Source of the DNA: an uncultured Lachnospiraceae bacterium
Lineage (GTDB): Bacteria; Bacillota; Clostridia; Lachnospirales; Lachnospiraceae
Assembly (NCBI GenBank): GCA_934351835.1
Contig: CAKRJP010000007.1
Coordinates: 1,268-65,267 of the forward strand
Direction of reading: 5' to 3'
Length of the DNA: 64,000 nucleotides
In this document: positions 1-64,000 of the stretch, piece by piece
Layout: each line of letters begins with the position of its first letter
Position numbering within the stretch: position 1 is the stretch's first letter
Made by a program: the position numbers and the translations under genes
The notes under the pieces: model-generated
Seen by the model: the letters and a program-made list of their open reading frames with translations, nothing else
What the model was told of the DNA's origin: nothing
Database searches by the model: none

Positions 1-192
1 CATTACTTATGAAGATTAGAGAATGGTTAGATGCTTATTATGACAGTTTTAAGATGGTAACATTATAATAATGACAAAATTGTAGTCGACAATTTATTGA
101 AAACAGATTATAGTTCATAAGAGTTCATTACAAATGAGAGGTTGTTATTAAAATAGTGTAGTCATGAGAATAGAAATAATTGAAAATTGGTA

Positions 193-230
193 AAGGGATA
201 CTGCGTTGGTTGATGTGGTATCCCTTTTTG
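193..230 (+). terminator. Rho-independent terminator-like hairpin
   Basis: Arms aagggatac (193-201) and gtatccctt (218-226) are followed by a T-run. It lies upstream of the first complete gene. Confidence 0.5.
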
Positions 231-294
231 TGTGTTGAATATCCTGAAAGAAATGGGGAATACTTTAAGAAAATATGTGATAAGTGGGTAAAAA

Positions 295-1467
295 ATGTTA
301 TTTAGTCAGGATGATATAAAAAAAATAAAACAACTGATTATATTTTCAATATTTATAATTGCAGCTTTGTGGAAATATGAAGTGATTTTCCAGATATTTG
401 CTTATATATTGAAGATATTTTTTCCATTTTTATTAGGTGGGACAATCGCATTTGTATTAAATGTGCCAATGAATTTTATAGAAAGAAAATTGAGTGAAAA
501 AATTAATTCTGAAATTAATTCCGGAAAGAAGAAATCTTCCGGGGGAGTAAAAATCATGAGATCAGTCAGTCTGCTAATTGTGATGGTCAGTGTGTTATGC
601 ATTTTTGGAATGATTTTGTTTGTATTAATTCCAAAACTGATACATACATTTCAGAATGTAGGCGAACAATTAGATTTATTTTTTGAGAAAATTTCGTTGT
701 GTTTTGAAAAAATGGAAAATCAGGATTCTATATTTTCTTTTATGGAATTTAATATAAATGATGTGAGAAATGTGATTCAAAAGTTTTTTATTTCGGGAAC
801 GGGCAATTTATGGGATTCTACATTTAAGATAGCGAGAAGTGTTGCACGGGGAGTGGTAAATACATTGATTGCGATTGTATTTGCGATTTATTTATTGTTG
901 CAGAAGGAGACTATTGGCAGACAAATAAAGAAAGTTTTGTATGCTTTTTTCAGAAAAGGTCGGGTAGATGCATTTTTGGAAGTAATGAGTCTTACTTATC
1001 ATACGTTTTCAGGATTTTTGACGGGACAATGTCTGGAGGCAGTGATTCTGGGGAGTTTGTTTATAGTGGTTTTACTGCTTTTCAGGATCCCTTATGCGTT
1101 GTTGATTGGTATTTTGATTACATTTACAGCACTGGTTCCGGTATTTGGCGCATTGGCAGGATGCCTGATTGGGACATTTTTGATATTTGTGACGGATCCG
1201 ATGAAAGCTTTGGGATTTATTATTATATTTATAATATTACAGCAGATTGAGGGCAATTTTATCTATCCGCATGTAGTAGGGAATTCGGTGGGACTTCCGT
1301 CTATCTGGGTTTTAGCTGCAGTGACATTGGGTGGAAATCTGATGGGGATTACGGGGATGCTGATCTTTATTCCGGTTGTTTCTGTGTTGTATGCGCTTTT
1401 TCGTGAAATTGTCTATCTAAAGCTAAAAAAGTCTGGAATTAAACCGGAAGATATCTCTTATTTTTGA
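295..1467 (+). CDS. AI-2E family (UPF0118/PerM-like) transporter
   Basis: 390-aa polytopic membrane protein. The C-terminal block LQQIEGNFIYPHVVGNSVGLPSIWVLAAV is typical of AI-2E/YtvI-type permeases. Confidence 0.8.
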   Translation: MLFSQDDIKKIKQLIIFSIFIIAALWKYEVIFQIFAYILKIFFPFLLGGTIAFVLNVPMNFIERKLSEKINSEINSGKKKSSGGVKIMRSVSLLIVMVSVLCIFGMILFVLIPKLIHTFQNVGEQLDLFFEKISLCFEKMENQDSIFSFMEFNINDVRNVIQKFFISGTGNLWDSTFKIARSVARGVVNTLIAIVFAIYLLLQKETIGRQIKKVLYAFFRKGRVDAFLEVMSLTYHTFSGFLTGQCLEAVILGSLFIVVLLLFRIPYALLIGILITFTALVPVFGALAGCLIGTFLIFVTDPMKALGFIIIFIILQQIEGNFIYPHVVGNSVGLPSIWVLAAVTLGGNLMGITGMLIFIPVVSVLYALFREIVYLKLKKSGIKPEDISYF

Positions 1468-1486
1468 TATTTTATCTTCTATTTTT

Positions 1487-1515
1487 TTGACATTAAAGGG
1501 GGTGTATGATAAAAT
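1487..1515 (+). promoter_or_regulatory. sigma-A type promoter (TTGACA-17-TAAAAT with TGn extended -10)
   Basis: ttgaca at 1487-1492 and taaaat at 1510-1515, with tg at 1507-1508. It is about 50 nt upstream of the 1563 start. Confidence 0.5.
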
Positions 1516-1562
1516 TTATACGTATAACTATAAGATACCGTAGGTATTGTATTTAGGTTGAG

Positions 1563-4500
1563 GTGAGAGATTTGGATAAATATGAATATAGGGTAAAGAC
1601 GGAGCAGATGCTCGGTTACGTCGAAAAGAAGCAATACAAGAAAGCAATGGAAATTGCTGACACGATTGACTGGCGTAGAGTAAAGAGTGCTTCTATGTTA
1701 AGTTCAGTCAGTGAGATATATGAATACAACGGTGAATATCAAAAGAGTAGAGAGATATTGTTAGTTGCGTTTGACAGATCGCCGGGAAGCAGAAAGATTA
1801 TATATCGTTTAGGAACGCTGGCACTCAAGTTGAATGAGATAGAAGAGGCCTCCGACTGTTATGAGGAATTTGTAAAATTAGCTCCGAGAGACCCTAACCA
1901 ATATATCTTAAGATATAAGATTTTGAAAGCCCAGGAGGCACCGCTTACAGAGCAGATTACTGCTTTGGAAGATTTTAAAAAGGCAGAATATATTGAAAAA
2001 TGGGCCTATGAACTTGCAAAGTTATATCATGAAGCGGGTATGACATCAGAATGTTTGGAAGAATGTGATGATCTGATCCTATGGTTCAGTGAGGGCAAGT
2101 ATGTATATCAGGCGATGGAGCTTAAGATGAAGTATAAACCGCTGACTCCATTGCAGCAGAAGAAATATGACAGCCGCCCGGGAGCGCCTAAGAAAGAAGT
2201 TGTAGAAGAACCAAAACCGGCATCTGTTGCTGAAAAGATTCCGGTTCGTCCGGCAGTTGAAGAGACAACGGTGATTCCGAATCTGCGTCAGGTAATCAAT
2301 GAAGTTGAGAAGGATTCCGTGGAAGAACCGGAGGACGATATCATTATTACAAAGCCTGAGGAGACAGAGAGACATTCAGCAATTACGAATGTTATTACAG
2401 GATCTTCGTTACAGGAAGCGTTGAAGACAGGCGTTGCAATTGCAAGTGGCATTAATATGGAAGAAAAGGCCATGAAAGAGAAGGACGAAGAACTTCGCGT
2501 AAATGGTCAGATGAAGATTGATGAGATTCTTCAGGAATGGGAAGAAAAGCAGAAAGAACATGCTGAAGAGATAAAGAAGCAAAAAGAAAAAGATGAAGAA
2601 CGTCTTCAGAAAGAACGTGAAGAAGCTGAACGTCGAATGGAAGCTGAGCGTTTAGAGGTTGAGCGAAAAGCAGCCGAAGCTGAGGCTGCGAGAAAAGCGG
2701 CTGAGGAAGCAGCAAGAAAAGCAGCTGAAGAAGAAGCCGCAAGAAAAGCAGCCGAGGAAGAAGCCGCAAGAAAAGCAGCCGAGGAAGAAGCAGCAAGAAA
2801 AGCAGCTGAAGAAGAAGCAGCAAGAAAAGCAGCCGAGGAAGAAGCAGCAAGAAAAGCAGCCGAAGAAGAAGCCGCAAGAAAAGCAGCAAGAAAAGCAGCT
2901 GAGGAAGAACCTGCGGAAGATGATTTAGCACAGTTGATGGATCAGATGGAGATTGTAGATGATGAAGATGCGGAAGAGGTTTCTGTAGACGATATTACAA
3001 TTGATGAGGCACTGATCAAAGATGTTATTACCGAATCTGAGGTTGACGAGGACGAGTTCGACGAAGATGAATTCGAAGAAGTAGAGGAAGCTGACGAAGA
3101 CGAGTTCGATGAGGATGAATTCGACGAAGTAGAGGAAGCTGACGAAGACGAGTTCGACGAGGATGAGTTTGACGAAGATGAATTCGAAGAAGTAGAGGAA
3201 GCTGACGAAGACGAGTTCGACGAGGATGAGTTTGAAGAAGTAGAAGAAGCTGACGAAGATGAGTTCGACGAGGATGAGTTCGACGAGGATGAATTCGACG
3301 AAGTAGAGGAAGCTGACGAAGACGGGTCCGACGAGGATGAATTCGAAGAAGTAGAAGAAGCTGACGAAGACGAATTCGATGAGTTTGAGGAAGTAGAAGA
3401 TACTTTTGAAGAATTTGACGATTCAGATGATGAAGATGATATAGATGACTTCGGTGACTTTGGAGATTTCGGAGATTTTGCTGATGAAGATGATCTGGGT
3501 GAAGACGAATTCGAAGAGGACGGATTTGATGAAGATGAATTCGATGAAGATGAATTTGACGAAGATGAATTCGATGAAGACGAATTTGACGAAGATGAAT
3601 TTGATGAGGATGAGTTCGATGAGGATGAGTTCGAAGAGACTGATATTTTAGAGAACAGACCTACGAAACGACTTTCAGCAGAGACTTTGGAGATTGAGGA
3701 ACCTTCTGAAGAAGAGATTCAGGCGAGAATTAAGAAATCAAAAGGCGGCGGAGTTCCATTTGATACAGGATTTGTTGTAACCGGCCGTTATGATCTGAGT
3801 GCAACGAGTGAGATTGGTCTGAAAGCCGGACTTACAGAAGAACAGAAGAAACTGTTTTCATATTTTGTACCTGTAAGAGGTATGAGTGAACAGATTGTAA
3901 GTGTTCTTGATAATGACAGAAGAGCTCAGAGAGAGGGAACTTCTAAGACAGGTAACCTTCTGGTGATCGGACGTAAAGGTTCTGGTAAGACGGTTCTTGC
4001 GGTTGATATTGTAAAAGCGATCCAAAAACAGAGAAACCTTAAACAAGGTAAGGTAGCAATCGTTACCGGAGAGTCTTTGAATAAGAAAGAACTTACTAAT
4101 ATCATGCAGAAACTTCGTGGTGGAGCGATCATCATTGAGAAAGCTGGTAAGTTAAATTCCAGAACAATCAAAGAACTGAATTACTTAATGGAGAAGAAGA
4201 CCGGAGAGTTGTTATTTGTTCTGGAAGACCAGAGAAAACCGTTAGAGCGTATCATGACAGCCAATCCGGATTTCAAGAAGAAATTTACTTCAAAGCTGGA
4301 GCTTCCGGTATTCATTAATGATGAACTGGTAACATTTGGTCAGACATATGCAAAAGAGAATGGATATAAACTGGATGAGATGGGTATCCTGGCACTGTAT
4401 AGCCGTATTGATATGATGCAGAGAGAAGATCATTCCGTATCTGTAGCTGAAGTAAAAGAGATTATGGATGAAGCAATCGAGCATTCTCAGAAAGCAACTG

Positions 4501-4586
4501 CAAAGCATCTGGCTCGAAGAGTATTTGGTAAAGGTACAGATGAATCTGACAGAGTTATCCTGAAAGAAGAAGATTTTAAGATCTGA
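1563..4586 (+). CDS. Large TPR / coiled-coil / poly-acidic repeat protein with a C-terminal AAA-like P-loop domain
   Basis: 1007-aa ORF with a GTG start. The N-terminus has TPR-like helices. Next come AAEEEAARK x8 repeats, then about 200 aa of [11 protein letters not shown] repeats. The C-terminal part carries Walker A GRKGSGKT and resembles SpoVK/CbbX-type ATPases. Confidence 0.7.
2671..2908 (+). repeat. In-frame 27-bp tandem repeat (about 8 copies, encodes AAEEEAARK)
   Basis: The unit gcagccgaggaagaagc(c/a)gcaagaaaa is reiterated with few substitutions inside the CDS 1563..4586. Confidence 0.9.
3044..3638 (+). repeat. In-frame acidic tandem repeats (15-nt DEDEF units and about 48-nt [16 protein letters not shown] units)
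   Basis: gacgaggatgagttc / gaagaagtagaggaagctgacgaa units are reiterated many times. The region codes for an almost pure D/E/F segment. Confidence 0.9.
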
Positions 4587-4614
4587 TAGGATTCGACAGA
4601 TTTGAGAATTTCAG

Positions 4615-4656
4615 AGAAAGAGTTTTGATATTTTGATATCGAGACTCTTTCTTTTT
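4615..4656 (+). terminator. Rho-independent terminator
   Basis: Arms agaaagagt (4615-4623) and actctttct (4644-4652) are followed by tttt. Confidence 0.6.
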
Positions 4657-4739
4657 ATATTGTGATATTGTATAATATGAATAATAATATTGCGGTTTTT
4701 TGGTGAAAACTGTATAAAATGATCGGAAAGGTGAATTAT

Positions 4740-6650
4740 ATGGCTTCAAAAAAATATAAACCATATGAAGTGGGGGAACTTGATCAGTATTTGTTTGGTC
4801 AGGGCAATCATTACGAAATTTATAAAAAACTGGGTGCACATAAGGCTAAGAAAGGTAAGAAAGATGGCGTGTATTTTGCAGTCTGGGCACCGCATGCAAA
4901 ATCTGTATCCGTGGTAGGCGAATTTAATGACTGGGATCGTACAGCTGATCCGATGGAGCGCCTGGGGGACGGAGGCATTTATGCGTGTTTTGTTCCTGAC
5001 GTTAAAAAATATGCCATGTACAAGTATTCCATAGAGACCTACAGCGGAGAGTTCATTATGAAGGCTGATCCGTATGCGACACATGCTGAGCTGCGACCGG
5101 GCACGGCGTCTAAGTATGTGGATATTTCAGATATCAAATGGTCCGATGGTGCATGGATGGAGCGTCGTAAAGAGTGGGATCATAAGACGAATCCGATGTC
5201 TGTCTACGAGGTACATATTGGTTCATGGAAGAGACATCCGGGACGCGAGGATGAAGGATTCTACAGCTATCGCGAATTTGCAAAAGAGGCTGTGAAATAT
5301 ATCAAAGATATGGGATATACCCACATCGAACTTATGGGTATTGCGGAGCATCCGTTTGACGGTTCCTGGGGATATCAGGTGACTGGTTACTATGCACCGA
5401 CTTCCAGATATGGAACGCCACAGGATTTTGCGTGGATGATCAATTATTTCCATAGGAATAAGATTGGCGTTATTCTTGACTGGGTACCGGCGCATTTCCC
5501 GAAGGATGCCCATGGCCTGGCTGATTTTGATGGCACACCGACGTATGAATATGCAGATCCGAGAAAAGGAGAGCATCCGGACTGGGGAACCAAGATTTTT
5601 GATTTTGGTAAACATGAGGTGCAGAATTTCCTGCTTTCCAATGCATTATACTGGATTGAACAATTCCATGTGGATGGGCTTCGTGTGGATGCGGTGGCGT
5701 CTATGTTGTATCTGGATTATGGAAAGAAAGACGGCGAGTGGGTGGCCAATGAGTATGGCGGCAATAAGAATCTGGAGGCAGTTGGATTCTTTAAACATTT
5801 GAATTCGGTAGTGCTTGGGCGTAATCCGGGGGCAGTGATGATTGCGGAAGAATCTACAGCGTGGCCGAAGGTTACCGGCGATGTGGAGGATGACGGACTT
5901 GGATTCAGCTTAAAATGGAACATGGGATGGATGCATGATTTTACCGAATATATGAAATTAGATCCTTATTTCCGTAAGGATAATCATCATGCAATGACGT
6001 TTGCCATGAGTTATGCGTATAGTGAGAATTATATTTTGGTGCTTTCCCATGATGAGGTTGTGCATTTGAAATGTTCGATGTTGAATAAGATGCCTGGTCT
6101 GGGATTTGATAAATATGCGAATCTGAAAGCCGGTTATGCGTTCATGGCAGGACATGCAGGAAAGAAACTGCTCTTTATGGGACAAGAGTTTGCGCAGCTT
6201 AGAGAGTGGAGCGAGGAGCGAGAACTTGACTGGTATCTGCTGGAAGAGCCGGAACATCAGGCTATCCAGAACTGGGTAAGGGATCTCTTACATCTTTATA
6301 AGCGCAATAAAGCGATGTATGAGCAGGACTGTGACTGGCAGGGATTTGAGTGGATTAATGCAGATGACGCTTATAGAAGTATTTACAGCTTTGTCAGACA
6401 TTCTAAGGCGAATAAGAAGAACCTCCTGTTTGTATGCAATTTCACACCGATGGAGCGAGATGACTACCGTGTAGGTGTTCCAAGGAGAAAGCAGTATAAG
6501 CTGATCCTGAACAGTGATGATGAGAAATACGGAGGAACGGGTGCCGAGAGGCCGTTGGTATATAAAGCCGAGAAAAAGGAATGTGACGGAAGACCATATT
6601 CATTTGCATATAAGCTACCGCCTTATGGAGTAGCAGTGTTCGAGTTTTAG
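4740..6650 (+). CDS. glgB: 1,4-alpha-glucan branching enzyme
   Basis: The ORF has GH13 branching-enzyme blocks (YFAVWAPHA, GYTHIELMGIAEHP, GVILDWVPAHF, GLRVDAVASMLY, MIAEESTAWP). I place the start at ATG 4740 (MASKKYKPYE), which follows ggaaaggtg. Confidence 0.95.
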   Translation: MASKKYKPYEVGELDQYLFGQGNHYEIYKKLGAHKAKKGKKDGVYFAVWAPHAKSVSVVGEFNDWDRTADPMERLGDGGIYACFVPDVKKYAMYKYSIETYSGEFIMKADPYATHAELRPGTASKYVDISDIKWSDGAWMERRKEWDHKTNPMSVYEVHIGSWKRHPGREDEGFYSYREFAKEAVKYIKDMGYTHIELMGIAEHPFDGSWGYQVTGYYAPTSRYGTPQDFAWMINYFHRNKIGVILDWVPAHFPKDAHGLADFDGTPTYEYADPRKGEHPDWGTKIFDFGKHEVQNFLLSNALYWIEQFHVDGLRVDAVASMLYLDYGKKDGEWVANEYGGNKNLEAVGFFKHLNSVVLGRNPGAVMIAEESTAWPKVTGDVEDDGLGFSLKWNMGWMHDFTEYMKLDPYFRKDNHHAMTFAMSYAYSENYILVLSHDEVVHLKCSMLNKMPGLGFDKYANLKAGYAFMAGHAGKKLLFMGQEFAQLREWSEERELDWYLLEEPEHQAIQNWVRDLLHLYKRNKAMYEQDCDWQGFEWINADDAYRSIYSFVRHSKANKKNLLFVCNFTPMERDDYRVGVPRRKQYKLILNSDDEKYGGTGAERPLVYKAEKKECDGRPYSFAYKLPPYGVAVFEF

Positions 6651-6715
6651 ACTTCGGAGAGGAGATTTCTTTGAAGGCATAAAATTGAGAGTTATAGATA
6701 TATGAAAGCAGAACA

Positions 6716-6740
6716 ATAGCCGGGCGTAATGCCCGGCTAT
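6716..6740. terminator. GC-rich hairpin between convergent genes
   Basis: Arms atagccgggc and gcccggctat flank the loop gtaat. The hairpin lies between the glgB stop and the stop of the minus-strand gene. Its T-tracts are poor. Confidence 0.45.
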
Positions 6741-6768
6741 CTGCATGTCTTGAATTATTTAATTAAGA

Positions 6769-8004
6769 TTATTCGGCATTCTGAGAAGTGTTGTCTGTCT
6801 CAGAAGTATTGTCGCTATAGGAAGAACTGTTGTCTGAAGATTCTGTGCCTGTGTCAGATTCATCTGAAGATTCATCGGAATCATAGCTGTCGGAATAAGT
6901 ATTGTCTATAGCATCGTTTTCATCATCGGAATCATAGCTGTCCTGTGACTGCTCGACAGTATTTGCATCATTGCGCACAGAGGTGTCAGAAGATTCTGAG
7001 GATGATTTACTTCCACCGAAAAGATTTTTGAAGAAGTTGGAAATCTTAGCAAAAAATCCTTCGTTGTCATTGTCATTATCATTGTCTGATGAATCAGAGT
7101 CTAAAGTACTGTTGATGATAGTACCACTTCCGAATGTATCGTCGTTTGTGTCGTTGATGATACCACCTTCAGAGTCCCCGCCAAAGGCACTTTTGATGGA
7201 ATCCCAGAGTCCTGCAAAAAATCCTTTGTCTTTTCCACCGGTGAGATTATCAAGAGTCGTCTGTAATGATTTTACATCATAATCATACTGTGAAATCTTT
7301 TCCATCAGATCAGTGATCTGAGCAATCTGATCTTCTGTCAGAGTTACACCGGCTTTGTCTGCGGCATCGTTAATGCTGTCCTGGATATCAGAAGGATCTG
7401 TGATATCATTTTCAATGACATCTTCTTTTATCTGGTTCATGATGTCAGTTGCGGCATCATTACCAACAGAGTCGGACAGGTCTGTAGTGGTTACAAGTTC
7501 CTGTGTAGCAGCTTCTTTCTGGCCTTCATCAAGTGTCTTGCCGCTGGCTTTCTCGTAAGCAAGCATGATTCCTGTGAGAGCTCCCGTTCCGGATACTGCA
7601 AATGGTGCAGCAGCAACGACATTACAGTTCTCGACACCGGAAGTCGTCAGTGTACTTGCAATCATGGAACTGGTGACATATGTAAGGTTCGCTGTCTTCA
7701 CCTGGATACCACCGCTGGTAGTAGGTTCTACATAAGCACAACTGTAAGTTCTGCTACCGATCTGTTCTTCCGGTGCGACACCTTCCAGATACTGACGTTC
7801 CTGTGTGTTATTGACTTCGATTGTATCGACCTTGTCTGAGGAAGTTCCAAAGTACTCATACATGGAATTTCTCTGATCCTCTGTAAGATCGGCACCGAGT
7901 GTTACGACATTTGCAGCACTGTCAGCGTATACAACTGCAGGCATGGCGGTACATGTCATAACAGCAGCTAAAGTAACTGGTATTAATTTTTTGAACTTTT
8001 TCAT
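6769..8004 (-). CDS. Secreted DUF1002-like protein with Ser/Asp-rich low-complexity C-terminus
   Basis: There is a signal peptide MKKFKKLIPVTLAAVMTCTAMPAVVYA. The N-terminal block VVTLGADLTEDQRNSMYEYFG is characteristic of DUF1002. The C-terminal 120 aa are S/D/N-rich. Confidence 0.75.
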   Translation of the reverse strand: MKKFKKLIPVTLAAVMTCTAMPAVVYADSAANVVTLGADLTEDQRNSMYEYFGTSSDKVDTIEVNNTQERQYLEGVAPEEQIGSRTYSCAYVEPTTSGGIQVKTANLTYVTSSMIASTLTTSGVENCNVVAAAPFAVSGTGALTGIMLAYEKASGKTLDEGQKEAATQELVTTTDLSDSVGNDAATDIMNQIKEDVIENDITDPSDIQDSINDAADKAGVTLTEDQIAQITDLMEKISQYDYDVKSLQTTLDNLTGGKDKGFFAGLWDSIKSAFGGDSEGGIINDTNDDTFGSGTIINSTLDSDSSDNDNDNDNEGFFAKISNFFKNLFGGSKSSSESSDTSVRNDANTVEQSQDSYDSDDENDAIDNTYSDSYDSDESSDESDTGTESSDNSSSYSDNTSETDNTSQNAE

Positions 8005-8155
8005 AATGTTTGATACTATCCCCTTTCGAATGAATCAATATCCCCTTGTTTGTGAGTTTCTTATTTTATGAAAGGGGACAGAAAATTGTTCTGTTCCCTT
8101 TCCAGAACCGTTCACAGTATACCATATTTTTTTGAAATGAAACATAAAATATATC

Positions 8156-8494
8156 TTAACTAATTCTGAATATTTGCCGTAAGCGTTTCTCAAATTGTGA
8201 CTGACTGATGATTCCCTGCATAAATCCGGTACATTGTCCGTTTTTGAAAAAGACAAAGGTCGGAACAATATCTGCGCCATAAGTGGCAGAAAGTTCCGGA
8301 AACTGGTCAATATCTATCAGGAAGAAATGCGCTTTGTGCCGATATTTCTTTTCAAGGCTTTCTACCATAGGTTTCATCATGGCACATTTGCCACACCAGG
8401 CAGCATAGAACATTACCATGACAGGGAAAGAACGGTTGATTTCTGTTTCAAATGTTTCAGATGTCAGATGCAGCATATGAAAACCTCTTTTCAC
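8156..8494 (-). CDS. Thioredoxin family protein
   Basis: 112 aa. The active-site variant WCGKC sits in the context VMFYAAWCGKCAMMKP. RBS agagg is upstream. Confidence 0.85.
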   Translation of the reverse strand: MKRGFHMLHLTSETFETEINRSFPVMVMFYAAWCGKCAMMKPMVESLEKKYRHKAHFFLIDIDQFPELSATYGADIVPTFVFFKNGQCTGFMQGIISQSQFEKRLRQIFRIS

Positions 8495-8506
8495 GGGATT
8501 CTTTAC

Positions 8507-8641
8507 CTAGCATCTGGGGTTCAGGATTCGAATGACTTCGTCCATGGATCTGTGAAAATGGTGACAGCATTTGGCAAGTCGTTTATTATAGTAGGTATAT
8601 TCACAGATTTTTTGTCTGATACATTTCCTTTTACGCCCCAT
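8507..8641 (-). CDS. Possible 44-aa Cys/His-rich small protein (below the ORF-track cutoff)
   Basis: My translation of the minus strand gives MGRKRKCIRQKICEYTYYNKRLAKCCHHFHRSMDEVIRILNPRC. gaaagg lies 7 nt upstream of the ATG. The stop is 12 nt before the thioredoxin start. No family recognised. Confidence 0.3.
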   Translation of the reverse strand: MGRKRKCIRQKICEYTYYNKRLAKCCHHFHRSMDEVIRILNPRC

Positions 8642-8729
8642 ATATATGCCTTTCAAATAGAAACTCTTTCATAATAATATATGCCGGAAATGTGCGTTTG
8701 GTTATTCTGTCATTGGCATTATCGGCAGA

Positions 8730-9407
8730 TCAGATACCGGCAGCAGTTTTTCTTTTGGCAATTAGTTTGCAGATCGGATTGCCCTGTGAGGAAAATTTCT
8801 CCTCATATTCGGTCATGATGTTGCCCTGGTTTAAAACTTCGTCATGGTGCAGATCGTAAGTACAGTCCGTCATGGTAAATGTCTCCAAATCTGCAAGTTC
8901 TTCCACAGAAAAATCAAATAAGTCACGGTTATCCGTCTTAAATTCAACACTTCCGTCCGCAGTGAGTATTTTATCATATAAGGCAAAAAATTCACGGGAA
9001 GTTAAACGTCTTCTGGCGTGGCGGGCCTTTGGCCACGGATCAGAGAAGTTTAAGTAAATGCGGGCAACTTCACCCGGTGCAAATACTTCACAGATGTCAT
9101 TGGCATCCATGCAGATAAAACGGATATTTGTCGGAGGTATAGTTCCTTCTGTTTCTAAAGACTGATATTTCTCAACGGCACGGAGTAAAACGCTGGAATA
9201 GCGCTCGATGCCGATGTAGTTGATATCAGGATTCTTAGTGGCCAGCTTAAGTAAGAACTGTCCCTTCCCCATACCAATCTCGATGTGCAGTGGATGGTCG
9301 TTATTAAAGATGGCGCTCCATTTTCCTTTGTAAGAGGTCTCATCTTTGATGACCTGCTCACATGCGGCGAGAACACCTTCGGCTCTAGGTATATTTCTTA
9401 ATCTCAT
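8730..9407 (-). CDS. trmB: tRNA (guanine46-N7)-methyltransferase
   Basis: 225 aa with the TrmB pattern: MRLRNIP..., HIEIGMGKGQFL, INYIGIE, NFSDPWPK. Confidence 0.9.
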   Translation of the reverse strand: MRLRNIPRAEGVLAACEQVIKDETSYKGKWSAIFNNDHPLHIEIGMGKGQFLLKLATKNPDINYIGIERYSSVLLRAVEKYQSLETEGTIPPTNIRFICMDANDICEVFAPGEVARIYLNFSDPWPKARHARRRLTSREFFALYDKILTADGSVEFKTDNRDLFDFSVEELADLETFTMTDCTYDLHHDEVLNQGNIMTEYEEKFSSQGNPICKLIAKRKTAAGI

Positions 9408-9519
9408 AAATCCTCCATCTGAGTGTTATCATAATCATAAGTTTTTTGACGTTATCTACGCTAATATAACATAAAGAAAGAAAAAATTCAATTTTTTGGA
9501 TTTTTTTGCGGAAAAGGTC

Positions 9520-9548
9520 TTGCATTTTTGTGACAGGTATTATATAAT
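9520..9548 (+). promoter_or_regulatory. sigma-A promoter for tRNA-Lys (TTGCAT-17-TATAAT)
   Basis: ttgcat at 9520-9525, a 17-nt spacer, and tataat at 9543-9548. It is about 45 nt upstream of the tRNA. Confidence 0.6.
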
Positions 9549-9593
9549 CAATCTTGCGTTGTGAGAGACACAACTTTTAGTTTAATAAGATGT

Positions 9594-9666
9594 GCGCGAT
9601 TAGCTCAGCTGGCAGAGCACCTGACTCTTAATCAGGGTGTCCAGGGTTCGAACCCCTGATCGCGCA
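9594..9666 (+). tRNA. tRNA-Lys (anticodon CUU)
   Basis: 73 nt fold by hand into a cloverleaf. The acceptor stem is GCGCGAT/ATCGCGC and the D arm is GCTC-AGCTGGCA-GAGC. The anticodon stem is CCTGA/TCAGG with loop CTCTTAA. The T arm is CAGGG-TTCGAAC-CCCTG. Confidence 0.9.
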
Positions 9667-9671
9667 GTATT

Positions 9672-9719
9672 AATCACTGTTTTTGCAGACTTAGGAGCTG
9701 CGGGGGCGGTGATTTTTTT
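9672..9719 (+). terminator. Terminator-like hairpin after tRNA-Lys
   Basis: Arms aatcactg (9672-9679) and cggtgatt (9707-9714) include one G-U pair and are followed by T5. The loop is long and has an inner stem. Confidence 0.5.
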
Positions 9720-9867
9720 GCGTTATAAACTGTTATGCAGACCGGCGGGGTTTGCCAACTTGAAATGATTGTCGACAGGATGTGTAATGCTTTCGGTATA
9801 AAACCTTGTTGTGTAAAGGTAATTCGTGATAAAATGAAAAATATAATCAGCAGGGAGTTTTGAGGCT

Positions 9868-10305
9868 ATGTTAAAAATATTTTATGGAGATATGCCAGAT
9901 GCAGTCTATAATACGGCGGCATATTTTAAATATGATTATGAGGAAGAATGGATTACAGATCCATTTGTAAAAGAAATGATTCTGGATGTGGACAAATCAA
10001 AGGTTATTGATGGAGGAGTGATTGATAGTCCGATATTAGGAAAGATTTCACCGCTTGGATTATCAGGTGGTGTAAAGACTTTGATTTTGGTCAAATTTAA
10101 TACTGAGAAAATTTTTAATGTATCTACTTGCGGAGATAATTGTGCCAAATGGCTTCTTGAAATTGCTAAATATGAAGATCGGACGGTAAATCTTCATCAT
10201 TTAATGGATTTCGGAGATGGGGCGATAGAAGTAGAGATTTTAAATACGGGCGAAGTGGTTCATTCTATGGAAGAACTGGTTTATATTGCCGGGGAATTTG
10301 TTTAG
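9868..10305 (+). CDS. DUF4869-like small protein carrying an ABC-type signature motif
   Basis: 145 aa from an AT-rich gene. The segment SPLGLSGGVKTLILV...IFNVSTCGDN mirrors the ABC/SMC signature (LSGG) followed by a degenerate Walker-B/D-loop strand. No Walker A is present. Confidence 0.7.
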   Translation: MLKIFYGDMPDAVYNTAAYFKYDYEEEWITDPFVKEMILDVDKSKVIDGGVIDSPILGKISPLGLSGGVKTLILVKFNTEKIFNVSTCGDNCAKWLLEIAKYEDRTVNLHHLMDFGDGAIEVEILNTGEVVHSMEELVYIAGEFV

Positions 10306-10321
10306 AGACGGGTGAGTAATA

Positions 10322-11296
10322 ATGAAGGGAAGACATAGCGTGCACGTAAGCACAAAACATCTTCGATATGATTTTGAATTGAAACGAAATATTACGATAA
10401 TTCGTGGAGATAGCGCGACAGGAAAAACTACGTTGGTAGATTTGGTAAGAGTGTATTCTAATGATCCTTCAGGAAGTCCGGTAGAACTTGTCTGTGATAA
10501 GAATTGCTTTGTAGTAGAAGGTGTATTATGGAAACAGCAATTGACCGGGATACAGGATAGTATTGTGTTTATCGATGAGGGAAATGAATTTGTAAAGTCA
10601 AAAGAGTTTGCATCTGTAGTTCAACAGACAGATAATTATTATGTTATAGTAACCAGAGAAAGTTTACCGACATTACCTTATAGTGTTGAGGAAATTTATG
10701 GAATCAGAACTTCTGGAAAATATGCTACTTTAAAACAGAGTTATCATGAATTTTATAGAATCTATGGGGATACCAAATTAAAAACAAATGTAAAACCAGA
10801 AAAAATTATTACAGAGGATAGTAATTCGGGATATCAATTTTTCAAGGAGAGTTGTTCTGATGATATTTTGTGTCAATCGGCAAATGGAAAATCAAATATT
10901 TTTCATTTACTAAAACAGCAAACGAATGAAAAGATATTAGTAATTGCGGATGGAGCAGCTTTTGGACCAGAAGTAGATAGAGTTATACAGTTGTTAAAGG
11001 TGAAAAAGAACGTAATATTGTATTTACCAGAATCATTTGAGTGGCTTATTCTACTGTCTGATATATTAAAGGACAATGAGGTCCGAAAGATTTTAAGTGA
11101 TCCGTCAGAATATATAGAAAGTCAGGAATGTTTTAGCTGGGAACGATATTTTACAAGACTGTTAGTAGAAAAGACACAGGATACATACCTGAGTTATTCT
11201 AAAAAGACGTTAAATAAAGCGTATTTGAATGATAATATAAGAAACGCTATTTTTAAAGAGATAAAGGGAATAATATTTGAGGATATACGAAAATGA
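10322..11296 (+). CDS. Minimal P-loop ATPase fused to a Toprim/DUF4435-like C-terminal domain (OLD/AbiL-like)
   Basis: 324 aa. Walker A is GDSATGKTT and Walker B is IVFIDEG, only about 45 aa later. The C-terminal half has IITEDSNSGYQFF, LVIADGAAFGPE and LPESFEWLIL, which resemble Toprim acidic motifs. Confidence 0.7.
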   Translation: MKGRHSVHVSTKHLRYDFELKRNITIIRGDSATGKTTLVDLVRVYSNDPSGSPVELVCDKNCFVVEGVLWKQQLTGIQDSIVFIDEGNEFVKSKEFASVVQQTDNYYVIVTRESLPTLPYSVEEIYGIRTSGKYATLKQSYHEFYRIYGDTKLKTNVKPEKIITEDSNSGYQFFKESCSDDILCQSANGKSNIFHLLKQQTNEKILVIADGAAFGPEVDRVIQLLKVKKNVILYLPESFEWLILLSDILKDNEVRKILSDPSEYIESQECFSWERYFTRLLVEKTQDTYLSYSKKTLNKAYLNDNIRNAIFKEIKGIIFEDIRK

Positions 11297-11574
11297 ATAT
11301 ATTAAGTGAATTTGGAATGATCGGGTTATATTATCTTTGCATGAATATCATAGCCTTTATTTTATACGGTCTGGACAAGAAATACGCCAGGGAGGGCAGA
11401 TGGAGGATCCCGGAGAAGACATTGCTTGGTATTGCGATGATCGGCGGGGCAGCAGGTGCCTGGATAGGGATGCAGACATTCCGGCATAAGACAAAGCATC
11501 TGTCGTTTCGGGTGTTGGTGCCGGTGTTTATCGTGGTGCATGTGGGGATAATTTATAAATTGATGTGCTTATAG
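11293..11574 (+). CDS. DUF1294 family small membrane protein
   Basis: 93 aa containing YGLDKKYAREGRWRIPEKTLL...GGAAGAWIGMQTFRHKTKH. Its start overlaps the preceding stop (ATGA). Confidence 0.8.
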   Translation: MNILSEFGMIGLYYLCMNIIAFILYGLDKKYAREGRWRIPEKTLLGIAMIGGAAGAWIGMQTFRHKTKHLSFRVLVPVFIVVHVGIIYKLMCL

Positions 11575-11586
11575 TGGGGATTTGAG

Positions 11587-11633
11587 ACCTTCGTTTTTAC
11601 AGTTTTATGAGACCGTAAAAACGAAGGTTTTTT
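11587..11633 (+). terminator. Rho-independent terminator
   Basis: A 14-bp stem, accttcgtttttac / gtaaaaacgaaggt, is followed by ttttt. Confidence 0.8.
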
Positions 11634-11730
11634 GATGTCCCCAAATTAAAAAAATTTTTTTCAAAAATATAAAACCGAACCGATAACTTATTCGTCTTAA
11701 GAGTATAACAAACGAAAAGGAGAAAGAATC

Positions 11731-12183
11731 ATGGAAAAAATGATAAGTAAACAGGAAATAATGACAAGTAGACAAGGCATGGAAAAGTATCTGGAGGATG
11801 TGTATACGATGGAGAAGAATTTGTATACGTTGAGAGAAGAGAAAGATCGTTTAGAGTATAGGATTAAGCATACGGGAGAGGCGAGAATAACACCGGTAAA
11901 AAAACCAAATTTAGGAACTGAAATAGGGGGGCAAATGGGAACATGGGTGTATTATCTTTTTAAATTTATCATAGGTGGGGCAATTGCAGGTTTCCTTTTT
12001 AGCGTATATGTATTTTTTTCCAGCAACAATTTTTGTGTATGGAGATTGACTGGAATAGGAGCTGAATTGGGGTTCGTATTAAGCTTTTTGGTGCCTATAT
12101 ATTATGGTTACAATAGTTATAAACAAAAAGACTACGAATATGAGTACAATAAAAAGGCTTTAGCAAGAGATGTAATGCAATGA
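11731..12183 (+). CDS. Hypothetical membrane protein
   Basis: 150 aa with RBS aaggag. The N-terminus is coiled-coil-like and is followed by 2-3 hydrophobic helices. No family recognised. Confidence 0.55.
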   Translation: MEKMISKQEIMTSRQGMEKYLEDVYTMEKNLYTLREEKDRLEYRIKHTGEARITPVKKPNLGTEIGGQMGTWVYYLFKFIIGGAIAGFLFSVYVFFSSNNFCVWRLTGIGAELGFVLSFLVPIYYGYNSYKQKDYEYEYNKKALARDVMQ

Positions 12184-12986
12184 AATTACAAAAGGGTGAC
12201 TATGCAGATCATGAGTATCAGCTTCAAAAAGAAAACCAGGCAACGTGTACAGAAGATGGTTATAAATACTATAAATGTAGACAATGCGGTGCAGAAAAGA
12301 GTGAAAAGACAGCATCGAAACTGAACCATGATTTCTCTGTATTGATAGAGCATAAAGATGGAACTTGTACGACTAAGAGCTATGATTTGTATAAATGTAC
12401 AAGATGTGATCAGACTCAGAAGATGGAAGGCGATTATGGAGAACACTCATATGTAGAGACATCCGGTAACGATGCGGAAACTACATATACTTGTAGTGTA
12501 TGTGGGGCCACAAAAGTAGAATCTAATGATCGGGAATATACCATAGATCTTGGAAATGGACAAACCACGACGGTAACGGGACACTTTGAACGCTCAATGG
12601 AGGCAGAACTCTTTGATATGTTAAATGAGTATAGAGCGGAAAATGGAGTGGAAGCACTTGAGGAAGGCAGTGAAGCACTTAAAAATGCGGCAGATATCCG
12701 TGGTTATGAAATTGCTTATTCGTTTAGCCATACAAGACCGAATGGTGAAAGAGCACTTACATCATTCAATGCTACAACAAACTGTTGTGCAGAGAATATT
12801 GCCAAATATCAAACTTCAGCAGAACAGGTAATGGAATCGTGGAAGAATTCAGCGGGGCATAATAGTAATATGATTTCGAAATATCCGCAAAAGGTTTCGA
12901 TCAGTGTATTCGCGAGATATGAAAGAACACGTAATGATGGCAGTAATGTATATAGCTATCATTTCGTTCAACTTTTTAGCTGGTAA
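12180..12986 (+). CDS. CAP (SCP/YkwD-like) domain protein with Cys-rich N-terminal repeats
   Basis: 268 aa. There are three CxxxxYxxYKCxxC-like units. The C-terminal CAP block is HTRPNGE...AENIA...SWKNSAGHNSNM. The start overlaps the upstream stop. Confidence 0.75.
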   Translation: MKLQKGDYADHEYQLQKENQATCTEDGYKYYKCRQCGAEKSEKTASKLNHDFSVLIEHKDGTCTTKSYDLYKCTRCDQTQKMEGDYGEHSYVETSGNDAETTYTCSVCGATKVESNDREYTIDLGNGQTTTVTGHFERSMEAELFDMLNEYRAENGVEALEEGSEALKNAADIRGYEIAYSFSHTRPNGERALTSFNATTNCCAENIAKYQTSAEQVMESWKNSAGHNSNMISKYPQKVSISVFARYERTRNDGSNVYSYHFVQLFSW

Positions 12987-13163
12987 CAACTGAAAACTAT
13001 TCAATTTTTTGAACTATTTCTACCCGTTTTCTCAGATTGTTGTAAATTTATCTAAAAATGTATTGAATTAAATGCAATATGATGGTGAAATGGCACAAAT
13101 TATATGATATGATAGTAGAAAAGTGTCGAATGAGACAATCTGAGAGATGTAGTGGGGTTGCAC

Positions 13164-13979
13164 ATGGGAAAAATTATATTTGTGGATGTGGATGGTATTA
13201 TTAAGGACATGGGTGGAGAATTTTCACCATTGTTGATTGAGACTATCCGAAAGGTCAGGGAGAACGGACACGAGATCTGTCTGTGTACAGGAAGAACATA
13301 CCAGCAAATTGATCCGGATATTCTGAATATCGGATGGGATGGAGTGATCGCCAATTCCGGCGGTTATGTAGAGTATAAGGGCGAATGTCTGAAGCACCGT
13401 TTGTTTACTCAGCTGGCATATATTGAGTTTATGAATGACCTGCTGACAGAGCCTTGTGTTGTGGAGATTGAGACAAAGAATGATGTCTATGTTCTCAGGA
13501 AAGATCTGAGGGAATATCTGACGCTCAGAGTACGGCTTTTAGATGGAAAGCGCCGTGCACTGAAGCCACCAAAGAATCCGATTCCGGTAGATACGGTATT
13601 AGATGTGCCGGAAGTGGAGAAACTGATGGTGTTCGGAGATAAGGCGCTTGGAAAAGAAATTCTTGATAAATGGAGTTATGCGTTTTTAGTCAGGGAAGCA
13701 AGGATGTCCTGTGCAGCCTGCTGGGCAGGAGAGATCACGCCGAAGGATATTAATGAGGTCAAAGGAATCCGGAAGGTTTTATATGCGGCGGAGAAGAAGC
13801 AGAAAGATGTTGTAGTGATCGGAGATGGCACGGAGGATCTGGAGATGTTACAATTTGCAGAGACCGGCGTGGCACTTGCGAATGCGAAGGAAGAAGTAAA
13901 AGCAGTTTCTGACTATGTGACTAAGGCAGTTTTGGATGAAGGAATCCGGGAAGCTTTTGTGCATTTAGACCTGATTTAG
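13164..13979 (+). CDS. HAD-IIB (Cof-type) hydrolase
   Basis: Motif I is FVDVDGII and there is a late GDGTEDLEM motif. I prefer ATG 13164 to the upstream GTG 13152. Confidence 0.8.
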   Translation: MGKIIFVDVDGIIKDMGGEFSPLLIETIRKVRENGHEICLCTGRTYQQIDPDILNIGWDGVIANSGGYVEYKGECLKHRLFTQLAYIEFMNDLLTEPCVVEIETKNDVYVLRKDLREYLTLRVRLLDGKRRALKPPKNPIPVDTVLDVPEVEKLMVFGDKALGKEILDKWSYAFLVREARMSCAACWAGEITPKDINEVKGIRKVLYAAEKKQKDVVVIGDGTEDLEMLQFAETGVALANAKEEVKAVSDYVTKAVLDEGIREAFVHLDLI

Positions 13980-14030
13980 AGTGGATTTTTGATGGAACAG
14001 ACTCTGAAATTTGAAGAAAAAAATTTTTAT

Positions 14031-14079
14031 GAGCGCGAAAGCCTTAAAACTGGGCATTCGCGCTCTAAGTACGTTTTTT
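14031..14079 (+). terminator. Terminator-like hairpin
   Basis: Arms gagcgcgaa (14031-14039) and ttcgcgctc (14057-14065). A T-run begins 8 nt later, so the geometry is imperfect. Confidence 0.4.
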
Positions 14080-14241
14080 GTGAAAAATTAACTCTTCCAT
14101 TTTGTCTGGATATGGTGTACTATATTAATTGTCACGGCGCAACATCTTGTGCCTTGAAAAGTTAATAATAACTATATTTAGTATGTCGAGCAACTGATAT
14201 AGCATAATATAAACTAAAATGAAGCAGAAAGAGGGAGAATA

Positions 14242-16431
14242 ATGAGTTTAGACGTTAAGACAAAAGTCATTAAGCGAAACGGCGAGGAGGTACATTTTGA
14301 TCTTCAGAAAATAGAGAATGCGATCAATGCTGCAAATGCGGAAGTTGATAACATTTATAAGATGAATGAGTATCAGATCCGTGCAATTGCAGATGACATT
14401 GCCTTACAGGTGAGCCAGATGCCTCATGCTGTCCATGTGGAGGATATTCAGGATATGGTAGAGACCAGTATCATGGGTATGCGTGGATATGAGGTAGCAC
14501 AGAAGTATGTGCGTTATCGTTATAAGAGAGAGCTTGCACGTAAGTCTAATACAACAGATAATGGGATTCTCGCTCTGATCGATCATATTAACGAAGAGGT
14601 GAATCAGGAGAATTCGAATAAGAATCCAGTGATTAACTCTACACAGCGTGATTACATGGCAGGAGAGGTCAGCAAGGATCTGTCTAAGCGTGTTCTTTTG
14701 CCGGAAGAGATTGTAGAGGCACATGAGGAAGGAATTATTCATTTCCATGATTCCGATTATTTTGCACAGAAGGAGCACAACTGTGATCTGATCAACCTGG
14801 AAGATATGTTACAGAATGGCACGGTCATCAGCGAGACGATGATCGAGAAGCCGCACAGTTTCTTTACCGCATGTAATGTTACCACTCAGATTGTAGCGCA
14901 GGTTGCCAGTAACCAGTACGGTGGACAGTCATTTACACTGTCACATCTTGCACCATTTGTTGATGTCAGCAGAAAGAAGATCCGTAAGCTGGTAATTGAA
15001 GAGCGTCAGGAATGCGGTGAGAGCATGGATGAGGCAATTATCGATAAGATTACAGAGAAGCGTCTGAAAGAAGAAGTTAAGAGTGGTATCCAGACGATCC
15101 AGTATCAGCTGATTACTCTGATGACATGTAATGGACAGGCACCGTTTGTTACGGTATTTATGTATCTGGATGAGGTTCCGGAGGGACAGACCAGAGAAGA
15201 TCTTGCGATGATCATTGAAGAAGTGATGAAGCAGAGAATGCAGGGCGTTAAGAACGAGAAGGGTGTATGGATTACACCGGCATTCCCGAAGCTGATTTAT
15301 GTATTAGATGAAGATAATATTACAGAGGATTCCAAGTACTGGTATCTGACAGAGCTGGCAGCAAAGTGTACTGCTAAGCGTATGGTTCCGGATTATATTT
15401 CTGCGAAGATCATGAAGGAACTGAAGCAGGGCAATGTTTATCCATGTATGGGATGCCGTTCCTTCCTGACTGTAGAGGATTCCCAGAAGAATGCAGACGG
15501 AAGTGCGAAGTTCTACGGAAGATTTAACCAGGGAGTTGTTACAATCAACCTTGTAGATGTAGCTTGCAGTTCAGAGGGCGATATGGACCGTTTCTGGGAG
15601 ATTCTTGAGGAACGCCTGGAGTTATGCCACAGAGCACTTAGATGCCGTCATGAGCGCCTTTTAGGCACAATTTCTGACGTGGCACCGATCCTCTGGCAGT
15701 ATGGTGCACTGGCACGTCTGAAGAAGGGTGAGACGATCGATAAGCTGTTGTTTAACGGTTATTCAACAATCTCACTTGGATATGCAGGACTTTATGAGAT
15801 GTGTGTACGCATGATCGGAAAGACACATACAGATCCTGAGGCAAGACAGTTTGCTCTGGATGTTATGCAGAAGTTGAATGACAAATGTAAAGAATGGAAA
15901 GAAGCAGAGAATATCAGCTATTCTGTTTACGGAACTCCGATGGAGTCTACCACATATAAGTTTGCAAAATGCTTACAGAAGAGATTCGGTATCATCAAAG
16001 GAGTTACAGATAAGAACTATATTACGAACAGCTACCATGTCCATGTCACAGAGCCGATCAATGCTTTTGATAAATTAGAGTTTGAGGCAGATTTCCAGAA
16101 ACTTTCACCGGGTGGTGCGATCAGTTATGTGGAAGTACCGGATATGCAGAATAATATTCCGGCAGTATTGTCAGTTATGCAGTTTATTTACGAGCACATT
16201 ATGTATGCGGAGCTGAATACCAAGAGTGATTACTGTGAAGTGTGCGGATATGATGGGGAGATCCAGATTAAGGAAGACGAATCCGGCAAGCTGATCTGGG
16301 AATGCCCGAACTGCGGTAACAGAGATCAGGATAAGATGTCTGTAGCAAGAAGAACTTGTGGATACATCGGAACGCAGTTCTGGAATCAGGGCAGAACCCA
16401 GGAGATTAAAGACAGAGTATTGCATTTGTAA
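14242..16431 (+). CDS. nrdD: Anaerobic ribonucleoside-triphosphate reductase (class III)
   Basis: 729 aa with an N-terminal ATP-cone. The C-terminal Zn ribbon is CEVCGY...CPNCG and the glycyl-radical motif is RRTCGYIG. Confidence 0.95.
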   Translation: MSLDVKTKVIKRNGEEVHFDLQKIENAINAANAEVDNIYKMNEYQIRAIADDIALQVSQMPHAVHVEDIQDMVETSIMGMRGYEVAQKYVRYRYKRELARKSNTTDNGILALIDHINEEVNQENSNKNPVINSTQRDYMAGEVSKDLSKRVLLPEEIVEAHEEGIIHFHDSDYFAQKEHNCDLINLEDMLQNGTVISETMIEKPHSFFTACNVTTQIVAQVASNQYGGQSFTLSHLAPFVDVSRKKIRKLVIEERQECGESMDEAIIDKITEKRLKEEVKSGIQTIQYQLITLMTCNGQAPFVTVFMYLDEVPEGQTREDLAMIIEEVMKQRMQGVKNEKGVWITPAFPKLIYVLDEDNITEDSKYWYLTELAAKCTAKRMVPDYISAKIMKELKQGNVYPCMGCRSFLTVEDSQKNADGSAKFYGRFNQGVVTINLVDVACSSEGDMDRFWEILEERLELCHRALRCRHERLLGTISDVAPILWQYGALARLKKGETIDKLLFNGYSTISLGYAGLYEMCVRMIGKTHTDPEARQFALDVMQKLNDKCKEWKEAENISYSVYGTPMESTTYKFAKCLQKRFGIIKGVTDKNYITNSYHVHVTEPINAFDKLEFEADFQKLSPGGAISYVEVPDMQNNIPAVLSVMQFIYEHIMYAELNTKSDYCEVCGYDGEIQIKEDESGKLIWECPNCGNRDQDKMSVARRTCGYIGTQFWNQGRTQEIKDRVLHL

Positions 16432-16466
16432 GATGCATGTTCAGACATGATGAAAAGATAAAAATA

Positions 16467-16509
16467 AAGAGGGAAGATGTGAGTGGATGACCGTCACATC
16501 TTCCCTCTT
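16467..16509. terminator. Bidirectional terminator between convergent nrdD and paaK
   Basis: A 16-bp perfect stem: aagagggaagatgtga / tcacatcttccctctt. Confidence 0.75.
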
Positions 16510-16529
16510 AAGTTATACATGAATCGTGA

Positions 16530-17780
16530 TTATTCTATACGATAATCGGTTACTCGTTTGGTCTTCTTTTCGCTTCTTGGCAGAGTTCCAATCGGCACGA
16601 TGATTACTTTTGGCGATACGCTGACACGGGATTTGAACAGGCTCTTGATCTGAGAGGCCATCCATTCGAAGTCTACCCGACCTTCGCCTTCTACGGTTAC
16701 GAGCATGACATCGCGGTTGCTGTCATCGTCATGGGCAATGGTGATAGTGTATTCGCTGGATGCACCGTCCACATCACGGAGAATATCTTCTACCTGGTTA
16801 GGGAACATATTTACACCGTGTACTTTGAACATATCATCGCTTCTTCCTTTTATCGTGTCGATACGTGGATAATGGCTTCCGCATGCACATTCACCCGGAA
16901 TGATGCGGGAAATATCATGGGTACGGAAACGAAGAAGCGGAGCTCCTTCTTTTACCAGTGTAGTGATAACAATCTCACCTTCTTCGCCGTCCGGAACAGG
17001 CTGACCGGTGATTGGATCGATGATTTCAATATAAACATAGTCATCCCAGTAGTGGATACCACAGTCCTGTTCACAGGTAATACCGATACCAGGACCATAG
17101 ATTTCTGTCAGTCCATAGATATCGTAGAGCTCAATGCCCAACTGTTCTTTGATACGGGCACGCATCTTATCGCCCCAACGTTCGGAACCGATGACACCTT
17201 TTTTCAGATTCAAACGGTCTTTTAATCCACGACGGTCAATTTCTTCTGCAAGTAATAATGCATAAGAAGAGGTGGCAGTAATAACGGTTGCCTGCAGATC
17301 CTCCATCATTTTTAACTGTTTCTCCGTATTACCAGGTCCCATCGGAATAGCCATGGCACCGAGTTTTTCACAACCATTCTGAAAACCGATACCGGCTGTC
17401 CAGAGTCCATAGCCGGGAGTGATCTGGATACGATCCTTGTTTGTGATTCCGGCCATTTCATAACATCTTGCGAACATAATTGCCCAGTCATCTACATCTT
17501 TTGCTGTATAAGGGATGATGACCGGAGTTCCGGTGGTTCCGGAAGAGGAGTGGATGCGTACAATCTCTTCTTCCGGAACTGCAGCAATCCCCAGTGGGTA
17601 TGCATTTCTCAGATCATCTTTGCTGGAAAATGGAAGCTTTTCGAAGTCTTCCTGAGTCTCTACTTTTTCAATACCATGTTCTTTTAACACTTTTCCATAA
17701 TAGCTTTCGGAGTGGAGCAGGCGTTTGATCTGTGCATCTACCTGTTCCAGTTGTGTCTTAGTTAATTGCATATGCTTCAC
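16530..17780 (-). CDS. paaK: Phenylacetate--CoA ligase family protein
   Basis: 416 aa containing the adenylate-forming motif SSGTTGTPV, plus YGLTE and the PaaK-type C-terminal domain. An alternative ATG start is at 17771. Confidence 0.9.
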   Translation of the reverse strand: MKHMQLTKTQLEQVDAQIKRLLHSESYYGKVLKEHGIEKVETQEDFEKLPFSSKDDLRNAYPLGIAAVPEEEIVRIHSSSGTTGTPVIIPYTAKDVDDWAIMFARCYEMAGITNKDRIQITPGYGLWTAGIGFQNGCEKLGAMAIPMGPGNTEKQLKMMEDLQATVITATSSYALLLAEEIDRRGLKDRLNLKKGVIGSERWGDKMRARIKEQLGIELYDIYGLTEIYGPGIGITCEQDCGIHYWDDYVYIEIIDPITGQPVPDGEEGEIVITTLVKEGAPLLRFRTHDISRIIPGECACGSHYPRIDTIKGRSDDMFKVHGVNMFPNQVEDILRDVDGASSEYTITIAHDDDSNRDVMLVTVEGEGRVDFEWMASQIKSLFKSRVSVSPKVIIVPIGTLPRSEKKTKRVTDYRIE

Positions 17781-18357
17781 CTATTTCCCTTCCGGCATTA
17801 AATACCTGTATGTTTGTTTCGCGGAACTTTTCCGGGACACGATGTTCGATTTCTTTTAAAATAGCTTCTGCAGATAATCCCAGACGTCCGCTTCCTGTGG
17901 CAACGCCGAGGAGTGCGACATTTAGATATTTGGCAGAGCCATAGTTATGTACGAAGGATTCGCCGTCCAGTGTGATAAGGTGCGGACAGTGTTCTTTCAT
18001 ATAATTAATCAGTTCTGTGCCGTCGTAACCAGTGTCTTTCAGAGATTCTGTAACTGGTTTTACGGGCATTTTATTTACGATGATCATGCTGTCTTTTTTC
18101 AGATAGCTGAGATTACGTGCGGCTTCTGCAGGCTCAAAGGCCAGGATCAGATCGGCTTTCCCGCTTGGAATGAGTGGTGAGTAGGCGTGGGTTCCGATAC
18201 GCACATGGCTGGTTACGGATCCGCCACGCTGTGCCATTCCGATGGTCTCGGCAGAATGTACAATGTCACCGCTGCTCATGGCAGCAGCAGCAATCAGGTT
18301 TGATGCGAGGACGGTTCCCTGGCCGCCGACTCCACATAATAAAATATCTTTATTCAT
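17758..18357 (-). CDS. iorB: Indolepyruvate ferredoxin oxidoreductase subunit beta
   Basis: The N-terminus is MNKDILLCGVGGQG. ATG 18357 follows ggagg and overlaps the iorA stop. Confidence 0.9.
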   Translation of the reverse strand: MNKDILLCGVGGQGTVLASNLIAAAAMSSGDIVHSAETIGMAQRGGSVTSHVRIGTHAYSPLIPSGKADLILAFEPAEAARNLSYLKKDSMIIVNKMPVKPVTESLKDTGYDGTELINYMKEHCPHLITLDGESFVHNYGSAKYLNVALLGVATGSGRLGLSAEAILKEIEHRVPEKFRETNIQVFNAGREIGEAYAIN

Positions 18358-20146
18358 GAGTGACACCTCCTATTGCGTGAGTCGGACAGATCTGACTGCA
18401 CAAACCGCAGCCGGTACATAAACTTTCATCGATAGAAACTTTTCCGTTTTCAATGATGATCGCCGGGCAGCCAATCTCACGGATACATTTTTTGCACTGG
18501 ATACATTGAGCATTGATGGAAACTTTTCCATATGGTTTGATCAGTGCGATACAAGGAGCTTTGAAAATGATTGCTTTCACACCTTTTTCAGCAGCGCATT
18601 CCTGAATAGCTGCGATGGAGGCCGCCTGATCGTAAGGATTTACGGTAAGGATTTTCTTTACGCCCATACCTTCCAATACTTTCTGGATATTGATTTTATC
18701 TACGATGTGTCCCATCATATTTTTGCCGGTACCAGGATGCGGCTGGTGCCCCGTCATTGCTGTGGTGGAATTATCCAGTACACAGAGAATAGTATCAGCT
18801 TCGTTATAAATGGCGTTGACTACGCCGGTCATGCCGGAGGCAAAGAACGTAGAATCTCCGATAAAGGAAAAACTGACGGCATTCGGATCTGTCCAGTGAA
18901 GCCCTTGTGCCATGGTAACACCGGCGCCCATGCACAGACAGGTGTCGACCATATCTAATGGCATTGCGTTCCCGAGGGTATAGCATCCGATATCTCCGCA
19001 GAAGTAAGCGGTGCGTCCTTTCATGGCCTGCTTTACCGCATAAAATGCTGCGCGATGTGGACATCCGGCGCAAAGAACCGGCGGACGTACCGGAAGTTCA
19101 GGTATTTCGGAAATATCCATAGAATCTTGTTCTGGCGTCTCTCCAAGGAATTTCTGGATAGCGGCTTTGGTCCAGTCGGCGTTATTTTCTCCGGCTAATT
19201 TGCCATGTCCGGTTTTCTTTCCAAGAACCTGGATATTCAGATGCTTTTCTCCCGCAAGCTGTAACAGGCGTGTCTCCAGGTACGGACTTAATTCTTCGAT
19301 ACAAAGCACTTCATCTACGCCTTTTAGTGCTTCCAGAATAAATTCTTCCGGGAATGGATAAGGTGTCGCAATACGACAGACTTTGATATCTTCCCGGTCC
19401 TGTAAGTATTCTTTGACATAAGAATAACTGATGCCTCCGGTGAGGATGGCTTTGGTGCCATGACCTGTAACAGTATTCTTCTTATATGTAGAAAAATCTT
19501 TTCCAATCTGAGGATTTCGTTTTTCGATCATCTCGTGATTCATGAAAGACAAACGTGGGAAGATGACCCAGCGGTTAGAGTTTTTCTTGAATCCGTTATA
19601 TTCTTTCGGTTTAAAATTTTCATCAAATTCAATGGATGCATAGGCATGACAGACTCTGGTGGTTGGACGAAAAAGTACCGGTGTGTGATATTTCTCAGAG
19701 TAGTCGAAAGCATCCTGGATCATCTGGTAGGCATCCTCCGGAGAAGACGGATCAAATATCGGAATTCTGCAATATTCTGCAAACATGCGGGTATCCTGCT
19801 CGGTTTGTGAGGAAATCGGTCCCGGATCATCTGCGGAAACAATGACCATACCACCCTCTACACCAACGTAGGCGAGTGACATTAAAGGATCAGAAGCAAC
19901 ATTGAGTCCGACTTGCTTCATGGTTACTAAAGTGCGGGCGCCTGAATATGCGGCACCTGCGGCAACTTCCATAGCTGCTTTTTCATTCACGGACCATTCC
20001 AAATGTGTTTTTCCCTGATGATATTTGGCAATGGTTTCTATAATTTCAGAAGATGGGGTTCCAGGGTAGCCGGAGACGACATTTACATCTGCAGCAAGTG
20101 CTCCGAGGGCAATCGCTCCATTCCCCATAATATATTCTTTTCTCAT
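18350..20146 (-). CDS. iorA: Indolepyruvate ferredoxin oxidoreductase subunit alpha
   Basis: A TPP-enzyme core is followed by two C-terminal 4Fe-4S motifs (CIQCKKCIREIGCP, CTGCGLCSQICP). I set the start at ATG 20146 (MRKEYIMGNG, RBS aggaaagga). The 70 upstream codons of the tracked ORF look non-coding. Confidence 0.9.
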   Translation of the reverse strand: MRKEYIMGNGAIALGALAADVNVVSGYPGTPSSEIIETIAKYHQGKTHLEWSVNEKAAMEVAAGAAYSGARTLVTMKQVGLNVASDPLMSLAYVGVEGGMVIVSADDPGPISSQTEQDTRMFAEYCRIPIFDPSSPEDAYQMIQDAFDYSEKYHTPVLFRPTTRVCHAYASIEFDENFKPKEYNGFKKNSNRWVIFPRLSFMNHEMIEKRNPQIGKDFSTYKKNTVTGHGTKAILTGGISYSYVKEYLQDREDIKVCRIATPYPFPEEFILEALKGVDEVLCIEELSPYLETRLLQLAGEKHLNIQVLGKKTGHGKLAGENNADWTKAAIQKFLGETPEQDSMDISEIPELPVRPPVLCAGCPHRAAFYAVKQAMKGRTAYFCGDIGCYTLGNAMPLDMVDTCLCMGAGVTMAQGLHWTDPNAVSFSFIGDSTFFASGMTGVVNAIYNEADTILCVLDNSTTAMTGHQPHPGTGKNMMGHIVDKINIQKVLEGMGVKKILTVNPYDQAASIAAIQECAAEKGVKAIIFKAPCIALIKPYGKVSINAQCIQCKKCIREIGCPAIIIENGKVSIDESLCTGCGLCSQICPTHAIGGVTHE

Positions 20147-20324
20147 AGAGGTCCTTTCCTGCTTGGATAAGCATGTATTTTTTCTGTATTTACTATTGTA
20201 CCAATTTACAGCATTAAAGACCAGACCGAAAAGGCAGTATTTAGACTTTTTTTCGTATCCGAAAAATGATACAATATTTTTTAAAGGTGAAAGAAAAATC
20301 ACAAGAGAAAAAGAGGTTTTGAAG

Positions 20325-21419
20325 ATGAATATTAATAAAGTAAATGACGTATACAAAGAGATTGCCTGGCTGACACAGGAGCAGAAGAATGCCGATCAGA
20401 GAAATATGCAGATTGAGGAGTGCATCATGCAGCGTCCGGCTGTTCCGTTTGACAATGATCAGCTTAACAATGCATCCAGAGGGATTGCAAAGATTCTCGG
20501 AGCTGCACCGCTTGAGATCATGGCACTGGCGACTCTCAGTTCTATGATGGGGTTGAGTCGAGATGAGAACTCTCAGTTTATTTCGGATCTGGTTCCTTAT
20601 ACACTGGAGTATAAAGCAAAAGAAGTGAAGGAGAATCCTTACTATAAGAACATTAAGTTTCCGACGACAGAGATCGGACGTTTTAAAGCGGTCGATATGG
20701 AGATGAGAAAAGGCGAGATCTTCCTGGATCAGGAACCGGTAGCAAGAGGTTATCACAGAACGGATTGCATTGGTGTATTTGATGATGGGTTTGCTTATCC
20801 ATGTATCTTTGAGGGAGATATGTGCTGGATGAGCATTACTCCGAATGAGATCATTACGATGGAAGAGGATGTCGATAAGGCTACGGGAGATGTGCTCACT
20901 ATTGGTCTGGGTCTGGGATATTATGCGTACATGGTACATCTGAAAGATGATGTGAAGTCTGTGACGATTGTTGAGCGCCAGCCGGAAGTGATCGAGATTT
21001 TTGAGAAATATATTCTGCCACAGTTTGAGCATCCGGAGAAGATCCATATTGTGAATGAAGATGCGTTTGAGTATCTTGAGCAACTGGAAGATGGCAGGTT
21101 TGATTATTGTTTCTGTGATATCTGGCAGAATCCGACGGATGGCATGGAAGATTATCTGCATATTAAGAAATTAGGTAACCGTTTCGAGAAGACTACATTT
21201 TCATACTGGATCGAGGAGAGCTTCTTAGGACTGCTACAGACCGGTATGACGAAGGTATTCCAGGTGGAGTGGCTGGATGCAGAGGATGATGATCTGCAGG
21301 AGTTTATTGAATACAGAACAATGAAAGAACTGTTAAAAGATGTAGATGTGGAGTGCGGTATGGATGTAAGAAAGATGTTCACGAGCCAGTATCTGCTGGA
21401 GACTTTGAAGAAACTGTAG
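20325..21419 (+). CDS. Spermidine-synthase-like / class I SAM-methyltransferase-fold protein
   Basis: GDVLTIGLGLGYYA (Gly-rich motif I), VTIVERQPEV and CFCDIW fit the spermidine-synthase-like fold. I use ATG 20325 (MNINKV). Confidence 0.6.
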   Translation: MNINKVNDVYKEIAWLTQEQKNADQRNMQIEECIMQRPAVPFDNDQLNNASRGIAKILGAAPLEIMALATLSSMMGLSRDENSQFISDLVPYTLEYKAKEVKENPYYKNIKFPTTEIGRFKAVDMEMRKGEIFLDQEPVARGYHRTDCIGVFDDGFAYPCIFEGDMCWMSITPNEIITMEEDVDKATGDVLTIGLGLGYYAYMVHLKDDVKSVTIVERQPEVIEIFEKYILPQFEHPEKIHIVNEDAFEYLEQLEDGRFDYCFCDIWQNPTDGMEDYLHIKKLGNRFEKTTFSYWIEESFLGLLQTGMTKVFQVEWLDAEDDDLQEFIEYRTMKELLKDVDVECGMDVRKMFTSQYLLETLKKL

Positions 21420-21431
21420 AAGGAGTAAGGT

Positions 21432-21656
21432 ATGTTCGAGATTGAGGATAATACTTATAATGAGATCCGTGAAAAATCTGTAAGGCAGTGGCTGGAGGAG
21501 ATGTCTGAACATGAAGATGTGGCGGTCCGTTGCGGTGTGAAGGTGACGTTGGAATATCTGGAGCATTTAAAGGACGAGATCCGGGAATTAAAAGAAAGCA
21601 ACGAGTTGAAGAAGACGTATCTGAAGAAACTGAAGGAAAAGCAGAGACAGAATTGA
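21432..21656 (+). CDS. Hypothetical small protein
   Basis: 74-aa charged helical protein, tightly spaced between flanking genes. No family recognised. Confidence 0.45.
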   Translation: MFEIEDNTYNEIREKSVRQWLEEMSEHEDVAVRCGVKVTLEYLEHLKDEIRELKESNELKKTYLKKLKEKQRQN

Positions 21657-21683
21657 CAGGTAGTTTATTGCGGGGTGTGACGT

Positions 21684-22193
21684 ATGAATTATGGTGAGAT
21701 TAAAAAATATGATATCGCAGATGGTCCGGGAGTGCGTGTGAGCTTGTTTGTATCTGGATGCAGACATCACTGTAAGGGCTGTTTCAATGAGGAGACCTGG
21801 GCGTTTGATTTTGGAAACCCTTATACGAAAGAGACGGAAGCTGAGATTCTGAAGGCACTGGATCATAATTATATTGCAGGATTTACGCTTCTTGGCGGGG
21901 AACCGTTTGAGCCGGAGAACCAGCCGGTGCTGGTGGAACTTCTGCGTACAATAAAAGCACGTTATCCGGAGAAAAATATCTGGTCGTACACGGGATTTAT
22001 ATATGAGAAAGATCTGTTGGAAGGTGGAAGAGCGCATACGGAAGTAACCGATGAGATGCTTTCTTATATTGATACGCTGGTGGATGGACCATTTATAGAA
22101 GATCTGAAGGATATTACACTGCAGTTTCGTGGCAGCAGTAATCAGAGGCTGTTGGGAAGAGAAGAACGGATGGCTCTGCAACAGGAAGGATAG
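21684..22193 (+). CDS. nrdG: Anaerobic ribonucleotide reductase activating protein (radical SAM)
   Basis: 169 aa with the N-terminus DIADGPGVRVSLFVSGCRHHCKGCFN (CxxxCxxC). Confidence 0.9.
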   Translation: MNYGEIKKYDIADGPGVRVSLFVSGCRHHCKGCFNEETWAFDFGNPYTKETEAEILKALDHNYIAGFTLLGGEPFEPENQPVLVELLRTIKARYPEKNIWSYTGFIYEKDLLEGGRAHTEVTDEMLSYIDTLVDGPFIEDLKDITLQFRGSSNQRLLGREERMALQQEG

Positions 22194-22196
22194 TAA

Positions 22197-23744
22197 ATGA
22201 AAAAGTTTATTTGCAAATATAAAAAGAGTATTGTGGCGGCAAATTTGTTTGGTTTTCTTTGTTTTGGATTTATGCTGACACATTTTTCTCTGACCATTGA
22301 TGAAGAGTCATGGATACTGGCATCTAAGAATCTGACGATGTGGCTGTATCAGGGACGATATTCGATCTGGCTGCTGGAACTTTTATTTACGCATGGTGGG
22401 GATTATGCTCCTTTCTTATGGGATTTCCTGGGTATTCTTTTCTGGAATTTTTCAGGAGTTATATTTTCTTATACATTGTTTGAGAAGAAAGAACTCGATG
22501 GGAAACTCCTGTTTGTGATGCTGGCATATTATGGTTCGATACCTTTGGTATTGGCAGATGTACTTTCATTTACTATGTATTCTGTATGGATCGGTCTTGC
22601 GGTTATTGCAGTGTCAGTGGCATTTTTACTGACAATCCGGTATGTAGAAGATGCGGATAAGAAAAAAATATTTTTCATTTATTTACTTCTGGTATATGCG
22701 TTTGGAACTTATCAGGCATTTATCTGTGTCTATGTGACTGCGATCGTAGCAGCCTGTGCAGTGATTTTTCTGGATGTGCCGGCTGGTACTTCTGGAAATC
22801 TGGTAAGCAGCCTGACTGATGGCCGAAAGAATCTGGTGCGGACGATTATCACCGGCGCAGCGGAATGTATTGTGGCGATTTTTTCTTACTGGCTGATTAA
22901 TTTCCTGGTGGGGATACTGATCGGAAAAGAGGCCTATCTTGAAAATTATATCGGATGGAAGGAAGCGGACCCATTCAGGCAGTTTGTTCTTTCACTGGCA
23001 AATATACCGAGAACGTCTCTGGGAATCGGAGTGCCGGGAGCAGTATCTGTCTGTGTGATCACGGTACTGTTTGCGATTTTTGCAATCCGCAGATTTTTTA
23101 AGGCTAAAGGATGGAAAGAAAAGCTGGGAGTATTTTTCTTTACCGTTGTGTTGTGTGCGGCACCGTATAGTCTTTATATAGCGATGGCTTCCCACAATAC
23201 CCAGGGAAGGATGTTACTTGGGATTCCGTTGGTAGTGAGTGTACAGGTATATTTCTTATATAAAGAATGCAATAAGCAATGGATAAAGCGGGTACTGGCA
23301 GTGATCGTAATCTGGACATTATTTATTAATGCCAGAGATATGAATCAATATTTTTATTATAGTAGTATTATGTATGATAAAGATTGTGGCGTTGCTGCCC
23401 AGATTATGTATGATGTGCAAAAGACAGGAGCAGACTATCATATAAAGCCGATTGCGTTTATCGGAATGTTGGAAGCCGATGAATTAAATATTAAGCAGGT
23501 AGGGGTTCTGGGAGCTTCGTTCTTTTCCTGGGATGATGGAAATAATTCAAGGATTAGAGATTTTCTGGAGACGAGAGGATACGTGGTGCAGCAGCCGACG
23601 GCGGAACAGTTTGTGGAAGCCCTGGAGGAATCTGAGACGATGAGTACCTGGCCACAGGAGGGCAGTGTGGTAGAGTTGGATGACGTGATCGTGGTGTATC
23701 TGTCAAAACCGACGGATACCTGGCATATGACAAATGGGATTTAA
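22197..23744 (+). CDS. Polytopic membrane protein, possibly a GT-C type glycosyltransferase
   Basis: 515 aa with about 10 hydrophobic helices followed by a soluble C-terminal domain. The family assignment is uncertain. Confidence 0.6.
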   Translation: MKKFICKYKKSIVAANLFGFLCFGFMLTHFSLTIDEESWILASKNLTMWLYQGRYSIWLLELLFTHGGDYAPFLWDFLGILFWNFSGVIFSYTLFEKKELDGKLLFVMLAYYGSIPLVLADVLSFTMYSVWIGLAVIAVSVAFLLTIRYVEDADKKKIFFIYLLLVYAFGTYQAFICVYVTAIVAACAVIFLDVPAGTSGNLVSSLTDGRKNLVRTIITGAAECIVAIFSYWLINFLVGILIGKEAYLENYIGWKEADPFRQFVLSLANIPRTSLGIGVPGAVSVCVITVLFAIFAIRRFFKAKGWKEKLGVFFFTVVLCAAPYSLYIAMASHNTQGRMLLGIPLVVSVQVYFLYKECNKQWIKRVLAVIVIWTLFINARDMNQYFYYSSIMYDKDCGVAAQIMYDVQKTGADYHIKPIAFIGMLEADELNIKQVGVLGASFFSWDDGNNSRIRDFLETRGYVVQQPTAEQFVEALEESETMSTWPQEGSVVELDDVIVVYLSKPTDTWHMTNGI

Positions 23745-23761
23745 AGAAAGAAGGGATCTTG

Positions 23762-24925
23762 ATGCGTGCATTTTGGATTGTATTAGACAGTGCCGGAATC
23801 GGAAAAGCACCGGATGCAGCTCGGTTTGGGGATGAAGGGAGTAACACCTGGAAGACCTGTTATGATTCGGGAAAATTAAATATCCCGAATATGGAGAAAC
23901 TGGGGATTTATTGTATCAATGAGATGGATTATGGTGACAGACCCGGGGATGTGATTGGATGCTATGGACGACTGCATGAAAAATCTCAGGGAAAAGATAC
24001 TACCATCGGACATTGGGAGATGGCGGGGGTTGTATCGCCGAAACCATTTCCGGTATATCCGGACGGTTTTCCGAAAGAGGTGCTGGAAGAATTTACGAAG
24101 AAGACCGGAAGAAAGGTCTTATGTAATAAGCCATATTCCGGAACAGAAGTCATCCATGATTATGGTCAGGAGCATGTAAAGACGGGAGATCTGATTGTGT
24201 ACACTTCTGCGGACAGTGTATTTCAGATTGCAGCTCATGAGGATGTGGTTCCGGTAGAGCAGTTATATGAGTACTGTAAGATTGCAAGAGAGATCCTGAT
24301 GGGAGACCATGCGGTTGCGAGAGTGATTGCGAGACCGTTTATCGGAGAATATCCAAATTATACAAGAACGGACCGCAGACATGATTTTTCATTGGTACCG
24401 CCACGTCCGACGATTCTGGATCAGTTAAAAGCTGCCGGAAAAGATGTGATCGGAGTGGGCAAAATTTACGATATCTTTGCAGGACAGGGACTGACAGAGA
24501 CAACGCCGAACCATGGAAATGACAAGAACATGGAGAAAGTCTTTGAATTACAGAAGAAACATTTTGATGGACTGTGTTATATCAATCTGGTAGATTTTGA
24601 TATGATCTACGGACATCGTAGAAATATTCCGGGCTATACAGAGGCATTGAATAAATTTGACAAAGATCTTGAGAAATTTATCGAGGGAATGTCAGCGGAG
24701 GATGTACTGTTTATCACGGCAGATCATGGCTGTGACCCGGGATATAAGGGAACTGACCACACCAGAGAATCCGTACCGCTTCTGTGCTATGGTGCACCTT
24801 TGAAAGAAGGAGTGAACATTGGAACAAGAGACAGCTATGCAGATATTGCGGCTACGATCGCAGATTTGTTCCGGATTTCTTATGAAGGTGACGGAGTAAG
24901 TTTTGCAGACGAGATTTTAAAATAA
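23762..24925 (+). CDS. deoB: Phosphopentomutase
   Basis: Blocks MRAFWIVLDSAGIG, TTIGHWEM and ITADHGCDP are typical of DeoB. Confidence 0.9.
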   Translation: MRAFWIVLDSAGIGKAPDAARFGDEGSNTWKTCYDSGKLNIPNMEKLGIYCINEMDYGDRPGDVIGCYGRLHEKSQGKDTTIGHWEMAGVVSPKPFPVYPDGFPKEVLEEFTKKTGRKVLCNKPYSGTEVIHDYGQEHVKTGDLIVYTSADSVFQIAAHEDVVPVEQLYEYCKIAREILMGDHAVARVIARPFIGEYPNYTRTDRRHDFSLVPPRPTILDQLKAAGKDVIGVGKIYDIFAGQGLTETTPNHGNDKNMEKVFELQKKHFDGLCYINLVDFDMIYGHRRNIPGYTEALNKFDKDLEKFIEGMSAEDVLFITADHGCDPGYKGTDHTRESVPLLCYGAPLKEGVNIGTRDSYADIAATIADLFRISYEGDGVSFADEILK

Positions 24926-24970
24926 GGAGTTGGGGTAAAAGCCCAAGTTATGCTATCTAAATATGCATAG

Positions 24971-25022
24971 AAAAATACCGCTACATCGGAAGGTATGTAA
25001 CCTTGATGTGGCGGTATTTTTT
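24971..25022. terminator. Bidirectional terminator between convergent deoB and the permease gene
   Basis: Arms aaaaataccgctacatc and gatgtggcggtatttttt, with an A-run on the left and a T-run on the right. Confidence 0.75.
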
Positions 25023-25045
25023 ATGCAACAGTACTTGGTGAGGTT

Positions 25046-26401
25046 TTAGAAATATCTCACAAAAATACTGATCATAGAGATCATAACGACGATCAGCGTA
25101 GCCGGTACGGAATATTTGCAGTAAGTTCCCCAGCTGATTGGGTGGCCTTCTTTTGCGGCAATAGATGTTCCGACAACGTTTGCGGAAGCACCGATTGGTG
25201 TTGCGCTTCCACCGATATCAGTACCCATGGCCAGTGTCCATGCCAGAACAGAAAGATCTGCACCGGTGGTAGCTGCCAGAGATTTGATAACAGGGATCAT
25301 CGTGGCTGCAAATGGAATATTGTCAACAAATGCACTGGCAATTGCAGATACCCAGATGATAATAGCAACCATCACTTTCATATTTCCACCGCTGACTTTG
25401 CCGATAAATCCGGCGATCACTTCCAGGATACCAGTCTGTTCCAGTCCCCCAACGACTAAGAATAAACCGATGAAGAATAAAATCGTTTTGTAATCAACAC
25501 CTTTTAATATGTTGAGAAACTCTTTCCCTGAAGTGATGAGTGTGATCAGCGCAATGAATACACCAATCAGTGCAACTGTCAGACCGGTCTGTGCATGGGT
25601 GATCAGAAGAACGACTGCACAGAGGAAGATCACACAGCTAATTGCAAACGCCTTTTTGTCTGTGATAGCAGCTGTAGGTGATGCCTCTTCGGTATTTATG
25701 TTGGCAGTGCCGGAAGACACACTCAGTTCTTTCTTAAAGCATAAGTAGAAATAGAGCATGATCACAACTAATGAGATTGCTGCAATCACACCAGTATTTG
25801 TGATGAAATCTGTAAATGTATAATGTAAAGAAGTTCCAATGATGATATTCGGAGGATCTCCGCACATAGTAGCAGAACCACCAAGGTTAGCGCAGAATAT
25901 TTCCGACAGGATCAAAGGCACCGGATTAAACTTCAGCAACGATGCAAGTTCTGCAGTGACGGCCGCTAAGAATAAAATAACGGTGATGCTGTCGATAAAC
26001 ATAGCCAGTATAAAGGACATCGCCATAAACGTCATAAAAATAGGAATAACCTGATAATGGACGATCTTTGCAATGGTCATACATAACCAGCGGAAGAAAC
26101 CGGCTTTTGCCATTCCTTCTACCATGATCATCATACCGAGCAGGAAAAGGATTGTTGCCCAGTTGACTCCGGAAGCACTTTCAGTGACAGTTCCGGCTTC
26201 ATACCAGAAATCCGGAGTAAAGATTTGCCTGATATTGATTGTCTCCATAAATGCTTTCGTACTCTGCATAGCAACTCCAAATACGAGTACGAGTGTAGCA
26301 GCACCACAGGAGAGGGTGACCAGATGACGTTCGAATTTCTCAGAAATGATCAGTGCGAACATCACGATGAAGATGGCAAGTGCCAAAATTTTTGCTATCA
26401 T
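25046..26401 (-). CDS. ArsB/NhaD (SLC13-like) superfamily permease
   Basis: 451-aa protein that is hydrophobic throughout. It shows an internal repeat architecture and GGSAT(M/P) motifs in both halves. Confidence 0.75.
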   Translation of the reverse strand: MIAKILALAIFIVMFALIISEKFERHLVTLSCGAATLVLVFGVAMQSTKAFMETINIRQIFTPDFWYEAGTVTESASGVNWATILFLLGMMIMVEGMAKAGFFRWLCMTIAKIVHYQVIPIFMTFMAMSFILAMFIDSITVILFLAAVTAELASLLKFNPVPLILSEIFCANLGGSATMCGDPPNIIIGTSLHYTFTDFITNTGVIAAISLVVIMLYFYLCFKKELSVSSGTANINTEEASPTAAITDKKAFAISCVIFLCAVVLLITHAQTGLTVALIGVFIALITLITSGKEFLNILKGVDYKTILFFIGLFLVVGGLEQTGILEVIAGFIGKVSGGNMKVMVAIIIWVSAIASAFVDNIPFAATMIPVIKSLAATTGADLSVLAWTLAMGTDIGGSATPIGASANVVGTSIAAKEGHPISWGTYCKYSVPATLIVVMISMISIFVRYF

Positions 26402-26626
26402 AAGTTCCCTCCATAACTAATAACATACTGTATGATTGGACAAAAAAAGGACGATAAATAAACCCTTACCCGTCAGACTTGGATAAGCGACATTTATAGT
26501 CCATAATCTCTCCAAAAACATCTTATAAATACTTTTCAAGAATATCATGCACGCTAAGAAAATGTCAAGAAAAATGGAGAATATTTGGTGGAAAAAGGAG
26601 AAAAAATTGTATATATAGTACATAAA

Positions 26627-27088
26627 TTAGCTTTTGCGTTCAAAAAGGCCAAACAGATTACGCACAAATGGTCCGGCGAAAAATGTCTGCCAGCAGAGTG
26701 CCATCGGGAAATTCAGTGCTAATTTCTGGATCCAGACAGCAATGATCTGTGAACCTGGATGAGCGAATAAGATAGTAGCGATCATACTCATGGTAGGACA
26801 CATCAGACATACGATCATGGTAGAGATACCGAGAGTGATAAATAACGGGTTGTCTCTTTCAGGATTTACAAAACGGAAAGCAAGTTTGATTGCCAGTTTC
26901 TCAAAGACAAACATCTCTAAGATGATTGCGATTGGCCACATGATCGGAATCTCGTGGAAAGCGATGAGGAAAATCTCATTACTCATACCACCTTTGTCAA
27001 TTGCAATGTTATAACATACCATGGCATATACCATAATAAAAGCCATGATACATGTGAAAATAAATGTTTGGAATTTTGTTCTTTGCAT
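26627..27088 (-). CDS. DUF2798-like small membrane protein
   Basis: Start at ATG 27088 (MQRTKFQTFIF) after aggaga. The protein has four hydrophobic helices. Confidence 0.6.
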   Translation of the reverse strand: MQRTKFQTFIFTCIMAFIMVYAMVCYNIAIDKGGMSNEIFLIAFHEIPIMWPIAIILEMFVFEKLAIKLAFRFVNPERDNPLFITLGISTMIVCLMCPTMSMIATILFAHPGSQIIAVWIQKLALNFPMALCWQTFFAGPFVRNLFGLFERKS

Positions 27089-27270
27089 AATAAATCTCCT
27101 TTTAATACTTAAAAATGGGCATAAAAAATACATGAGTGTTGTTCGTTAGTCATGCGGCAATGAGCAATACACATGTGTCGTTTCCAATAAGTACCTGTTG
27201 ATTTTTATGCAGTTACGGTTAAATATTCTAACATAAGAATTTAGAGGATGCAAGAAAAATATTCAGAGCC

Positions 27271-27299
27271 TTGACAAATCATTAGACGCACAGTATAAT
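27271..27299 (+). promoter_or_regulatory. Consensus sigma-A promoter (TTGACA-17-TATAAT)
   Basis: ttgaca at 27271-27276 and tataat at 27294-27299. It is about 55 nt upstream of ATG 27355. Confidence 0.7.
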
Positions 27300-27354
27300 C
27301 CATAAACATACAAAACATATAAAAATAATAGGAAAATAAAAGGGAGGAATTCTT

Positions 27355-28269
27355 ATGGGATATACAGGAGAAGAGCTGGAAAGATTTTGTACATATTTTG
27401 AGGTACCGGTTCAGTTCATTACTTATGTGGAACGTTTCTTTTCGAAAGAGGAGCTTGATTTTGCGCTGAAACAAGGCACGGAAGAATTTACGGAAAAAGA
27501 CTGTGGAGAGGAGTTTGTCTGTCAGGAGTATCATAAGGGATTCATTTCCAAGGTAGATGAGACCTCCGGCAAATATAAATTAAATAATTTCTATGGAATG
27601 CTGGATGTTTTTGCAGTGTCCAGAAAAGCAGAGTTTGACGAGAAGTTTTCCAAAGAAGAGCGGGTACTCATGGACGAATGGTATTTTAATGAATATTTCG
27701 AATGGCTGAAATCTGTGGAAAGTGAGGAACCGACGCAGGACAAAGTATTACCGCTGGAAGAGATGCTTCAGTTTATTGATGACCAGAAGGATCGCCCGGT
27801 TTATTTAAATAACTGTGACTGTAAGAGTCTGACCGGTGATTGTGGTCTGCCGGTAAGAACCTGCATTACATATAAGGATGGAATCAATACATTTGCAGAT
27901 CGAGGATTATCTGAGCGAATCGATGCGGAACGCGCAAAGGAGATCATCCGGGAGACAGACAAGGCGGGACTTATGCACACCTGCAATCCAAATGGAATCT
28001 GCAACTGCTGTGATGACTGCTGTTATCTGTTCCGTGGACAGAAACTTCTGGATTCTTATGCAGTGTGGCCGCTCACCGATTATATCGTTTCCTTTGATGA
28101 GGATAAATGTGTGGGTTGCGGACTGTGTGTGAAACGCTGCCGCATGAAGGTATTTGAGAAAGACGGAAGAAAGATTACGGCGGATACGGCTCACTGTGCA
28201 GGCTGTGGATTATGTGTCAATACCTGTCCGAAGAAAGCGTTGACGCTGGTTTCCAGAAAGACTAATTAA
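27355..28269 (+). CDS. 4Fe-4S dicluster domain protein
   Basis: 304 aa. The C-terminus has CVGCGLCVKRC and CAGCGLCVNTCP, and CNCCDDCC lies upstream. Confidence 0.7.
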   Translation: MGYTGEELERFCTYFEVPVQFITYVERFFSKEELDFALKQGTEEFTEKDCGEEFVCQEYHKGFISKVDETSGKYKLNNFYGMLDVFAVSRKAEFDEKFSKEERVLMDEWYFNEYFEWLKSVESEEPTQDKVLPLEEMLQFIDDQKDRPVYLNNCDCKSLTGDCGLPVRTCITYKDGINTFADRGLSERIDAERAKEIIRETDKAGLMHTCNPNGICNCCDDCCYLFRGQKLLDSYAVWPLTDYIVSFDEDKCVGCGLCVKRCRMKVFEKDGRKITADTAHCAGCGLCVNTCPKKALTLVSRKTN

Positions 28270-28354
28270 GAAGAACGATAGAAAGAAAAAGAGTTATAAA
28301 ATAAATTTATAACTGACTATAGTTTTTTGCGATATAGCAATAACAGTATTTCTA

Positions 28355-28383
28355 TTGACTTTAATCTCGTAGTAGATTATAAA
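28355..28383 (+). promoter_or_regulatory. sigma-A promoter (TTGACT-17-TATAAA)
   Basis: ttgact at 28355-28360 and tataaa at 28378-28383, upstream of the ABC operon. Confidence 0.55.
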
Positions 28384-28443
28384 TATAAACATCAACCATA
28401 CAAAACATACCTGTTAAGTATGAAAAGGAAAGGGAGTTTGATA

Positions 28444-29076
28444 ATGGATAGAATTATCACATATTTTCAAACAAACTGGCAGGAATATTTAGGGCTGTTA
28501 GGACAGCATCTGGAGATCACGCTGATTGTAGTTGTGATAGCAATTGTGATAGCCGTTCCGCTTGGGATTATCTGTTCGAAATACAGAGGTTTTCAGGCAG
28601 GATGTGAAAGATTCTTCGGATTTTTGAGAGTTGTCCCCAGCCTGGCGGTATTGATCGCATGTATCCCCATCGTGGGAACAGGAGTCCTGCCGGCGGTGAT
28701 CGCGCTTGCCATATTGGCAATACCACCGATTTTATTGAACACGGCACAGGCATTTATCAATTTGCCGGAGCAGACCATAGAGGCAGCCATCGGCATGGGA
28801 ATGAGCGAACGATGTTGTTTCTTTAAAATAAAGATGCCATTGGCATTTCCATTAATATTTACGGGAATCCGTACAGCAGTAGTTGAAGTGATCGCCAGTG
28901 CGACGCTTGCAGCGTATATAGGAGCCGGAGGGCTTGGAAGTATTATTTTTACAGGTCTTGGACTGATGAGAACAGACCTTTTGATTATCGGAGGAGGATC
29001 AGTAGCAATCCTGTCATTGTTTACCGGATGGCTGCTGGATAGTTATTACAAGAGAAAGACGAGGTATTTGGGATGA
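28444..29076 (+). CDS. ABC transporter permease (OpuC/osmoprotectant-type)
   Basis: Start at ATG 28444 (MDRIITYF) after aagggag. It belongs to the binding-protein-dependent permease family. Confidence 0.85.
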   Translation: MDRIITYFQTNWQEYLGLLGQHLEITLIVVVIAIVIAVPLGIICSKYRGFQAGCERFFGFLRVVPSLAVLIACIPIVGTGVLPAVIALAILAIPPILLNTAQAFINLPEQTIEAAIGMGMSERCCFFKIKMPLAFPLIFTGIRTAVVEVIASATLAAYIGAGGLGSIIFTGLGLMRTDLLIIGGGSVAILSLFTGWLLDSYYKRKTRYLG

Positions 29077-29975
29077 GAAGAGCAGAACAGTTTAAAAAGG
29101 TATTTACAGCAGGAACAGTTGTGGCACTGGCAGCAGCACTTACCGTAGGATGCGGAAGTAAAAGCGCCAGTAGCGATAAAGTAGTGATCGGTTCTAAAAA
29201 CTTTACAGAAAATGAGATCGTAGCAGAGGTTTATGCATTGGCTTTAGCGGATGCGGGAATCGATGTAGAGAGAAAATTTGACATCAGTTCATCAGTTGTA
29301 CATACAGCAATCACAAGTGATGAGATTGATCTTTATCCGGAATATACTGGTACAGGGCTGATCGCAGTACTGGAGGAAGATCCGATCACCGATGCGCAGG
29401 AAGTATATGACGAAGTTAAGAAACAGTATGAAGATAAATTTCAGATCACATGGCTGGATTATTCCCCGGCAAATGACGGACAGGGACTTGTCATCCGTAC
29501 AGCAGCCGCGGAGAAATATGGTATTTCTACTATTTCTGATCTGCAGAAACATGCAACAGAACTTAGATTTGCATCTCAGGGAGAATTTGATGAGAGAGCA
29601 GATGGTATTCCGGCACTGGAAGCAACTTACGGACCATTTGACTGGAAGTCATCTACTGTATATGACAACTCTCTGAAATATCAGATTCTGGAAGAGGATA
29701 AAGGGGATGTTATCCCGGCATCTACTACAGAAGGTAACCTTGTGGATGACCAGTTTACATTACTTGAAGACGACAAACATGTGTGGCCTCCGTACAACCT
29801 TGCACCAATCGTTCGCGATGAAGTATTAGAAGCACATCCGGAGATTGCAGACACTTTGAACAAGATCAGTGCAAAAATCACTACAGAGGAGATTACAAAG
29901 CTGAATGCAAAGGTAGATGTGGACAAGGAGAGTTATAAAGATGTTGCAAAAGAATTCTACGACAGTATCAAATAA
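29073..29975 (+). CDS. Glycine-betaine/choline-type ABC substrate-binding lipoprotein
   Basis: Lipobox LTVGC. The block GSKNFTENEIVAEVYALAL...YPEYTGTG is typical of OpuBC/OpuCC-type binding proteins. Confidence 0.85.
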   Translation: MRRAEQFKKVFTAGTVVALAAALTVGCGSKSASSDKVVIGSKNFTENEIVAEVYALALADAGIDVERKFDISSSVVHTAITSDEIDLYPEYTGTGLIAVLEEDPITDAQEVYDEVKKQYEDKFQITWLDYSPANDGQGLVIRTAAAEKYGISTISDLQKHATELRFASQGEFDERADGIPALEATYGPFDWKSSTVYDNSLKYQILEEDKGDVIPASTTEGNLVDDQFTLLEDDKHVWPPYNLAPIVRDEVLEAHPEIADTLNKISAKITTEEITKLNAKVDVDKESYKDVAKEFYDSIK

Positions 29976-30753
29976 GAAAACAGAAGCACTTCGATTTGAA
30001 CATGTGAATAAGCAGTTTGCAAATGCAAGCTACAAGGCGTTGGATGATATTACATTATCTATCGATGAAGGCGAGTTTGTTACGATTCTCGGAACTTCAG
30101 GATGTGGAAAGACGACACTGGTAAAAACTGTTAACCGTTTATATGAGCCGGACAGTGGGGAAATCCTGCTGTTTGGCAAAAACATTAAAGACAGCGATCC
30201 GATCCAGCTCAGGAGAAGCATCGGATATGTAATCCAGCAGGCAGGATTATTTCCGCATATGACGGTCTATGAAAATGTAGCTGTGATCCCACACATTTTA
30301 AAATGGGATAAGAAAAAGACCGATGAAAAAGTAAAAGAAATGCTCCATCTGGTAGGTCTAAAACCGGAAGAGTTTGAAAAACGTTATCCGGCACAGTTGT
30401 CCGGTGGGCAGCAGCAGAGAGTAGGTCTGGCGAGAGCACTTATCACAGATCCGAATGTTATGCTGTTTGATGAGCCTTTTGGTGCCATTGATGCGATTAA
30501 TCGAGAAAAATTGCAGGATGAGTTAAAGAAAATTCACAGTCAGTCAGCAAAGACATATCTGTTTGTAACCCATGATATCAGGGAAGCATTTAAACTTGGA
30601 ACGAAAATTATCATTATGAATAAAGGAAAAATTATTCAGTATGGAACTCCGGATGAGATTAAACGGAATCCAAAAGATGATTTTGTAATCGAACTATTGA
30701 AGACGACAGGAGATAATTCCTTTATTATGACGGGAGAGGGAGAAGGTATTTAA
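29941..30753 (+). CDS. ABC transporter ATP-binding protein
   Basis: Walker A is GTSGCGKTT, the signature is LSGGQQQRV and Walker B is MLFDEP. There is no CBS tail. The start is either ATG 29941 or ATG 29917; both overlap the upstream gene. Confidence 0.85.
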   Translation: MLQKNSTTVSNKKTEALRFEHVNKQFANASYKALDDITLSIDEGEFVTILGTSGCGKTTLVKTVNRLYEPDSGEILLFGKNIKDSDPIQLRRSIGYVIQQAGLFPHMTVYENVAVIPHILKWDKKKTDEKVKEMLHLVGLKPEEFEKRYPAQLSGGQQQRVGLARALITDPNVMLFDEPFGAIDAINREKLQDELKKIHSQSAKTYLFVTHDIREAFKLGTKIIIMNKGKIIQYGTPDEIKRNPKDDFVIELLKTTGDNSFIMTGEGEGI

Positions 30754-31364
30754 TGGAATATTTAGAAGCATTTGAACAGCATCTGATGCTGGTGATTGTA
30801 TCGTTGGCAATTTCATTTGTGCTGGCAATTGCGATATCTTATATCCTTTTAAAGTTGCCGAGAGCACAGCGGATTGTGGAAAACTTGTTTGGTGCGATTT
30901 ATTCGGTTCCGAGTCTGGCACTTTTTGCATTGATGATCCCAGTTACGGGACTTGGAGATGAAACTGCGATCATTGCACTGGTTATTTACAATCAGTATCT
31001 TTTGATTCGAAATATTCTGGCAGGGATTAATGGGATTGACAAGAGTATTTTGGAAGCCGGTACAGGAATGGGCATGAGTCAGGGACAGATTTTTTCCAAA
31101 GTGATCCTTCCGCTGGCGGCACCATCGATTATTGCGGGAGTAAGACTTGCGGTGGTATCCACGACGGGAATTGCAACAATTGCAGCAAGCATTAACGCAG
31201 GTGGTCTGGGAATCGTATTATTTTCGGGTATGCGTACAATGGATTCGCAGAAAATATTTATCGGAACATTGCTTTGCATCGTCATCGCGCTTGTTGCCGA
31301 TATCGGAATAAAATGTATCGAAAATAAAATTGATTGGAGAGTAAGGGGTAAAAATGAGTTATAA
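30753..31364 (+). CDS. ABC transporter permease (second OpuC-type permease)
   Basis: 203-aa paralogue of the 28444 gene. Its start abuts the ATPase stop. Confidence 0.85.
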   Translation: MEYLEAFEQHLMLVIVSLAISFVLAIAISYILLKLPRAQRIVENLFGAIYSVPSLALFALMIPVTGLGDETAIIALVIYNQYLLIRNILAGINGIDKSILEAGTGMGMSQGQIFSKVILPLAAPSIIAGVRLAVVSTTGIATIAASINAGGLGIVLFSGMRTMDSQKIFIGTLLCIVIALVADIGIKCIENKIDWRVRGKNEL

Positions 31365-32658
31365 GGCGTATGACAACAAAGAATTAGGATTTACAACAAG
31401 ACAGCTTCACGCCGGTTACAATCCGGCGGATCATTATCGTTCAAAGGCTGTTCCGATCTATCAGACAGCAGTATTCGAACTGGGAGATTATGAGAGATGT
31501 CTGAGATTATTTGAGTATGCGGAAGAGGGACATTCTTATGTAAGATTTTCCAATCCGACAAATGATGTGCTGGAGAAGAGACTGGCTTCCCTGGAAGGCG
31601 GAGCGGCAGCAGTTTCTTTTGGTTCGGGAATGGCGGCTATCTCAAGCACACTTTTGAACCTGGCTCACGAAGGCGATGAGATCGTTGCTGTACAGACACT
31701 GTACGGTGGAAGTACAACATTGCTTGCAAAGACATTACCGGATTATGGCATCACAGGAAAATTTGTGGAGGATGAGACCGATATTGAGTCTTACCGTAAA
31801 CTGATCACAGACAAGACAAAGGCAATTTATCTTGAGTGTATCGGAAATCCAAAGATTAATATCATTGATGTGGACAAGGTCACAGAGCTTGCTCATGAGT
31901 ATGGAATCCCGGTAGTTATGGATAACACGTTTGCTACACCATATCTGTTCCGGCCGTTTGAGCACGGCGTGGATATTGTATGCTATTCAGCGACAAAATA
32001 TCTGGCAGGCCACGGCGTAGTTATTGCCGGAATGGCAGTGGAAAAGGGCGGATTTAACTGGTTAAACGGAAGATTTCCAGAGTTTGAGACATTCTACGAG
32101 GCCAATAAGAAAGACATCGGAGAAGATGTACTGAAAGAGGTAATGTTTACAAAACGTCTGAGAATGCGTTATCTGACAGACCTCGGCGGACACATGAGTC
32201 CTCAGACAGCATTCTATGTACTGCAGGGAATGGAGACGCTTTCTCTTCGTATGGACCGTCATGTACAGAATGCGCAGAAACTGGCAGAGTTTTTGGAGCA
32301 GCATCCGGCAATCAAGGAAGTATCATACCCGGGATTGAAGTCAAGCCCATACTATGACCTTGCCAGGAAATATTTCCCGAAAGGACCGGGAGCAATGATG
32401 GCAATCCGCGTCAAAGGCGGATTAAAAGGCGCACTGCAGGTACTTAAGAAAGTAGAAGTATTTGATTATATGGTAAATGTAGGAGATGCAAAATCACTGA
32501 TCGTACATCCGGCGTCATCCACTCATTTCGGACATTCCGTGGAAGAGCAGGCAAAAGCAGGCGTGTACGAAGATACCCTCCGATTATCCATTGGAATTGA
32601 GGATATTGATGACCTGATTGCAGACCTGGATCAGGCATTGGAAGGAATAACAGATTAA
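31354..32658 (+). CDS. metY: O-acetylhomoserine sulfhydrylase (aminocarboxypropyltransferase)
   Basis: 434-aa PLP enzyme with SATKYLAGHG and the MetY-type N-terminus TRQLHAGY. It overlaps the permease gene by 11 nt. Confidence 0.9.
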   Translation: MSYKAYDNKELGFTTRQLHAGYNPADHYRSKAVPIYQTAVFELGDYERCLRLFEYAEEGHSYVRFSNPTNDVLEKRLASLEGGAAAVSFGSGMAAISSTLLNLAHEGDEIVAVQTLYGGSTTLLAKTLPDYGITGKFVEDETDIESYRKLITDKTKAIYLECIGNPKINIIDVDKVTELAHEYGIPVVMDNTFATPYLFRPFEHGVDIVCYSATKYLAGHGVVIAGMAVEKGGFNWLNGRFPEFETFYEANKKDIGEDVLKEVMFTKRLRMRYLTDLGGHMSPQTAFYVLQGMETLSLRMDRHVQNAQKLAEFLEQHPAIKEVSYPGLKSSPYYDLARKYFPKGPGAMMAIRVKGGLKGALQVLKKVEVFDYMVNVGDAKSLIVHPASSTHFGHSVEEQAKAGVYEDTLRLSIGIEDIDDLIADLDQALEGITD

Positions 32659-32696
32659 GTTTGTATAGATTTGTGTGTTTTATTTGTAAAAGAATG

Positions 32697-32730
32697 ACGG
32701 CAGACCGGGAAACCGGGCTGCCGTTGTTCT
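32697..32730 (+). terminator. Terminator-like GC hairpin after metY
   Basis: Arms acggcagaccgg and ccgggctgccgt are followed by tgttctt. Confidence 0.5.
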
Positions 32731-32750
32731 TATGATGTTTGAGATAGAGA

Positions 32751-33126
32751 TTATACGATACCAAATTCTGCAAATAATTTTTTCTGATAAGTGCTATCTT
32801 TTGCAGCTTTGATAATATCATCAAAACGGCCAACTTCAGAAAGCTTAATATTTAAGGTGTTTACTTGTTGTTCACCAATTTGTTCTCTTTCATTTAATTC
32901 ATCTTTCATAAGTTCTAATAATGCGTTACACATATGTTTTACCTCTTCGAAATTTTCTTTGTTTGCATTTACAATGATTTCCATTACTGCCTGATATAGA
33001 GTATTCTTCTTCAAAGGTCAGCTTATCAGCTTCGTCTTGTAGTTCGATCTGCATCCCTGCATAAAACGCCGGATGCCAGTGAAGTAGCTGGTTATTTTCA
33101 GTACCAGGTGCTTCTGATCTTTCCAT
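32751..33126 (-). pseudogene. Remnant of an Rpn/YhgA-like (PD-(D/E)XK putative transposase) gene, frameshifted and internally deleted
   Basis: Two overlapping ORFs lie in different frames. The N-terminal piece is HWHPAFYAGMQIELQDEADKLTFEEEY. The C-terminal piece is ...NFEEVKHMCNALLELMKDEL.... Together they resemble the two ends of the roughly 300-aa family, with the nuclease core missing. Confidence 0.45.
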
Positions 33127-33410
33127 ACGAGACCTCCTTATTTGGTTGTGTCAGGAGTCCTCACTTTTCGAAAACTCCTGCTGTTAAATGTGATTTTAAA
33201 GCATGAATTTTCTGAAAAGGCAAGTCTTTTGAACTTGCATATGAAATCTCGGTTAGATAATCAGATATATAAGAAAATATGCTTTTTCTTATGATAACAC
33301 AGGTAAGAAGGAGAGGCAAGAAGATATTGGACAGTCGCTCCGGAACTACGCCATGCCCATTCATAGACCTGCGGTCTATTTCATGTACGGCTACCGCCGT
33401 ATAAAATAGC

Positions 33411-33455
33411 AAAAATAAACGCCCTTACAAGTAAACTTGCAGGGCGTTATTTTTA
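33411..33455. terminator. Terminator hairpin downstream of the rubrerythrin gene
   Basis: Arms aacgccct (33418-33425) and agggcgtt (33441-33448) are flanked by an A-run and a T-run. Confidence 0.65.
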
Positions 33456-33476
33456 CCATTTTGCATGGCTTGTTGC

Positions 33477-34019
33477 TTATCCAAAGTATCTCTTTAATAA
33501 TCCTTCGAAGGCTTTTCCGTGACGTGCTTCGTCTCTTGCCATCTCGTGTACTGTGTCATGGATTGCATCTAAGTTTGCTGCTTTTGCTCTCTTTGCGAGA
33601 TCGAATTTTCCTTCTGTTGCGCCGTGCTCCGCATCTACACGCATCTCAAGGTTTTTCTTTGTGCTGTCTGTTACTACTTCTCCGAGTAACTCAGCGAATT
33701 TTGCTGCATGCTCAGCCTCTTCGTAAGCTGCTTTTTCCCAGTAGAGCCCGATCTCAGGGTATCCTTCTCTGTGTGCAACTCTTGCCATTGCAAGATACAT
33801 TCCTACTTCTGAACACTCTCCTTCAAAGTTTGCTCTTAAATCTGCAAGGATGTCTTCGCTAACGCCCTGTGCTACGCCTACTACGTGCTCAGCAGCCCAG
33901 GTTTTCTCGCCTTCAACCTTTTTGAATTTCTCTGGTCCTACATGACAGACTGGACATTCAGCCGGTGCAGAGTCTCCTTCGTGAACATAACCACATACTG
34001 TACATACAAATTTTGCCAT
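33477..34019 (-). CDS. rbr: Reverse rubrerythrin (N-terminal rubredoxin-like domain plus ferritin-like diiron domain)
   Basis: The N-terminus is [15 protein letters not shown]...CPVC. It is followed by two EGE...EEAEH-type diiron helices. Confidence 0.9.
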
Positions 34020-34062
34020 AATAATGATCTCCTTTTCTTTTTAAGTTTTGAATTTATATTAT

Positions 34063-34089
34063 TAATATTAGTAACTATTACTGATATTA
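34063..34089. promoter_or_regulatory. Fur/PerR-box-like AT-rich inverted repeat upstream of rubrerythrin
   Basis: TAATATTAGTAAC / TATTACTGATATTA matches its own reverse complement at 11 of 13 positions. It lies between the perR stop and the rbr start. Confidence 0.4.
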
Positions 34090-34132
34090 AAATAGCATAT
34101 ATATTTGGAAATGTCAATGCTATTTTTTATTT

Positions 34133-34540
34133 TTAAGAGTTTGTCTTCGGGTTCTTTTTACACGCATCGCACGTACCGTAAAACAGTGTTGTGTGTGCAT
34201 CTATCGTGCCGTTAAAATGAGCATCTGCCAGTGCATTGATCTCGTCTATCTGGGTCTGTTCTAACTGCAAGTCGTAAATCTTCCCGCAAGTGGTGCAGAT
34301 CACATGGTAGTGTGGAGTGGTATCTCCGTCAAAGTGTGCACCGCCATCGGGGGTTGAGATCTTGAGGGCCTCTCCTGTATCAGCGAGTAAGTTTAAATTG
34401 CGATATACGGTTCCAAGGCTGATGTTAGGAAATTCTTCTTTTACATGAAGATATACACTATCGGCAGTCGGATGGGATTTTGTGCTGCTAAGATATTCTT
34501 TAATAGCTTCTCTCTGTCTGCTGTATTTTAGTGTTGCCAA
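34133..34540 (-). CDS. perR: Fur family peroxide-responsive repressor
   Basis: 135 aa with HPTADSVY...GTVYRNL (winged helix), HYHVICTTCGK and CDACK (structural Zn). It sits adjacent to rubrerythrin. Confidence 0.8.
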   Translation of the reverse strand: MATLKYSRQREAIKEYLSSTKSHPTADSVYLHVKEEFPNISLGTVYRNLNLLADTGEALKISTPDGGAHFDGDTTPHYHVICTTCGKIYDLQLEQTQIDEINALADAHFNGTIDAHTTLFYGTCDACKKNPKTNS

Positions 34541-34620
34541 GTTGCGCCTCCTTTATTAATTTGTAATAATAATAACAATTACTATAATTAATATAAACGA
34601 AAAGAATGGTTTTGTCAATA

Positions 34621-35133
34621 TTATTTTGTATTTAATTTTTTATAGAATATACATCGTGGCCATCCACCATATTTTATCTTTTCGTTGATTTTTTTATAAT
34701 GAAGTTTTAAAAATGTATTTACACTGGGGGCATTGTCTGGATGGGCGGTACCAAGCAAATGGTAGAAGTTCTGCTCCTGTAAAATGTGTTCGGCTTTCTG
34801 CATCAGCTGATACTGCAATCCTTGCCCGCGCCATGCCTGGCGTACCATGGCGACTTCCATATGTGCAACTTGATTCAATTCTTCTTCGGAAAGCTTCAGT
34901 TCTTGTCCGAGGTTTTCGCTTCCAAGATTATTTGTCCGTGCAATGAAAATACCGGCAAGTATGCCGTCGCTTTCTGCTTTTAGTGCAAAACCTTCTTTTA
35001 TAATATAGGTAGCAAGATTTTCATCGGTGTCTTTGCTGAACCAGGTTTTATCAGGAAGTTCATCATAAACTTCTGTTACAAGTTCCAAAATGTTATCAAT
35101 ATCTTTTTCGTTTGCAATTGTAATTTCTATCAT
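34621..35133 (-). CDS. GNAT family N-acetyltransferase
   Basis: 170 aa with the acetyl-CoA motif VRQAWRGQGLQYQLM. Confidence 0.8.
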   Translation of the reverse strand: MIEITIANEKDIDNILELVTEVYDELPDKTWFSKDTDENLATYIIKEGFALKAESDGILAGIFIARTNNLGSENLGQELKLSEEELNQVAHMEVAMVRQAWRGQGLQYQLMQKAEHILQEQNFYHLLGTAHPDNAPSVNTFLKLHYKKINEKIKYGGWPRCIFYKKLNTK

Positions 35134-35218
35134 ATTATTGTCCTCTTTTTTATATGTAGTAATTTCAATATATCAAATACTTGAGTACTTTGCAAAGATT
35201 CGCCGGATTTCTGCAAAA

Positions 35219-35235
35219 TGTAACATTTCTGTAAC
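35219..35235 (+). promoter_or_regulatory. WalR-type direct repeat TGTAAC-N5-TGTAAC (upstream box)
   Basis: tgtaac at 35219-35224, spacer atttc, tgtaac at 35230-35235. This matches the WalR consensus TGTWAH-N5-TGTWAH exactly. Confidence 0.55.
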
Positions 35236-35309
35236 AAACAAAACCGGTAAAATGTATAATTCTGTTATTATAACACATAATATGGCGAGCGAATCTAAGG
35301 ATGGTTTGC

Positions 35310-35337
35310 TTGACAAAGTAATAGAAGGTGGTATAAT
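35310..35337 (+). promoter_or_regulatory. sigma-A promoter (TTGACA-16-TGgTATAAT)
   Basis: ttgaca at 35310-35315 and tataat at 35332-35337, preceded by tgg (extended -10). Confidence 0.65.
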
Positions 35338-35351
35338 AACACTGTAACATA

Positions 35352-35368
35352 TGTAACAATTCTGTAAC
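35352..35368 (+). promoter_or_regulatory. WalR-type direct repeat TGTAAC-N5-TGTAAC (downstream box)
   Basis: tgtaac at 35352-35357, spacer aattc, tgtaac at 35363-35368. A third tgtaac is at 35343-35348. The box lies just downstream of the predicted -10. Confidence 0.55.
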
Positions 35369-35405
35369 ATTTACTAAAGATAAGAAAGCATATAGGAGGG
35401 AGTTT

Positions 35406-36308
35406 ATGAATTCTATTTTTAGGAAAGGATTGTTCCTGGTTACTGTTTCCGGATTTATGACAGCTCTTCCGGTGACTGCACAGGCAGCGGAGGGAACGAC
35501 TGATACAGTGGCACCGAAGGTTGGTATAGAGAAGATGCTGAATAATCTGAAACTAGAAGAACAAGATGATATACAGGTATCAGCGTATCTGGTACCGGAA
35601 GAAAAGGGTGAGTATTTAGATATGGCGTTCGCTGATGTGGATTCATTTTTATATGTAAGAAGTGAACCATCAACGGACAGTGAATGGGTAGGTAAGTTAT
35701 ATCCCGGCTATGCCGCAAAGATTGACGGACCTGTAGGAGAATGGACGAAGGTAGAATCAGGGCCTGTATCCGGATATGTTTATTCTGAGTATATTCTGGT
35801 AGGAACTCAGGCAGAGTCGAAAGCACAGGAATTGATGAATGCTTCGGACTCGAAGGATCCGGATCAGGTATTTTCCTATGCAGAACCGAGAGCGGAAGAA
35901 CCGGCGCAGGAAAGTACCGTTGCGGAACAGAAGACAGAAACTGCGCAGACATCGGCGGGACAAAGTTCGCTGGGACAGCAGGTTGTAGATTATGCATGCC
36001 AGTTTATCGGAAATCCATATGTCTGGGGTGGTACAAGCCTGACGGACGGGGCCGACTGTTCGGGGTTTGTGCAATCCGTATTTTCACATTTTGGAGTCAG
36101 CCTTCCAAGGACGACCTGGGATATGGAGAGCAGTGGAACAGAAGTAAGTTATGACCAGGCAGTTGCAGGTGACATTATCTTATATGATGGTCATGTAGGA
36201 ATTTATATGGGAGATGGCCAGATCGTCAATGCGATTAATGACGAGATGGGAATCGGGATTTTACCTGCCACATTCACTAATATAGTAACTGTACGAAGAT
36301 TATTATAA
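35406..36308 (+). CDS. NlpC/P60 (C40) cell-wall peptidase with SH3 domain
   Basis: The protein has a signal peptide and an SH3-like segment (YVRSEPSTDSEWVGKL...GYVYSEYI). The catalytic block is GTSLTDGADCSGFVQSVF...H. Confidence 0.85.
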   Translation: MNSIFRKGLFLVTVSGFMTALPVTAQAAEGTTDTVAPKVGIEKMLNNLKLEEQDDIQVSAYLVPEEKGEYLDMAFADVDSFLYVRSEPSTDSEWVGKLYPGYAAKIDGPVGEWTKVESGPVSGYVYSEYILVGTQAESKAQELMNASDSKDPDQVFSYAEPRAEEPAQESTVAEQKTETAQTSAGQSSLGQQVVDYACQFIGNPYVWGGTSLTDGADCSGFVQSVFSHFGVSLPRTTWDMESSGTEVSYDQAVAGDIILYDGHVGIYMGDGQIVNAINDEMGIGILPATFTNIVTVRRLL

Positions 36309-36325
36309 ATAAAGAAGAGAGGAAG

Positions 36326-36362
36326 ACCGGAGATATTCTGAAAATGAAATCTCCGGTTTTAT
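36326..36362 (+). terminator. Rho-independent terminator
   Basis: Arms accggagat and atctccggt are followed by ttttattt. Confidence 0.65.
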
Positions 36363-36431
36363 TTACGCGAGCAACGAGCCAAAGTCCGAATCTTTGTACA
36401 AATATAGGATAAATTTATTGTTGTAAAACTC

Positions 36432-36642
36432 TTTGGATAAGTGCGTACACAATTGAAAAATGAAGGTGGAATGGTAGATTGTGAAAAATTTGCAGGCCGA
36501 ATGTGCAATATGTACAAAAATGTAGAAATTTGTAAAAATATGCAAAAGTGGATAAAATAGACTTATCCAAGTTATCCACATCGAAAACCACGAAAAAGGT
36601 GGAAAAATTGATGTTATTTTAAAATTATCCACATTATCCACA
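36432..36642. promoter_or_regulatory. Cluster of six DnaA boxes (three perfect TTATCCACA)
   Basis: Perfect boxes are at 36572-36580, 36625-36633 and 36634-36642. One-mismatch boxes are at 36563-36571 (ttatccaag), at 36547-36555 (agtggataa, reverse orientation) and at 36432-36440 (tttggataa, reverse orientation). Confidence 0.75.
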
Positions 36643-36855
36643 TTGAATGGTGGGAAAATGGGGGATTACTCAAGGGTATAAAAAAGAACGAGTGTTTTGT
36701 GAAGTTATAATAAAAATAGATTTTTGTCGAAAAAAAACGAAAATAATGTTGACATTTAAGTATTCAAATATTGGGAATAAATTTACAGAAAATGTTTACA
36801 CAATGATAAAAACCGATTATAATGGAAACACTGAAAAGAAAAGGAGGTGTCAAGC

Positions 36856-37077
36856 GTGGCACAAATCACAAAAGACATGACATTTGGCGAATTGCTTAAT
36901 AAATATTATGAGAAGTGTCCTGATATTGTCAGAGTCCTTATGGAAGCTGGTATGGGATGCGTTGGTTGTCCTCATTCTCAGATGGAGACTATCGAACAGG
37001 GCGCATTTGGACATGGTGTTGATCCGGAACCATTGGTAGCTCAGATCAATGAATTGCTGAAAGATATCGAGGATTAA
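36856..37077 (+). CDS. DUF1858 (hybrid-cluster-protein-associated redox disulfide) domain protein
   Basis: The sequence is MTFGELLNKY...GMGCVGCPHSQMETIEQGAFGHG. I use GTG 36856, which lies 9 nt after ggagg. An in-frame upstream GTG 36847 is also possible. Confidence 0.7.
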   Translation: MAQITKDMTFGELLNKYYEKCPDIVRVLMEAGMGCVGCPHSQMETIEQGAFGHGVDPEPLVAQINELLKDIED

Positions 37078-37108
37078 TAAGTCTAAGCAGTTTATAATGC
37101 ATATAAAG

Positions 37109-37136
37109 ACAAGACAGCAAATGCTGTCTTGTTTTG
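37109..37136 (+). terminator. Rho-independent terminator
   Basis: Arms acaagacagc and gctgtcttgt flank the loop aaat and are followed by tttg. Confidence 0.7.
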
Positions 37137-37216
37137 CGTTGCAGGGGAAATTTGAGTAAAATAAGAAAAAGGCCCTGTGGACCTTTTTCATGCCATATCT
37201 TCAGATACGGATATTA

Positions 37217-37957
37217 TCAGATTGTAGCAAGCTGCTGCACTGCGTCAGTGCTAAGGATAACCTCGCAATGTTCCTCTAAAAATGCGAGATTAGCGCCGGA
37301 AGCTTTCTCAATGTTACCATATTCGGATAACATATTGCACAGACGATTGAAATCATTGATTGAATGATCAGACTGTGTCAGTGCGAGGAGAAACAAATCT
37401 TCCGCTGGATCCTTATATAAAGTATTGGAACCATGGTACATCGGTGTAAGTACCTGAGATGCCTTTAATACATTATCTATGGTAGAGAATGAAAACAGCC
37501 GGAGTGCCGGTGCAGATGGTTCATTTTCAGAAACTTCTGCTTCAGCAGTCTGGGCGTCTTCGGAAATCCCCAGTTTTTCATTTAATTTTCCGAGAAGATC
37601 CATCAAAGTCTCAGCGCCTTCGAGCTTCGCAGGAGTGGCCGCTTTCTTCGAAAGATTGTCATCACCGTTGGACGGTGCAAATTTCGAAAATCTGGTGTCC
37701 AGTTCCTCTGGGTCCTCTACTTTAGTAATTATCAGCACGATTGAATCAGAAGAAGCCGGAATGGCTTCAATCATCAGCGGGATATCATCCGCCTCAAATC
37801 CAAATTCGTAGGCTGCCTGTTGCATCATATCGTGGAAAAGTGATTTCGCTTTTTCGGTTCCATACGCAAGTTCGCTAAGTTGAAGCTGGCGTTCAGCCAG
37901 ATCTGCGTGGGTTAAAGTGCAGCGAATCTGATTATCATTGAGCTTTTCAATCTTCAT
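37217..37957 (-). CDS. mecA: Adaptor protein MecA
   Basis: MKIEKLNDNQIRCTLTHADLAERQLQLSELAYGTEKAKSLFHDMMQQA is the classic MecA N-terminus. ATG 37957 follows ggaaggaag. Confidence 0.85.
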   Translation of the reverse strand: MKIEKLNDNQIRCTLTHADLAERQLQLSELAYGTEKAKSLFHDMMQQAAYEFGFEADDIPLMIEAIPASSDSIVLIITKVEDPEELDTRFSKFAPSNGDDNLSKKAATPAKLEGAETLMDLLGKLNEKLGISEDAQTAEAEVSENEPSAPALRLFSFSTIDNVLKASQVLTPMYHGSNTLYKDPAEDLFLLALTQSDHSINDFNRLCNMLSEYGNIEKASGANLAFLEEHCEVILSTDAVQQLATI

Positions 37958-38038
37958 ATATATCACTTCCTTCCCGCTTAGTATAGCATAGAAAATAGAA
38001 GATGTTCAAATAAAATAAGTGTAAATTAAAAAAAGTGC

Positions 38039-38067
38039 TTGCGTGAGAAATAGGCATCCATTATAAT
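38039..38067 (+). promoter_or_regulatory. sigma-A promoter (TTGCGT-17-TATAAT)
   Basis: ttgcgt at 38039-38044 and tataat at 38062-38067. The first ORF with a good RBS begins about 350 nt downstream. Confidence 0.55.
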
Positions 38068-38419
38068 AGCATTTACCAGAAGATAGTTTTCCCGGATAAC
38101 TGTGTTCTTAGAACAGGGAGGGAGAATTTCCAGAATTAATTTAATATATCTACTTTGTTTTTCAAAATGTAAAATCTGTGGATCTATATAAAACAATCAG
38201 AACAGCCATTTCAGGCAAAGATAATCACAAGAGTTATAATTTATGAAAATCATGAATGTTATTGCAACGCAAGAACTGTCTTCTGTTGCAAGTCAGCTGT
38301 AGCGCATTTTTATAGTAAAGACCAATGTATCACAGCATCTCCTATTGCTATCAGTATATGCATTTACAGCCACAGTTATCATCGATTTTGCAATAACAGC
38401 AAAATAAGGAGGAAACAGC

Positions 38420-38641
38420 ATGGGAAATAATGAGGATCAAGTTCTTTTCCGTGAACTGACAAATTATGAAAAGAAACAAGTGGGTTTAAAGATGAATGGA
38501 ATGCCTGCGAGCCCCATGCAGATCGTGCATGCGCATATGATGAAAGAAGAAAATCTTTATATGAGAGACTATGTGCTGAATGATGACGGAGATATTAAGG
38601 AAGTTGATTTTAACAGTATTTATCCGATGAGATTTAGTTAA
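38420..38641 (+). CDS. Hypothetical small protein
   Basis: 73 aa with a strong RBS (taaggagg). No family recognised. Confidence 0.5.
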   Translation: MGNNEDQVLFRELTNYEKKQVGLKMNGMPASPMQIVHAHMMKEENLYMRDYVLNDDGDIKEVDFNSIYPMRFS

Positions 38642-38737
38642 TTGAGGAAATGTGTATACCCCGCATGAATCAGTCGAAAATAAATAATGACGTGTGTCGA
38701 ATGGTTTGTTATAATGATATCTAATAGGAGGTTTAGT

Positions 38738-40513
38738 ATGAGCCAGGGAATAAAAGACAGACAGGCCGCAAGACGCAAGAGTCAGATCGCAAAGCGGAAA
38801 AGAGCCCGTCGAAGAAGAAAGATAAGAAGAATCATCACGATCATGCTTTTGTTCATATTGATTGTTGCAGCTGCTTTAGCAGCATTTGTGTGGAAAAGAT
38901 ATAGTCCGACAAAAGAAAAGTATGATTTGAACGAATATTATGGTATAGAAAAAGAAGGACAGATGGCAGTAATTGTCAATAATCATGTAGCAGGAGCGGC
39001 CGGAATGATAGCAGACGGTAAGGCATATGTGCAGTATGATACCGTGAGGGATTCGGTGAACAGCCGGTTCTATTGGGATTCGGAAGGGCAGACGCTTTTG
39101 TATACTTTGCCGAATGATATTGTTTCAGCGGAAGCTGACAGTAAAGAGTATGCAGTGTCTAAGGACAAGAAGAGCGAAGATTACGTCATTGTGAAGATGG
39201 ATGGAGATACACCTTATATCGCATTAGATTTTATTCAGCAGTATACGAATATTGATTATGAAGTATACGAGAGTCCGAGCAGGGTGATGATCGAGAGCGA
39301 CTGGGGAAAAGTTTCAGTTGCCGATGTAAAGAAGGATTCTCAGGTGCGTTACCAGGCTGGAGTTAAGAGCCCGATTTTGACAGAAGTTAAAAAGGGCGAT
39401 GAAGTAACATGGTTAGAAGATGAAGGCAGATGGAAGAAAGTAAGAACCAGTGACGGTTTCATAGGATATATCAAGCAATCCGCCCTGAAAAAGGTCGAGA
39501 AAAAGACGAAGAGCAGAGACTTTGAGGAACCGGTTTATACGAACATTTCCAAGGATTACACGATCAATCTGGCATGGCATAATGTAACGAATACAGATGC
39601 CAACGATTCTGTAGAGACATTGGTTGAGCAGACAAAAGGACTGACAACGATCGCACCGACATGGTTCCATGTGGTGAATACCAGCGGAGATATTGAATCC
39701 ATTGCTTCATCAGATTATGTAAGCTATGCACATATGAAGAAATTAGAAGTGTGGGCGACTGTCAGAGACTTTGACAGTGAAGATGGTATTAATTCTTTCG
39801 ATGAATCTTATGAATTGTTGAAGAGTACAGAAGCCAGAAATAATATGATCGACCAGTTGATCAGTGATGCGGTACAGTTGGATCTGGATGGTATTAATGT
39901 GGATTTTGAGAAGATTTCTACAGAGTGTGGAGAGCACTATATTCAGTTTATCCGTGAACTGTCCGTAAGATGCCGACAGAATAATATCGTACTTTCTGTG
40001 GATAATTATGTCCCTAAGAGTTTCAATTTGCAGTACAATCGTGAAGAGCAGGGGGTTGTGGCAGATTATGTGATCATCATGGGATACGATGAGCATTATG
40101 CCGGTTCCGAAGAGGCCGGATCGGTTGCATCATATGATTATGTAAAAGAAGGCATTGATGAGACATTGAAAGAAGTACCTGCAGATAAAGTGATCAGTGC
40201 AATACCATTCTTTACCCGTTTGTGGAAAGAATCTTCAGGAAGTATAGACAGTGATGCGCTGGGTATGGATGATGCAAAGGCAACAGTGGATGCGGCCGGT
40301 GCGCAGGCGGCATGGGACGAGACTACAAAGCAGAACTATGCGACCTGGAAAGGATCAGATGGAACGAAGTATGAGATCTGGCTGGAAGATGCGGATTCTC
40401 TGGAGCCGAAGTTAGAGCTTATGAAGAAGAATAAACTTGCAGGTACCGCAGAATGGGCACTTGGACTGGAAAATCAGGATATCTGGACTTTGATACAAAA
40501 GTACACAAAATAG
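38738..40513 (+). CDS. GH18 glycoside hydrolase with SH3 domain (YaaH/YdhD-like peptidoglycan hydrolase)
   Basis: Start at ATG 38738 (MSQGIKD). There is an N-terminal basic segment plus one TM helix and an SH3-like segment. The GH18 catalytic motif is LDLDGINVDFE. Confidence 0.8.
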   Translation: MSQGIKDRQAARRKSQIAKRKRARRRRKIRRIITIMLLFILIVAAALAAFVWKRYSPTKEKYDLNEYYGIEKEGQMAVIVNNHVAGAAGMIADGKAYVQYDTVRDSVNSRFYWDSEGQTLLYTLPNDIVSAEADSKEYAVSKDKKSEDYVIVKMDGDTPYIALDFIQQYTNIDYEVYESPSRVMIESDWGKVSVADVKKDSQVRYQAGVKSPILTEVKKGDEVTWLEDEGRWKKVRTSDGFIGYIKQSALKKVEKKTKSRDFEEPVYTNISKDYTINLAWHNVTNTDANDSVETLVEQTKGLTTIAPTWFHVVNTSGDIESIASSDYVSYAHMKKLEVWATVRDFDSEDGINSFDESYELLKSTEARNNMIDQLISDAVQLDLDGINVDFEKISTECGEHYIQFIRELSVRCRQNNIVLSVDNYVPKSFNLQYNREEQGVVADYVIIMGYDEHYAGSEEAGSVASYDYVKEGIDETLKEVPADKVISAIPFFTRLWKESSGSIDSDALGMDDAKATVDAAGAQAAWDETTKQNYATWKGSDGTKYEIWLEDADSLEPKLELMKKNKLAGTAEWALGLENQDIWTLIQKYTK

Positions 40514-40534
40514 CAAATAATAAAATATAAAAAT

Positions 40535-40583
40535 TCCTCCGGAGTCATATATTACAGTAATGGTGGCTTCCGGAGGATTTTTT
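40535..40583 (+). terminator. Hairpin plus T6 that contains the cwlD ribosome-binding site
   Basis: Arms tcctccgga (40535-40543) and tccggagga (40569-40577) are followed by tttttt. ATG 40584 comes immediately after. Confidence 0.55.
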
Positions 40584-41264
40584 ATGTATAAAAAAATAGA
40601 ATTTTTGTTTTTGATCATTTTACTGATTGCATTGATCACGGTGAGTGGAAAGATGGAGGATTATGTTTCCAGTGGCGCGGTGGAAGCAAAAAAGGTGGAA
40701 GTTGTATTGGATCCGGGACATGGGGCATCAGATCCGGGGAAAATAGGAATCAATCAGGCGCCGGAAAAAGATATTAATTTGAAAATAGCGAAGAAAGTAC
40801 AGAGTCGATTGGAAAAAGAAGGAATACAGGTAGCAATGACCCGAGAAAAAGATGAGATGCTGGCCCAGGAAAGCGACACTAATAAAAAAATCCAGGATAT
40901 GAAAGCTCGAGTACAGTTGATGAATGAAAGTTCACCCAAACTGGTGGTAAGTATCCACCAGAACAGCTACACTGATGAGAAGATACATGGGGCCCAGGTG
41001 TTTTATTATGCGCAGTCTGCAGAGGGAAAACAGGCAGCAGAGATTATGCAGAAAGCGTTGCTCAAAGTGGATGCAGATAATAAACGGCAGGCAAAAGCGA
41101 ACAGTACATATTATATTTTGAAGCGGACAAAGCCGCCGACGATTATTGTCGAATGCGGATTTTTAAGTAACCCGGAGGAAGCAAAATTACTGGTTTCGGA
41201 TGCGTATCAGGAGAAACTGGCAGATGCGATTGAGGAGGGAATATTGGCTTGTCTGTCAAAATAG
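40584..41264 (+). CDS. cwlD: N-acetylmuramoyl-L-alanine amidase (Amidase_3, CwlD-like)
   Basis: An N-terminal TM helix is followed by VVLDPGHGASDPG, SIHQNS and ECGFLSNPEE. Confidence 0.8.
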   Translation: MYKKIEFLFLIILLIALITVSGKMEDYVSSGAVEAKKVEVVLDPGHGASDPGKIGINQAPEKDINLKIAKKVQSRLEKEGIQVAMTREKDEMLAQESDTNKKIQDMKARVQLMNESSPKLVVSIHQNSYTDEKIHGAQVFYYAQSAEGKQAAEIMQKALLKVDADNKRQAKANSTYYILKRTKPPTIIVECGFLSNPEEAKLLVSDAYQEKLADAIEEGILACLSK

Positions 41265-41313
41265 AGTGTGGTAAACTAAAACACAGAATAAAGCACCAGA
41301 AAGGGGAATTTAG

Positions 41314-41802
41314 ATGGGAAGCCAGAGAACAGATTATATCAGTTGGGATGAATATTTTATGGGAGTTGCCAAATTATCTGGCATGCGCTCGAAAGATCCG
41401 AATACACAAGTGGGATGCTGCATTGTGAGCCAGGATAATAAGATTTTGTCTATGGGATATAATGGATTTCCAATCGGATGTTCCGATGAAGAATTTCCGT
41501 GGATACGCGAGGGTGAAGATCCGTTAGAGACAAAGTATGTTTATACGGTACACAGCGAGTTGAATGCGATTTTAAATTATCGTGGCGGCAGCCTGGAAGG
41601 TGCAAAATTGTACGTTTCATTATTTCCGTGTAATGAATGTGCAAAAGCAATCATTCAAAGTGGTATTAAAGAAGTGATTTATGACAGTAATAAGTATGAG
41701 GGGACAGCGGCAGTTCTGGCATCGATGCGTATGTTTAAGGCAGCCGGAGTCAAATATCATAAGTATCAGAGATCAAACAGAGAAGTGAAGATTGAGTTGT
41801 AG
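41314..41802 (+). CDS. comEB: dCMP deaminase
   Basis: Zn-deaminase motifs HSELNA and PCNECAK are present, as is the N-terminus ISWDEYFM. Confidence 0.9.
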   Translation: MGSQRTDYISWDEYFMGVAKLSGMRSKDPNTQVGCCIVSQDNKILSMGYNGFPIGCSDEEFPWIREGEDPLETKYVYTVHSELNAILNYRGGSLEGAKLYVSLFPCNECAKAIIQSGIKEVIYDSNKYEGTAAVLASMRMFKAAGVKYHKYQRSNREVKIEL

Positions 41803-41807
41803 GGAGT

Positions 41808-42029
41808 GTGATAAATGCGATGTCAGATGGTAAATCTCATATTTTGATGAACTTTCTGATAAGAGCCGTTGTAGGGATGGCGATCATATTTTTTACAAAT
41901 GACTTTTTAGCGTCGCAGGGTATTAATGCTGCAGTGGGATTGAATCCGGTAAGTTTTATTGCTTCCGGCACTATGGGAATGCCGGGTGTGGCGCTTTTGT
42001 ATGGAATTGTTTTTTATCGTATGTTATAG
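41808..42029 (+). CDS. bofA: Pro-sigma-K processing inhibitor BofA-like protein
   Basis: 73-aa two-TM protein. The sequence ...NFLIRAVVGMAIIFFTN...GLNPVSFIASGTMGMPGVALLYGI resembles BofA. The start may be GTG 41808 or ATG 41820. Confidence 0.65.
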   Translation: MINAMSDGKSHILMNFLIRAVVGMAIIFFTNDFLASQGINAAVGLNPVSFIASGTMGMPGVALLYGIVFYRML

Positions 42030-42079
42030 ATGAGATGAGGATCAGGATGGTTTTACATACGAACGAGGAGGAATGACAG

Positions 42080-43159
42080 ATGGATACCATCGTAGGAATA
42101 ATAGACAAAGAGTTTATGCACAGTGAATCCGAGGAGATAAAGCAGCAGGCAAAGGAAGTACTGGAAACTGCCGGAGAGATTTTAAAAAATGGCGGACTGG
42201 TTGCATTTCCGACAGAGACGGTTTATGGATTGGGGGCAGATGGACTTAACGAAGATGCGTCTAAGAAAATTTATGCGGCGAAAGGCAGGCCGTCTGACAA
42301 TCCGTTGATCATCCATATTACCAATATGGATGCGCTGGAGAAGATCGTGAAAGAGGTTCCGGAAGTTGCCAGGGTTGTTGCGGATAAATACTGGCCAGGA
42401 CCGCTGACGATGATTTTTAAGAAAGCCGACTGCGTGCCGTATGGAACGACAGGAGGTCTGGATACGGTTGCAGTCCGTATGCCGGTCCATGAAGTGGCAA
42501 AGGCAGTTATAGATGCAGGGGGCGGATACATTGCAGCACCGAGTGCCAACACTTCGGGACGACCGAGCCCGACAACTGCAGAGCATGTAAAAGAAGATCT
42601 GACAGGGAAGATAGATATGATCGTGGATGGGGGACCGGTCGATATCGGGGTAGAGTCTTCGATTTTGGACGTGACCGTTGACCCACCGATGATTTTAAGA
42701 CCGGGCGCAATTACCAAAGAGATGTTTGAAGATCTGATCGGAGAAGTTACGATCGATCAGACATTGATTAAACCTGACAGCAAAATCGTGCCAAAAGCAC
42801 CGGGAATGAAGTATCGCCATTATGCACCGAAAGCGGATCTTACGATTGTAGAAGGTTGCATGGAAAATGTGATTGACAGCATTAATCATCTGGCAGATGA
42901 GAAGATCCGGGAAGGTTTTAAAGTGGGAATCATCGGAACCGAAGAAAGTATTGATAAATATGTGCAGGGAGACATCAAATGTGTGGGAACCCGCGAAGAT
43001 GAGGCTACAATTGCAAACCATCTGTATGGAATTTTGAGAGAGTTTGATACAGATAAAGTAGAGTATATTTTCAGCGAATCTTTTGACAGAGATGGAATAG
43101 GAAGTGCTGTGATGAATCGTTTGCTGAAAGCGGCGGGACATCATGTGATGCATGTATAG
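42080..43159 (+). CDS. tsaC: L-threonylcarbamoyladenylate synthase (Sua5/YwlC type)
   Basis: The YrdC domain has FPTETVYGLGADG and SANTSGRPSP. A Sua5 C-terminal domain follows. Confidence 0.9.
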   Translation: MDTIVGIIDKEFMHSESEEIKQQAKEVLETAGEILKNGGLVAFPTETVYGLGADGLNEDASKKIYAAKGRPSDNPLIIHITNMDALEKIVKEVPEVARVVADKYWPGPLTMIFKKADCVPYGTTGGLDTVAVRMPVHEVAKAVIDAGGGYIAAPSANTSGRPSPTTAEHVKEDLTGKIDMIVDGGPVDIGVESSILDVTVDPPMILRPGAITKEMFEDLIGEVTIDQTLIKPDSKIVPKAPGMKYRHYAPKADLTIVEGCMENVIDSINHLADEKIREGFKVGIIGTEESIDKYVQGDIKCVGTREDEATIANHLYGILREFDTDKVEYIFSESFDRDGIGSAVMNRLLKAAGHHVMHV

Positions 43160-43270
43160 GATGAAATAAGTTGGGATGTTGTATACGTGTCGTCAAAATG
43201 TGTCACGCTGTAGCATAAGCGTCACATAAATGTGTCATATCAGCACGCGAAAATTGTATATTTGACATCG

Positions 43271-43298
43271 AAAAACCGCGGAATATCGCGGTTTTTTT
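43271..43298 (+). terminator. Rho-independent terminator
   Basis: Arms aaaaaccgcg and cgcggt are followed by tttttt. Confidence 0.7.
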
Positions 43299-43539
43299 GA
43301 TATGCTGTTGTCAAAAATTCTGGAAATTTGTAAGGCTTGCACAAAAAAAGACAATTTCCAGAAAAGGGATAGACAAACAAAAAGCTGGTGGTTATAATCA
43401 TCCTACAAGTTACGAATTGGTAACTTATCTGATTGTTTTATTCTATAAAGATTCACGAATTCTTATAAGATTCTAACTGTCATTTCGACGTAGATTCAAG
43501 TAAGTAACAAGATAAAAGCTCTTAAAGGAGGGATAATAT

Positions 43540-44454
43540 GTGAGCAGCCGAAGTTTGGTGATCTGCGATAAGGAGGAAGGATATGCCACAGCACTTGCGA
43601 CATATTTAACACAACAGAAGGAAATTGCATTTCAGGTGCAGGTTTGTAATGATCCGGCACAGTTGGTTGAGATGCAGAGGCTACAGAAGATAGACATTTT
43701 ATTGATCAGCGAGATATACAGCAGAGATAAAAAGAAAGAGATTACAGCCGGAAAGATATTGATATTGACTGAGCGGTGTGTAAGGACATCGCAACAATCA
43801 AAGAAAGTATTGTATAAATATCAGTCGGGAGATACACTGCTTGCACAGATCATAAGTTATTGCAATGCAGAAGGAAAAGGACATTTGCTTGCGCAGAGGA
43901 AGAGGATTTCTACCAGAAAGATTATAGGGATTTTCTCACCGGTTCACAGATGTGGCAAGACGAGTTATGCATTACGGATCGGGAAAGAGATGGCTATATC
44001 AGACAGAGTATTGTATCTGGGGATGGAACATTATGGTGGAAAAGAAGGATATTTCCCGGAAGGCGTTCAGACAATTTCAGATGCTTTATATTATGCAAGG
44101 CAGGAAGGCGAGAACCTGGGGATGATGCTTCCGGGGATGGTGGATCATATGGATGGTCTGGACTATCTTTCACCGGCGAAAGTATCTGAGGATATCAGGG
44201 AAACTACAGCAGAGGACTGGAAAGTTTTTATCGAAAAGATTCTGGGATCAAGTCCGTATAATATAATACTTTTGGACATAGGCGAAGGAATCCGCGGAGT
44301 ATATGAGATTCTGAGGATGTGTACAGAGATTCATGTACTGACGTTAAACGATAAAGTGTCGGCCGGTAAGATTTTTCAGTTTGAGGAAGAACTACATTTG
44401 CTCGGATATGATGATATAAGAAGAAAGATCATAAAGAAGGAGCAGGCGCTATGA
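43540..44454 (+). CDS. CpaE/TadZ-like (receiver-like N-terminus plus degenerate MinD/ParA P-loop) pilus assembly protein
   Basis: GTG start. The segment IIGIFSPVHRCGKTSYALRIG is a deviant P-loop. The gene is the first of the Tad operon. Confidence 0.6.
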   Translation: MSSRSLVICDKEEGYATALATYLTQQKEIAFQVQVCNDPAQLVEMQRLQKIDILLISEIYSRDKKKEITAGKILILTERCVRTSQQSKKVLYKYQSGDTLLAQIISYCNAEGKGHLLAQRKRISTRKIIGIFSPVHRCGKTSYALRIGKEMAISDRVLYLGMEHYGGKEGYFPEGVQTISDALYYARQEGENLGMMLPGMVDHMDGLDYLSPAKVSEDIRETTAEDWKVFIEKILGSSPYNIILLDIGEGIRGVYEILRMCTEIHVLTLNDKVSAGKIFQFEEELHLLGYDDIRRKIIKKEQAL

Positions 44455-45683
44455 TTTCGGTGGAGACACTCCATGCAAGAGTGTTAAGAGAGCTGGATAT
44501 GACGAAAGATACTTCGGATGAAGAACTGACGAGATTGATCTACCGGATATTGAAAGAAGCATCGGAAGAAGAATATCTGTCATTGGAACAGCGGACTGCA
44601 TTGGGGAGAGAATTGTTTAATGCATTTCGAAAACTTGATCTGTTGCAGGAGTTTTTAGAAGATGATGATGTCACGGAGATTATGATCAATGGGACGCAGG
44701 CGATTTTCTACGAAAAGGGAGGACGTATCTATCAGTCGGATAAGAGATTTTTATCAAAAGATAAACTGGAAGATGTGATCCAGCAGATTGTTGCAGGATC
44801 AAACCGGTTGGTGAATGAGGCTTCACCTATTGTAGATGCAAGGCTTTCAGACGGTTCACGGGTGAACATAGTATTAGCTCCGATTGCACTTGACGGGCCA
44901 ATTGTAACAATCAGAAAATTTTCCAGAGAAGGCATCACTATGCAGAATCTAATTGCATGGAATTCTATAGATCAGAAAACCGCAACATATCTTACCACTC
45001 TGGTGGCAGCGGGATACAATATATTTATCAGTGGTGGAACCGGGTCCGGTAAGACCACATTCTTAAATGCACTATCAGAATACATTCCAAAGTACGAAAG
45101 AATAATTACAATTGAAGATAATGCTGAATTACAGATTCGTGGCGTTGCCAATCTGGTCCGCCTGGAATCCAGAAATGCGAACGTGGAAGGAACAGGAGAG
45201 ATATCTATCAGAGATCTGATTAAAGCAGCACTCAGGATGCGGCCGGACCGGATTATTGTGGGAGAAGTGCGGTCTGCGGAGGCTATCGATATGTTACAGG
45301 CACTTAATACAGGGCATGACGGAAGTTTAAGTACAGGACATGCCAATAGTCCGGGAGACATGCTTTCCAGGTTAGAGACAATGGTATTGATGGGGATGGA
45401 TCTGCCGCTTGCGGCAATTCAGAGACAGATTGCATCGGGGATAGATGTTATCGTCCATTTAGGCAGGTTGCGTGATAAGAGCAGAAAAGTTCTGGAAATT
45501 GTGGAAGTCCTGGGCTATGCAGAGGGTGAAATTCAGTTGCAGACATTGATTCAATATCAGGAGAAGGGAGAACAGAAAGGAAAAATTACAGGGGAATGGA
45601 GGAATATGCATGAACTTGTGCATAGACAAAAGCTGGAGGCAGCAGGATATCAAAAAGGGAGAATGGATACAGATCATTATTAA
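44451..45683 (+). CDS. cpaF: CpaF/TadA family secretion ATPase
   Basis: Walker A is ISGGTGSGKTT. Other blocks are ITIEDNAEL, RPDRIIVGEVR and NTGHDGSLSTGHAN. Confidence 0.9.
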   Translation: MISVETLHARVLRELDMTKDTSDEELTRLIYRILKEASEEEYLSLEQRTALGRELFNAFRKLDLLQEFLEDDDVTEIMINGTQAIFYEKGGRIYQSDKRFLSKDKLEDVIQQIVAGSNRLVNEASPIVDARLSDGSRVNIVLAPIALDGPIVTIRKFSREGITMQNLIAWNSIDQKTATYLTTLVAAGYNIFISGGTGSGKTTFLNALSEYIPKYERIITIEDNAELQIRGVANLVRLESRNANVEGTGEISIRDLIKAALRMRPDRIIVGEVRSAEAIDMLQALNTGHDGSLSTGHANSPGDMLSRLETMVLMGMDLPLAAIQRQIASGIDVIVHLGRLRDKSRKVLEIVEVLGYAEGEIQLQTLIQYQEKGEQKGKITGEWRNMHELVHRQKLEAAGYQKGRMDTDHY

Positions 45684-46365
45684 ATCCTCAGGAATTTACA
45701 TAATCACGGCATGGCTTTATTACCGCTCTTTTTGGGCATTGATCCCGCTTTTTCCAGTATGGGCGTGGCAGCTTAAGATGATGGCAGAAGAAAAGCGTCA
45801 AGGAAAAGTTCTGGAATTTCAGACTCAGTTTAAGGAGGCTGTGCAGGCGATTTCTTCAGCGTTGAATATCGGATATTCTGTAGAGAATGCAGTGTGTGAG
45901 GCGCAGAAAGAATTGCTGTTGATCTATCCGGAGCAGGCAAGGATATCGAAAGAGTTGCAGCTCATGGTCCGGCAGATGCGTTTTCAGATGCCGGTGGAGC
46001 AGGTATTTACAGAATTTGCGGACCGCATGGAGATAGAAGATGTAAGCAATTTTGCAGATGTGTTTATTTCGGCAAAACGAAGTGGTGGAAATATGGTGTC
46101 AATTATTCAGAATACGGTAAAGCAGATCAGTGACAAGATAGATGTTCGACGGGAGATTGAGACGATACTGGCTGCAAAAAAGTATGAATTTAAAATAATG
46201 GCGATAATACCATATGCCATTATCGGATACATGACATTTAGTTTTCCGGAATTTATGGACAATCTATATGGAAACTTACTGGGGATTGGAGTGATGACAC
46301 TGTGTCTGATAAGTTATTTAGCAGCATATTATATGGGGTTAAAAATAATAACGATAGACATATAA
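45610..46365 (+). CDS. tadB: Type II secretion system F family protein (TadB-like)
   Basis: 251 aa with a T2SSF-type helical domain followed by C-terminal TM helices. The start is uncertain, because the only ATG overlaps cpaF by 74 nt. Confidence 0.65.
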   Translation: MNLCIDKSWRQQDIKKGEWIQIIIKSSGIYIITAWLYYRSFWALIPLFPVWAWQLKMMAEEKRQGKVLEFQTQFKEAVQAISSALNIGYSVENAVCEAQKELLLIYPEQARISKELQLMVRQMRFQMPVEQVFTEFADRMEIEDVSNFADVFISAKRSGGNMVSIIQNTVKQISDKIDVRREIETILAAKKYEFKIMAIIPYAIIGYMTFSFPEFMDNLYGNLLGIGVMTLCLISYLAAYYMGLKIITIDI

Positions 46366-47573
46366 AAGTAGCTTTGGTAGTTGCAATCTTAGTATTTGGA
46401 GTTGGATTAATCCTATATGACTGGAGAGTATCGATGACAGAGCTGGATGAGAACAGATACCGGAACAGTTATGGAAAAGGCAGTAAAACAGAGCAGTTTG
46501 AAGTCCTTCCGGAAGGGGATGACCAGAAAATCCCGATGGAGATAGAAGTGTCCGAGCAGCAGTATACGGAGAAAGAAGCAAAGAAGATGTTTGACCGCTT
46601 GGTCCGGCGGCTGGATAAACTGATTCTTGGGGAGAATAAAACCCTGGATCATGTGGATAAAAATCTGAATTTATTAACAAATGTGGAAAACGAGCCGGTG
46701 ACGATCAGATGGGAACTGGATGATTATCAATGGATGAATGTCCGAGGAGAATTGACTGAAAATGAGAAACCGGCGGATGGGGCAATTGTAAATCTCAGGG
46801 CAATTCTGACATATACGGAGAACGAGACAATACAGACTGTATATGAAAGAGCGGTCTGTATCTATCCGGAGAAAAAATCTAAGAACCAAAAGAAGAAAGA
46901 TTCGATAAAACAAATGGTGACAGAGGCTGAGTCGGAGAACAAAACGAATATTATATGGAAACTTCCAAAGACATTTAACGGGAGGGAAATACATTATTAT
47001 ACAGCGTTCAACCAACGGGGGATTGTTGTGATAGTAATGGCGGTTTTGATAGCGGTGTTGTTGATCCTGCAGCAGAAACAGAATCAAAAAGAGTATGCAA
47101 ATGAGCGGAGAGAGCAGATGATGCTGGATTATCCGGAGATTATTAATAAGCTGACGTTGTTTCTGGGGGCCGGGATGACTGTAAAGAGGGCCTGGAAAAA
47201 GATTGTTCAGGACTATGAACTGCAAAAGGAAGAACGGGGACAGCGATATGCTTATGAAGAGATGAAGCTAACCGTCAGAGAAATAGAAAGCGGTGTTCCG
47301 GAGACAGAAAGCTACGAGAATTTTGGAAAGAGATGTGAAGTACAGGCGTATATGAAACTTGGGGCACTGCTCTCACAAAATCTGAGAAAAGGCGTCAGAG
47401 GATTGGGAGAAATATTACGTTGGGAATCTGTTCAGGCATTTGAAGAAAGAAAAGCAAGAGCAAAAAGAAAAGGTGAAGAAGCGGGAACAAAATTATTATT
47501 ACCAATGTTCCTTATGCTGACAATAGTTTTGGTGGTCGTGATTGTACCGGCGTTTTTATCTGTACAGATTTAA
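46302..47573 (+). CDS. tadC: TadC-like type II secretion system F family protein with an extra N-terminal domain
   Basis: 423 aa. One N-terminal TM helix is followed by a domain of about 200 aa. The T2SSF-like region (LTLFLGAGMTVKRAWKKIV) and terminal TM helices come last. The start is uncertain. Confidence 0.6.
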   Translation: MSDKLFSSILYGVKNNNDRHIKVALVVAILVFGVGLILYDWRVSMTELDENRYRNSYGKGSKTEQFEVLPEGDDQKIPMEIEVSEQQYTEKEAKKMFDRLVRRLDKLILGENKTLDHVDKNLNLLTNVENEPVTIRWELDDYQWMNVRGELTENEKPADGAIVNLRAILTYTENETIQTVYERAVCIYPEKKSKNQKKKDSIKQMVTEAESENKTNIIWKLPKTFNGREIHYYTAFNQRGIVVIVMAVLIAVLLILQQKQNQKEYANERREQMMLDYPEIINKLTLFLGAGMTVKRAWKKIVQDYELQKEERGQRYAYEEMKLTVREIESGVPETESYENFGKRCEVQAYMKLGALLSQNLRKGVRGLGEILRWESVQAFEERKARAKRKGEEAGTKLLLPMFLMLTIVLVVVIVPAFLSVQI

Positions 47574-47597
47574 ACAAAGAAAAGAGGAGTGAAACGT

Positions 47598-47726
47598 ATG
47601 TGGAGAATTTATTATATCAGACAGATTTTACGAGAAAAAAGTGGAGTTGGGGTAGTGGAAGTTATATTGATTCTGGTCGGAATATTAACCACCTATTATG
47701 AGGTGATTATAAGGTGTATAGGGTAA
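47598..47726 (+). CDS. Flp1-like pilin ORF, possibly 3'-truncated (below the ORF-track cutoff)
   Basis: My translation is MWRIYYIRQILREKSGVGVVEVILILVGILTTYYEVIIRCIG, with RBS agaggag. G-VVEVILILV matches the Flp prepilin cleavage and hydrophobic core motif. The tail after ILILV does not look pilin-like. Confidence 0.45.
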   Translation: MWRIYYIRQILREKSGVGVVEVILILVGILTTYYEVIIRCIG

Positions 47727-47777
47727 AAATGTGTGGACAAATAGAACTGGATATACAGTGAGAGGTGGAAAGTGTGT

Positions 47778-48083
47778 ATGAGGTCAAAGGGAAAAATAAC
47801 AAAAGAAATTGTATTGATTAGATACTACAATGTATTATTTTATTTGTTTTTTGAGATAGGGATAGACGATTTTAAGAAACAATGTTTAGTAAGCTGGGTG
47901 GCGTCAGCAGAAGGTATGAGAATGAAACAGATAAAGGAATGGTGCTATTTCCAGCATATTTCATTTAAGACTAAATTTATTTATAGAAAAGATTTCCCAT
48001 TTAGAGCTAATTTATGGAATTTATATTCATATGTAAGATTTAAGATTGGTTTAATGCATAGAAAAATATTTTGTTTGTTTTAA
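47778..48083 (+). CDS. Hypothetical protein (weak call)
   Basis: 101 aa from ATG 47778 after gaggtgg. The composition is aromatic-rich and no family is recognised. It could be non-coding. Confidence 0.3.
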   Translation: MRSKGKITKEIVLIRYYNVLFYLFFEIGIDDFKKQCLVSWVASAEGMRMKQIKEWCYFQHISFKTKFIYRKDFPFRANLWNLYSYVRFKIGLMHRKIFCLF

Positions 48084-48280
48084 ACTAAAAGACATTGAAA
48101 AACCACTTTTTTTATAAGATAATGATAACATGATTTATTAAGGATTAAAATTTTGGAGCATCTTCAATTAAAGTGAAAGATTCAGAGAAATCTTGTATTA
48201 TGTACTAAGTGGATATAATGTTAAAAGAAGTTGTGTGTGCAATTATTAATATAGAGTGAAGAGAGATAGGAGCTGATTTT

Positions 48281-50419
48281 GTGAATAGTAATTTGACAAT
48301 TCTTGGTGCGTTTGAATCGGGAATTAAAACCGATGTTGCAGAGCAATTTGTTCAGAAATTTTTGGAAAAATATGAGAATGTTGAAGGTGAGTTATATTTA
48401 GGATATCCAATATATATTGATGAGGTAGCGAATAGAAGAATATGTGTGGATATGGCATTAGTGTCTAAAATTGGAGTTTATATCATCAATATTTTAACAG
48501 AGCCTGTAGTGAAATATGGGGAAATTCAAGATGATATTTATGCTAAAGTAGAAACTAAATTTAAAAAGCAGAACTTTTTATTTAAAAAGAGAAAACTCAT
48601 TTTTGATTTTTATACTTTAACGTATTCTGTAACACCGATTAAAGAAGAAGAAGATTACCCATTAGCTCAAAAAGTCGATGATATAATGGATTTTATTGAG
48701 CAGACAAGAGAAGAACAAGAATATGGGGATGATTTATACAGAAAAATTTTGTCGGGACTTCAGGAAGCATATGGTATCAACACCTATAAAGAAAGAGAAA
48801 ATGTAGAAGAAGGAACCAAAGCCTATGCAATTAATCAGATGGCATCGTTAATCGAAAAATATGATAGTGCACAAATGGAAGCTATTTTATCGGATGCTAC
48901 GGGAATTCAACGTATTAGAGGGATGGCAGGTAGTGGAAAAACAATTATTTTGGCAAGAAAAGCGGTAGAATTGCATACAGCACATCCAGAATGGAATATA
49001 GTTGTCACGTATTCAACTCGATCTCTTAGAGGACAATTGGAAGCTCTAATAGCAAGGTTTTATGCCGCTAAAAATGAAGGCGCTAAATATAATCCAGAAA
49101 AACTGAAAATTATGCAGTCGTGGGGCTCAGCGACTTCTAAAGGAGTGTATTATGAAGTATGTTTGCGTCATGGCATTGCACCGTTGAATTTTTCAGAAGC
49201 CAGAGCAAAATATGGGAGAAGTGTCAATCACTTTTCGAGGTTATGCGGAGAATTATTATCATCAATTAAAAATTTCCAAAAAATGTATGATTGTATTTTG
49301 ATAGATGAAGCACAGGATTTTGATAAAAATTATTTACAATTGTGTTTGAAAATATTGGATAAGAATCAGCGGTTAGTATATGCATATGATGAGTTGCAAA
49401 AGTTGAATGAAGAGGCAATGCCAAATCCAGAGCAAATATTTGGGAAAAATATTGATCATGATACGCCATTGGTTGTTTGTTATAGAAACCAAGGAAATGC
49501 AATAGTAACTGCACATGCTATTGGCATGGGGTTATATCGAAAAGAAGGGTTGTTGCAATTACCGAGTTCTTCATCTGTGTGGGAAGCAATTGGATATGTT
49601 AGTGATACGCCTATTACAGAGGGACAAGAAGTAACTTTGTATCGGACAAAAGAAACAAGTCCAGAGTTACTAAAAACCAATCCTAATGAGGTTATTCAAT
49701 TTTTGGGATATGAAGATTATAAAAAAATGTATAAATCTCTTTTAGATATGTTGAAATCAGATTTGGAGAAGGAACAATTGATTCCAAGAGATATCATGAT
49801 TATTGATATGGATACGTTTGAATATGGTAAAAACTGTATGCGATTATCTAATATCCAGTCAGAATATAATTCAGTTGCTTGGGATGATGAATTTAATTAT
49901 GATGAGGATAAAGAAATATATAAATTTAAAATTCATACAGCAGGAGCAGCAAATCCAGAAGATTTTTTCAGAGAAGATTCGGTCGTGTACTCTAGTGTAA
50001 GAAGAGCAAAAGGTAATGAAACATATATGGTATATATTGTAAATGCTCAAAAATGTGTTAATTCTTTGCAGAGAAGGTCAGATAGAAATGCGCTGTTTAC
50101 TGCAGTTACACGCTCTAAGGGATGGGTGAAAGTTTTGGGATATGGAGAAGATATGATGGTCTTGCAAGAGGAATTTGAAGAAATAAAGAGACAAGATTTT
50201 AAACTCCATTTTGATAAATACCCAACTAAAGAAGAACAAAAGCAAATTTTCTTGAATAACAAAGATGTAGCGGCGAAAGACATACAGACTATCGATAAAA
50301 CAAAAAATTTAATTGGAAAGCTTACAGGAAATGGAAACGTTACAAAAATCCAATTAATGCAAGAGTTATTTGGAATGAGTAAAGAGGAATTGGCTAAACT
50401 CCTTGAAGGAGGCGAATAA
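48281..50419 (+). CDS. SF1 (UvrD/AAA_19-type) helicase with a NERD-like N-terminal region
   Basis: 712 aa with a GTG start after aggag. Walker A is GMAGSGKT and Walker B is ILIDEAQDF. The late motifs are VRRAKGNETYMVYIV and LFTAVTRSKGWVKVLG. The N-terminal CVDMALVSKIGVYIINIL resembles the NERD core strand pair. Confidence 0.8.
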   Translation: MNSNLTILGAFESGIKTDVAEQFVQKFLEKYENVEGELYLGYPIYIDEVANRRICVDMALVSKIGVYIINILTEPVVKYGEIQDDIYAKVETKFKKQNFLFKKRKLIFDFYTLTYSVTPIKEEEDYPLAQKVDDIMDFIEQTREEQEYGDDLYRKILSGLQEAYGINTYKERENVEEGTKAYAINQMASLIEKYDSAQMEAILSDATGIQRIRGMAGSGKTIILARKAVELHTAHPEWNIVVTYSTRSLRGQLEALIARFYAAKNEGAKYNPEKLKIMQSWGSATSKGVYYEVCLRHGIAPLNFSEARAKYGRSVNHFSRLCGELLSSIKNFQKMYDCILIDEAQDFDKNYLQLCLKILDKNQRLVYAYDELQKLNEEAMPNPEQIFGKNIDHDTPLVVCYRNQGNAIVTAHAIGMGLYRKEGLLQLPSSSSVWEAIGYVSDTPITEGQEVTLYRTKETSPELLKTNPNEVIQFLGYEDYKKMYKSLLDMLKSDLEKEQLIPRDIMIIDMDTFEYGKNCMRLSNIQSEYNSVAWDDEFNYDEDKEIYKFKIHTAGAANPEDFFREDSVVYSSVRRAKGNETYMVYIVNAQKCVNSLQRRSDRNALFTAVTRSKGWVKVLGYGEDMMVLQEEFEEIKRQDFKLHFDKYPTKEEQKQIFLNNKDVAAKDIQTIDKTKNLIGKLTGNGNVTKIQLMQELFGMSKEELAKLLEGGE

Positions 50420-50420
50420 T

Positions 50421-51077
50421 ATGCCTGCATCTAAGATGGTAAAGCATATCTTAGATGATATGAGAAAAACAAATGAAGAATTATGGAAAAAGGGAATTGT
50501 GCGTGATGAAAAAGGCGCATCTGTAAAGCAAACAGGAAATGATTCTTGGGAAATATCTTTTTCGGGGAAAAATGATAGTGGAAGCATTATATTGGATAAG
50601 CACATAACAGCAACAAGAATTATAGATGTATTACTTGAAAACCTACAGTATACATTGCTACTATATGATAAAGGTATAATTCAAGCAGAATATGAGATTT
50701 CAAATGATAAAATTGTAAAAGAACGATTAGTTTTTATGAAGAAGCATAATAAAATTTGGGACTTCAAAGAAATTGAAGCATGTGAAGCAGAAGATAAAGA
50801 TTGGTTTATGGAGGAAGAAGGAGTCCCGATTATGCTTAGAATTGATTATGCTCCAGATGATCATATTGAAGGCGAACATGCAGCCACTCATTTAACATTA
50901 TCCAATCATGAATGCTGTAGAATTCCAATTAAAGGAATTGTGACGTTCTCCGAATTTGTTAGGTTTGTTTTATTACATTTTTATGATATAAAACTGGATA
51001 AAGCGGTTTTCCGTTTTGATGAAGAAGATACGATTACTGGTTTGGAAAAACAAATGATGCATATAAATTGGATTTGA
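50421..51077 (+). CDS. Unrecognised 218-aa protein coupled to the helicase
   Basis: ATG 50421 follows gaaggagg by 8 nt and begins 1 nt after the helicase stop. The His/Cys-rich block DDHIEGEHAATHLTLSNHECCRIP is notable. No family recognised by eye. Confidence 0.7.
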   Translation: MPASKMVKHILDDMRKTNEELWKKGIVRDEKGASVKQTGNDSWEISFSGKNDSGSIILDKHITATRIIDVLLENLQYTLLLYDKGIIQAEYEISNDKIVKERLVFMKKHNKIWDFKEIEACEAEDKDWFMEEEGVPIMLRIDYAPDDHIEGEHAATHLTLSNHECCRIPIKGIVTFSEFVRFVLLHFYDIKLDKAVFRFDEEDTITGLEKQMMHINWI

Positions 51078-51374
51078 TTATGGCTCTTGTGATAGGAATT
51101 ACATAGCGATTAAAACAAAGAGATATTTCTGTATGATGAGATATCTTTTTTATAAAAGATTTCGGAAATTTAGATGGAGGATTTAGGGGTTGGTAAACGC
51201 CAAACCATTCGTCTCGTAATCTGCGTAAATGCTAGTTTTTCCTATATTTTCAAGTAGTTTTCAACTTTTATTGAGTTGCACTTATTTCTGGAAATTTATA
51301 CTAATCTGCTGGTTTCAAATTTTGCATAATTTGTAAATGAAAATTTTAATGGTATCTGGTATCAATGCTAGACT

Positions 51375-52094
51375 TTACTTACGCTTATGCGAGATATTTA
51401 TCTTTTTATTTTTTAGTATAGATAATATAAATGAAAAAATGAATAAGAATATTACTTCTCCCGTTGCTATTCCATAAATAATTTGATTTACAATATCATT
51501 GTATGATGAAAAGCAAAGAAAGAGCAAAATGACAAAAACAAAGCTACTTTCTAAAATCATTTTGACATCTTTTGATGTCTTTTTAACACTATCGATATAT
51601 TCCGTTAGTAATACTATAAGAGATTTATTTTTTAAAAAAGTTTCTACAGAAATATACGAACCAATCAAAACACTTATAGCAATACTGGAAACAGTTAGGT
51701 ATTCACTTGAACCACATTGTATAGATATGATTCCTCCCGATATTGCAACACAAATATAAGATAAAATTATCGCCCAATGCTTATCGCTCACTTTTAATTC
51801 GTTTTTGGGACATATCTTTTCAAAAAATATATTAACTGTCCAAATACTAAACAACAAGTATAATGCACTGAATATGGAACTAAGTTCACTACATACATCA
51901 TTTAATATCAAAGAAATAAAGATATATGCAAATGAAGACATAAACATAAAAAAACAATATAGTATTTTTTGTGTCGGTGCTTTGATACAATTAATCAGTC
52001 TATAGACTATTTTTACCTTTTGAAAAACGCAATAGGTAAATAAAAACATTATAAATATTGTTATTATCAGTGATATGAAATAATATTTATTCAT
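51375..52094 (-). CDS. Polytopic membrane protein, unknown family
   Basis: 239 aa from ATG 52094 (MNKYYF, RBS ggagtg). There are about 6 hydrophobic helices and no sizeable soluble domain. The gene is very AT-rich. Confidence 0.65.
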   Translation of the reverse strand: MNKYYFISLIITIFIMFLFTYCVFQKVKIVYRLINCIKAPTQKILYCFFMFMSSFAYIFISLILNDVCSELSSIFSALYLLFSIWTVNIFFEKICPKNELKVSDKHWAIILSYICVAISGGIISIQCGSSEYLTVSSIAISVLIGSYISVETFLKNKSLIVLLTEYIDSVKKTSKDVKMILESSFVFVILLFLCFSSYNDIVNQIIYGIATGEVIFLFIFSFILSILKNKKINISHKRK

Positions 52095-52423
52095 ATATCT
52101 ACACTCCATTCGCTATAAATACTATCTGAATACGGTAACAACTATAAAGTAAGTTTTTAAATGATCAATATGGATAAGTATATCATTTTCGATTTACAAC
52201 TACCATAAAAATCCTTATAAATAGCTTATTTTTTTCGGTGTTCTCTGCAACGTATAGCTTTGTGAATTGTCTGCGTTTTGGTTGCTTTTATTCTTCAACA
52301 CAACATCTTCTTGCCTTTACACACCATTCACCATCTGCATCCATATAGAGTTGTTTCTAATAGTTTTTTAGAATATCTCAGAAATGTGCAGATTAGGTCT
52401 AGGCGAGTGGTTTGTCGTTTATA

Positions 52424-52452
52424 TTGTTTGGGAGCTTAAAACATAGTATAAT
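52424..52452 (+). promoter_or_regulatory. sigma-A promoter (TTGTTT-17-TATAAT)
   Basis: ttgttt at 52424-52429 and tataat at 52447-52452, about 35 nt upstream of ATG 52487. Confidence 0.55.
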
Positions 52453-52486
52453 TTTTAGAAATATTTTAGAAAGGAGAGAAATTTAT

Positions 52487-53218
52487 ATGGAACACAAATT
52501 TAGAAAAGTAGTGGTAATATTTATTGATATATTAGGTTCTCAAAGTAGGAGTAACTTTGAAGAATGGTATAATATTATGAGCATTTTTAATAAAATGGTG
52601 GAACGAGAAAAAGCCTTAGACGAAACTCATACAAGGGTTATTTATAAGAGAGAAATTCATGTTTTTTCTGATTGCGCATATATCATTTATGATTATAAAG
52701 ATGGCATTGAAGAGAGTCGAAAAAATATGTATGAGTTAATGGGAATTGCTTGTTATAACACTGAAAAAGTATTGTATGAATTTTTGAAAAATGAATTTAT
52801 TGCTCGTGGTGCAATTACATATGGTGAGATGTTTTATGATACTGAAAAGAATATTTGGTTTGGACCGGCAATGAATCGGGCTTATTTTTTGGAATCTAAG
52901 AAAGCAAGTGTGCCAAGAGTAATTATAGATCCGGAATATGCGGAAGAATTGTATGCATTTAACGAAAAAAAATATCGAGGAGATAGTATATTAAAGATGG
53001 ATAATGGTGAAATTCTTCTTCGTGATATAGATGGGAGCATATATTTGAACTATTTAAATACTGTGAAGCAAGGAATAAATCGGGTGGAAAGCGAATGGGT
53101 TATAGAAAAAGCACTTGAATTGTGTAACAGGGAAAGAGCTATAAAGAGAGATTCAGAAGAACTACAGCAATCTATTCAGAAAAAGTATGATTGGTTAGAA
53201 AGATATTTATTACAATAA
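52487..53218 (+). CDS. Class III nucleotidyl-cyclase-like (palm domain) protein with an uncharacterised C-terminal extension
   Basis: 243 aa with RBS aaaggagag. Four ordered motifs are present: VVVIFIDILGSQS, HVFSDCAYIIY, ARGAITYGEMFY and WFGPAMNRAYFLES. They parallel the FxDIxGF(T/S), GD, RxGIHxG and GxxVNxAxRLES motifs of class III cyclases. Confidence 0.7.
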   Translation: MEHKFRKVVVIFIDILGSQSRSNFEEWYNIMSIFNKMVEREKALDETHTRVIYKREIHVFSDCAYIIYDYKDGIEESRKNMYELMGIACYNTEKVLYEFLKNEFIARGAITYGEMFYDTEKNIWFGPAMNRAYFLESKKASVPRVIIDPEYAEELYAFNEKKYRGDSILKMDNGEILLRDIDGSIYLNYLNTVKQGINRVESEWVIEKALELCNRERAIKRDSEELQQSIQKKYDWLERYLLQ

Positions 53219-53244
53219 ATAAGAAAGAGAAAGAATCACAAAGG

Positions 53245-53273
53245 CAGACTTCGATTAAGAGGTCTGTTTTTTT
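53245..53273 (+). terminator. Rho-independent terminator
   Basis: Arms cagacttc and gaggtctg form an 8-bp stem including one G-U pair, followed by T7. Confidence 0.6.
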
Positions 53274-53298
53274 CTGGTCTTTTGGGAGGTGATAAGAG

Positions 53299-53631
53299 GT
53301 GGAAGTAAGTATTTATGAACTCTTGGCGGCAGCAAGAGAATCGGCTAAATCCGATTATATAAAGGGGGACAGCATTTTGTGTGAGAAGAGATTTCATCCA
53401 GATATCCATTACATGGTGGAAATGGAGCTGTTAGAAAATGATAACCGGCTGGGAGAAAAGGAAAATTATATACGGAAGTTTCTGACAGAACCGGAGTATT
53501 TTCCCATTTTACAAAAGCAGGAAAAACATCTCATAAAAATAAAAAGACAGGCAATTGTTCAAAAAGGAAACTTGCGATATATCCCTCCTCCGGACAGGCT
53601 GGACAGCCGCCGGGAGAGGGATATTTTATAA
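53299..53631 (+). CDS. Hypothetical protein
   Basis: 110 aa with a GTG start. No family recognised. Confidence 0.35.
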   Translation: MEVSIYELLAAARESAKSDYIKGDSILCEKRFHPDIHYMVEMELLENDNRLGEKENYIRKFLTEPEYFPILQKQEKHLIKIKRQAIVQKGNLRYIPPPDRLDSRRERDIL

Positions 53632-53808
53632 CCGGCTGGGAAGAAATAGTAGTGTTCCTCTGGCGATAGTGGTATAAAAAAGCCAGATTTTCCGCAGGTT
53701 TTGGGACGCTGGAACATAGAAAAGTGTTCACGAATGACACTTTTGCAACAATCCGTTGCAGCAGTGAAAACATTTTTGGATTTACGTTAAACAGAAAAAT
53801 GAAAGGAT

Positions 53809-54726
53809 GTGATTGCGATAATCATAGGAATTGATCATGGCTATTATGCCATTAAAACAAGACAAGTGTCTTTCCCAAGTGGAATTATTGGGTATGATTA
53901 CGAGCCGTATACCATGCAGAATGTTCTGCAGTATCAGGGAAAGTATTATGTCTGTGGTACAGGGAGACAGACACTGGTAAAAAATAAAACGTCCAATGAT
54001 AATTATTATCTGCTGACGTTGGCAGCCATTGCGGAAGAAATCAAGCATCGGAAAGCGGAACGAAAGACAGAGGTAATTCTGGCTGTCGGACTTCCGCTTT
54101 CAAGTTTTGGAAGAGAGAAACATGGATTCAGGGAGTATCTGTTGCGGAAAGAGCAGCCAGTGCGATTTTTATATGAAAGTGAATTATATGAGATAACAAT
54201 AAAAGATGTGAAACTGTTCCCACAGGGATACTCTGCGCTTGCTTTGCATCCAGAGTACCTGAAGAATGAACCATCTGTTCTGCTTGTTGATATTGGTGGC
54301 TGGACCGTTGACCTTATGAGGCTGGACAATGCTGTTCCGAATGCAGCAACGTGCAGGAGTCTGGAACTGGGTGTGATCCGGTGTATTGACGAGACGGCAG
54401 AACAGGTGCGGAGAAATACCGGACTGTCTGTAACGGAAACACAGATCGAACGTGTGCTTCGTGGGGAAACCTGCAGCATGGCAGAAGATGCAAGAGTTGT
54501 CATACAGGAAAACGGACGGAAATACATCGAAAGAATCCTGTCTGCGGTAACGGAATCCGGGTTTGATCTCAGGGCAGTGCCGAGCGTATTTATGGGTGGA
54601 GGTTCTGCGATTTTAAAACGCCACGTGACCGCACAGGATGCGATTTGCCGCCCTGTTTTTATCGAGGACGTCCATGCGAACGCTGCCGGGTATGAACGGA
54701 TTGTAGAGCAGATGTGGGCGAAATGA
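53809..54726 (+). CDS. parM: ParM/StbA family actin-like segregation ATPase
   Basis: The phosphate-1 motif is IIGIDHGYYAIKT and the phosphate-2 motif is LLVDIGGWTVDL. The adenosine motif is FMGGGSA. Confidence 0.8.
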   Translation: MIAIIIGIDHGYYAIKTRQVSFPSGIIGYDYEPYTMQNVLQYQGKYYVCGTGRQTLVKNKTSNDNYYLLTLAAIAEEIKHRKAERKTEVILAVGLPLSSFGREKHGFREYLLRKEQPVRFLYESELYEITIKDVKLFPQGYSALALHPEYLKNEPSVLLVDIGGWTVDLMRLDNAVPNAATCRSLELGVIRCIDETAEQVRRNTGLSVTETQIERVLRGETCSMAEDARVVIQENGRKYIERILSAVTESGFDLRAVPSVFMGGGSAILKRHVTAQDAICRPVFIEDVHANAAGYERIVEQMWAK

Positions 54727-55013
54727 CACGTCCGGTATATTCGTTCCGTCCAAACCTGAAAAATCCGGAACACCAGAAAGCATGGGAGAAATTCCAGAGT
54801 GTTCCGGAAGGACAGAAAAACCAGTACCTTGTTCAGGCGATTCTGGAAAAAGAGGACCGGAAGTGGATGGAAGAGGTCATCCAAAAGACGATCAAAGAAA
54901 GTGTTCGGGAATTAAACATTTGTGGCGGTGCGGAACAAAGTGGAACAAATCCACTGGCTGAGGATATCCCGGATCAGATGATGGATTTCCTATCTCAGAT
55001 GGAAAATATGTAA
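54723..55013 (+). CDS. Small protein downstream of parM (possible ParR-like adaptor)
   Basis: The ATG overlaps the parM stop (ATGA). The N-terminal segment YSFRPNLKNPEHQKAWEKFQ...YLVQAIL is ribbon-helix-helix-like. Confidence 0.45.
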   Translation: MTRPVYSFRPNLKNPEHQKAWEKFQSVPEGQKNQYLVQAILEKEDRKWMEEVIQKTIKESVRELNICGGAEQSGTNPLAEDIPDQMMDFLSQMENM

Positions 55014-55167
55014 AGGGGGTGAGGCCTATGATTGTGCGATACATACATTGTTGGATCTGCTAGGGGCAGGAGCAAAACAGCATCGATATCTTTGGTAGGT
55101 ATCGTGAATAGCTTTCCATGCATCTTTGGAGTATGTTGTGTGTAGCGAAACGGAAAGGAGAAACGCT

Positions 55168-55686
55168 ATGACAGAGATGAAGAACATATGCGGAAAGATC
55201 CCGAAGGACTTACACGAAAAAGTAAGAGAAGAGATTGAACTGACAGAAAGCAGCACACAGAAATTTATACAGCAGGTCATCGAAGAACATTTTGAAAGAC
55301 TTGCAGGAAAAGGAGAAATGAGCATGGGAACAGCAAGAACAATCGCAGTACAGGTATCAGAGGAATTATTCCAGAGATTAAAAACAGTCATCGCAAAAAA
55401 AGGCATGAAACAGAAAGACTTCTTAATTCAGATCATCGAAGAGGCACTGGAAAAGGCAGAGACCGAATGGCAGAACAAAGACAGCATGGAAGAAACGGAA
55501 CCTGTAACCGGAGAATCTGGAACAGAAGAGACTCAACCGGACGAGGAAACCGAACCGGAAGGAGAAAACGAACCGAGCGAGGAAAGCGAACCGGACGAGG
55601 AAGCCGAACTGAAAGAAGAAAGTGAACCGGACGAGGAAACTCAACCGGAAGAAGAAACCAAAGCAGAAGAACCAACAGAATGGTAA
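55168..55686 (+). CDS. Tandem RHH-like protein with a poly-acidic repeat tail
   Basis: ATG 55168 follows aaaggaga. There are two RHH-like units (IPKDLHEKVREEIE...FIQQVIEEH and VSEELFQRLKTVIA...FLIQIIEEA). About 65 aa of (S/T)EP(D/E)EE repeats follow. Confidence 0.55.
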   Translation: MTEMKNICGKIPKDLHEKVREEIELTESSTQKFIQQVIEEHFERLAGKGEMSMGTARTIAVQVSEELFQRLKTVIAKKGMKQKDFLIQIIEEALEKAETEWQNKDSMEETEPVTGESGTEETQPDEETEPEGENEPSEESEPDEEAELKEESEPDEETQPEEETKAEEPTEW

Positions 55687-57053
55687 CAAACAGACACAGA
55701 GAAACCAACAGGCGGTATGAGAAAAATCATGCCGCCTGTTTTTATCAGCAAAGGAGGTTGATAACCGCAACCATTCAATTTTTTGATCTCTTTAGCGGAA
55801 TCGGCGGATTCCGTGAAGGCTTAAGACGTGCAGGGGGATTTACCTGTGTCGGACACTGCGAGGTGGATACTTATGCGGATAAGAACTACCGATTGCTGTT
55901 TGACACAGAAGGGGAGTGGTATTGTAGTGATGCACGAACAATTGAACCAGAACGAATGCCGGATTTTGATCTGCTCTGTGCAGGATTTCCTTGCCAGGCA
56001 TTCTCTATCGCCGGAAAGCGAGAAGGATTTGCAGATGCAAGAGGAACCCTCTTTTTCGAGATTGCCCGGCTTCTTAAAGCTAAAAGACCCCAGTATTTTA
56101 TCCTTGAAAATGTTCCCGGCCTGCTTTCGCATGACAAGGGGCGGACATTTTGCACCATCCTCAGTACGCTTTCGCAACTGGGGTACCATGTCGAATGGAA
56201 AGTGCTTAACAGCAAGGATTTCGGAGTCCCCCAAGCAAGGAAACGGGTGTATATTGTCGGATATCTTGATTTCAGATGTGCCGGAAAAATATTACCTGAA
56301 CCAGAAACAAATGGAGCAGCTCTTATTCAAATCCGGGCAGGAAGTCAGGGGAAAAGAGTCTACAGTCCCAAAGGACTAAGCTGTACCCTGACATCACAGG
56401 CAGGTGGAATGGGCGGCAAGACAGGATTATATGATGTGGGTGTTCCAATTAAAGAAAATACAAAGCTCGGCTACAAACTTGCAAGAGAGGGTGACAGCAT
56501 CGATTTAGGCTATGCGAATCTCAACAGCAGGAGAGGAAGAGTCGGACATCAGATAGCACACACTCTGACTACAGGTATTCAACAGGGAACACTTCATTTC
56601 GTAGATTTGTCTCCACCACCACTGGTAACTGAAGAATGCAGAAGCCTTAATACCCGACAATGCGGAATCCACAAATACAAAGGAGAATGTTCCGGTGTAT
56701 TAAGAGAAGAAGGGGCAAGAGCAGTCCTTACACCAGCCAAAGAAAATGTCCGTCAGAACGGCAGACGTATGAAAGAACCAGAAGAACCGATGTTTACAAT
56801 TACTGCAACCGATCGTCATGGCATCTTGTATCACGGCAGAATAAGAAGGTTAGTTCCGAGGGAATGTCTGCGTCTGCAGGGTTATTACGACTGGCAGATT
56901 GATAAGATCATAGACAGCACTTCTGACGCACAGCTTTATAAACAGGCTGGAAACGGAGTAACTGTCAATGTTATCGAGGCAATTGGCAGATTGTTACAAA
57001 AGGCAGACTCCGAACTCAACACACAGGAAGTGTCTGAGAAAGGAATCTATTAG
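55680..57053 (+). CDS. dcm: DNA (cytosine-5)-methyltransferase
   Basis: Motif I is FDLFSGIGGF, motif IV is GFPCQAFS, motif VI is ENV and motif VIII is QARKRVYIVG. A long variable region follows, then motif X QAGNGV. The true start is uncertain because the tracked ATG lies about 30 codons before motif I. Confidence 0.9.
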   Translation: MVTNRHRETNRRYEKNHAACFYQQRRLITATIQFFDLFSGIGGFREGLRRAGGFTCVGHCEVDTYADKNYRLLFDTEGEWYCSDARTIEPERMPDFDLLCAGFPCQAFSIAGKREGFADARGTLFFEIARLLKAKRPQYFILENVPGLLSHDKGRTFCTILSTLSQLGYHVEWKVLNSKDFGVPQARKRVYIVGYLDFRCAGKILPEPETNGAALIQIRAGSQGKRVYSPKGLSCTLTSQAGGMGGKTGLYDVGVPIKENTKLGYKLAREGDSIDLGYANLNSRRGRVGHQIAHTLTTGIQQGTLHFVDLSPPPLVTEECRSLNTRQCGIHKYKGECSGVLREEGARAVLTPAKENVRQNGRRMKEPEEPMFTITATDRHGILYHGRIRRLVPRECLRLQGYYDWQIDKIIDSTSDAQLYKQAGNGVTVNVIEAIGRLLQKADSELNTQEVSEKGIY

Positions 57054-57055
57054 GC

Positions 57056-58012
57056 ATGATCGGTATAAAAGACCAATACTTTGGCACAGAAATCGAAATG
57101 ACAGGGATTACCAGACAACGTGCTGCAGAAGTTGTTGCTGAAATGTTTGGAACAGAAGCATATTATGACGGCACTACTTATGGAGTCTGGTCAGTGATAG
57201 ATCTGGAAGGAAAAAAGTGGAAATTTATGTCTGATGGGAGCATTTATACACAACGAAAAGTATACGGTCGAATTGTAGACGCAGGTGGAGAATATTCAAC
57301 AGAAATGGTATCTCCGAAATTATCCTATGATGAAATGGGTAAGTTACAGGAAGTAGTACGCTGTCTGCGACAGCATGGCGGTTTTGTAAATGAGTCCTGT
57401 GGTCAGCATGTTCATGTAGATGCATCGAATCATACACCGCAGAGTCTGAAAAATGCACTGACAATTATGTATGCAAAGGAAGATATCCTGTTCAAAGCAC
57501 TGAAAGTGCAGGAGAGAAGAGCAAATAGTTATTGTCAGAGGGTGCGACCGGAGGTATTAGAGAAAATCCGAAAAATACCAAATAGATCAATCACTATGGA
57601 TCGAGTAAGAAATGTCTGGTATGGAGGTAGGGATGGAAGTCATACCCATTATGATCATACCCGTTATTATGCTCTGAATCTTCATGCTGTGTTTTCCAAA
57701 GGAACTTTGGAATGGCGCTGTTTTGAAAGCACACTTCATGCAGGAAAGGTAAGAGCAAATATTACTCTGGCATTAGCCATTTCCGCACAGGCGATCAATC
57801 AGAGATCGACACAGATGAAAAAGACACTGATATCAGAAAACCCGGCATTTACATTTCGTACATTTTTATTGAGACTTGGGTTAATTGGAGACGAATATAA
57901 AAATGTCCGAAAACATCTGCTGGCAAATCTGGATGGTGATCTTGCGTGGCGATATGATAAAAGCACGTATGAGTGTCTGAAGAAAAATCAAAGGACGGAA
58001 GAAGTCAGATAG
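57056..58012 (+). CDS. Amidoligase family protein (Amidoligase_2-like, GS-fold)
   Basis: 318 aa with FGTEIEMTGI, STEMVSPKL, CGQHVHVD and LEWRCFESTLH. These match my recollection of the putative amidoligase family found on conjugative elements. Confidence 0.7.
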   Translation: MIGIKDQYFGTEIEMTGITRQRAAEVVAEMFGTEAYYDGTTYGVWSVIDLEGKKWKFMSDGSIYTQRKVYGRIVDAGGEYSTEMVSPKLSYDEMGKLQEVVRCLRQHGGFVNESCGQHVHVDASNHTPQSLKNALTIMYAKEDILFKALKVQERRANSYCQRVRPEVLEKIRKIPNRSITMDRVRNVWYGGRDGSHTHYDHTRYYALNLHAVFSKGTLEWRCFESTLHAGKVRANITLALAISAQAINQRSTQMKKTLISENPAFTFRTFLLRLGLIGDEYKNVRKHLLANLDGDLAWRYDKSTYECLKKNQRTEEVR

Positions 58013-58022
58013 AGGTGAAAAA

Positions 58023-58505
58023 ATGGAAGAAAGATATTATTTTGCTTATGGCAGCAACATGAATCTGGAGCAGATGAAGTACAGGTGTCCGGCTGCGGAA
58101 GTTGTGGAAAATGTCCGGCTTGAAAATTATCGGCTGGCATTTCGAGGAAGGGCTCCGGGCAATGGAGTAGCAACGGTGCTTCCGGAAAAAGGAAGCTGTG
58201 TGGATGGAGTCTTATGGAAAATCACAGAAGCTTGTGAAAAGAATCTGGATTTTTATGAAGGATTTCCGAATTTTTATGGGAAAGAAACCATTCAGGTAAA
58301 GGATCAGGCTGGAACTGCAAGGGAAGTATTCGTATACACGATGAACTCTCCTCATAAGGATGTTCCGGCAAGACCATCGAAATTTTATCTGGATGGAATT
58401 CTGGAAGGATGTCTGGAAAACGGTTTACCGACAAAGTCGGTGATGGATGCAGTAAAACGCACCAGAAAGGAAATGAAAAAAGCAGAAAAGCAATATACAA
58501 GATAA
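58023..58505 (+). CDS. Gamma-glutamylcyclotransferase (AIG2/GGACT-like)
   Basis: The N-terminus is YYFAYGSNMNLEQMKYRCP, with an E in the downstream YEGFP block. Confidence 0.8.
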   Translation: MEERYYFAYGSNMNLEQMKYRCPAAEVVENVRLENYRLAFRGRAPGNGVATVLPEKGSCVDGVLWKITEACEKNLDFYEGFPNFYGKETIQVKDQAGTAREVFVYTMNSPHKDVPARPSKFYLDGILEGCLENGLPTKSVMDAVKRTRKEMKKAEKQYTR

Positions 58506-58577
58506 ATGTTACCGCAGAGGGAGAGCCTTCTGCGGTATTTTACTGAACAATATATTTATTATAGGAAGGGAACATAC

Positions 58578-61500
58578 ATGAAGGTGAAGAATTTAAAAAC
58601 CAGAATCGCAGCCTTTGGACTGGCTGTCCTGATGGGCGTCAGTACCTTAAGTAGTGCCAATGCGTTTGCTGCCGAACAGACGGATGTAGGGCAGGAGGTA
58701 CAGGCATCCGAACAGGCGGTTACGAGTCAGAAAGAAAAGGCAGTTACGGCAGACGATATCACGAAAGAGATTTCGGATGAAACATTTGCAGCGGAAACCA
58801 GTATGGAAGGAATCCATTATGATGCAGAAAAAGAGGATGTTACGCTTATCAGCATCCAAGATGAAAATGGTGGGGAATACCATCCGGACAAAGCCGGAAC
58901 TTACATTGCCTCTTACATGGTTGTACCAAAGGATCAGAGTGACAGCTATACCATCAACCGAAAGGTGATCCTGACGGATACGGAAGGTCAGGCACATGCA
59001 CAGGACAATGGTGGGGAAAAGCAAAAATCAGATACAAAATCTGAAGATGATTCGGACTCGCCTGTGCAGAACTATACCGATGTAGAAATCGAGGCATCCG
59101 GGGAAGATGCATCTGCACAGGCAATCGAAGAATTCAAAGAGGACATCGAAGAGGGAAATGTCATGGTACTGTCTGCGGCTGAAAGAGCCACAAGCAGCGG
59201 TTCAACAGTCACACTGACAAAAGGAAGAACGATCTATTATCCAAGTTATCTTGGAAATTATCTTACTTGCCTGTTCACAGTCAATGGAAAGATTGCATAC
59301 TGTCTCCAGTCCCAGAAAGCATCCCCACCGAGTGGAAGTTATGTAGCACAGGTACTGGACAGCAATAAAAATTTGCAGAAAGTTCTTTATTATGGTTATG
59401 GCGGGGCAGGAGATCTGACAGGAAGTTATCTGGCTGGAAAAACGGAAGATGAAAAGTATGTGTATACACACATTGCAGCCAGCTACGCTTATGCAGGAGA
59501 AGCCGGATTTACCGGATGTAATTATAATGACCTTGTAAATGCAGGGGTTATCGCATATATCAATTATCTGTTCGGACAGGAAGAACCGCCAAAAGGTGAA
59601 CTGAGCCTTTCAAGCACAAAGCTGAATGCAGTACGGGATGGAAACTTCCAGAAAACACCAAATATCACACTGTCTGGAGATCACAGAAACTATGTGACAT
59701 TGAGTGTACCGGAAAATGTGACTGCACATAATCTTTCTAAAGGAACAAGTGTTACAAATGGAAAAATCCAGATTTATGGTGGAGATACATTCTATCTGTC
59801 TGCGGATTTATTACTGACAGGCAGTTATGCTTCCGGCAGCTTATATGGTTCTGTCGGAAAGACATGGAGAACGCTGGTGCTGACAACCGGAGATTCCAAG
59901 CAGGATATCGGTGTATTTGAAAGCGAAACAGCAGCTCCGGTAAGTTTCAGTGTACAGTGGCTTAATATGACACGCATTGAACTTATGAAAAAAGATGTCA
60001 ATACACAGAATCCGCTGTCGGGGGCAGTTTATGGTATTTATACTGATAAGAAGTGTGAAAACCTGCTTATGACAATGTCAGCAACCGGAACAGACGGAAA
60101 AGCAGTCAGTGATTATTTTGATTCCGCACTGAAAACTGTGTATGTAAAAGAGGTTACTGCTCCGACAGGGTACAAACTGAATACAGAAGTATATAAAGTA
60201 GATGTTGCAGCCGGAAAGACATTGACTGTAACAGCAACCGATGAGAGAGTCACCGGAAGGGTAAAAATCGCAAAGATCGATAAAGAAACACTTGCATTTA
60301 AAGCACAGGGGGACAGTGTTCTTCGTGGTGCGGTGTATGGTCTGTATGCCAAAGAGGACATCGTGCATCCGGATGGAACAACAGGAGTTCTGTATAAACA
60401 GGACAGCCTGATCGCGCAGGGAGTCATCGGAGATGATGGAACACTGGAGTTTTCAGAATTATACCTTGGAGAAATGTATGTAAAAGAAATCACTCCACCG
60501 GAAGGATATACACTGGATACTACAAGATATGAGGTATCCGTAACCTATGAGGGACAAGATGTTGCAGAAGTGACAAGAGACCTTACGGTAAAAGAGCAGG
60601 TAAAGAAACAGGCATTCCAGTTGATCAAAGTCAGTGAAGATGGAGAGCAGACAGAAACAGACCTGGTTGCAGGAGCAGGATTTAAGGTATATCTGATCAG
60701 CGACCTGACACAGGTGAAAAATGGGAAACTGAAACCGTCCAATGGAGAAAGCTATACAGCAAGTGATTTCAAGAATTATGACTTCAGCAAAGAGCAGGTT
60801 GCAGTTACTTATGAGAACGGAACCGCCGTACCAGTACCGGAACTGATCACGGATACCAAAGGATATGTAGTCAGCCCGGAACTGCCGTATGGAAGTTATG
60901 TTGTAGTGGAAAGCACTACCCCGGAGAATCTGAAAACCATTGATCCATTTGTTGTAAATGTGGAAAATGACAGCAGAGAACCAATGCAGTGGAGAGTATT
61001 TGATGACCGTCTGTTTGAATTCTTGTTGAAAATTGTAAAGAAGGATGCACAGACTGGAAATACAGTTTTAAAGGCTGGTGCCTCTTATAAGATTTACGAT
61101 GTGACAAATAAGAAATATGTGGAACAGGTTGTTCAGTATCCGAAGAAAGAAAAGATCAGTGTATTCGAAACAAACGAGGAAGGATATCTGATCACACCGC
61201 AGGAACTGAAGTGCTCTACCTATCGAATCGAAGAAGTGAAAGCACCGGAAGGATTTGTAAGACAGGGAAGCGAAGAGTCCCTGTATGATGGAACAACGAT
61301 TATTTCACCATTAGAGCAGACTACAAAAGGAACATATAAAGAAAATCCACAGAGCGGTATTGTAATTACAGTATCCTCAAACACTGCACATCAGATTGAT
61401 CCAGATACAGGAGCAGCGATCGTAGAGGTAGAACAGAAAAACGATGAACAGGTGGGAAGCCTGCTCCTGACGAAAAAAGGAGAACAGCTTACCGAAGTAA

Positions 61501-62948
61501 CAGGAGATTCTGTTCTGGAAAAAGTAAAGACGCTTGTGTCAAAGATAAAAAATGCGGTATCCGGGAAAGAAGAAACAGGTATCTATAAAGATTTTAAATA
61601 TGAAGAAACCGGAGTAGAAGGTGCCCAGTTTGAAGTATATGCTAAGGATACCATTTATTCACCGGATGGGGCAAAGGACGAGGAAGGAAATCTGCTTGTC
61701 CGTTACGAGAAAAATGACCTGGTAGCCAAACTGACTACAGACGAAAAGGGAATGGCAGTACTCAATAATCTGCCACTGGGAACGTATTATCTGAAAGAGG
61801 TTGTAGCAGGAGAGAATTTTGTCCTGAATACAGAACAGAAAGAATTTACCCTGACAGCAGAGGATGATACACAGGCAGTTGTTTATGAAGGCGTTACCTA
61901 TAAAAATGAAAGACAGAAAGTTTCCGTATCGGTAGAAAAGAAGGATTCTGTCACAGGAGAAAAGCTCGAAGGTGTTATTTTTGGACTGTATGCTGCGGAA
62001 GATATTCTTTCTAATCAGGGAGAGGTTCTCGTAGAGAAAGATACCCTGCTGGAAAAGAAAGCAACAGATACAAAGGGAACACTTACTTTCGACAGTGATC
62101 TTCCACATGGAAAATACTATGTCAAAGAGGAAGTCAGAAAAGCCGGATATCTTCCAAATGAAGAAGTAAGGAATGTAGACGCAACCTATGAAAATCAGAA
62201 TCTTGCAAAGATTGAACTGAACAAAGAAGTTGAGAATCAGCCGACAGAAACACGTATTACCAAAACAGATGCAACAACCGGAAATGAGCTGGAAGGAGCA
62301 AAACTGCAGGTCATTGATAAAGACGGAACTGTTTTGGAAGAGTGGATTAGTACGAAGGAAGAACATGTCATTTACGGACTGCCGGAAGGAAGTTATACCT
62401 TACATGAAGAACTGGCTCCTTATGAAGATGGTTATGTGTCTGCCAGCGATGTGACGTTTGAAGTCAAAGAAGATGGCAGTGTGACAAAGGTTGAGATGAA
62501 AGATGAATATTCCAAAGTGGAAATTTCAAAAACAGACCTAACAACCGGAAAAGAACTGGAAGGGGCAAAGCTTCAGATCATCCGAAAAGACGGAACTGTT
62601 CTGGAAGAGTGGATCACGGACGGAAAGCCACATTCTGTTGCGAAGCTTCCGGTCAATGAGGAACTTACCTTGCGTGAGATCACAGCACCGGATGGGTATG
62701 AGATTGCCGAAGATGTTACATTTACATTGAAAGATACGATGGAAGTGCAGAAAGTAGAAATGAAAGATGCCAGAACACCGGAGAAAACAACCGAAAAGAC
62801 CAATGCACCAAAAACAGGTGATAACCAGAAAGTATGGCCGTTTGTTCTGCTTGCACTGGCATCTGCCGGAACAGCTACAGGAGTGACTGTATACCGCAGA
62901 AAGAAGTCAAAAATGACAGACAACAAAGAAGAAACAGAAGAAAAATAA
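58578..62948 (+). CDS. Sortase-anchored giant surface adhesin with SpaA/Cna-B-type repeats
   Basis: ATG 58578 begins a signal peptide (MKVKNLKTRIAAFGLAVLMGVSTLSSANAFA). There are many repeats of the G(A/V)x(F/Y)x(L/V)Y...G(S/T)Y...E...AP.GY type. The C-terminus has APKTGD, a hydrophobic helix and RRKKSK. Confidence 0.85.
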   Translation: MKVKNLKTRIAAFGLAVLMGVSTLSSANAFAAEQTDVGQEVQASEQAVTSQKEKAVTADDITKEISDETFAAETSMEGIHYDAEKEDVTLISIQDENGGEYHPDKAGTYIASYMVVPKDQSDSYTINRKVILTDTEGQAHAQDNGGEKQKSDTKSEDDSDSPVQNYTDVEIEASGEDASAQAIEEFKEDIEEGNVMVLSAAERATSSGSTVTLTKGRTIYYPSYLGNYLTCLFTVNGKIAYCLQSQKASPPSGSYVAQVLDSNKNLQKVLYYGYGGAGDLTGSYLAGKTEDEKYVYTHIAASYAYAGEAGFTGCNYNDLVNAGVIAYINYLFGQEEPPKGELSLSSTKLNAVRDGNFQKTPNITLSGDHRNYVTLSVPENVTAHNLSKGTSVTNGKIQIYGGDTFYLSADLLLTGSYASGSLYGSVGKTWRTLVLTTGDSKQDIGVFESETAAPVSFSVQWLNMTRIELMKKDVNTQNPLSGAVYGIYTDKKCENLLMTMSATGTDGKAVSDYFDSALKTVYVKEVTAPTGYKLNTEVYKVDVAAGKTLTVTATDERVTGRVKIAKIDKETLAFKAQGDSVLRGAVYGLYAKEDIVHPDGTTGVLYKQDSLIAQGVIGDDGTLEFSELYLGEMYVKEITPPEGYTLDTTRYEVSVTYEGQDVAEVTRDLTVKEQVKKQAFQLIKVSEDGEQTETDLVAGAGFKVYLISDLTQVKNGKLKPSNGESYTASDFKNYDFSKEQVAVTYENGTAVPVPELITDTKGYVVSPELPYGSYVVVESTTPENLKTIDPFVVNVENDSREPMQWRVFDDRLFEFLLKIVKKDAQTGNTVLKAGASYKIYDVTNKKYVEQVVQYPKKEKISVFETNEEGYLITPQELKCSTYRIEEVKAPEGFVRQGSEESLYDGTTIISPLEQTTKGTYKENPQSGIVITVSSNTAHQIDPDTGAAIVEVEQKNDEQVGSLLLTKKGEQLTEVTGDSVLEKVKTLVSKIKNAVSGKEETGIYKDFKYEETGVEGAQFEVYAKDTIYSPDGAKDEEGNLLVRYEKNDLVAKLTTDEKGMAVLNNLPLGTYYLKEVVAGENFVLNTEQKEFTLTAEDDTQAVVYEGVTYKNERQKVSVSVEKKDSVTGEKLEGVIFGLYAAEDILSNQGEVLVEKDTLLEKKATDTKGTLTFDSDLPHGKYYVKEEVRKAGYLPNEEVRNVDATYENQNLAKIELNKEVENQPTETRITKTDATTGNELEGAKLQVIDKDGTVLEEWISTKEEHVIYGLPEGSYTLHEELAPYEDGYVSASDVTFEVKEDGSVTKVEMKDEYSKVEISKTDLTTGKELEGAKLQIIRKDGTVLEEWITDGKPHSVAKLPVNEELTLREITAPDGYEIAEDVTFTLKDTMEVQKVEMKDARTPEKTTEKTNAPKTGDNQKVWPFVLLALASAGTATGVTVYRRKKSKMTDNKEETEEK

Positions 62949-63033
62949 AATAAAAATTACAGGATAAACCAATCTGACAGGGCAGGAGATGTGCATAAAG
63001 CAGCTTCTGTCCTGTCTGTATATAAGGAGAAGA

Positions 63034-64000
63034 ATGATGAGACGTTTTTATACAGCAGAATCAGTAACAGAAGGACACCCAGACAAAGTATGCGATCAGA
63101 TAGCAGATGCAATCTTAGATGAATGTTTGCATTACGATCCATCTTCGAGAGTGGCGTGTGAAGTCCTTGCTACAAGAGGAAATGTGTTTGTAGCAGGAGA
63201 AATCACCAGCGAATATGAACCACCAGTGTTTGAAGTGATCCGAAAAGTTTTAGAAGAGTGTGGATATTGTACAGATGGGATAGAAATGGATACGTTTGTA
63301 CACCAGCAGAGTCCAGATATTGCGAAAGCAGTGAGTGTGTCGAAAGAATTTCGGGATAATATCGGCGCAAAATTAAGAGATAGAAGCAGGGGAGCTGGAG
63401 ATCAGGGTGTTATGGTCGGATATGCGTGTGATGATACTCCGCAGCTTATGCCAATGCCGACTGTTCTGGCACACCGGATCACACGTGAACTTTCGGCTTG
63501 CAGAAGAAGCGGATATATCAAAGATATCTTTTCGGATGGAAAAGCACAGGTAACCGTAGAATATGAAGATGGAAAACCAGTGAGACTGGAAAGTGTTGTT
63601 GTTTCCTGCCAGCATGGTGCAGAAAAGAACCTGAAGAAGTTAGATGCCGAGATCAGAGAGAAAGTGCTTCGCTCAGCACTCAGATTACTGCCGCCGGATG
63701 AGGATACGAAGATTCTGATCAATCCGTCAGGAAAATTTGTGTGCGGAGGATTTGATGCAGATACCGGACTGACCGGAAGAAAGCTGATGGTGGATACTTA
63801 TGGCAGTATGGTTCCGCATGGCGGCGGTGCATTTTCGGGAAAAGACTGTTCGAAAGTAGACCGTTCGGCAGCTTATATGGCAAGGTATATCGCCAAAAAT
63901 ATAGTAGCTGCTGAGTTTGCAAGCAAGTGTCAGGTGTCTTTGGCTTATGCAATCGGAGTAGCAGAGCCGGTTATGATTGAGGTAGACACCTTTGGTACAG
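63034..64000 (+). CDS. metK: S-adenosylmethionine synthetase paralogue (3' end outside the window)
   Basis: This is an open frame that is absent from the ORF track because it has no stop inside the window. It contains MMRRFYTAESVTEGHPDKVCDQIAD, GAGDQGVMVGYA, DTGLTGRK and GGGAFSGKDCSKVDRSAAY. The start is ATG 63034 or 63037. Confidence 0.85.
   Translation, partial: MMRRFYTAESVTEGHPDKVCDQIADAILDECLHYDPSSRVACEVLATRGNVFVAGEITSEYEPPVFEVIRKVLEECGYCTDGIEMDTFVHQQSPDIAKAVSVSKEFRDNIGAKLRDRSRGAGDQGVMVGYACDDTPQLMPMPTVLAHRITRELSACRRSGYIKDIFSDGKAQVTVEYEDGKPVRLESVVVSCQHGAEKNLKKLDAEIREKVLRSALRLLPPDEDTKILINPSGKFVCGGFDADTGLTGRKLMVDTYGSMVPHGGGAFSGKDCSKVDRSAAYMARYIAKNIVAAEFASKCQVSLAYAIGVAEPVMIEVDTFGT

Follow-up and report, generated by a model that had tools for sequence, protein, structure and literature searches.

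The described systems that come closest to the locus reported here include the OLD/Gabija/PARIS group of ATP-gated nucleases. In Gabija, the partner of GajA is the UvrD-like helicase GajB. PARIS consists of the ABC ATPase AriA and the DUF4435 Toprim protein AriB, and AbiL of AbiLi and AbiLii. In the OLD protein of Thermus scotoductus (TsOLD) the metal ligands are E377, D431 and S478-x-E480, following the OLD pattern E...DxD...SxE, and the ABC signature of OLD proteins is degenerate or absent (PMC7049728). Defence by HEC-04 needed the Walker A lysine and an E/D/D metal site, and the protein was toxic on induction (10.1101/2024.01.29.577857). Not every protein of the OLD family serves in defence: Cran1 has a role in the cell cycle of archaea (PMC12796447).

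Here we analyzed a pair of adjacent genes in a 64,000-nucleotide stretch of DNA from an uncultured Lachnospiraceae bacterium (the whole stretch is referred to as the window). The pair appears to divide its ABC motifs between two proteins, an architecture that a preliminary description of the locus could not place among the named defence systems. In agreement with this, the PADLOC models included none for the pair and gave only P-loop-level matches to LmuB and PtuA (E of at least 2e-4), with no match to AriA, AriB or AbiL, and a literature search returned no match for DUF4869 or PF16163 and no account of the pair.

Genomic context of the gene pair

The three open reading frames and all motifs quoted in the preliminary description were present in the window, with all three genes on the forward strand. 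Gene 1 (9868..10305, +) encodes a DUF4869 protein of 145 aa, gene 2 (10322..11296, +) a protein of 324 aa in which a minimal ABC-type ATPase core appears fused to a Toprim-like domain, and gene 3 (11293..11574, +) a DUF1294 membrane protein of 93 aa (Pfam, E=4e-27). Upstream of them lies a tRNA-Lys(CTT) gene (9593-9667). Of the promoter and terminator originally ascribed to this tRNA gene, a terminator-like hairpin with a T-run was recovered 3' of the gene (9697-9710), whereas the promoter was not picked up by a consensus scan. The pair is located within a 4.5 kb variable insert (9720..14241) that extends from tRNA-Lys to nrdD and is missing from congeners: homology of the flanks to four congeneric genomes ended at 9719 and restarted at 14242, and these genomes had only about 620 bp between the equivalent points. 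The insert also holds the DUF1294 gene, a 150-aa ORF, a CAP-domain gene and a HAD hydrolase gene, all four of which were unlinked to the pair elsewhere. Gene 1 had a GC content of 0.35 and gene 2 one of 0.32, compared to 0.43-0.45 for the flanks and a host-like 0.44 for gene 3. The low GC content that had been attributed to a three-gene operon is a property of genes 1 and 2, and not of gene 3.

At least 587 matching stretches were found in species-representative genomes, and the best 80 loci were examined for neighbours. The suspected co-occurrence of DUF4869 with the gene 2 ATPase was borne out, as gene 1 was directly upstream of gene 2 in 79 of these 80 loci. A gene 1 relative adjoined the gene 2 relative in every fetched locus reaching far enough upstream, and the linkage held throughout the relatives, down to a pair whose identity was only 27-36%. 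The gap between the two genes was usually 11-20 nt, and the genes sometimes overlapped; no natural fusion of gene 1 with gene 2 was seen.

The arrangement in the window could be taken for a three-gene operon integrated at tRNA-Lys, with DUF1294 as a functional third component, given that the cluster follows the tRNA gene and that genes 2 and 3 do overlap by ATGA as first described. DUF1294 was, however, beside the pair in none of the 80 best loci, and its GC content is that of the host. In other strains of this species, genes 2 and 3 are separated by a 112-nt spacer containing a ribosome-binding site (Shine-Dalgarno) for gene 3, and the overlap exists because of a 112-nt deletion peculiar to the strain in the window. 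The position next to tRNA-Lys was likewise specific to this species: the pair occurred in unrelated contexts in other species, and in another abundant species it stood alone in a different context. Neither an att-like repeat of tRNA-Lys (a direct repeat of the tRNA 3' end) nor an integrase gene was found for the insert 9720..14241. A three-gene module was rejected as a general feature on the basis of the 0/80 count, and we consider a functional DUF1294 component integrated at tRNA-Lys to be highly improbable. Hence, neither DUF1294 nor tRNA-Lys adjacency, both part of the module as first proposed, belongs to it; gene 3 and tRNA-Lys are incidental neighbours of the pair.

The DUF4869 protein

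The assignment of gene 1 to DUF4869 was unambiguous (Pfam PF16163, E=1.1e-60, 203.6 bits against a gathering cut-off of 28.9), and all 61 aligned homologs matched the same HMM. A P-loop was absent from all 61, in line with the lack of a Walker A motif noted at the outset. The ABC signature motif LSGG (residues 65-68; 10060..10071, +) was well conserved in the 61 sequences, with S66 and G68 invariant and G67 at least 90% conserved. It is followed by IFNVSTCGDNC (residues 82-92; 10111..10143, +), in which a strand at the Walker B position without Asp or Glu leads into a D-loop-like CGDN. Across the homologs the strand reads IFN(A/V)S, without acidic residues, and F83, N84, C88, G89, N91, C92 and A93 are invariant. 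The pattern that had earlier been read as a signature motif followed by a degenerate Walker-B/D-loop strand was conserved in the 61 sequences. An H-loop-like (R/H)H motif is also present. Gene 1 has neither the P-loop nor the Walker B acids of a canonical ABC nucleotide-binding domain (NBD).

The AlphaFold2 model of gene 1 (pLDDT 94, pTM 0.89) places a strand at 82-84 and a helix at 90-100, and the order of elements (signature, strand, D-loop, helix, H-loop) fits the ABC fold. Foldseek searches of the PDB returned almost exclusively ABC and SMC heads, among them ABC transporter NBDs, an SMC head, Rad50 and PtuA. These matches were weak (best E 5.7e-3; for example 1e69, prob 0.96, TMq 0.48), and they point to the relationship with signature-bearing ABC heads that had been suspected. 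With hhalign, the LSGG of gene 1 aligned with the LSGGQ of the ABC transporter ATPase of the window, again weakly (E=0.005, probability 7%), and no match was obtained between gene 1 and an alignment of OLD-family sequences from 19 genomes and P2 Old. The predicted fold and the conserved motifs together suggest that gene 1 is a pseudo-ABC domain which has no P-loop but retains LSGG.

The ATPase core of gene 2

The AlphaFold2 model of gene 2 (pLDDT 90.4, pTM 0.87) shows an ATPase core at approximately residues 1-150, followed by a Toprim-like alpha/beta domain with a helical tail at approximately 158-324. Strands 5-10, 14-20 and 24-27 of the model form the beta-hairpin that typically precedes the P-loop in ABC ATPases. 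The Walker A motif GDSATGKT (residues 29-36; 10406..10429, +) has invariant G29, S31, G34 and K35. In the Walker B motif IVFIDE (residues 81-86; 10562..10579, +), which corresponds to strand 80-84 of the model, D85 is invariant and E86 at least 90% conserved. From the Walker A lysine to Walker B there are only 50 residues, with no signature subdomain or other insert between them, in agreement with the close spacing noted in the preliminary description. R112 occupies the position of the H-loop His. The set of elements that makes up a full ABC domain in a single chain (Q-loop, helical/dimerisation insert, D-loop and H-loop His) was not found in gene 2.

Residues 16-47 gave weak matches to AAA_23, AAA_29, LmuB and PtuA, and the P-loop region also weakly matched the non-ABC models AAA_22, STAND and AAA_14. 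The N-terminal domain aligned with the OLD-family alignment described above (hhalign, E=1.6e-5, prob 79%). From the hairpin, the P-loop, Walker B and R112 at the H-loop position, we infer that this domain is a complete minimal ABC core. The complementary motifs of the two proteins, a P-loop without a signature in gene 2 and a signature without a P-loop in gene 1, are conserved across the family. The idea that one ABC head is divided between two chains is supported by this complementarity, but not by gene 2, which itself looks like a complete minimal core.

The C-terminal domain of gene 2

The Toprim-like core of gene 2 (10808..11047, +) consists of four strand-helix units, with modelled strands at 161-164, 183-186, 205-208 and 231-234 alternating with helices and conserved acidic residues at the strand ends. 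Its motifs are ITEDSNSG (163-170), VIADGAAFG (207-215) and LPESFEWL (235-242), and the conserved features are E165/D166, G189-K190, D210 (within ADGAAFG) and E237-S238-F239-E240 (PESFE). D210 and E240 are invariant, and E165, D166, E237 and S238 are at least 90% conserved. The order of the acidic residues parallels that of the OLD metal ligands. In place of the second Asp of the Toprim DxD, however, the protein has A212 (at least 90% conserved), and catalysis may therefore be altered or absent.

The resemblance to Toprim or DUF4435 domains that had been proposed for this half of the protein is suggested by the fold matches, and no sequence profile supports the identity. The top Foldseek matches of gene 2 were GajA (8wy5, E=2.4e-4), Thermus OLD (6p74, E=1.3e-3), GajA (8sm3) and retron Eco8 (9p4j), together with a Catovirus (giant virus) protein labelled 'ATP-dependent endonuclease' (E=2.1e-4); these statistics are modest, with E about 1e-4 and TM about 0.2 over two domains. 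The C-terminal domain gave no significant match to the Toprim, DUF4435 or OLD-like_TOPRIM profiles, nor to any Pfam model at E<=0.001, and no Toprim or DUF4435 match emerged when every member of the family and the domain by itself were scanned with Pfam. PF20469 (OLD-like_TOPRIM) reached sub-threshold matches in 2 of 55 C-terminal domains, with a best E of 0.0033. Measured against the profile definition of the OLD family (AAA_15/AAA_21 with PF20469, or DUF4435), gene 2 stayed below the cut-offs. Alignment of the C-terminal domain to OLD Toprim with hhalign produced E=0.15 and no alignment, both family alignments matched P2 Old at the P-loop only, a profile search of the PDB with the C-terminal domain gave no match, and single-sequence and profile searches of the PDB returned nothing beyond P-loop-level or chance matches.

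The absence of a significant Toprim profile match, the incomplete DxD with A212 for the second Asp, and a Foldseek list that also includes receiver domains and generic P-loop folds would fit a C-terminal domain that is not a nuclease, but a non-catalytic or differently catalytic Rossmann- or receiver-like domain. The pair would then serve an accessory cellular role, such as RecF/RecR-like or Cran1-like DNA maintenance or nucleotide sensing, for which the OLD-like Cran1 of the cell cycle offers a precedent (PMC12796447). However, E165, D166, D210, E237, S238 and E240 lie at strand ends as in metal-dependent Toprim sites, and the best whole-chain fold matches are OLD nucleases. We consider a non-nuclease role unlikely; on the basis of its model, we interpret gene 2 as a fusion of a minimal ABC core, lacking a signature subdomain, to a Toprim-like domain that is probably a nuclease.

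Conservation and distribution

Clustering at 90% identity leaves more than 6,400 clusters in each of the two families. Pairwise divergence of genes 1 and 2 was correlated (r=0.82), and dN/dS values of 0.02-0.24 for both genes indicate strong purifying selection. In NCBI, the gene 2-type protein carries the label 'translation initiation factor 2', which is a mislabel. P0002 and P0128 showed internal duplications, and in P0304 and P0311 gene 2 N-terminal halves were joined to unrelated tails. Two further assignments, of the P0304 tail as PglX-like and of a neighbour of the distant pair (in L006) as HipA-like, were rejected after Pfam did not confirm them.

The pair was present in 7 of 41 relatives (5 of the 34 high-quality genomes), where some copies were decayed by internal stops or split frames, and in 4 of 401 genomes of a phylum-wide sample; several copies per genome occur. 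At more than 50% identity it was found in Lachnospiraceae, Faecalibacterium, Treponema, Victivallales, Megasphaera, Coriobacteriaceae and others. In IMG/VR only 5 contigs carried the pair, and in one of them it was 3 kb from a serine recombinase. As a whole, the pair behaves as a self-contained cassette of two obligately adjacent genes that moves horizontally.

Defence genes among the 130 immediate neighbours were, as raw counts, AAA_21/AriA-like (4), type I R-M S subunits (3) and methyltransferases (3), and mad3 (5), and the majority of the 130 were ordinary metabolic or regulatory genes. A conserved housekeeping context had been named beforehand as evidence that would count against a defence module. 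The neighbours are indeed mostly housekeeping genes, which also favours the accessory cellular role considered above, but the contexts vary between species, and the patchy occurrence, pseudogenes, multiple copies and high identity across phyla argue against a housekeeping function.

The same distribution bears on a further possibility, in which the pair is a toxin-antitoxin-like addiction module, with gene 2 as an ATP-dependent toxic nuclease and gene 1 as its restraining partner, kept by selfish stabilisation and not by defence. A small cassette with a tightly coupled small upstream gene, a patchy, mobile and frequently decayed distribution, and a position as a lone islet among housekeeping genes are all in keeping with such a module, as is the toxicity of the related HEC-04 on induction (10.1101/2024.01.29.577857). 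Gene 1, however, is conserved as much as gene 2 or more, and looks like a partner in an ATPase cycle and not like a labile antitoxin; a DNA-binding or autoregulator domain is absent. We rate pure addiction as improbable, to about the same degree as the non-nuclease role. Since many defence systems behave in a toxin-antitoxin-like manner, this reading is also compatible with the explanation that we prefer.

Proposed mechanism

On balance, we slightly favour the explanation that the pair is a mobile cassette of a miniaturised relative of OLD-type (ABC ATPase plus Toprim) nucleases. Because gene 2 appears to have a complete, if minimal, ABC core that includes Walker B, gene 1 is more plausibly seen as a second ABC subunit that is dead than as the missing half of a single head. 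It would pair head-to-tail with gene 2 and supply LSGG and the D-loop in trans, which would result in one composite ATP site per heterodimer. ATP binding or hydrolysis at this site would gate the Toprim-like, putatively metal-dependent nuclease domain, acting through E165/D166, D210 and S238-x-E240. The analogous systems P2 Old, Gabija, PARIS and HEC-04 suggest that the nuclease would be freed on sensing invading phage or mobile DNA and might then cut DNA or tRNA, so that the population is protected. The pair is probably an anti-phage or conflict module, as suggested by analogy and distribution.

More tentatively, the pair may represent a separate, new class among the OLD-like immune nucleases. 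Its basis would be an obligate ABC heterodimer with a single ATP site, in which a live ATPase core without a signature, joined to the Toprim effector, is switched by a P-loop-less signature donor. If true, no ABC switch more reduced than this one would be known, and the pair would rank among the commonest defence modules of gut and rumen anaerobes that have yet to be described. The model, if it holds, would show to what extent an ABC ATPase switch can be reduced and distributed over two chains with its effector still controlled. It would also extend the OLD/Gabija/PARIS group by a module that is very common in the gut microbiome, and give functions to DUF4869 and to the protein labelled 'translation initiation factor 2'. 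The small size of the two proteins (145 + 324 aa) makes structural and biochemical study easy.

Comparison with known systems

[quoted passage not shown] Like the pair, Class 1 OLD genes are often outside defence islands. Gene 2 differs from OLD in its size (324 aa compared to about 520-590 aa), in an ATPase with 50 residues from Walker A to B and without a Q-loop/helical insert or a dimerisation domain, in A212 at the second Asp of DxD, and in the lack of Pfam AAA_15/AAA_21 or PF20469 membership. In contrast to the degenerate or absent signature of OLD, the pair has in gene 1 an obligate P-loop-less partner with a well-conserved LSGG.

Among known structures, gene 2 was most similar to Gabija GajA (Class 2 OLD; 8wy5, 8sm3; E=2.4e-4), and like GajA it appears to be an ATPase-Toprim fusion with a partner protein. 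GajA is much larger and carries inserts, whereas the partner of gene 2 appears to be a pseudo-ABC domain and not a helicase; no helicase was linked to the pair in the loci examined. PARIS and AbiL are, like the pair, small and mobile two-gene systems, and they join an ABC ATPase to a Toprim effector, as the pair probably does. They are split between ATPase and nuclease, as a separate full ABC ATPase gene and a DUF4435 gene, an arrangement that was not found in the pair, which fuses an ATPase core to a nuclease-like domain and splits the ABC machinery. HEC-04 (IbfA-like ATPase-Toprim defence; Payne et al.), compared with the pair by description only, is a single gene with a full ABC domain and no DUF4869-type partner. 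Finally, the fold of gene 1 matches asymmetric ABC dimers with one degenerate ATP site (such as EcfA-A' and heterodimeric exporters like BmrCD) and SMC/Rad50 heads, where an ATP site on one subunit is completed by the signature of its partner. In all of these proteins both subunits keep a P-loop, whereas in the pair, judging from the conserved motifs, each partner appears to lack parts that the other would provide.

Locus layout and a two-gene module

The three open reading frames of the preliminary description lay exactly where it had placed them, all on the forward strand, and every motif it quoted was found in place. Gene 1 (9868-10305) encodes a 145-aa protein of the DUF4869 family (E=1.1e-60), gene 2 (10322-11296) a 324-aa protein with weak matches around the P-loop region only (AAA_23 and AAA_29 in Pfam, LmuB and PtuA in PADLOC), and gene 3 (11293-11574) a 93-aa DUF1294 protein. 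NCBIfam and PHROGs searches added no annotation. Upstream of gene 1 are tRNA-Lys(CTT) (9593-9667) and, between the two, a terminator-like hairpin (9697-9710). The locus had been described as an AT-rich operon, which holds for genes 1 and 2 (GC 0.35 and 0.32) but not for gene 3 (0.44), the flanks having 0.43-0.45.

Genes 1 and 2 (the pair) belong together. When relatives of gene 2 were scanned in one genome per species, at least 587 stretches encoded one, and in the 80 best loci, which were inspected, gene 1 was immediately upstream in 79; the sole exception begins at a contig end. Co-occurrence of DUF4869 with the gene 2 ATPase, a check proposed in the preliminary description, was borne out. 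The spacing was typically 11-20 nt, with overlap in some loci. In the genomes of relatives, the gene 2 homolog always had a gene 1 homolog directly upstream, even in a pair with 27-36% identity. Flanking genes varied freely in size and family (164 Pfam families across 130 immediate neighbors), and in another abundant species the pair stood by itself, with a creatininase gene on one side and a GH31 glycosidase gene on the other.

The DUF1294 gene had been counted as a third component of the module, but it adjoined the pair in 0 of the 80 best loci. Strains of this species other than the present one have 112 nt between the end of gene 2 and the beginning of DUF1294, a spacer with its own Shine-Dalgarno ribosome-binding site. 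Comparison of 11281-11296 with loci of such strains (L110:7420-7540; L111) showed that this spacer was deleted in the window at a GAAA microhomology, which accounts for the ATGA overlap of the two genes; the C-terminal Arg-Lys of gene 2 survived the deletion by chance. The module therefore consists of genes 1 and 2, and gene 3 is a mere neighbor.

At 90% identity, the homologs of each gene fell into more than 6,400 clusters, predominantly from gut metagenomes and Lachnospiraceae. They were named solely "DUF4869 domain-containing protein" and, for gene 2, "translation initiation factor 2". The latter label, carried by the NCBI homologs P0111 and P0113, is evidently wrong, and no family or fold search here backs it. 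Some homologs of gene 2 and gene 1 contained internal tandem duplications (P0002, P0128), and in two others the N-half of gene 2 was fused to unrelated C-terminal sequence (P0304, P0311); such forms reflect rearrangement or decay of the copies, or else artefacts of assembly.

Predicted structures of the two proteins

The AlphaFold2 model of gene 2 was confident (pLDDT 90.4, pTM 0.87). Its best PDB fold matches were GajA of Gabija (8wy5, E=2.4e-4), Thermus scotoductus OLD (6p74, E=1.3e-3), a second GajA structure (8sm3) and retron Eco8, and the top viral match was a giant-virus "ATP-dependent endonuclease" (E=2.1e-4). The TM-scores were low, about 0.2, which we attributed to a two-domain query being placed on far larger proteins. 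The modeled N-domain comprises, in order, a hairpin (5-10/14-20), a strand (24-27), the P-loop, a helix (35-47), a small hairpin (55-64), a helix, the Walker B strand (80-84), helices, a strand (106-110) ending in T-R112-E, and two terminal strands. This predicted order fits the ABC core topology, as set out in the HEC preprint (10.1101/2024.01.29.577857) after Krishnan et al., minus the signature-bearing insert. Profile-profile comparison of the N-domain with an OLD-family alignment built here from 19 genomes and P2 Old gave E=1.6e-5 (prob 79%).

The C-domain consists of four strand-helix units in the model, with conserved residues at strand ends (E165/D166, G189-K190, D210 and E237-S238-x-E240). 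In OLD, metal A is bound by E377, D431 and D433, and metal B by D381, S478 and E480 (PMC7049728). Gene 2 matches the E, the first D and the SxE of this pattern, whereas the second D is replaced by Ala. For the proposed Toprim/DUF4435-like second half, searches against Toprim, DUF4435 and OLD-like_TOPRIM gave no sequence-profile support, and among 55 isolated C-domains only 2 had PF20469 matches, both sub-threshold.

Gene 1 was also modeled confidently (pLDDT 94, pTM 0.89). Its fold matches were almost exclusively ABC transporter NBDs, an SMC head (1e69, prob 0.96, TMq 0.48), Rad50, cohesin and Septu PtuA, in agreement with the suggested ABC/SMC signature subdomain, albeit with weak E-values (best 5.7e-3). 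Helices are followed by LSGG opening a helix (67-77), a strand without an acid (IFN, 82-84), CGDN, a helix (90-100), a strand (105-109) and (R/H)H; as modeled, these elements follow one another as they do in an ABC domain's second half. By hhalign, the KEMI...LSGG stretch aligned weakly with the ABC transporter encoded in the window itself, at its helical subdomain and LSGGQ, and no profile-level link between gene 1 and OLD was found. Residues 88 and 92 (10129-10143) are two invariant Cys (CGDNC) at the D-loop position, for which metal binding, a disulphide or another role would be conceivable.

Distribution, mobility and selection

The flanks matched four congeneric genomes up to 9719 and again from nrdD (14242) on. 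In these genomes the two points lie only about 620 bp apart, so 9720-14241 is a variable insert; neither a repeat of the tRNA 3' end nor an integrase gene was found in it. Two further insert genes (11731-12986) overlap each other by 4 nt: a 150-aa ORF without family match, hydrophobic in its C-terminal half, and a gene for a 268-aa protein that has Cys-rich repeats resembling zinc ribbons as well as a CAP/YkwD-like domain.

Of 41 related genomes, 7 carried the pair (5 among the 34 of high quality), where some copies were split or had internal stops and one genome had several; DUF4869 occurred in 4 of 401 genomes sampled phylum-wide. Loci with >50% identity were attributed to Treponema, Victivallales, Megasphaera, Coriobacteriaceae, Faecalibacterium and a melainabacterium; their contigs reach 240 kb, and some are from MAG bins with possible contamination. 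The pair in a bin labeled Parabacteroides distasonis (L036) was 94-97% protein-identical to that of an Agathobacter MAG (L032), which would mean either a contaminated bin or transfer across phyla in the very recent past. In IMG/VR, the pair was found on five viral contigs only, with a serine recombinase 3 kb away in one. On one such viral or proviral contig (L141:11691-13289 and 540-3905), it is flanked by a large helicase-like gene on one side and a serine recombinase (phrog_95) on the other, which suggests cargo of an integrated element. dN/dS was 0.02-0.24 for both genes alike, and their pairwise divergences were correlated (r=0.82, with non-independent pairs). This profile is that of an accessory, transferable, functional module.

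Proposed mechanism and relation to known systems

The preliminary description read the pair as one ABC head split in two. ABC-type motifs are indeed spread over both proteins, but gene 2 has an invariant Walker B of its own, and we therefore read gene 1 as a dead second subunit rather than half a head. Gene 2 would be a minimal live ABC core joined to a putative Toprim-like nuclease, and gene 1 a putative dead ABC subunit retaining a trans-acting signature and D-loop; together they would form a heterodimeric ATP switch with a single site, gating the nuclease. This predicted single-site heterodimer is the best-supported reading.

Some neighbors of the pair were defense genes (AriA/AAA_21-like, type I R-M, mad3) and most were ordinary genes, in counts made without a control. 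Likeness to OLD does not by itself imply defense, as Cran1 illustrates (PMC12796447). The putative role is most likely defense or genetic conflict.

The preliminary description recognized the architecture in no named defense system. PADLOC v2 lacks a model for gene 1 as for gene 2, and no mention of DUF4869 or PF16163 was found in the literature. The pair did not qualify as a member of the OLD family proper, PARIS or AbiL when tested, and was therefore set outside all three and filed as an OLD-like variant.

Follow-up and report, generated by a model that had tools for sequence, protein, structure and literature searches.

The window analysed here, 64,000 nucleotides from an uncultured Lachnospiraceae bacterium, contains an AT-rich stretch between a Tad pilus operon and a ParM-type module. 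A first-pass annotation described it as a 101-aa ORF, a helicase with a coupled partner, a convergent membrane protein and a divergent cyclase-like gene, and this gene content stands. The features of the region are listed below in window positions, except where contig C7 is named.

47598..47726, plus strand: disrupted flp (Flp pilin), with chromosomal codons up to 47679 and a 42-codon ORF that ends in element DNA
47674..47679, no strand: attL, the left copy of the 6-bp crossover core TGGTCG (base-level junctions)
47680..48083, plus strand: conserved left end of an ICE, including a 101-aa backbone gene at 47778-48083 (nucleotide conservation)
48281..50419, plus strand: SF1 helicase of Rst_HelicaseDUF2290, 712 aa (PADLOC, Pfam UvrD_C_2)
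50421..51077, plus strand: DUF2290 partner, 218 aa (Pfam PF10053, PADLOC DUF2290)
51117..51153, plus strand: intrinsic-terminator-like hairpin, a 13-bp AT-rich stem and T run, closing the helicase-DUF2290 operon (RNAfold)
51375..52094, minus strand: orphan polytopic membrane protein of ~7 TM segments, 239 aa, its start a Met preceded by a GGAG ribosome-binding site
52095..52350, minus strand: conserved region of ~240 nt upstream of the membrane-protein gene, which travels with the gene (DNA homology)
52487..53218, plus strand: stand-alone protein of 243 aa with a class III nucleotidyl-cyclase fold and a helical domain at the C terminus (AF2, Foldseek)
53240..53275, plus strand: terminator-like hairpin, a 13-bp stem with a T7 run, at the boundary of cargo and backbone (RNA folding)
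53299..64000, plus strand: the part of the ICE backbone inside the window (DUF5720, ParM-like, Dcm, amidoligase, GGACT, TED/SpaA adhesin, MetK)
C7:109130-109135, equivalent to window position 107863-107868 and outside the window: right copy of the TGGTCG core (base-level junctions)

The AT-richness first judged by eye is confirmed by computation. Positions 47680-53238 have a GC content of 30.7%, where the genome mean is 41.3% (z = -4.5); of all 4693 overlapping windows of equal length across the 2.63 Mb genome (mean GC 0.413, sd 0.023), only 0.34% are as low. Composition is not uniform along the DNA: GC is 0.28-0.34 in 1-kb windows at 48-53 kb and ~0.38-0.48 on either side, and GC3 is below both flanks, at 0.22-0.25 in the island genes and 0.33-0.45 in Tad genes, housekeeping genes and the element backbone. 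Nor is the island conserved as core genome, being found neither in four same-genus species nor in four same-species empty-site contigs. These observations support a reading of the stretch as accessory DNA, foreign in composition, on the margin of an integrative element.

The Tad operon, previously called truncated, is instead split and resumes 60 kb downstream. The disrupted flp aligns with an intact flp in four same-genus genomes, where Tad DNA is joined directly to DNA equivalent to C7:109127 onward here. The insertion is polymorphic among strains: four same-species metagenome contigs (L083, L084, L087 and L088) match the sequence predicted for the empty site, which has one core, with 0 mismatches, and flp is intact in them with 58 codons; in one further same-species contig, L082, the site is occupied, the island is present at 100% identity and flp is called as a 42-aa gene. 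An ICE has inserted site-specifically, across the 6-bp TGGTCG core, into the host's Flp pilin gene and has split the pilus operon; its excision product would carry the junction ...CTAAATTTA-TGGTCG-GAATATTAAC... The backbone runs on to C7:109129 and beyond the window encodes a MobA/VirD2-type relaxase, a VirD4 coupling protein (T4CP), a VirB4-like ATPase, a CHAP cell-wall hydrolase, ArdC, tyrosine recombinases and DUF6262. Inside defined borders with a known empty site there are, in other words, a relaxase, a coupling protein, a VirB4-type ATPase and a recombinase, the gene set of an ICE.

Tn554-type site-specific elements carry the tyrosine recombinases TnpA/TnpB and the small TnpC. The recombination module at the far end of the ICE, with two large tyrosine recombinases and small DUF6262 proteins, may be of a similar kind, judging by the Pfam Phage_integrase/DUF6262 assignments and the short-core insertion. 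In both, one end carries a pair of neighbouring large tyrosine recombinases and then small proteins, and insertion is orientation- and site-specific, with a core of just 6 bp and without long direct repeats. Unlike Tn554, the module here serves to move a conjugative element of 60 kb, and it includes a second copy of the DUF6262 gene as well as a third recombinase.

The conserved left end has 69-98% nucleotide identity in G113, G195, G157 and G215. Its 101-aa ORF, previously called weak and counted as island content, had no match in family profile searches; it is open in all five genomes with a dN/dS of 0.09-0.14 and is a backbone gene of the element, conserved under purifying selection, and not cargo. 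This gene and the DUF5720 backbone gene flank the slot. We consider it quite probable that the AT-rich stretch is a variable cargo slot, 48084-53237, at the left end of an ICE of ~60.2 kb that is integrated in flp across the TGGTCG core, and that it holds three independent modules from lower-GC donors. The island sits within the mobile element and not beside it, as first described, with left end, island and backbone following one another between the two cores. A separate genomic island inserted next to the ICE is hardly credible, even though in composition the island is as far from the ICE backbone as it is from the chromosome: the conserved left end, 47680-48083, lies between island and chromosome; G113 has the same left end, island and backbone in one 93%-identical block that starts at the core; the empty site removes everything between both cores at once; and no recombinase, tRNA or repeat was found within the island.

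Turnover of the cargo was observed among about five related elements in other genera, which have the left end and backbone in common and differ in what lies between. In G195 and G151, backbone homology begins at 53238 only. The G195 cargo of ~0.9 kb consists of an XRE-type protein and a 131-aa protein and has no defence signature, and that of G151 is a Tmn NTPase (PADLOC 1e-80). G215 has the helicase-DUF2290 pair at 72% identity together with 5.9 kb of other genes; its slot includes a pair formed by an 870-aa protein and a histidine phosphatase, DUF4240 and DUF6664. Hotspot 5 of the SXT/R391 ICEs, according to LeGault et al. 2021, is reportedly a variable defence hotspot. Such hotspots are also known from the P2/P4 mobile elements (PMC9122126). 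As in both, a fixed slot lies between conserved backbone genes, and near-identical elements differ in its content, often defence systems; unlike them, the present slot belongs to an ICE family of gut Firmicutes and is placed at the extreme attL end, as judged from the few elements compared. On this small set, in which one element (G195) has cargo without a defence signature, the slot is a real defence hotspot of a fairly ordinary kind. It would protect the host of the element, and hence the element, from phages or competing mobile DNA. The original proposal of a defence island or cargo at the edge of an integrative element is borne out as far as the DNA is accessory, foreign and equipped with at least one defence module, but the island is a left-end slot inside the element and not free-standing.

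The defence module is the helicase and its partner, for which no recognisable named system had been noted before. The helicase matches the PADLOC profile PDLC03002 'Helicase' (E 1.5e-170, 567 bits, residues 18-696 on profile positions 12-696 of 707) and, below the cut-off of 550 bits, the NCBIfam STM2767-family helicase (2.2e-35, 122 bits); its translation has intact Walker A (GMAGSGKT), Walker B (DEAQD) and motif VI (VTRSKG) sequences. The partner matches Pfam PF10053 (3.7e-24, 85.7 bits against a cut-off of 25) and PADLOC PDLC02998/02999 (about 1e-27, at 9.4e-28), and its AF2 model (pLDDT 88.8) has no fold match in the PDB. The two genes are adjacent and co-oriented, an arrangement kept in G215. 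The ATG of the partner at 50421 lies 1 nt after the helicase stop at 50419, its GGAGG ribosome-binding site falls within the 3' end of the helicase gene, and the partner is translationally coupled to the helicase. By profile, gene order and motifs the pair is assigned to Rst_HelicaseDUF2290, with phage resistance predicted by homology.

Rst_HelicaseDUF2290 was validated against T7 (Rousset et al. 2022, Cell Host Microbe; PMC9122126) and is listed by DefenseFinder as "Rst Helicase+DUF2290" (PMC12278908); a lactococcal homologue of the pair protected against none of the tested phages (PMC11381338). The module resembles the original in its two-gene order, an SF1/UvrD-like helicase and then DUF2290 with full-length PADLOC matches, and in its location in a variable mobile-element hotspot, those of the original being P4-satellite, Vibrio and Bacillus prophage hotspots. 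It differs in being a distant Firmicute version of the validated Klebsiella/enterobacterial type, as the low STM2767-family score indicates, and in being carried by an ICE instead of a satellite or prophage. By analogy with the validated enterobacterial homologue, the ATP-driven SF1 helicase would most likely sense or process invading DNA, and DUF2290 would most likely be its effector or partner.

The membrane-protein gene is convergent with the DUF2290 partner and divergent from the cyclase-fold gene. Family searches with its product returned only a weak CARF_TM match at 0.004, and its homologues form only 8 clusters at 90% identity. They sit in other contexts, with other flanks and their own leader. 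The DNA homology in L013 begins in the upstream region, 52095..52350, and ends at the stop codon of the gene; G112 has 127 nt of the upstream region at 80% identity and no membrane-protein gene nearby. The upstream region has no Rfam match. One homologue lies beside a family-2 glycosyltransferase, which hints at a role in surface polysaccharide. The protein was also considered as a Pycsar effector, in which a cyclic-nucleotide-binding domain is fused to a TM or TIR part, and was rejected as such: it has no Pfam domain and, by its sequence, consists almost entirely of membrane helices.

The cyclase-fold protein is modelled with a pLDDT of 92.6, and the top 50 Foldseek matches in the PDB are all adenylyl, guanylyl or uridylyl cyclases (probability 1.0, target-normalised TM-score up to 0.62). 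Sequence searches gave no Pfam, NCBIfam or PADLOC match (Pfam E <= 0.1), a PDB profile search was empty and PF00211 has 0 matches in the host genome (G000); the protein does match PHROG 23933 (1.9e-15). It has the fold of the PF00211 class III catalytic domain, and by inspection its FxDxxG and xSD motifs appear to occupy both metal-binding Asp positions. Of the two candidate residues, D14 is almost and D62 fully invariant; in the model they fall at the end of strand 1 and in the hairpin of strands 2-3, and they resemble, again by inspection, FVDIRGFT and IGDA of A4. An hhalign comparison with PF00211, only a local 36-column match at a probability of 31%, aligns GPAMNxAxxLES with GDTVNTAARLES and places N130 on the invariant catalytic Asn, which would be kept; the Arg position is F134, and R131 adjoins N130. 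Unlike PF00211 proteins, this one is under Pfam model detection, has the transition-state Arg replaced and a His at the base-specifying Lys position, carries an extra helical C-terminal domain of ~100 residues, and stands alone on a mobile element. The protein may not be a cyclase, because the canonical transition-state Arg is missing. As an enzyme, it would most likely turn an NTP into a nucleotide product by means of the metal-binding Asp pair and the catalytic Asn that it retains, and the helical C-terminal domain may be a sensor or regulator.

Each unit of the island had been credited with its own regulatory signals. This holds for the strong AT-rich terminators after DUF2290 and the cyclase-fold gene and for a candidate promoter before the latter (TTGTTT-17-TATAAT, followed by an AAAGGAG ribosome-binding site, read from the sequence). 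A consensus scan found no general excess, with 27 promoter- or terminator-like sites against 33.9 +/- 5.3 in shuffles; being G+C-biased, it missed the hairpin that closes the helicase-DUF2290 operon.

The adjacent class III cyclase-fold enzyme and membrane protein in a defence context recall Pycsar, a pyrimidine cyclase with a TM or TIR effector, and could form a two-gene pair in which infection leads to a cyclic nucleotide that opens or activates the membrane effector. The genes are divergent with a 390-bp control region in common, they are co-inherited in G113 and L082, the Pycsar uridylate cyclase 8jsz appears at rank 49 of the fold search, and the weak CARF_TM match would fit. We nevertheless regard such a pair as improbable, since the genes are divergent and not an operon and their pairing is not conserved. 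The cyclase-fold family comprises 8850 representative clusters (50% identity) against the few of the membrane protein, found in a separate search; none of eight independent cyclase-fold contexts has a TM neighbour; the membrane-protein gene is found again, leader included, between other flanks and without a cyclase, and G059 has the cyclase-fold gene without it. No PycC or PycTM profile match or cNMP-binding domain was found, and 52412-53218 had no PADLOC Pycsar match, PycC included, at E <= 0.1. Their distribution indicates that the 7-TM and cyclase-fold genes are independent modules, and the modules of the island are mutually unrelated, as first proposed, by their contexts in other genomes.

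The first-pass annotation suggested a DefenseFinder/PADLOC check. PADLOC matched helicase and DUF2290 and gave no defence-profile match for the membrane-protein and cyclase-fold genes, for which a defence role, suggested by their location, is not supported. In the contexts sampled the cyclase-fold gene is always solitary and nearly always on mobile elements, including three prophages at moron-type positions, ICE/IME elements and sites beside transposases. Its habit of travelling alone on such elements without an effector partner, its PHROG match and the TPR fusions of some family members would fit a tool by which mobile elements manipulate the host or counter its immunity, with a host nucleotide signal made or mimicked, or a decoy. 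We rate this as possible but doubtful: the slot in the same element family also carries bona fide defence genes (helicase with DUF2290, and Tmn), moron positions are equally typical of prophage-encoded defence, and no anti-defence family matches the protein. It is rather unlikely that, beyond helicase and DUF2290, the island is miscellaneous low-GC cargo without a role in conflict, the membrane protein serving the cell envelope and the cyclase-fold protein being an ordinary signalling enzyme. The glycosyltransferase neighbour, the missing defence-profile matches and the same-slot cargo of G195, a plain XRE-type regulator with a small protein, speak for it; against it, both genes have a scattered occurrence linked to mobile elements, the cyclase-fold gene turns up repeatedly in clostridial and fusobacterial prophages and ICEs, and the host genome has neither a PF00211 cyclase nor evident cNMP circuitry.

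[quoted passage not shown] If this is true, the slot at the attL end in this family of flp-targeting ICEs would be a minable hotspot for further unknown systems, such as those in the G215 cargo.

The AT-rich stretch at window positions 47680-53238 is the left end of a conjugative element (ICE) of about 60.2 kb, which occupies the Tad pilus locus of its host. In four species of the same genus, Tad-operon DNA continues to the equivalent of window position ~47677 and gives way, within ~180 bp, to DNA matching contig C7 (CAKRJP010000007.1) of the analysed genome, G000, from position 109127 onward; the window itself corresponds to G000:C7:1268-65267. Base-level alignment placed both junctions at TGGTCG, a 6-bp crossover core inside the Flp pilin gene (flp), and the element DNA runs from window position 47680 to window-equivalent 107862. 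The predicted circular junction of the excised element reads ...CTAAATTTA-TGGTCG-GAATATTAAC... An apparent ~115 nt of 99% identity beyond the right junction in two compared genomes, G113 and G195, was dismissed as an averaging artefact, as the base-level alignment diverges straight after the core.

Borders of the element and genes of the island (window coordinates unless stated)
47674-47679, left TGGTCG core, from base-level alignment
47778-48083, + strand, 101-aa ORF, open in five genomes
48281-50419, + strand, 712-aa helicase, matching PADLOC PDLC03002
50421-51077, + strand, 218-aa helicase partner (DUF2290), start one base past the helicase stop
51375-52094, - strand, ~7-TM protein, no family assignment
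52487-53218, + strand, 243-aa cyclase-fold gene, PHROG 23933, fold from AlphaFold/Foldseek
C7:109130-109135, right TGGTCG core, from base-level alignment

Genes of the element, in order
First block: DUF5720, ParM-like protein, Dcm, amidoligase/GGACT pair, thioester adhesin, MetK
Second block: MobA/VirD2 relaxase, ArdC, VirD4 coupling protein, VirB4-like ATPase, CHAP/lysozyme hydrolase
Third block: class I lantibiotic cluster
Fourth block: DinG-like helicase
Fifth block: three tyrosine recombinases, two DUF6262 genes

Downstream of the element, the Tad operon resumes with DUF5702, a prepilin peptidase and TadE. With both junctions inside flp, the operon that the first-pass annotation had called truncated is therefore split; its reading of the island as cargo carried at one edge of an integrative element is confirmed and made exact. 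Integration inactivates the Flp pilin gene, and a carrier therefore gives up the Tad pilus in return for conjugation and for lantibiotic and defence cargo.

The low GC content, previously judged by eye, was borne out by calculation, and all five ORFs of the island are present as first described. In 1-kb windows from 48 to 53 kb, GC is 0.28-0.34, against ~0.38-0.48 on either side, and the stretch 47680-53238 as a whole has a GC of 0.307 (z = -4.5 relative to 4693 genome windows of equal length, mean 0.413, sd 0.023, of which 0.34% are equally low). GC3 is 0.22-0.25 in the island genes and 0.33-0.45 in the Tad genes, the neighbouring housekeeping genes and the mobile-element backbone; the island DNA is therefore foreign both to the host and to the carrier element. 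The first kilobase of the window (positions 1-1000) is also AT-rich, with a GC of 0.292. Terminators of the hairpin and T-run type were found 3' of the DUF2290 gene and 3' of the 243-aa gene, and upstream of the latter the sequence shows TTGTTT-17-TATAAT together with a strong ribosome-binding site. A consensus promoter/terminator scan of the island gave no enrichment above shuffled sequence, and an Rfam scan returned no RNA family. A tRNA scan was empty too, which leaves the island without a tRNA target.

The distribution of the element within the species was assessed using metagenome contigs that encode an identical CpaF protein; an exact look-up with TadC returned no contigs. In one contig (L082) the island is present at 100% identity across 10.7 kb, and four others (L083, L084, L087 and L088) show the empty site as predicted, with zero mismatches, retaining an intact, 58-codon flp and flanks that are 99.8-100% identical. 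Within this species, carriage of the element is polymorphic. Across the 250 family genomes compared, just one other, G113, has the complete island, with 93% identity starting at the core; this identity in a different genus indicates horizontal transfer.

Related elements with the same flp target and the same conserved left end (47680-48083) are found in G195, G215 and G157, and G113 has a related element with this target too, as judged from its right junction. The 101-aa left-end ORF is open in 5/5 genomes with a dN/dS of 0.09-0.14, which marks it as a backbone gene, and backbone homology restarts at 53238 in G195 and G151. The content between these anchors varies.

Content of the cargo slot in related elements
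G000 and G113: helicase and DUF2290, TM protein, cyclase-fold protein
G215: helicase and DUF2290, 870-aa protein, histidine phosphatase, DUF4240, DUF6664
G195: an XRE-type and a 131-aa protein in about 0.9 kb
G151: Tmn/YobI NTPase (PADLOC 1e-80)
G157: helicase, of which at least the start precedes the contig end

Variable content between conserved anchors is the pattern already known from defence hotspots on satellites, prophages and ICEs. In the G215 slot (L054:5148-10445), the 870-aa protein, without a family match, is separated by a 1-bp gap from the histidine phosphatase, and these two, with DUF4240 and DUF6664, are candidates for unknown defence genes. In G113 (L055:1-7778; G113:C17:30000-37777), the left core of the element adjoins not flp but a second element with related tyrosine recombinases (68-69% identity), an arrangement suggesting that two elements accreted in tandem at one target.

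The island had been described as lacking a recognisable named system, which proved wrong. Its helicase matches the PADLOC "Helicase" model PDLC03002 over the whole length (E 1.5e-170), and the partner is DUF2290 (Pfam 3.7e-24; PADLOC about 1e-27). On these matches, the pair is a further member of a known anti-phage system, discovered in P4-satellite hotspots and blocking phage T7 (Rousset et al. 2022, PMC9122126), that DefenseFinder names Rst Helicase+DUF2290 (PMC12278908). The copy is distant from the enterobacterial type, scoring 122 bits against the NCBIfam STM2767-family model (cut-off 550), and a lactococcal homologue gave no protection against any phage tried (PMC11381338). Modelling of DUF2290 from 45 homologues was confident (pLDDT 88.8). 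A Foldseek search of this model against the PDB gave nothing significant (best E 0.06, probability 0.21), which leaves DUF2290 without a solved structural relative. A nuclease assignment was weighed and dropped. One module of the island is thereby placed in a validated system.

The neighbouring membrane protein and cyclase-fold protein invite a Pycsar-like reading, in which the two would work as a pair. This is unsupported by their contexts elsewhere. The cyclase-fold gene is solitary in 8/8 independent neighbourhoods, none of which has a membrane-protein neighbour, and 7/8 are on or beside mobile DNA; those listed comprise three prophages (one in Clostridium perfringens, one in Fusobacterium and one more), two ICE/IME-like elements, a site with flanking transposases and one ABC/two-component cluster. 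A 244-aa gene upstream in one locus (L010) was rejected as a TM-protein homologue. The TM gene, for its part, reappears in L013 with its own ~240 nt of upstream DNA, set there in unrelated flanking sequence (a neighbour was rejected as DUF2290), and a homologue adjoins a glycosyltransferase (L012). G059 has the cyclase-fold gene alone, and G215 has the helicase and DUF2290 without the other two. The modules are found apart, and the first-pass annotation was therefore right to call them unrelated.

Family searches gave no assignment for the ~7-TM protein, which has only eight homologue clusters; its location makes a defence role plausible. A known riboswitch was ruled out as the identity of its conserved leader by the empty Rfam scan. 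Upstream of the gene, a 127-nt piece (window 52222-52348) has 80% identity to G112, with no TM-protein homologue nearby there and no Rfam match, and may be a mobile promoter or regulatory element.

The large, unnamed cyclase-fold family borne on mobile elements is the most interesting remainder of the island. The 243-aa protein has no match in Pfam, NCBIfam or PADLOC and matches PHROG 23933; sequence and profile searches against PDB sequences found nothing. The best 50 PDB matches of its AlphaFold model (pLDDT 92.6; Foldseek, probability 1.0) are exclusively class III adenylyl, guanylyl and uridylyl cyclases, and a search of a viral structure library gave just two weak giant-virus matches. D14 and D62, which by inspection appear to occupy the positions of the two metal-binding aspartates, are conserved across the family. 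Profile-profile alignment against genuine PF00211 domains of related genomes aligned GPAMNRAYFLES with GDTVNTAARLES; by this alignment the catalytic Asn would be retained and the transition-state Arg substituted. A deep search (E <= 0.001) gave 8850 representative clusters, whose members are almost all stand-alone and of 240-290 aa, a few having TPR repeats. On two contigs of one lineage only, in a mobile-element context, a DUF3800 protein is encoded immediately after the gene (L068:5841-6935, L069:973-2067). A defence role is plausible from location.

Further cargo of the same ICE lies outside the island. The class I lantibiotic cluster (G000:C7:90100-99200; L030:5109-14160), beyond the window, encodes a CAAX-type protease, LanC, an ABC transporter, LanB and a second LanC in a stretch of lower GC (about 0.35); it may be a second defence-type cargo, because a 2024 preprint ascribes anti-phage function to lanthipeptides (10.1101/2024.06.26.600839). 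Near the right end, also outside the window, an orphan DinG-like helicase (L030:16328-18295; C7:101327-103294) matches the PADLOC type IV-A CRISPR-associated DinG model (3.2e-91) and is followed downstream by a 372-aa tyrosine recombinase; a type IV-A locus was dropped, as neither a repeat array nor Csf-sized genes were found in its surroundings. The element also has two orphan DNA methyltransferases, Dcm-type and type II-like (window 55680-57053; L029:2826-3638), and an ArdC-N protein, consistent with an anti-restriction set for entering new hosts.

What began as a vague AT-rich island can be described as part of a conjugative element of gut Firmicutes that has exact borders and is polymorphic between strains; its left end behaves like an exchangeable defence slot. 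The very large, unnamed cyclase-fold family, with its mobile-element-linked distribution, is a concrete candidate for testing.

Follow-up and report, generated by a model that had tools for sequence, protein, structure and literature searches.

The window, a 64,000-nucleotide stretch of DNA from an uncultured Lachnospiraceae bacterium, contains a helicase gene followed almost without a gap by a small gene that a sequence-only reading had left without a family, and the question raised by this locus is whether the two genes constitute a new defence system or belong to one that already has a name. The genes and their flanking signals are as follows.

48095 to 48123, + strand: sigma-70-like promoter candidate, TTGAAA-17-GATAAT, ∼160 nt 5′ of the helicase start (consensus scan, 10/12 matches)
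48268 to 48272, + strand: ribosome-binding site (RBS) AGGAG of the helicase gene, 8 nt upstream of the GTG start (read from the sequence)
48281 to 50419, + strand: SF1 helicase of the Helicase+DUF2290 system, 712 aa, PA1372-type (PADLOC, Pfam, and fold matches)
50408 to 50412, + strand: RBS GGAGG of the DUF2290 gene, within the helicase coding end (read from the sequence)
50421 to 51077, + strand: DUF2290 protein, 218 aa, PA1371-type (Pfam PF10053, PADLOC PDLC02998/02999)
51117 to 51150, + strand: A/U-rich terminator-like hairpin with a U-tract, 40 nt 3′ of the DUF2290 stop

Both open reading frames were taken from the ORF list with translations, the partner starting with ATG. The helicase stop codon (TAA, 50417-50419) is followed by a single T and then by the partner ATG at 50421, so the translational coupling proposed earlier, with a 1-nt gap and the partner RBS inside the helicase coding end, is present as described. 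The GTG start of the helicase is backed by the AGGAG upstream and by homologs of equal length with the same N-terminus. The promoter candidate is weak evidence, since such sites in the region do not exceed shuffle expectation. The RNA fold of 51078-51160 reached −20.3 kcal/mol (z = −3.9 versus shuffles), and the hairpin within it is the probable end of the operon; the consensus scanner made no call there, as G-C pairs are scarce in the stem. Both are real genes, as the identical DUF2290 protein occurs on at least 1,000 public contigs and each protein has hundreds of full-length homologs.

Profile searches placed both proteins in named families. The helicase matched the PADLOC ‘Helicase’ model PDLC03002 (E 1.5e-170, 566.9 bits), with residues 18-696 aligned to positions 12-696 of the 707-position profile, and the partner matched the PADLOC ‘DUF2290’ models PDLC02998/02999 at an E of about 1e-27 (best 9e-28) and Pfam DUF2290 (PF10053) at an E of 3.4e-24, scoring 85.8 bits where the cut-off is 25 over profile positions 7-204 of 204. 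The partner thus has a recognizable family after all, under a name that NCBI already applies to cluster members in Dorea, and the earlier suggestion of looking for a DUF2290-like match was well aimed. The system is listed as Rst_HelicaseDUF2290 in DefenseFinder and as Helicase-DUF2290 in PADLOC. By these matches the pair is already known and not a new system; assignment by profile search to a named system had been set beforehand as grounds for abandoning the claim of novelty, and that claim is dropped here, while the more general expectation of a two-gene defence logic held, the pair being a named anti-phage/anti-plasmid system.

Rousset et al. (2022) described Helicase+DUF2290 and put it to the test, a cloned homolog giving Escherichia coli T7-specific protection (PMC9122126), and PA1372/PA1371 of Pseudomonas aeruginosa PAO1 have been equated with it (PMC11637435). 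In PAO1, the small plasmid pNUK73 is no longer costly once PA1372 is lost, and over-expression of rep and SOS induction cease as well (PMC4410645); in MPAO1, deletion of the system has a phage-specific effect (bioRxiv 2026.09.16.752016); and a lactococcal homolog failed to protect against those phages that were tested (PMC11381338). Reviews give the mechanism as ‘N/A’. The window pair shares with the systems of Klebsiella pneumoniae SB5961, carried on a P4-like satellite, and of PAO1 the same two families, gene order, coupling, helicase N- and C-terminal extensions, and a mobile carrier, the tie to the SB5961 and PAO1 proteins being made via the PADLOC models and the annotation in those papers. 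It differs from the validated system in its host, a gut Lachnospiraceae, and in its carrier, which is no P4 satellite but an ICE-like element, and it is 33-36% (helicase) and 24-31% (DUF2290) identical to the proteobacterial and cyanobacterial members aligned.

The pairing itself is strongly conserved. A helicase gene lies directly upstream of the DUF2290 gene on the same strand in 21 of the 21 loci examined, which comprised 14 complete genome loci, three plasmids (E. coli, Acinetobacter, and Nostoc), and four IMG/VR loci and covered Bacillota, Proteobacteria, Cyanobacteria, and viral contigs; the same arrangement was found in one E. coli chromosome beyond the 21 loci. Sizes of ∼710 and 220 aa and tight coupling were constant in all loci examined, with near-zero intergenic distance across phyla, and the identities of helicase and DUF2290 co-vary (r = 0.975, n = 20), showing that the two co-diverge. 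Neighboring genes were considered as a third component; these (103 aa, a 244-aa membrane protein, and 243/268 aa) are conserved only in a near-identical element of Dorea hominis and are absent from most other pair-carrying loci, which excludes them from the system; the 103-aa gene (n103) does recur in L002 and L003, two relatives of the ICE backbone. The idea that the cyclase-motif gene downstream and the membrane protein are a Pycsar-like pair found no support either, with weak PycC matches in only three of 35 family members; distant homologs of the cyclase-motif gene are stand-alone prophage genes that have no membrane partner.

The genomic setting is that of mobile cargo, with one segment and its composition standing out.

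47674 to 53700, strand not assigned: low-GC cargo segment with the pair, 31.6% GC versus 41.7% for the remaining window

This segment is flanked by Tad-like secretion genes on one hand and by the ParM-like/C5-methylase/adhesin backbone of an ICE-like element on the other. Homology to D. hominis, at 93% identity, runs from 47674 past the cargo segment to 57044, and in D. hominis a tyrosine recombinase precedes the homologous stretch; a search for att-like direct repeats flanking the segment gave none that were convincing. The pair thus looks like cargo on an ICE-like element of Dorea-like gut Lachnospiraceae, and as a whole the locus is very probably a standard member of the known Helicase + DUF2290 system riding as low-GC cargo on such an element. 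The pair lies at the edge of an ICE-like element both here and in E. coli.

The helicase can be divided into three parts, each of them conserved across distant homologs.

48281 to 48850, + strand: helicase N-terminal domain, aa 1-190, alpha/beta (conserved across phyla; predicted beta-alpha-beta5-alpha-beta)
48851 to 50140, + strand: SF1 ATPase/helicase core, aa 191-620 (motif positions; nine-sequence alignment)
50141 to 50416, + strand: helicase C-terminal helical tail, aa 621-712, with an F..L.F..YP block (block conserved in nine of nine diverse homologs; helical in the model)

The core contains Walker A (GMAGSGKT, residues 214-221), motif II (ILIDEAQDF, 339-347), VRRAKGNETYMVYIV at residues 573-587, and FTAVTRSKGWVKVLG at residues 606-620, together with III-like YAYDELQ, IV-like CYRNQ, V RAKGNE, and VI FTAVTRSKG. 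Every motif quoted for the 712-aa SF1 protein was found at its place, and Walker A/B and motifs III-VI are intact and invariant in an alignment of nine sequences from Bacillota, Proteobacteria, and Cyanobacteria. Pfam UvrD_C_2 and SLFN-g3_helicase (24.5 bits) scored over their cut-offs, and by profile score the helicase is related to the STM2767 family (NCBIfam NF053713) without being an equivalog (122 bits versus the equivalog cut-off of 550). The top fold matches of the AF2 model were the SLFN11/SLFN14, RecD, Dna2, Upf1, and GajB helicases; as the model was only moderate (pLDDT 70, pTM 0.49), it and its long Foldseek alignments to SLFN11 and Dna2 were read as ‘SF1, Schlafen/DUF2075-like’ only. 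A search for solved-structure relatives by sequence gave no significant match. The 92 aa that follow motif VI had no Pfam match, and this tail may be a docking surface for DUF2290.

Ahead of Walker A lie ∼190-213 aa, with conserved residues G36, GYP41-43, D57, G65, and QD83-84 and with CVDMALVSKIGVYIINIL at residues 55-72. This region had been likened to a NERD domain, a likeness that found no profile support: Pfam NERD (PF08378) was absent at E ≤ 1 from the full helicase and at E ≤ 10 from five diverse N-terminal domains, and the alignment to the PADLOC ‘NERD+UvrD’ model was confined to the core (residues 191-616). Pfam and PDB sequence searches of the N-terminal domain gave no match, and nothing above noise came back when the aligned N-termini were searched as a profile against the PDB. 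In the nine homologs aligned D57 is invariant, and the catalytic pattern of PD-(D/E)xK enzymes (D ... (D/E)xK) was absent, the (D/E)xK position reading N/D/I/H-x-L/I/V with no Lys in nine of nine. A degenerate PD-(D/E)xK-like domain would fit the beta-alpha topology predicted here and the conservation of Asp57.

The partner carries a block of residues conserved across its family.

50838 to 50927, + strand: DUF2290 signature block, aa 140-169, R140-x-D142...H153-P154-x-x-H157...C166-R167-I168-P169

The His/Cys block noticed earlier, DDHIEGEHAATHLTLSNHECCRIP, corresponds to residues 146-169 and lies inside this signature. Across 131 DUF2290 representatives, which are 19-53% identical to the window protein (median 25%), the signature residues are 96-100% conserved (P154 85%, I168 92%), and further polar positions (D83, Q88, R102, E209, and H214) are conserved in the same set; in a cross-phylum alignment all signature residues except P154 and P169 are invariant. 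The AF2 model of DUF2290 is confident (pLDDT 87.5, pTM 0.87), and fold searches with it found no match in the PDB (best E 0.096, TM ≤ 0.2) or in BFVD (best E 0.022), where the best TM, 0.38/0.49, was to the uncharacterized Gp492 of Bacillus phage G. Sequence searches found no solved-structure relatives, and neither the sequence searches nor the PDB and BFVD fold searches gave a nuclease or hydrolase fold or profile match. By eye, none of the HEPN (Rx4-6H), JAMM, HUH, or classic PD-(D/E)xK patterns fits the family-wide positions. The ‘HP...C’ motif and several weak Foldseek matches to UbcH5 gave rise to the idea of an E2/UBC-like fold; this was rejected at an hhalign probability of 0.3%, and the Foldseek E2 matches reached a TM of only 0.12-0.16 at a probability of ≤0.07. 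The elements beta156-159, beta167-169, and alpha176-188 follow one another as beta-beta-alpha and might represent a divergent His-Me-finger-like centre.

The pair resembles several better characterized systems without belonging to them. Like Nhi, it has an SF1 helicase with Schlafen group 3/DUF2075-like features and an N-terminal alpha/beta domain ahead of the core, and it probably also acts on replication intermediates; Nhi, however, unites helicase and active N-terminal nuclease in one polypeptide, whereas here the N-terminal domain has no (D/E)xK and a separate, obligatory DUF2290 protein is present, and the PADLOC Nhi models gave no match at E ≤ 1. Gabija also consists of two genes, an SF1 helicase and a partner, and GajB turned up in the fold search (8sm3_B, E 3e-5), but its partner GajA is an ATPase-TOPRIM OLD nuclease whereas the window partner is DUF2290 and the helicase gene comes first; in PADLOC the GajB matches were short (residues 330-375, ∼46 residues around motif II, E 1.3e-5), with no full-length GajB match and no GajA match. 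Hachiman offers an analogy for a helicase-gated effector, as a helicase sensor with a small effector once of obscure function (PMC12278908); HamB is an SF2 and the window helicase an SF1 enzyme, HamA is a PD-(D/E)xK protein of DUF1837, and no HamA or HamB (PADLOC) or DUF1837 (Pfam) was detected. The PADLOC search also upheld the earlier statement that HamA, OLD, and Vsr partners are missing.

Several other explanations were weighed against the standard-member reading. That the pair is a new helicase-plus-effector system unlike all named ones is barely credible: for neither protein did sequence searches yield a relative of solved structure, and the helicase extensions have no Pfam assignment, but both proteins match the PADLOC Helicase-DUF2290 models, the helicase over its whole length, the partner is far above the Pfam gathering threshold, and the extensions are common to proteobacterial and cyanobacterial members. 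It is also very unlikely that the pair works for its mobile carrier, as an accessory helicase for replication, conjugation, or stability, rather than in defence. The pair is always on mobile elements, at ICE-like edges or on plasmids where it adjoins toxin-antitoxin and stability genes, and it affects rep expression of a plasmid in PAO1 (PMC4410645); against this, its carriers (satellites, prophages, ICE-like elements, and small plasmids) are unrelated in type and in replication and transfer machinery, the pair occupies variable cargo slots, sometimes beside other defence genes such as bSEFIR or a methyltransferase, and the cloned homolog guards E. coli against T7 (PMC9122126).

Within the named system, the division of labor between the two proteins admits two readings. 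As a working hypothesis, held tentatively and at clearly less than an even chance, the helicase would sense foreign replication intermediates and DUF2290 would be the catalytic effector. The two proteins, made in fixed proportion, would assemble into a complex; the SF1 helicase, whose N-terminal domain would be a degenerate nuclease-like one, would load on foreign, fast, or Rep-driven replication structures (ends, forks, or ssDNA gaps); and ATP-driven translocation would deliver or activate DUF2290. The latter would be a new fold in which Arg140, Asp142, His153, His157, Cys166, and Arg167, clustered on the C-terminal beta-sheet, may form a metal- or thiol-dependent catalytic centre, with nucleic acid as the most likely substrate and stalled or damaged episomal or phage replication as the result. 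We infer the catalytic role of DUF2290 from conservation only. Alternatively, DUF2290 might be a metal-binding adaptor (His/His/Cys, structural Zn) that senses a phage or plasmid protein, such as a replication initiator, and gates the helicase, which would then be the toxic activity, stripping proteins or unwinding or stalling replisomes and so producing ssDNA and SOS; we consider this possible but doubtful. A His/His/Cys set plus an acidic residue is also typical of structural zinc sites, and DUF2290 has no detectable likeness to any nuclease or hydrolase fold. Loss of function in the helicase alone ends plasmid cost, rep over-expression, and SOS in PAO1, where compensatory mutations are reported in the helicase and not in PA1371 (PMC4410645), so that the helicase alone could be the toxic activity. 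However, two invariant Arg and two Asp on neighboring strands would suit a surface for substrate binding or catalysis better than a simple zinc knuckle, and in the characterized two-gene helicase systems, Hachiman and Gabija, the partner is a catalytic effector (PMC12278908, PMC10952713).

As an identification, the finding carries little weight, because standard tools such as PADLOC and DefenseFinder would label the locus automatically. What it adds is that mobile elements of Lachnospiraceae from the human gut carry Helicase+DUF2290 in abundance, a clade whose many close homologs make it a good source of protein for structural work, and that the conserved residue set, together with a confident DUF2290 model lacking fold matches, provides concrete targets for mutagenesis. 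DUF2290 may, though this is a rather unlikely proposition at present, be a previously unrecognized enzyme fold whose R140/D142/H153/H157/C166/R167 form a centre that depends on a metal or a thiol and has nucleic acid as its substrate, switched on by a helicase with a decayed nuclease-like N-terminal domain; if so, Helicase+DUF2290 would represent a mechanistically new class of replication-sensing defence. The plasmid-cost data from PAO1 suggest that the system acts on episomal replication besides phages, and such action would bear on the movement of plasmids and ICEs in the gut.

Profile searches assigned both proteins of the pair to a named two-gene defense system. The 218-aa partner, which the sequence-only reading had called unrecognised, matched Pfam DUF2290 (85.8 bits against a cut-off of 25, E = 3.4e-24) and the PADLOC 'DUF2290' models PDLC02998/02999 (E about 1e-27), and the 712-aa protein matched the PADLOC 'Helicase' model PDLC03002 over profile positions 12-696 of 707 (E = 1.5e-170); the remaining PADLOC matches of the helicase were far weaker, comprising a 'NERD+UvrD' candidate (core only) and short GajB segments. 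The pair is thus the Helicase + DUF2290 system first reported from a P4-like satellite of Klebsiella pneumoniae, where it specifically inhibits phage T7, and also present in Vibrio and Bacillus prophage hotspots (Rousset et al., 2022, PMC9122126); DefenseFinder labels it Rst_HelicaseDUF2290 (PMC12278908). Because the profile models place the pair in a named system, its proposed novelty is refuted; the defense role suggested for it was right in kind. At least 1000 public contigs carry the exact DUF2290 protein of the window, and members of its cluster are named 'DUF2290 domain-containing protein [Dorea]' by NCBI.

The two open reading frames and their translational coupling were confirmed from the ORF list, the sequence and the translations, and every peptide quoted from them was found where it had been placed. 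The features of the locus are as follows.

48281..50419, + strand: helicase ORF, 712 aa, GTG start
50408-50412, + strand: GGAGG within the coding end of the helicase gene
50421..51077, + strand: DUF2290 ORF, 218 aa, ATG start
51117-51150, + strand: terminator-like A/U-rich hairpin with a U-tract

An AGGAG lies 8 nt 5' of the helicase GTG, and at the junction the helicase TAA (50417-50419) is followed by a single T and then the DUF2290 ATG. Folding of 51078-51160, which contains the hairpin, gave -20.3 kcal/mol (z = -3.9), and since this terminator-like structure follows the coupled genes, they look like a self-contained operon.

Scanning a genome collection with a DUF2290 alignment recovered 16 loci, and a full-length helicase homolog lay directly upstream on the same strand in all 14 with a complete DUF2290 gene; of the other two, one was a 1.5-kb contig and one a gene remnant. 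Plasmids from E. coli (IncI), Acinetobacter and Nostoc have the same arrangement (gaps of 0-5 nt), as do four IMG/VR contigs (the helicase reduced to its C-terminus in one) and an E. coli chromosome, in which the pair lies at the edge of an integrase/RepA/Trb element. Helicase and DUF2290 identities to the window pair drop in parallel (97/97, about 75/62, about 49/40, and about 34/27%; r = 0.975, n = 20), and because both fall together the pair is inherited as a unit. In one 487-aa protein from the representative search (P0256), helicase motifs I-II stand at the N-terminus and residues 344-486 correspond to the C-terminal two-thirds of DUF2290. Either a deletion has joined both genes or the assembly is at fault; the protein is loosely consistent with helicase and DUF2290 acting together.

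Nine helicases from Bacillota, Proteobacteria and Cyanobacteria were aligned, and all share the SF1 motifs, an N-terminal domain of ~190 aa, and a C-terminal tail of ~90 aa bearing an F..L.F..YP block; because they are common to this cross-phylum alignment, the 'extra' terminal regions are family features and not peculiar to the window. Motifs I, II, V, and VI are intact and invariant, as are a III-like YAYDELQ and a IV-like CYRNQ. Pfam identified UvrD_C_2 in the core, with the Schlafen group-3 helicase family barely over threshold. The AF2 model was only moderate (pLDDT 70, pTM 0.49), and since its best fold matches were led by human SLFN11/SLFN14 (E = 3e-11), followed by RecD, Dna2, Upf1, and GajB, the helicase is classed on this predicted structure as a Schlafen/DUF2075-like SF1 enzyme, like Nhi. 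The NERD-like N-terminus was not confirmed: five diverse N-terminal domains gave no Pfam NERD match at E ≤ 10, and a profile search found no PDB relative. The predicted topology (beta-alpha-beta5-alpha-beta) and the invariant D57 and Q83-D84 would be compatible with a PD-(D/E)xK-like domain, but no aligned homolog has a lysine at the (D/E)xK position; the domain may be, at best, a decayed nuclease-like one.

The DUF2290 protein was modeled confidently (pLDDT 87.5, pTM 0.87), and its fold is apparently new: structural searches returned nothing meaningful from the PDB (best E = 0.096, TM ≤ 0.2) or BFVD (best E = 0.022), and profile searching found no relative of solved structure. An E2-like fold was tested by hhalign and rejected. 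Exhaustive profile searching at E ≤ 1e-3 gave 740 clusters (represented at 50% identity), nearly all stand-alone proteins of ~220 aa. Across 131 representatives (median identity to the window protein 25%), the conserved polar residues were R140, H153, H157, and R167 (100% each), D83 and D142 (98%), C166 (97%), P169 (96%), and R102 (90%), followed by E209 (87%), Q88 and P154 (85%), and H214 (80%). Given this conservation, the His/Cys block singled out from the sequence is the signature of the family; only C166 of the two cysteines in it is conserved, and H148 and H163 are clade-specific. In the model, the conserved residues fall on neighboring strands of the C-terminal sheet, which suggests that they form one functional surface.

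The mechanism of Helicase + DUF2290 is given as 'N/A' in PMC11232893 and PMC10952713, and is constrained by two sets of phenotypes, the T7-specific protection and a plasmid cost in Pseudomonas aeruginosa PAO1. There, PA1372 (helicase) and PA1371 (partner) are now recognized as Helicase + DUF2290 (PMC11637435), as is the pair in MPAO1 (bioRxiv 2026.09.16.752016); they lie in a low-GC island and are always together in other species, and loss-of-function mutations in PA1372 removed the fitness cost of plasmid pNUK73 together with its rep over-expression and the accompanying SOS response (PMC4410645). Our tentative reading, held at well short of even confidence as a whole, is that the helicase would recognize DNA structures arising from foreign replication, that its ATP-driven translocation would activate or deliver DUF2290, and that DUF2290 would serve as a catalytic effector, with nucleic acid as its most likely target. 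In the main rival, which we hold to be only slightly less likely, DUF2290 would be a non-catalytic metal-binding adaptor and the damage would be done by the helicase itself; all PAO1 mutations fall in the helicase, which fits catalytic effector and adaptor alike.

The pair lies within a low-GC segment (31.6% vs. 41.7% GC) of a backbone whose gene set points to an ICE-like element of Bacillota; neither relaxase nor T4SS was found within the 64-kb window.

9593..9667, + strand: tRNA-Lys (CTT), the sole tRNA in the window
43540..47573: backbone left part, with CpaF-like T2SSE ATPase and two T2SSF (TadB/C-like) genes; a 103-aa ORF also lies upstream of the pair
51375..52109, - strand: multi-pass membrane protein, 244 aa, weak PADLOC 'CARF_TM' match (E = 0.004)
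52412..53218, + strand: hypothetical protein, start probably ATG 52487, 243 aa
53299..62948: backbone right part, with DUF5720, ParM-like actin (ALP_N), C5 DNA methylase, Amidoligase_2, GGACT, and a 1480-aa thioester-domain/SpaA-repeat adhesin
55535..55678: six tandem 18-nt units inside ORF 55126..55686 (+ strand)

Dorea hominis NSJ-36 is 93% identical over 47674 to 57044; homology begins abruptly ~100 bp past the TadC-like gene, whereas in D. hominis a 502-aa tyrosine recombinase precedes the segment instead of the Tad-like genes, and position 47674 marks a boundary of recombination or insertion. No convincing direct repeats were found flanking the cargo segment, and the tRNA-Lys, far from it, is no obvious attachment site for it. 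In two other relatives the cpaF-tadB-tadC-103aa order is preserved but the pair lies elsewhere relative to the ParM-like gene, so its cargo slot is variable; the slot from the 103-aa ORF to the ParM-like gene is filled by different genes in relatives and may be a defense or cargo hotspot. In an uncultured Lachnospiraceae locus (L008), a bSEFIR-like defense protein (6836..8191; PADLOC E = 1.3e-60) is encoded immediately downstream of the pair, and in one backbone relative (L003) a type II methyltransferase follows it, placing the pair in small defense islands in some relatives. In E. coli TC_EC10 (chromosomal locus L027, 8984..11812), a proteobacterial pair is located at the far edge of an integrated element that carries an integrase, AlpA, RepA, TrbJ/TrbL, toxin-antitoxin genes and a recombinase; an IS200 and the chromosomal yfgI gene come next, and the position mirrors that in the window.

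Between the pair and DUF5720 lie the opposite-strand membrane protein and the 243-aa protein. The former, without a family assignment, is divergent from the latter and kept only in the near-identical D. hominis element. The 243-aa protein, common in gut metagenomes (exact sequence on at least 671 contigs), shows by eye motifs resembling class III nucleotide cyclases (VVVIFIDILGSQ, HVFSDCAYII, ARGAITYGE); it had no Pfam or PDB sequence match, and only 3 of 35 family members matched PADLOC PycC, weakly (best E = 5e-4). Its far homologs (Fusobacterium, C. perfringens) are stand-alone prophage accessory genes between replication and packaging modules, and it may represent an uncharacterised function that phages encode in a single gene. 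The 18-nt array, which the repeat finder reported as 54-nt copies overlapping at 18-nt spacing, encodes a repeat that is acidic and rich in Glu and Pro. The 186-aa protein containing it gave weak ribbon-helix-helix (CopG/ParG-like) matches and, because its gene lies downstream of the ParM-like one, may act as a partition adaptor.

The window pair belongs, as an ordinary member, to a named system with experimental support. What interest is left lies in the mechanism and the apparently new DUF2290 fold, both matters of the whole family and not of this locus.
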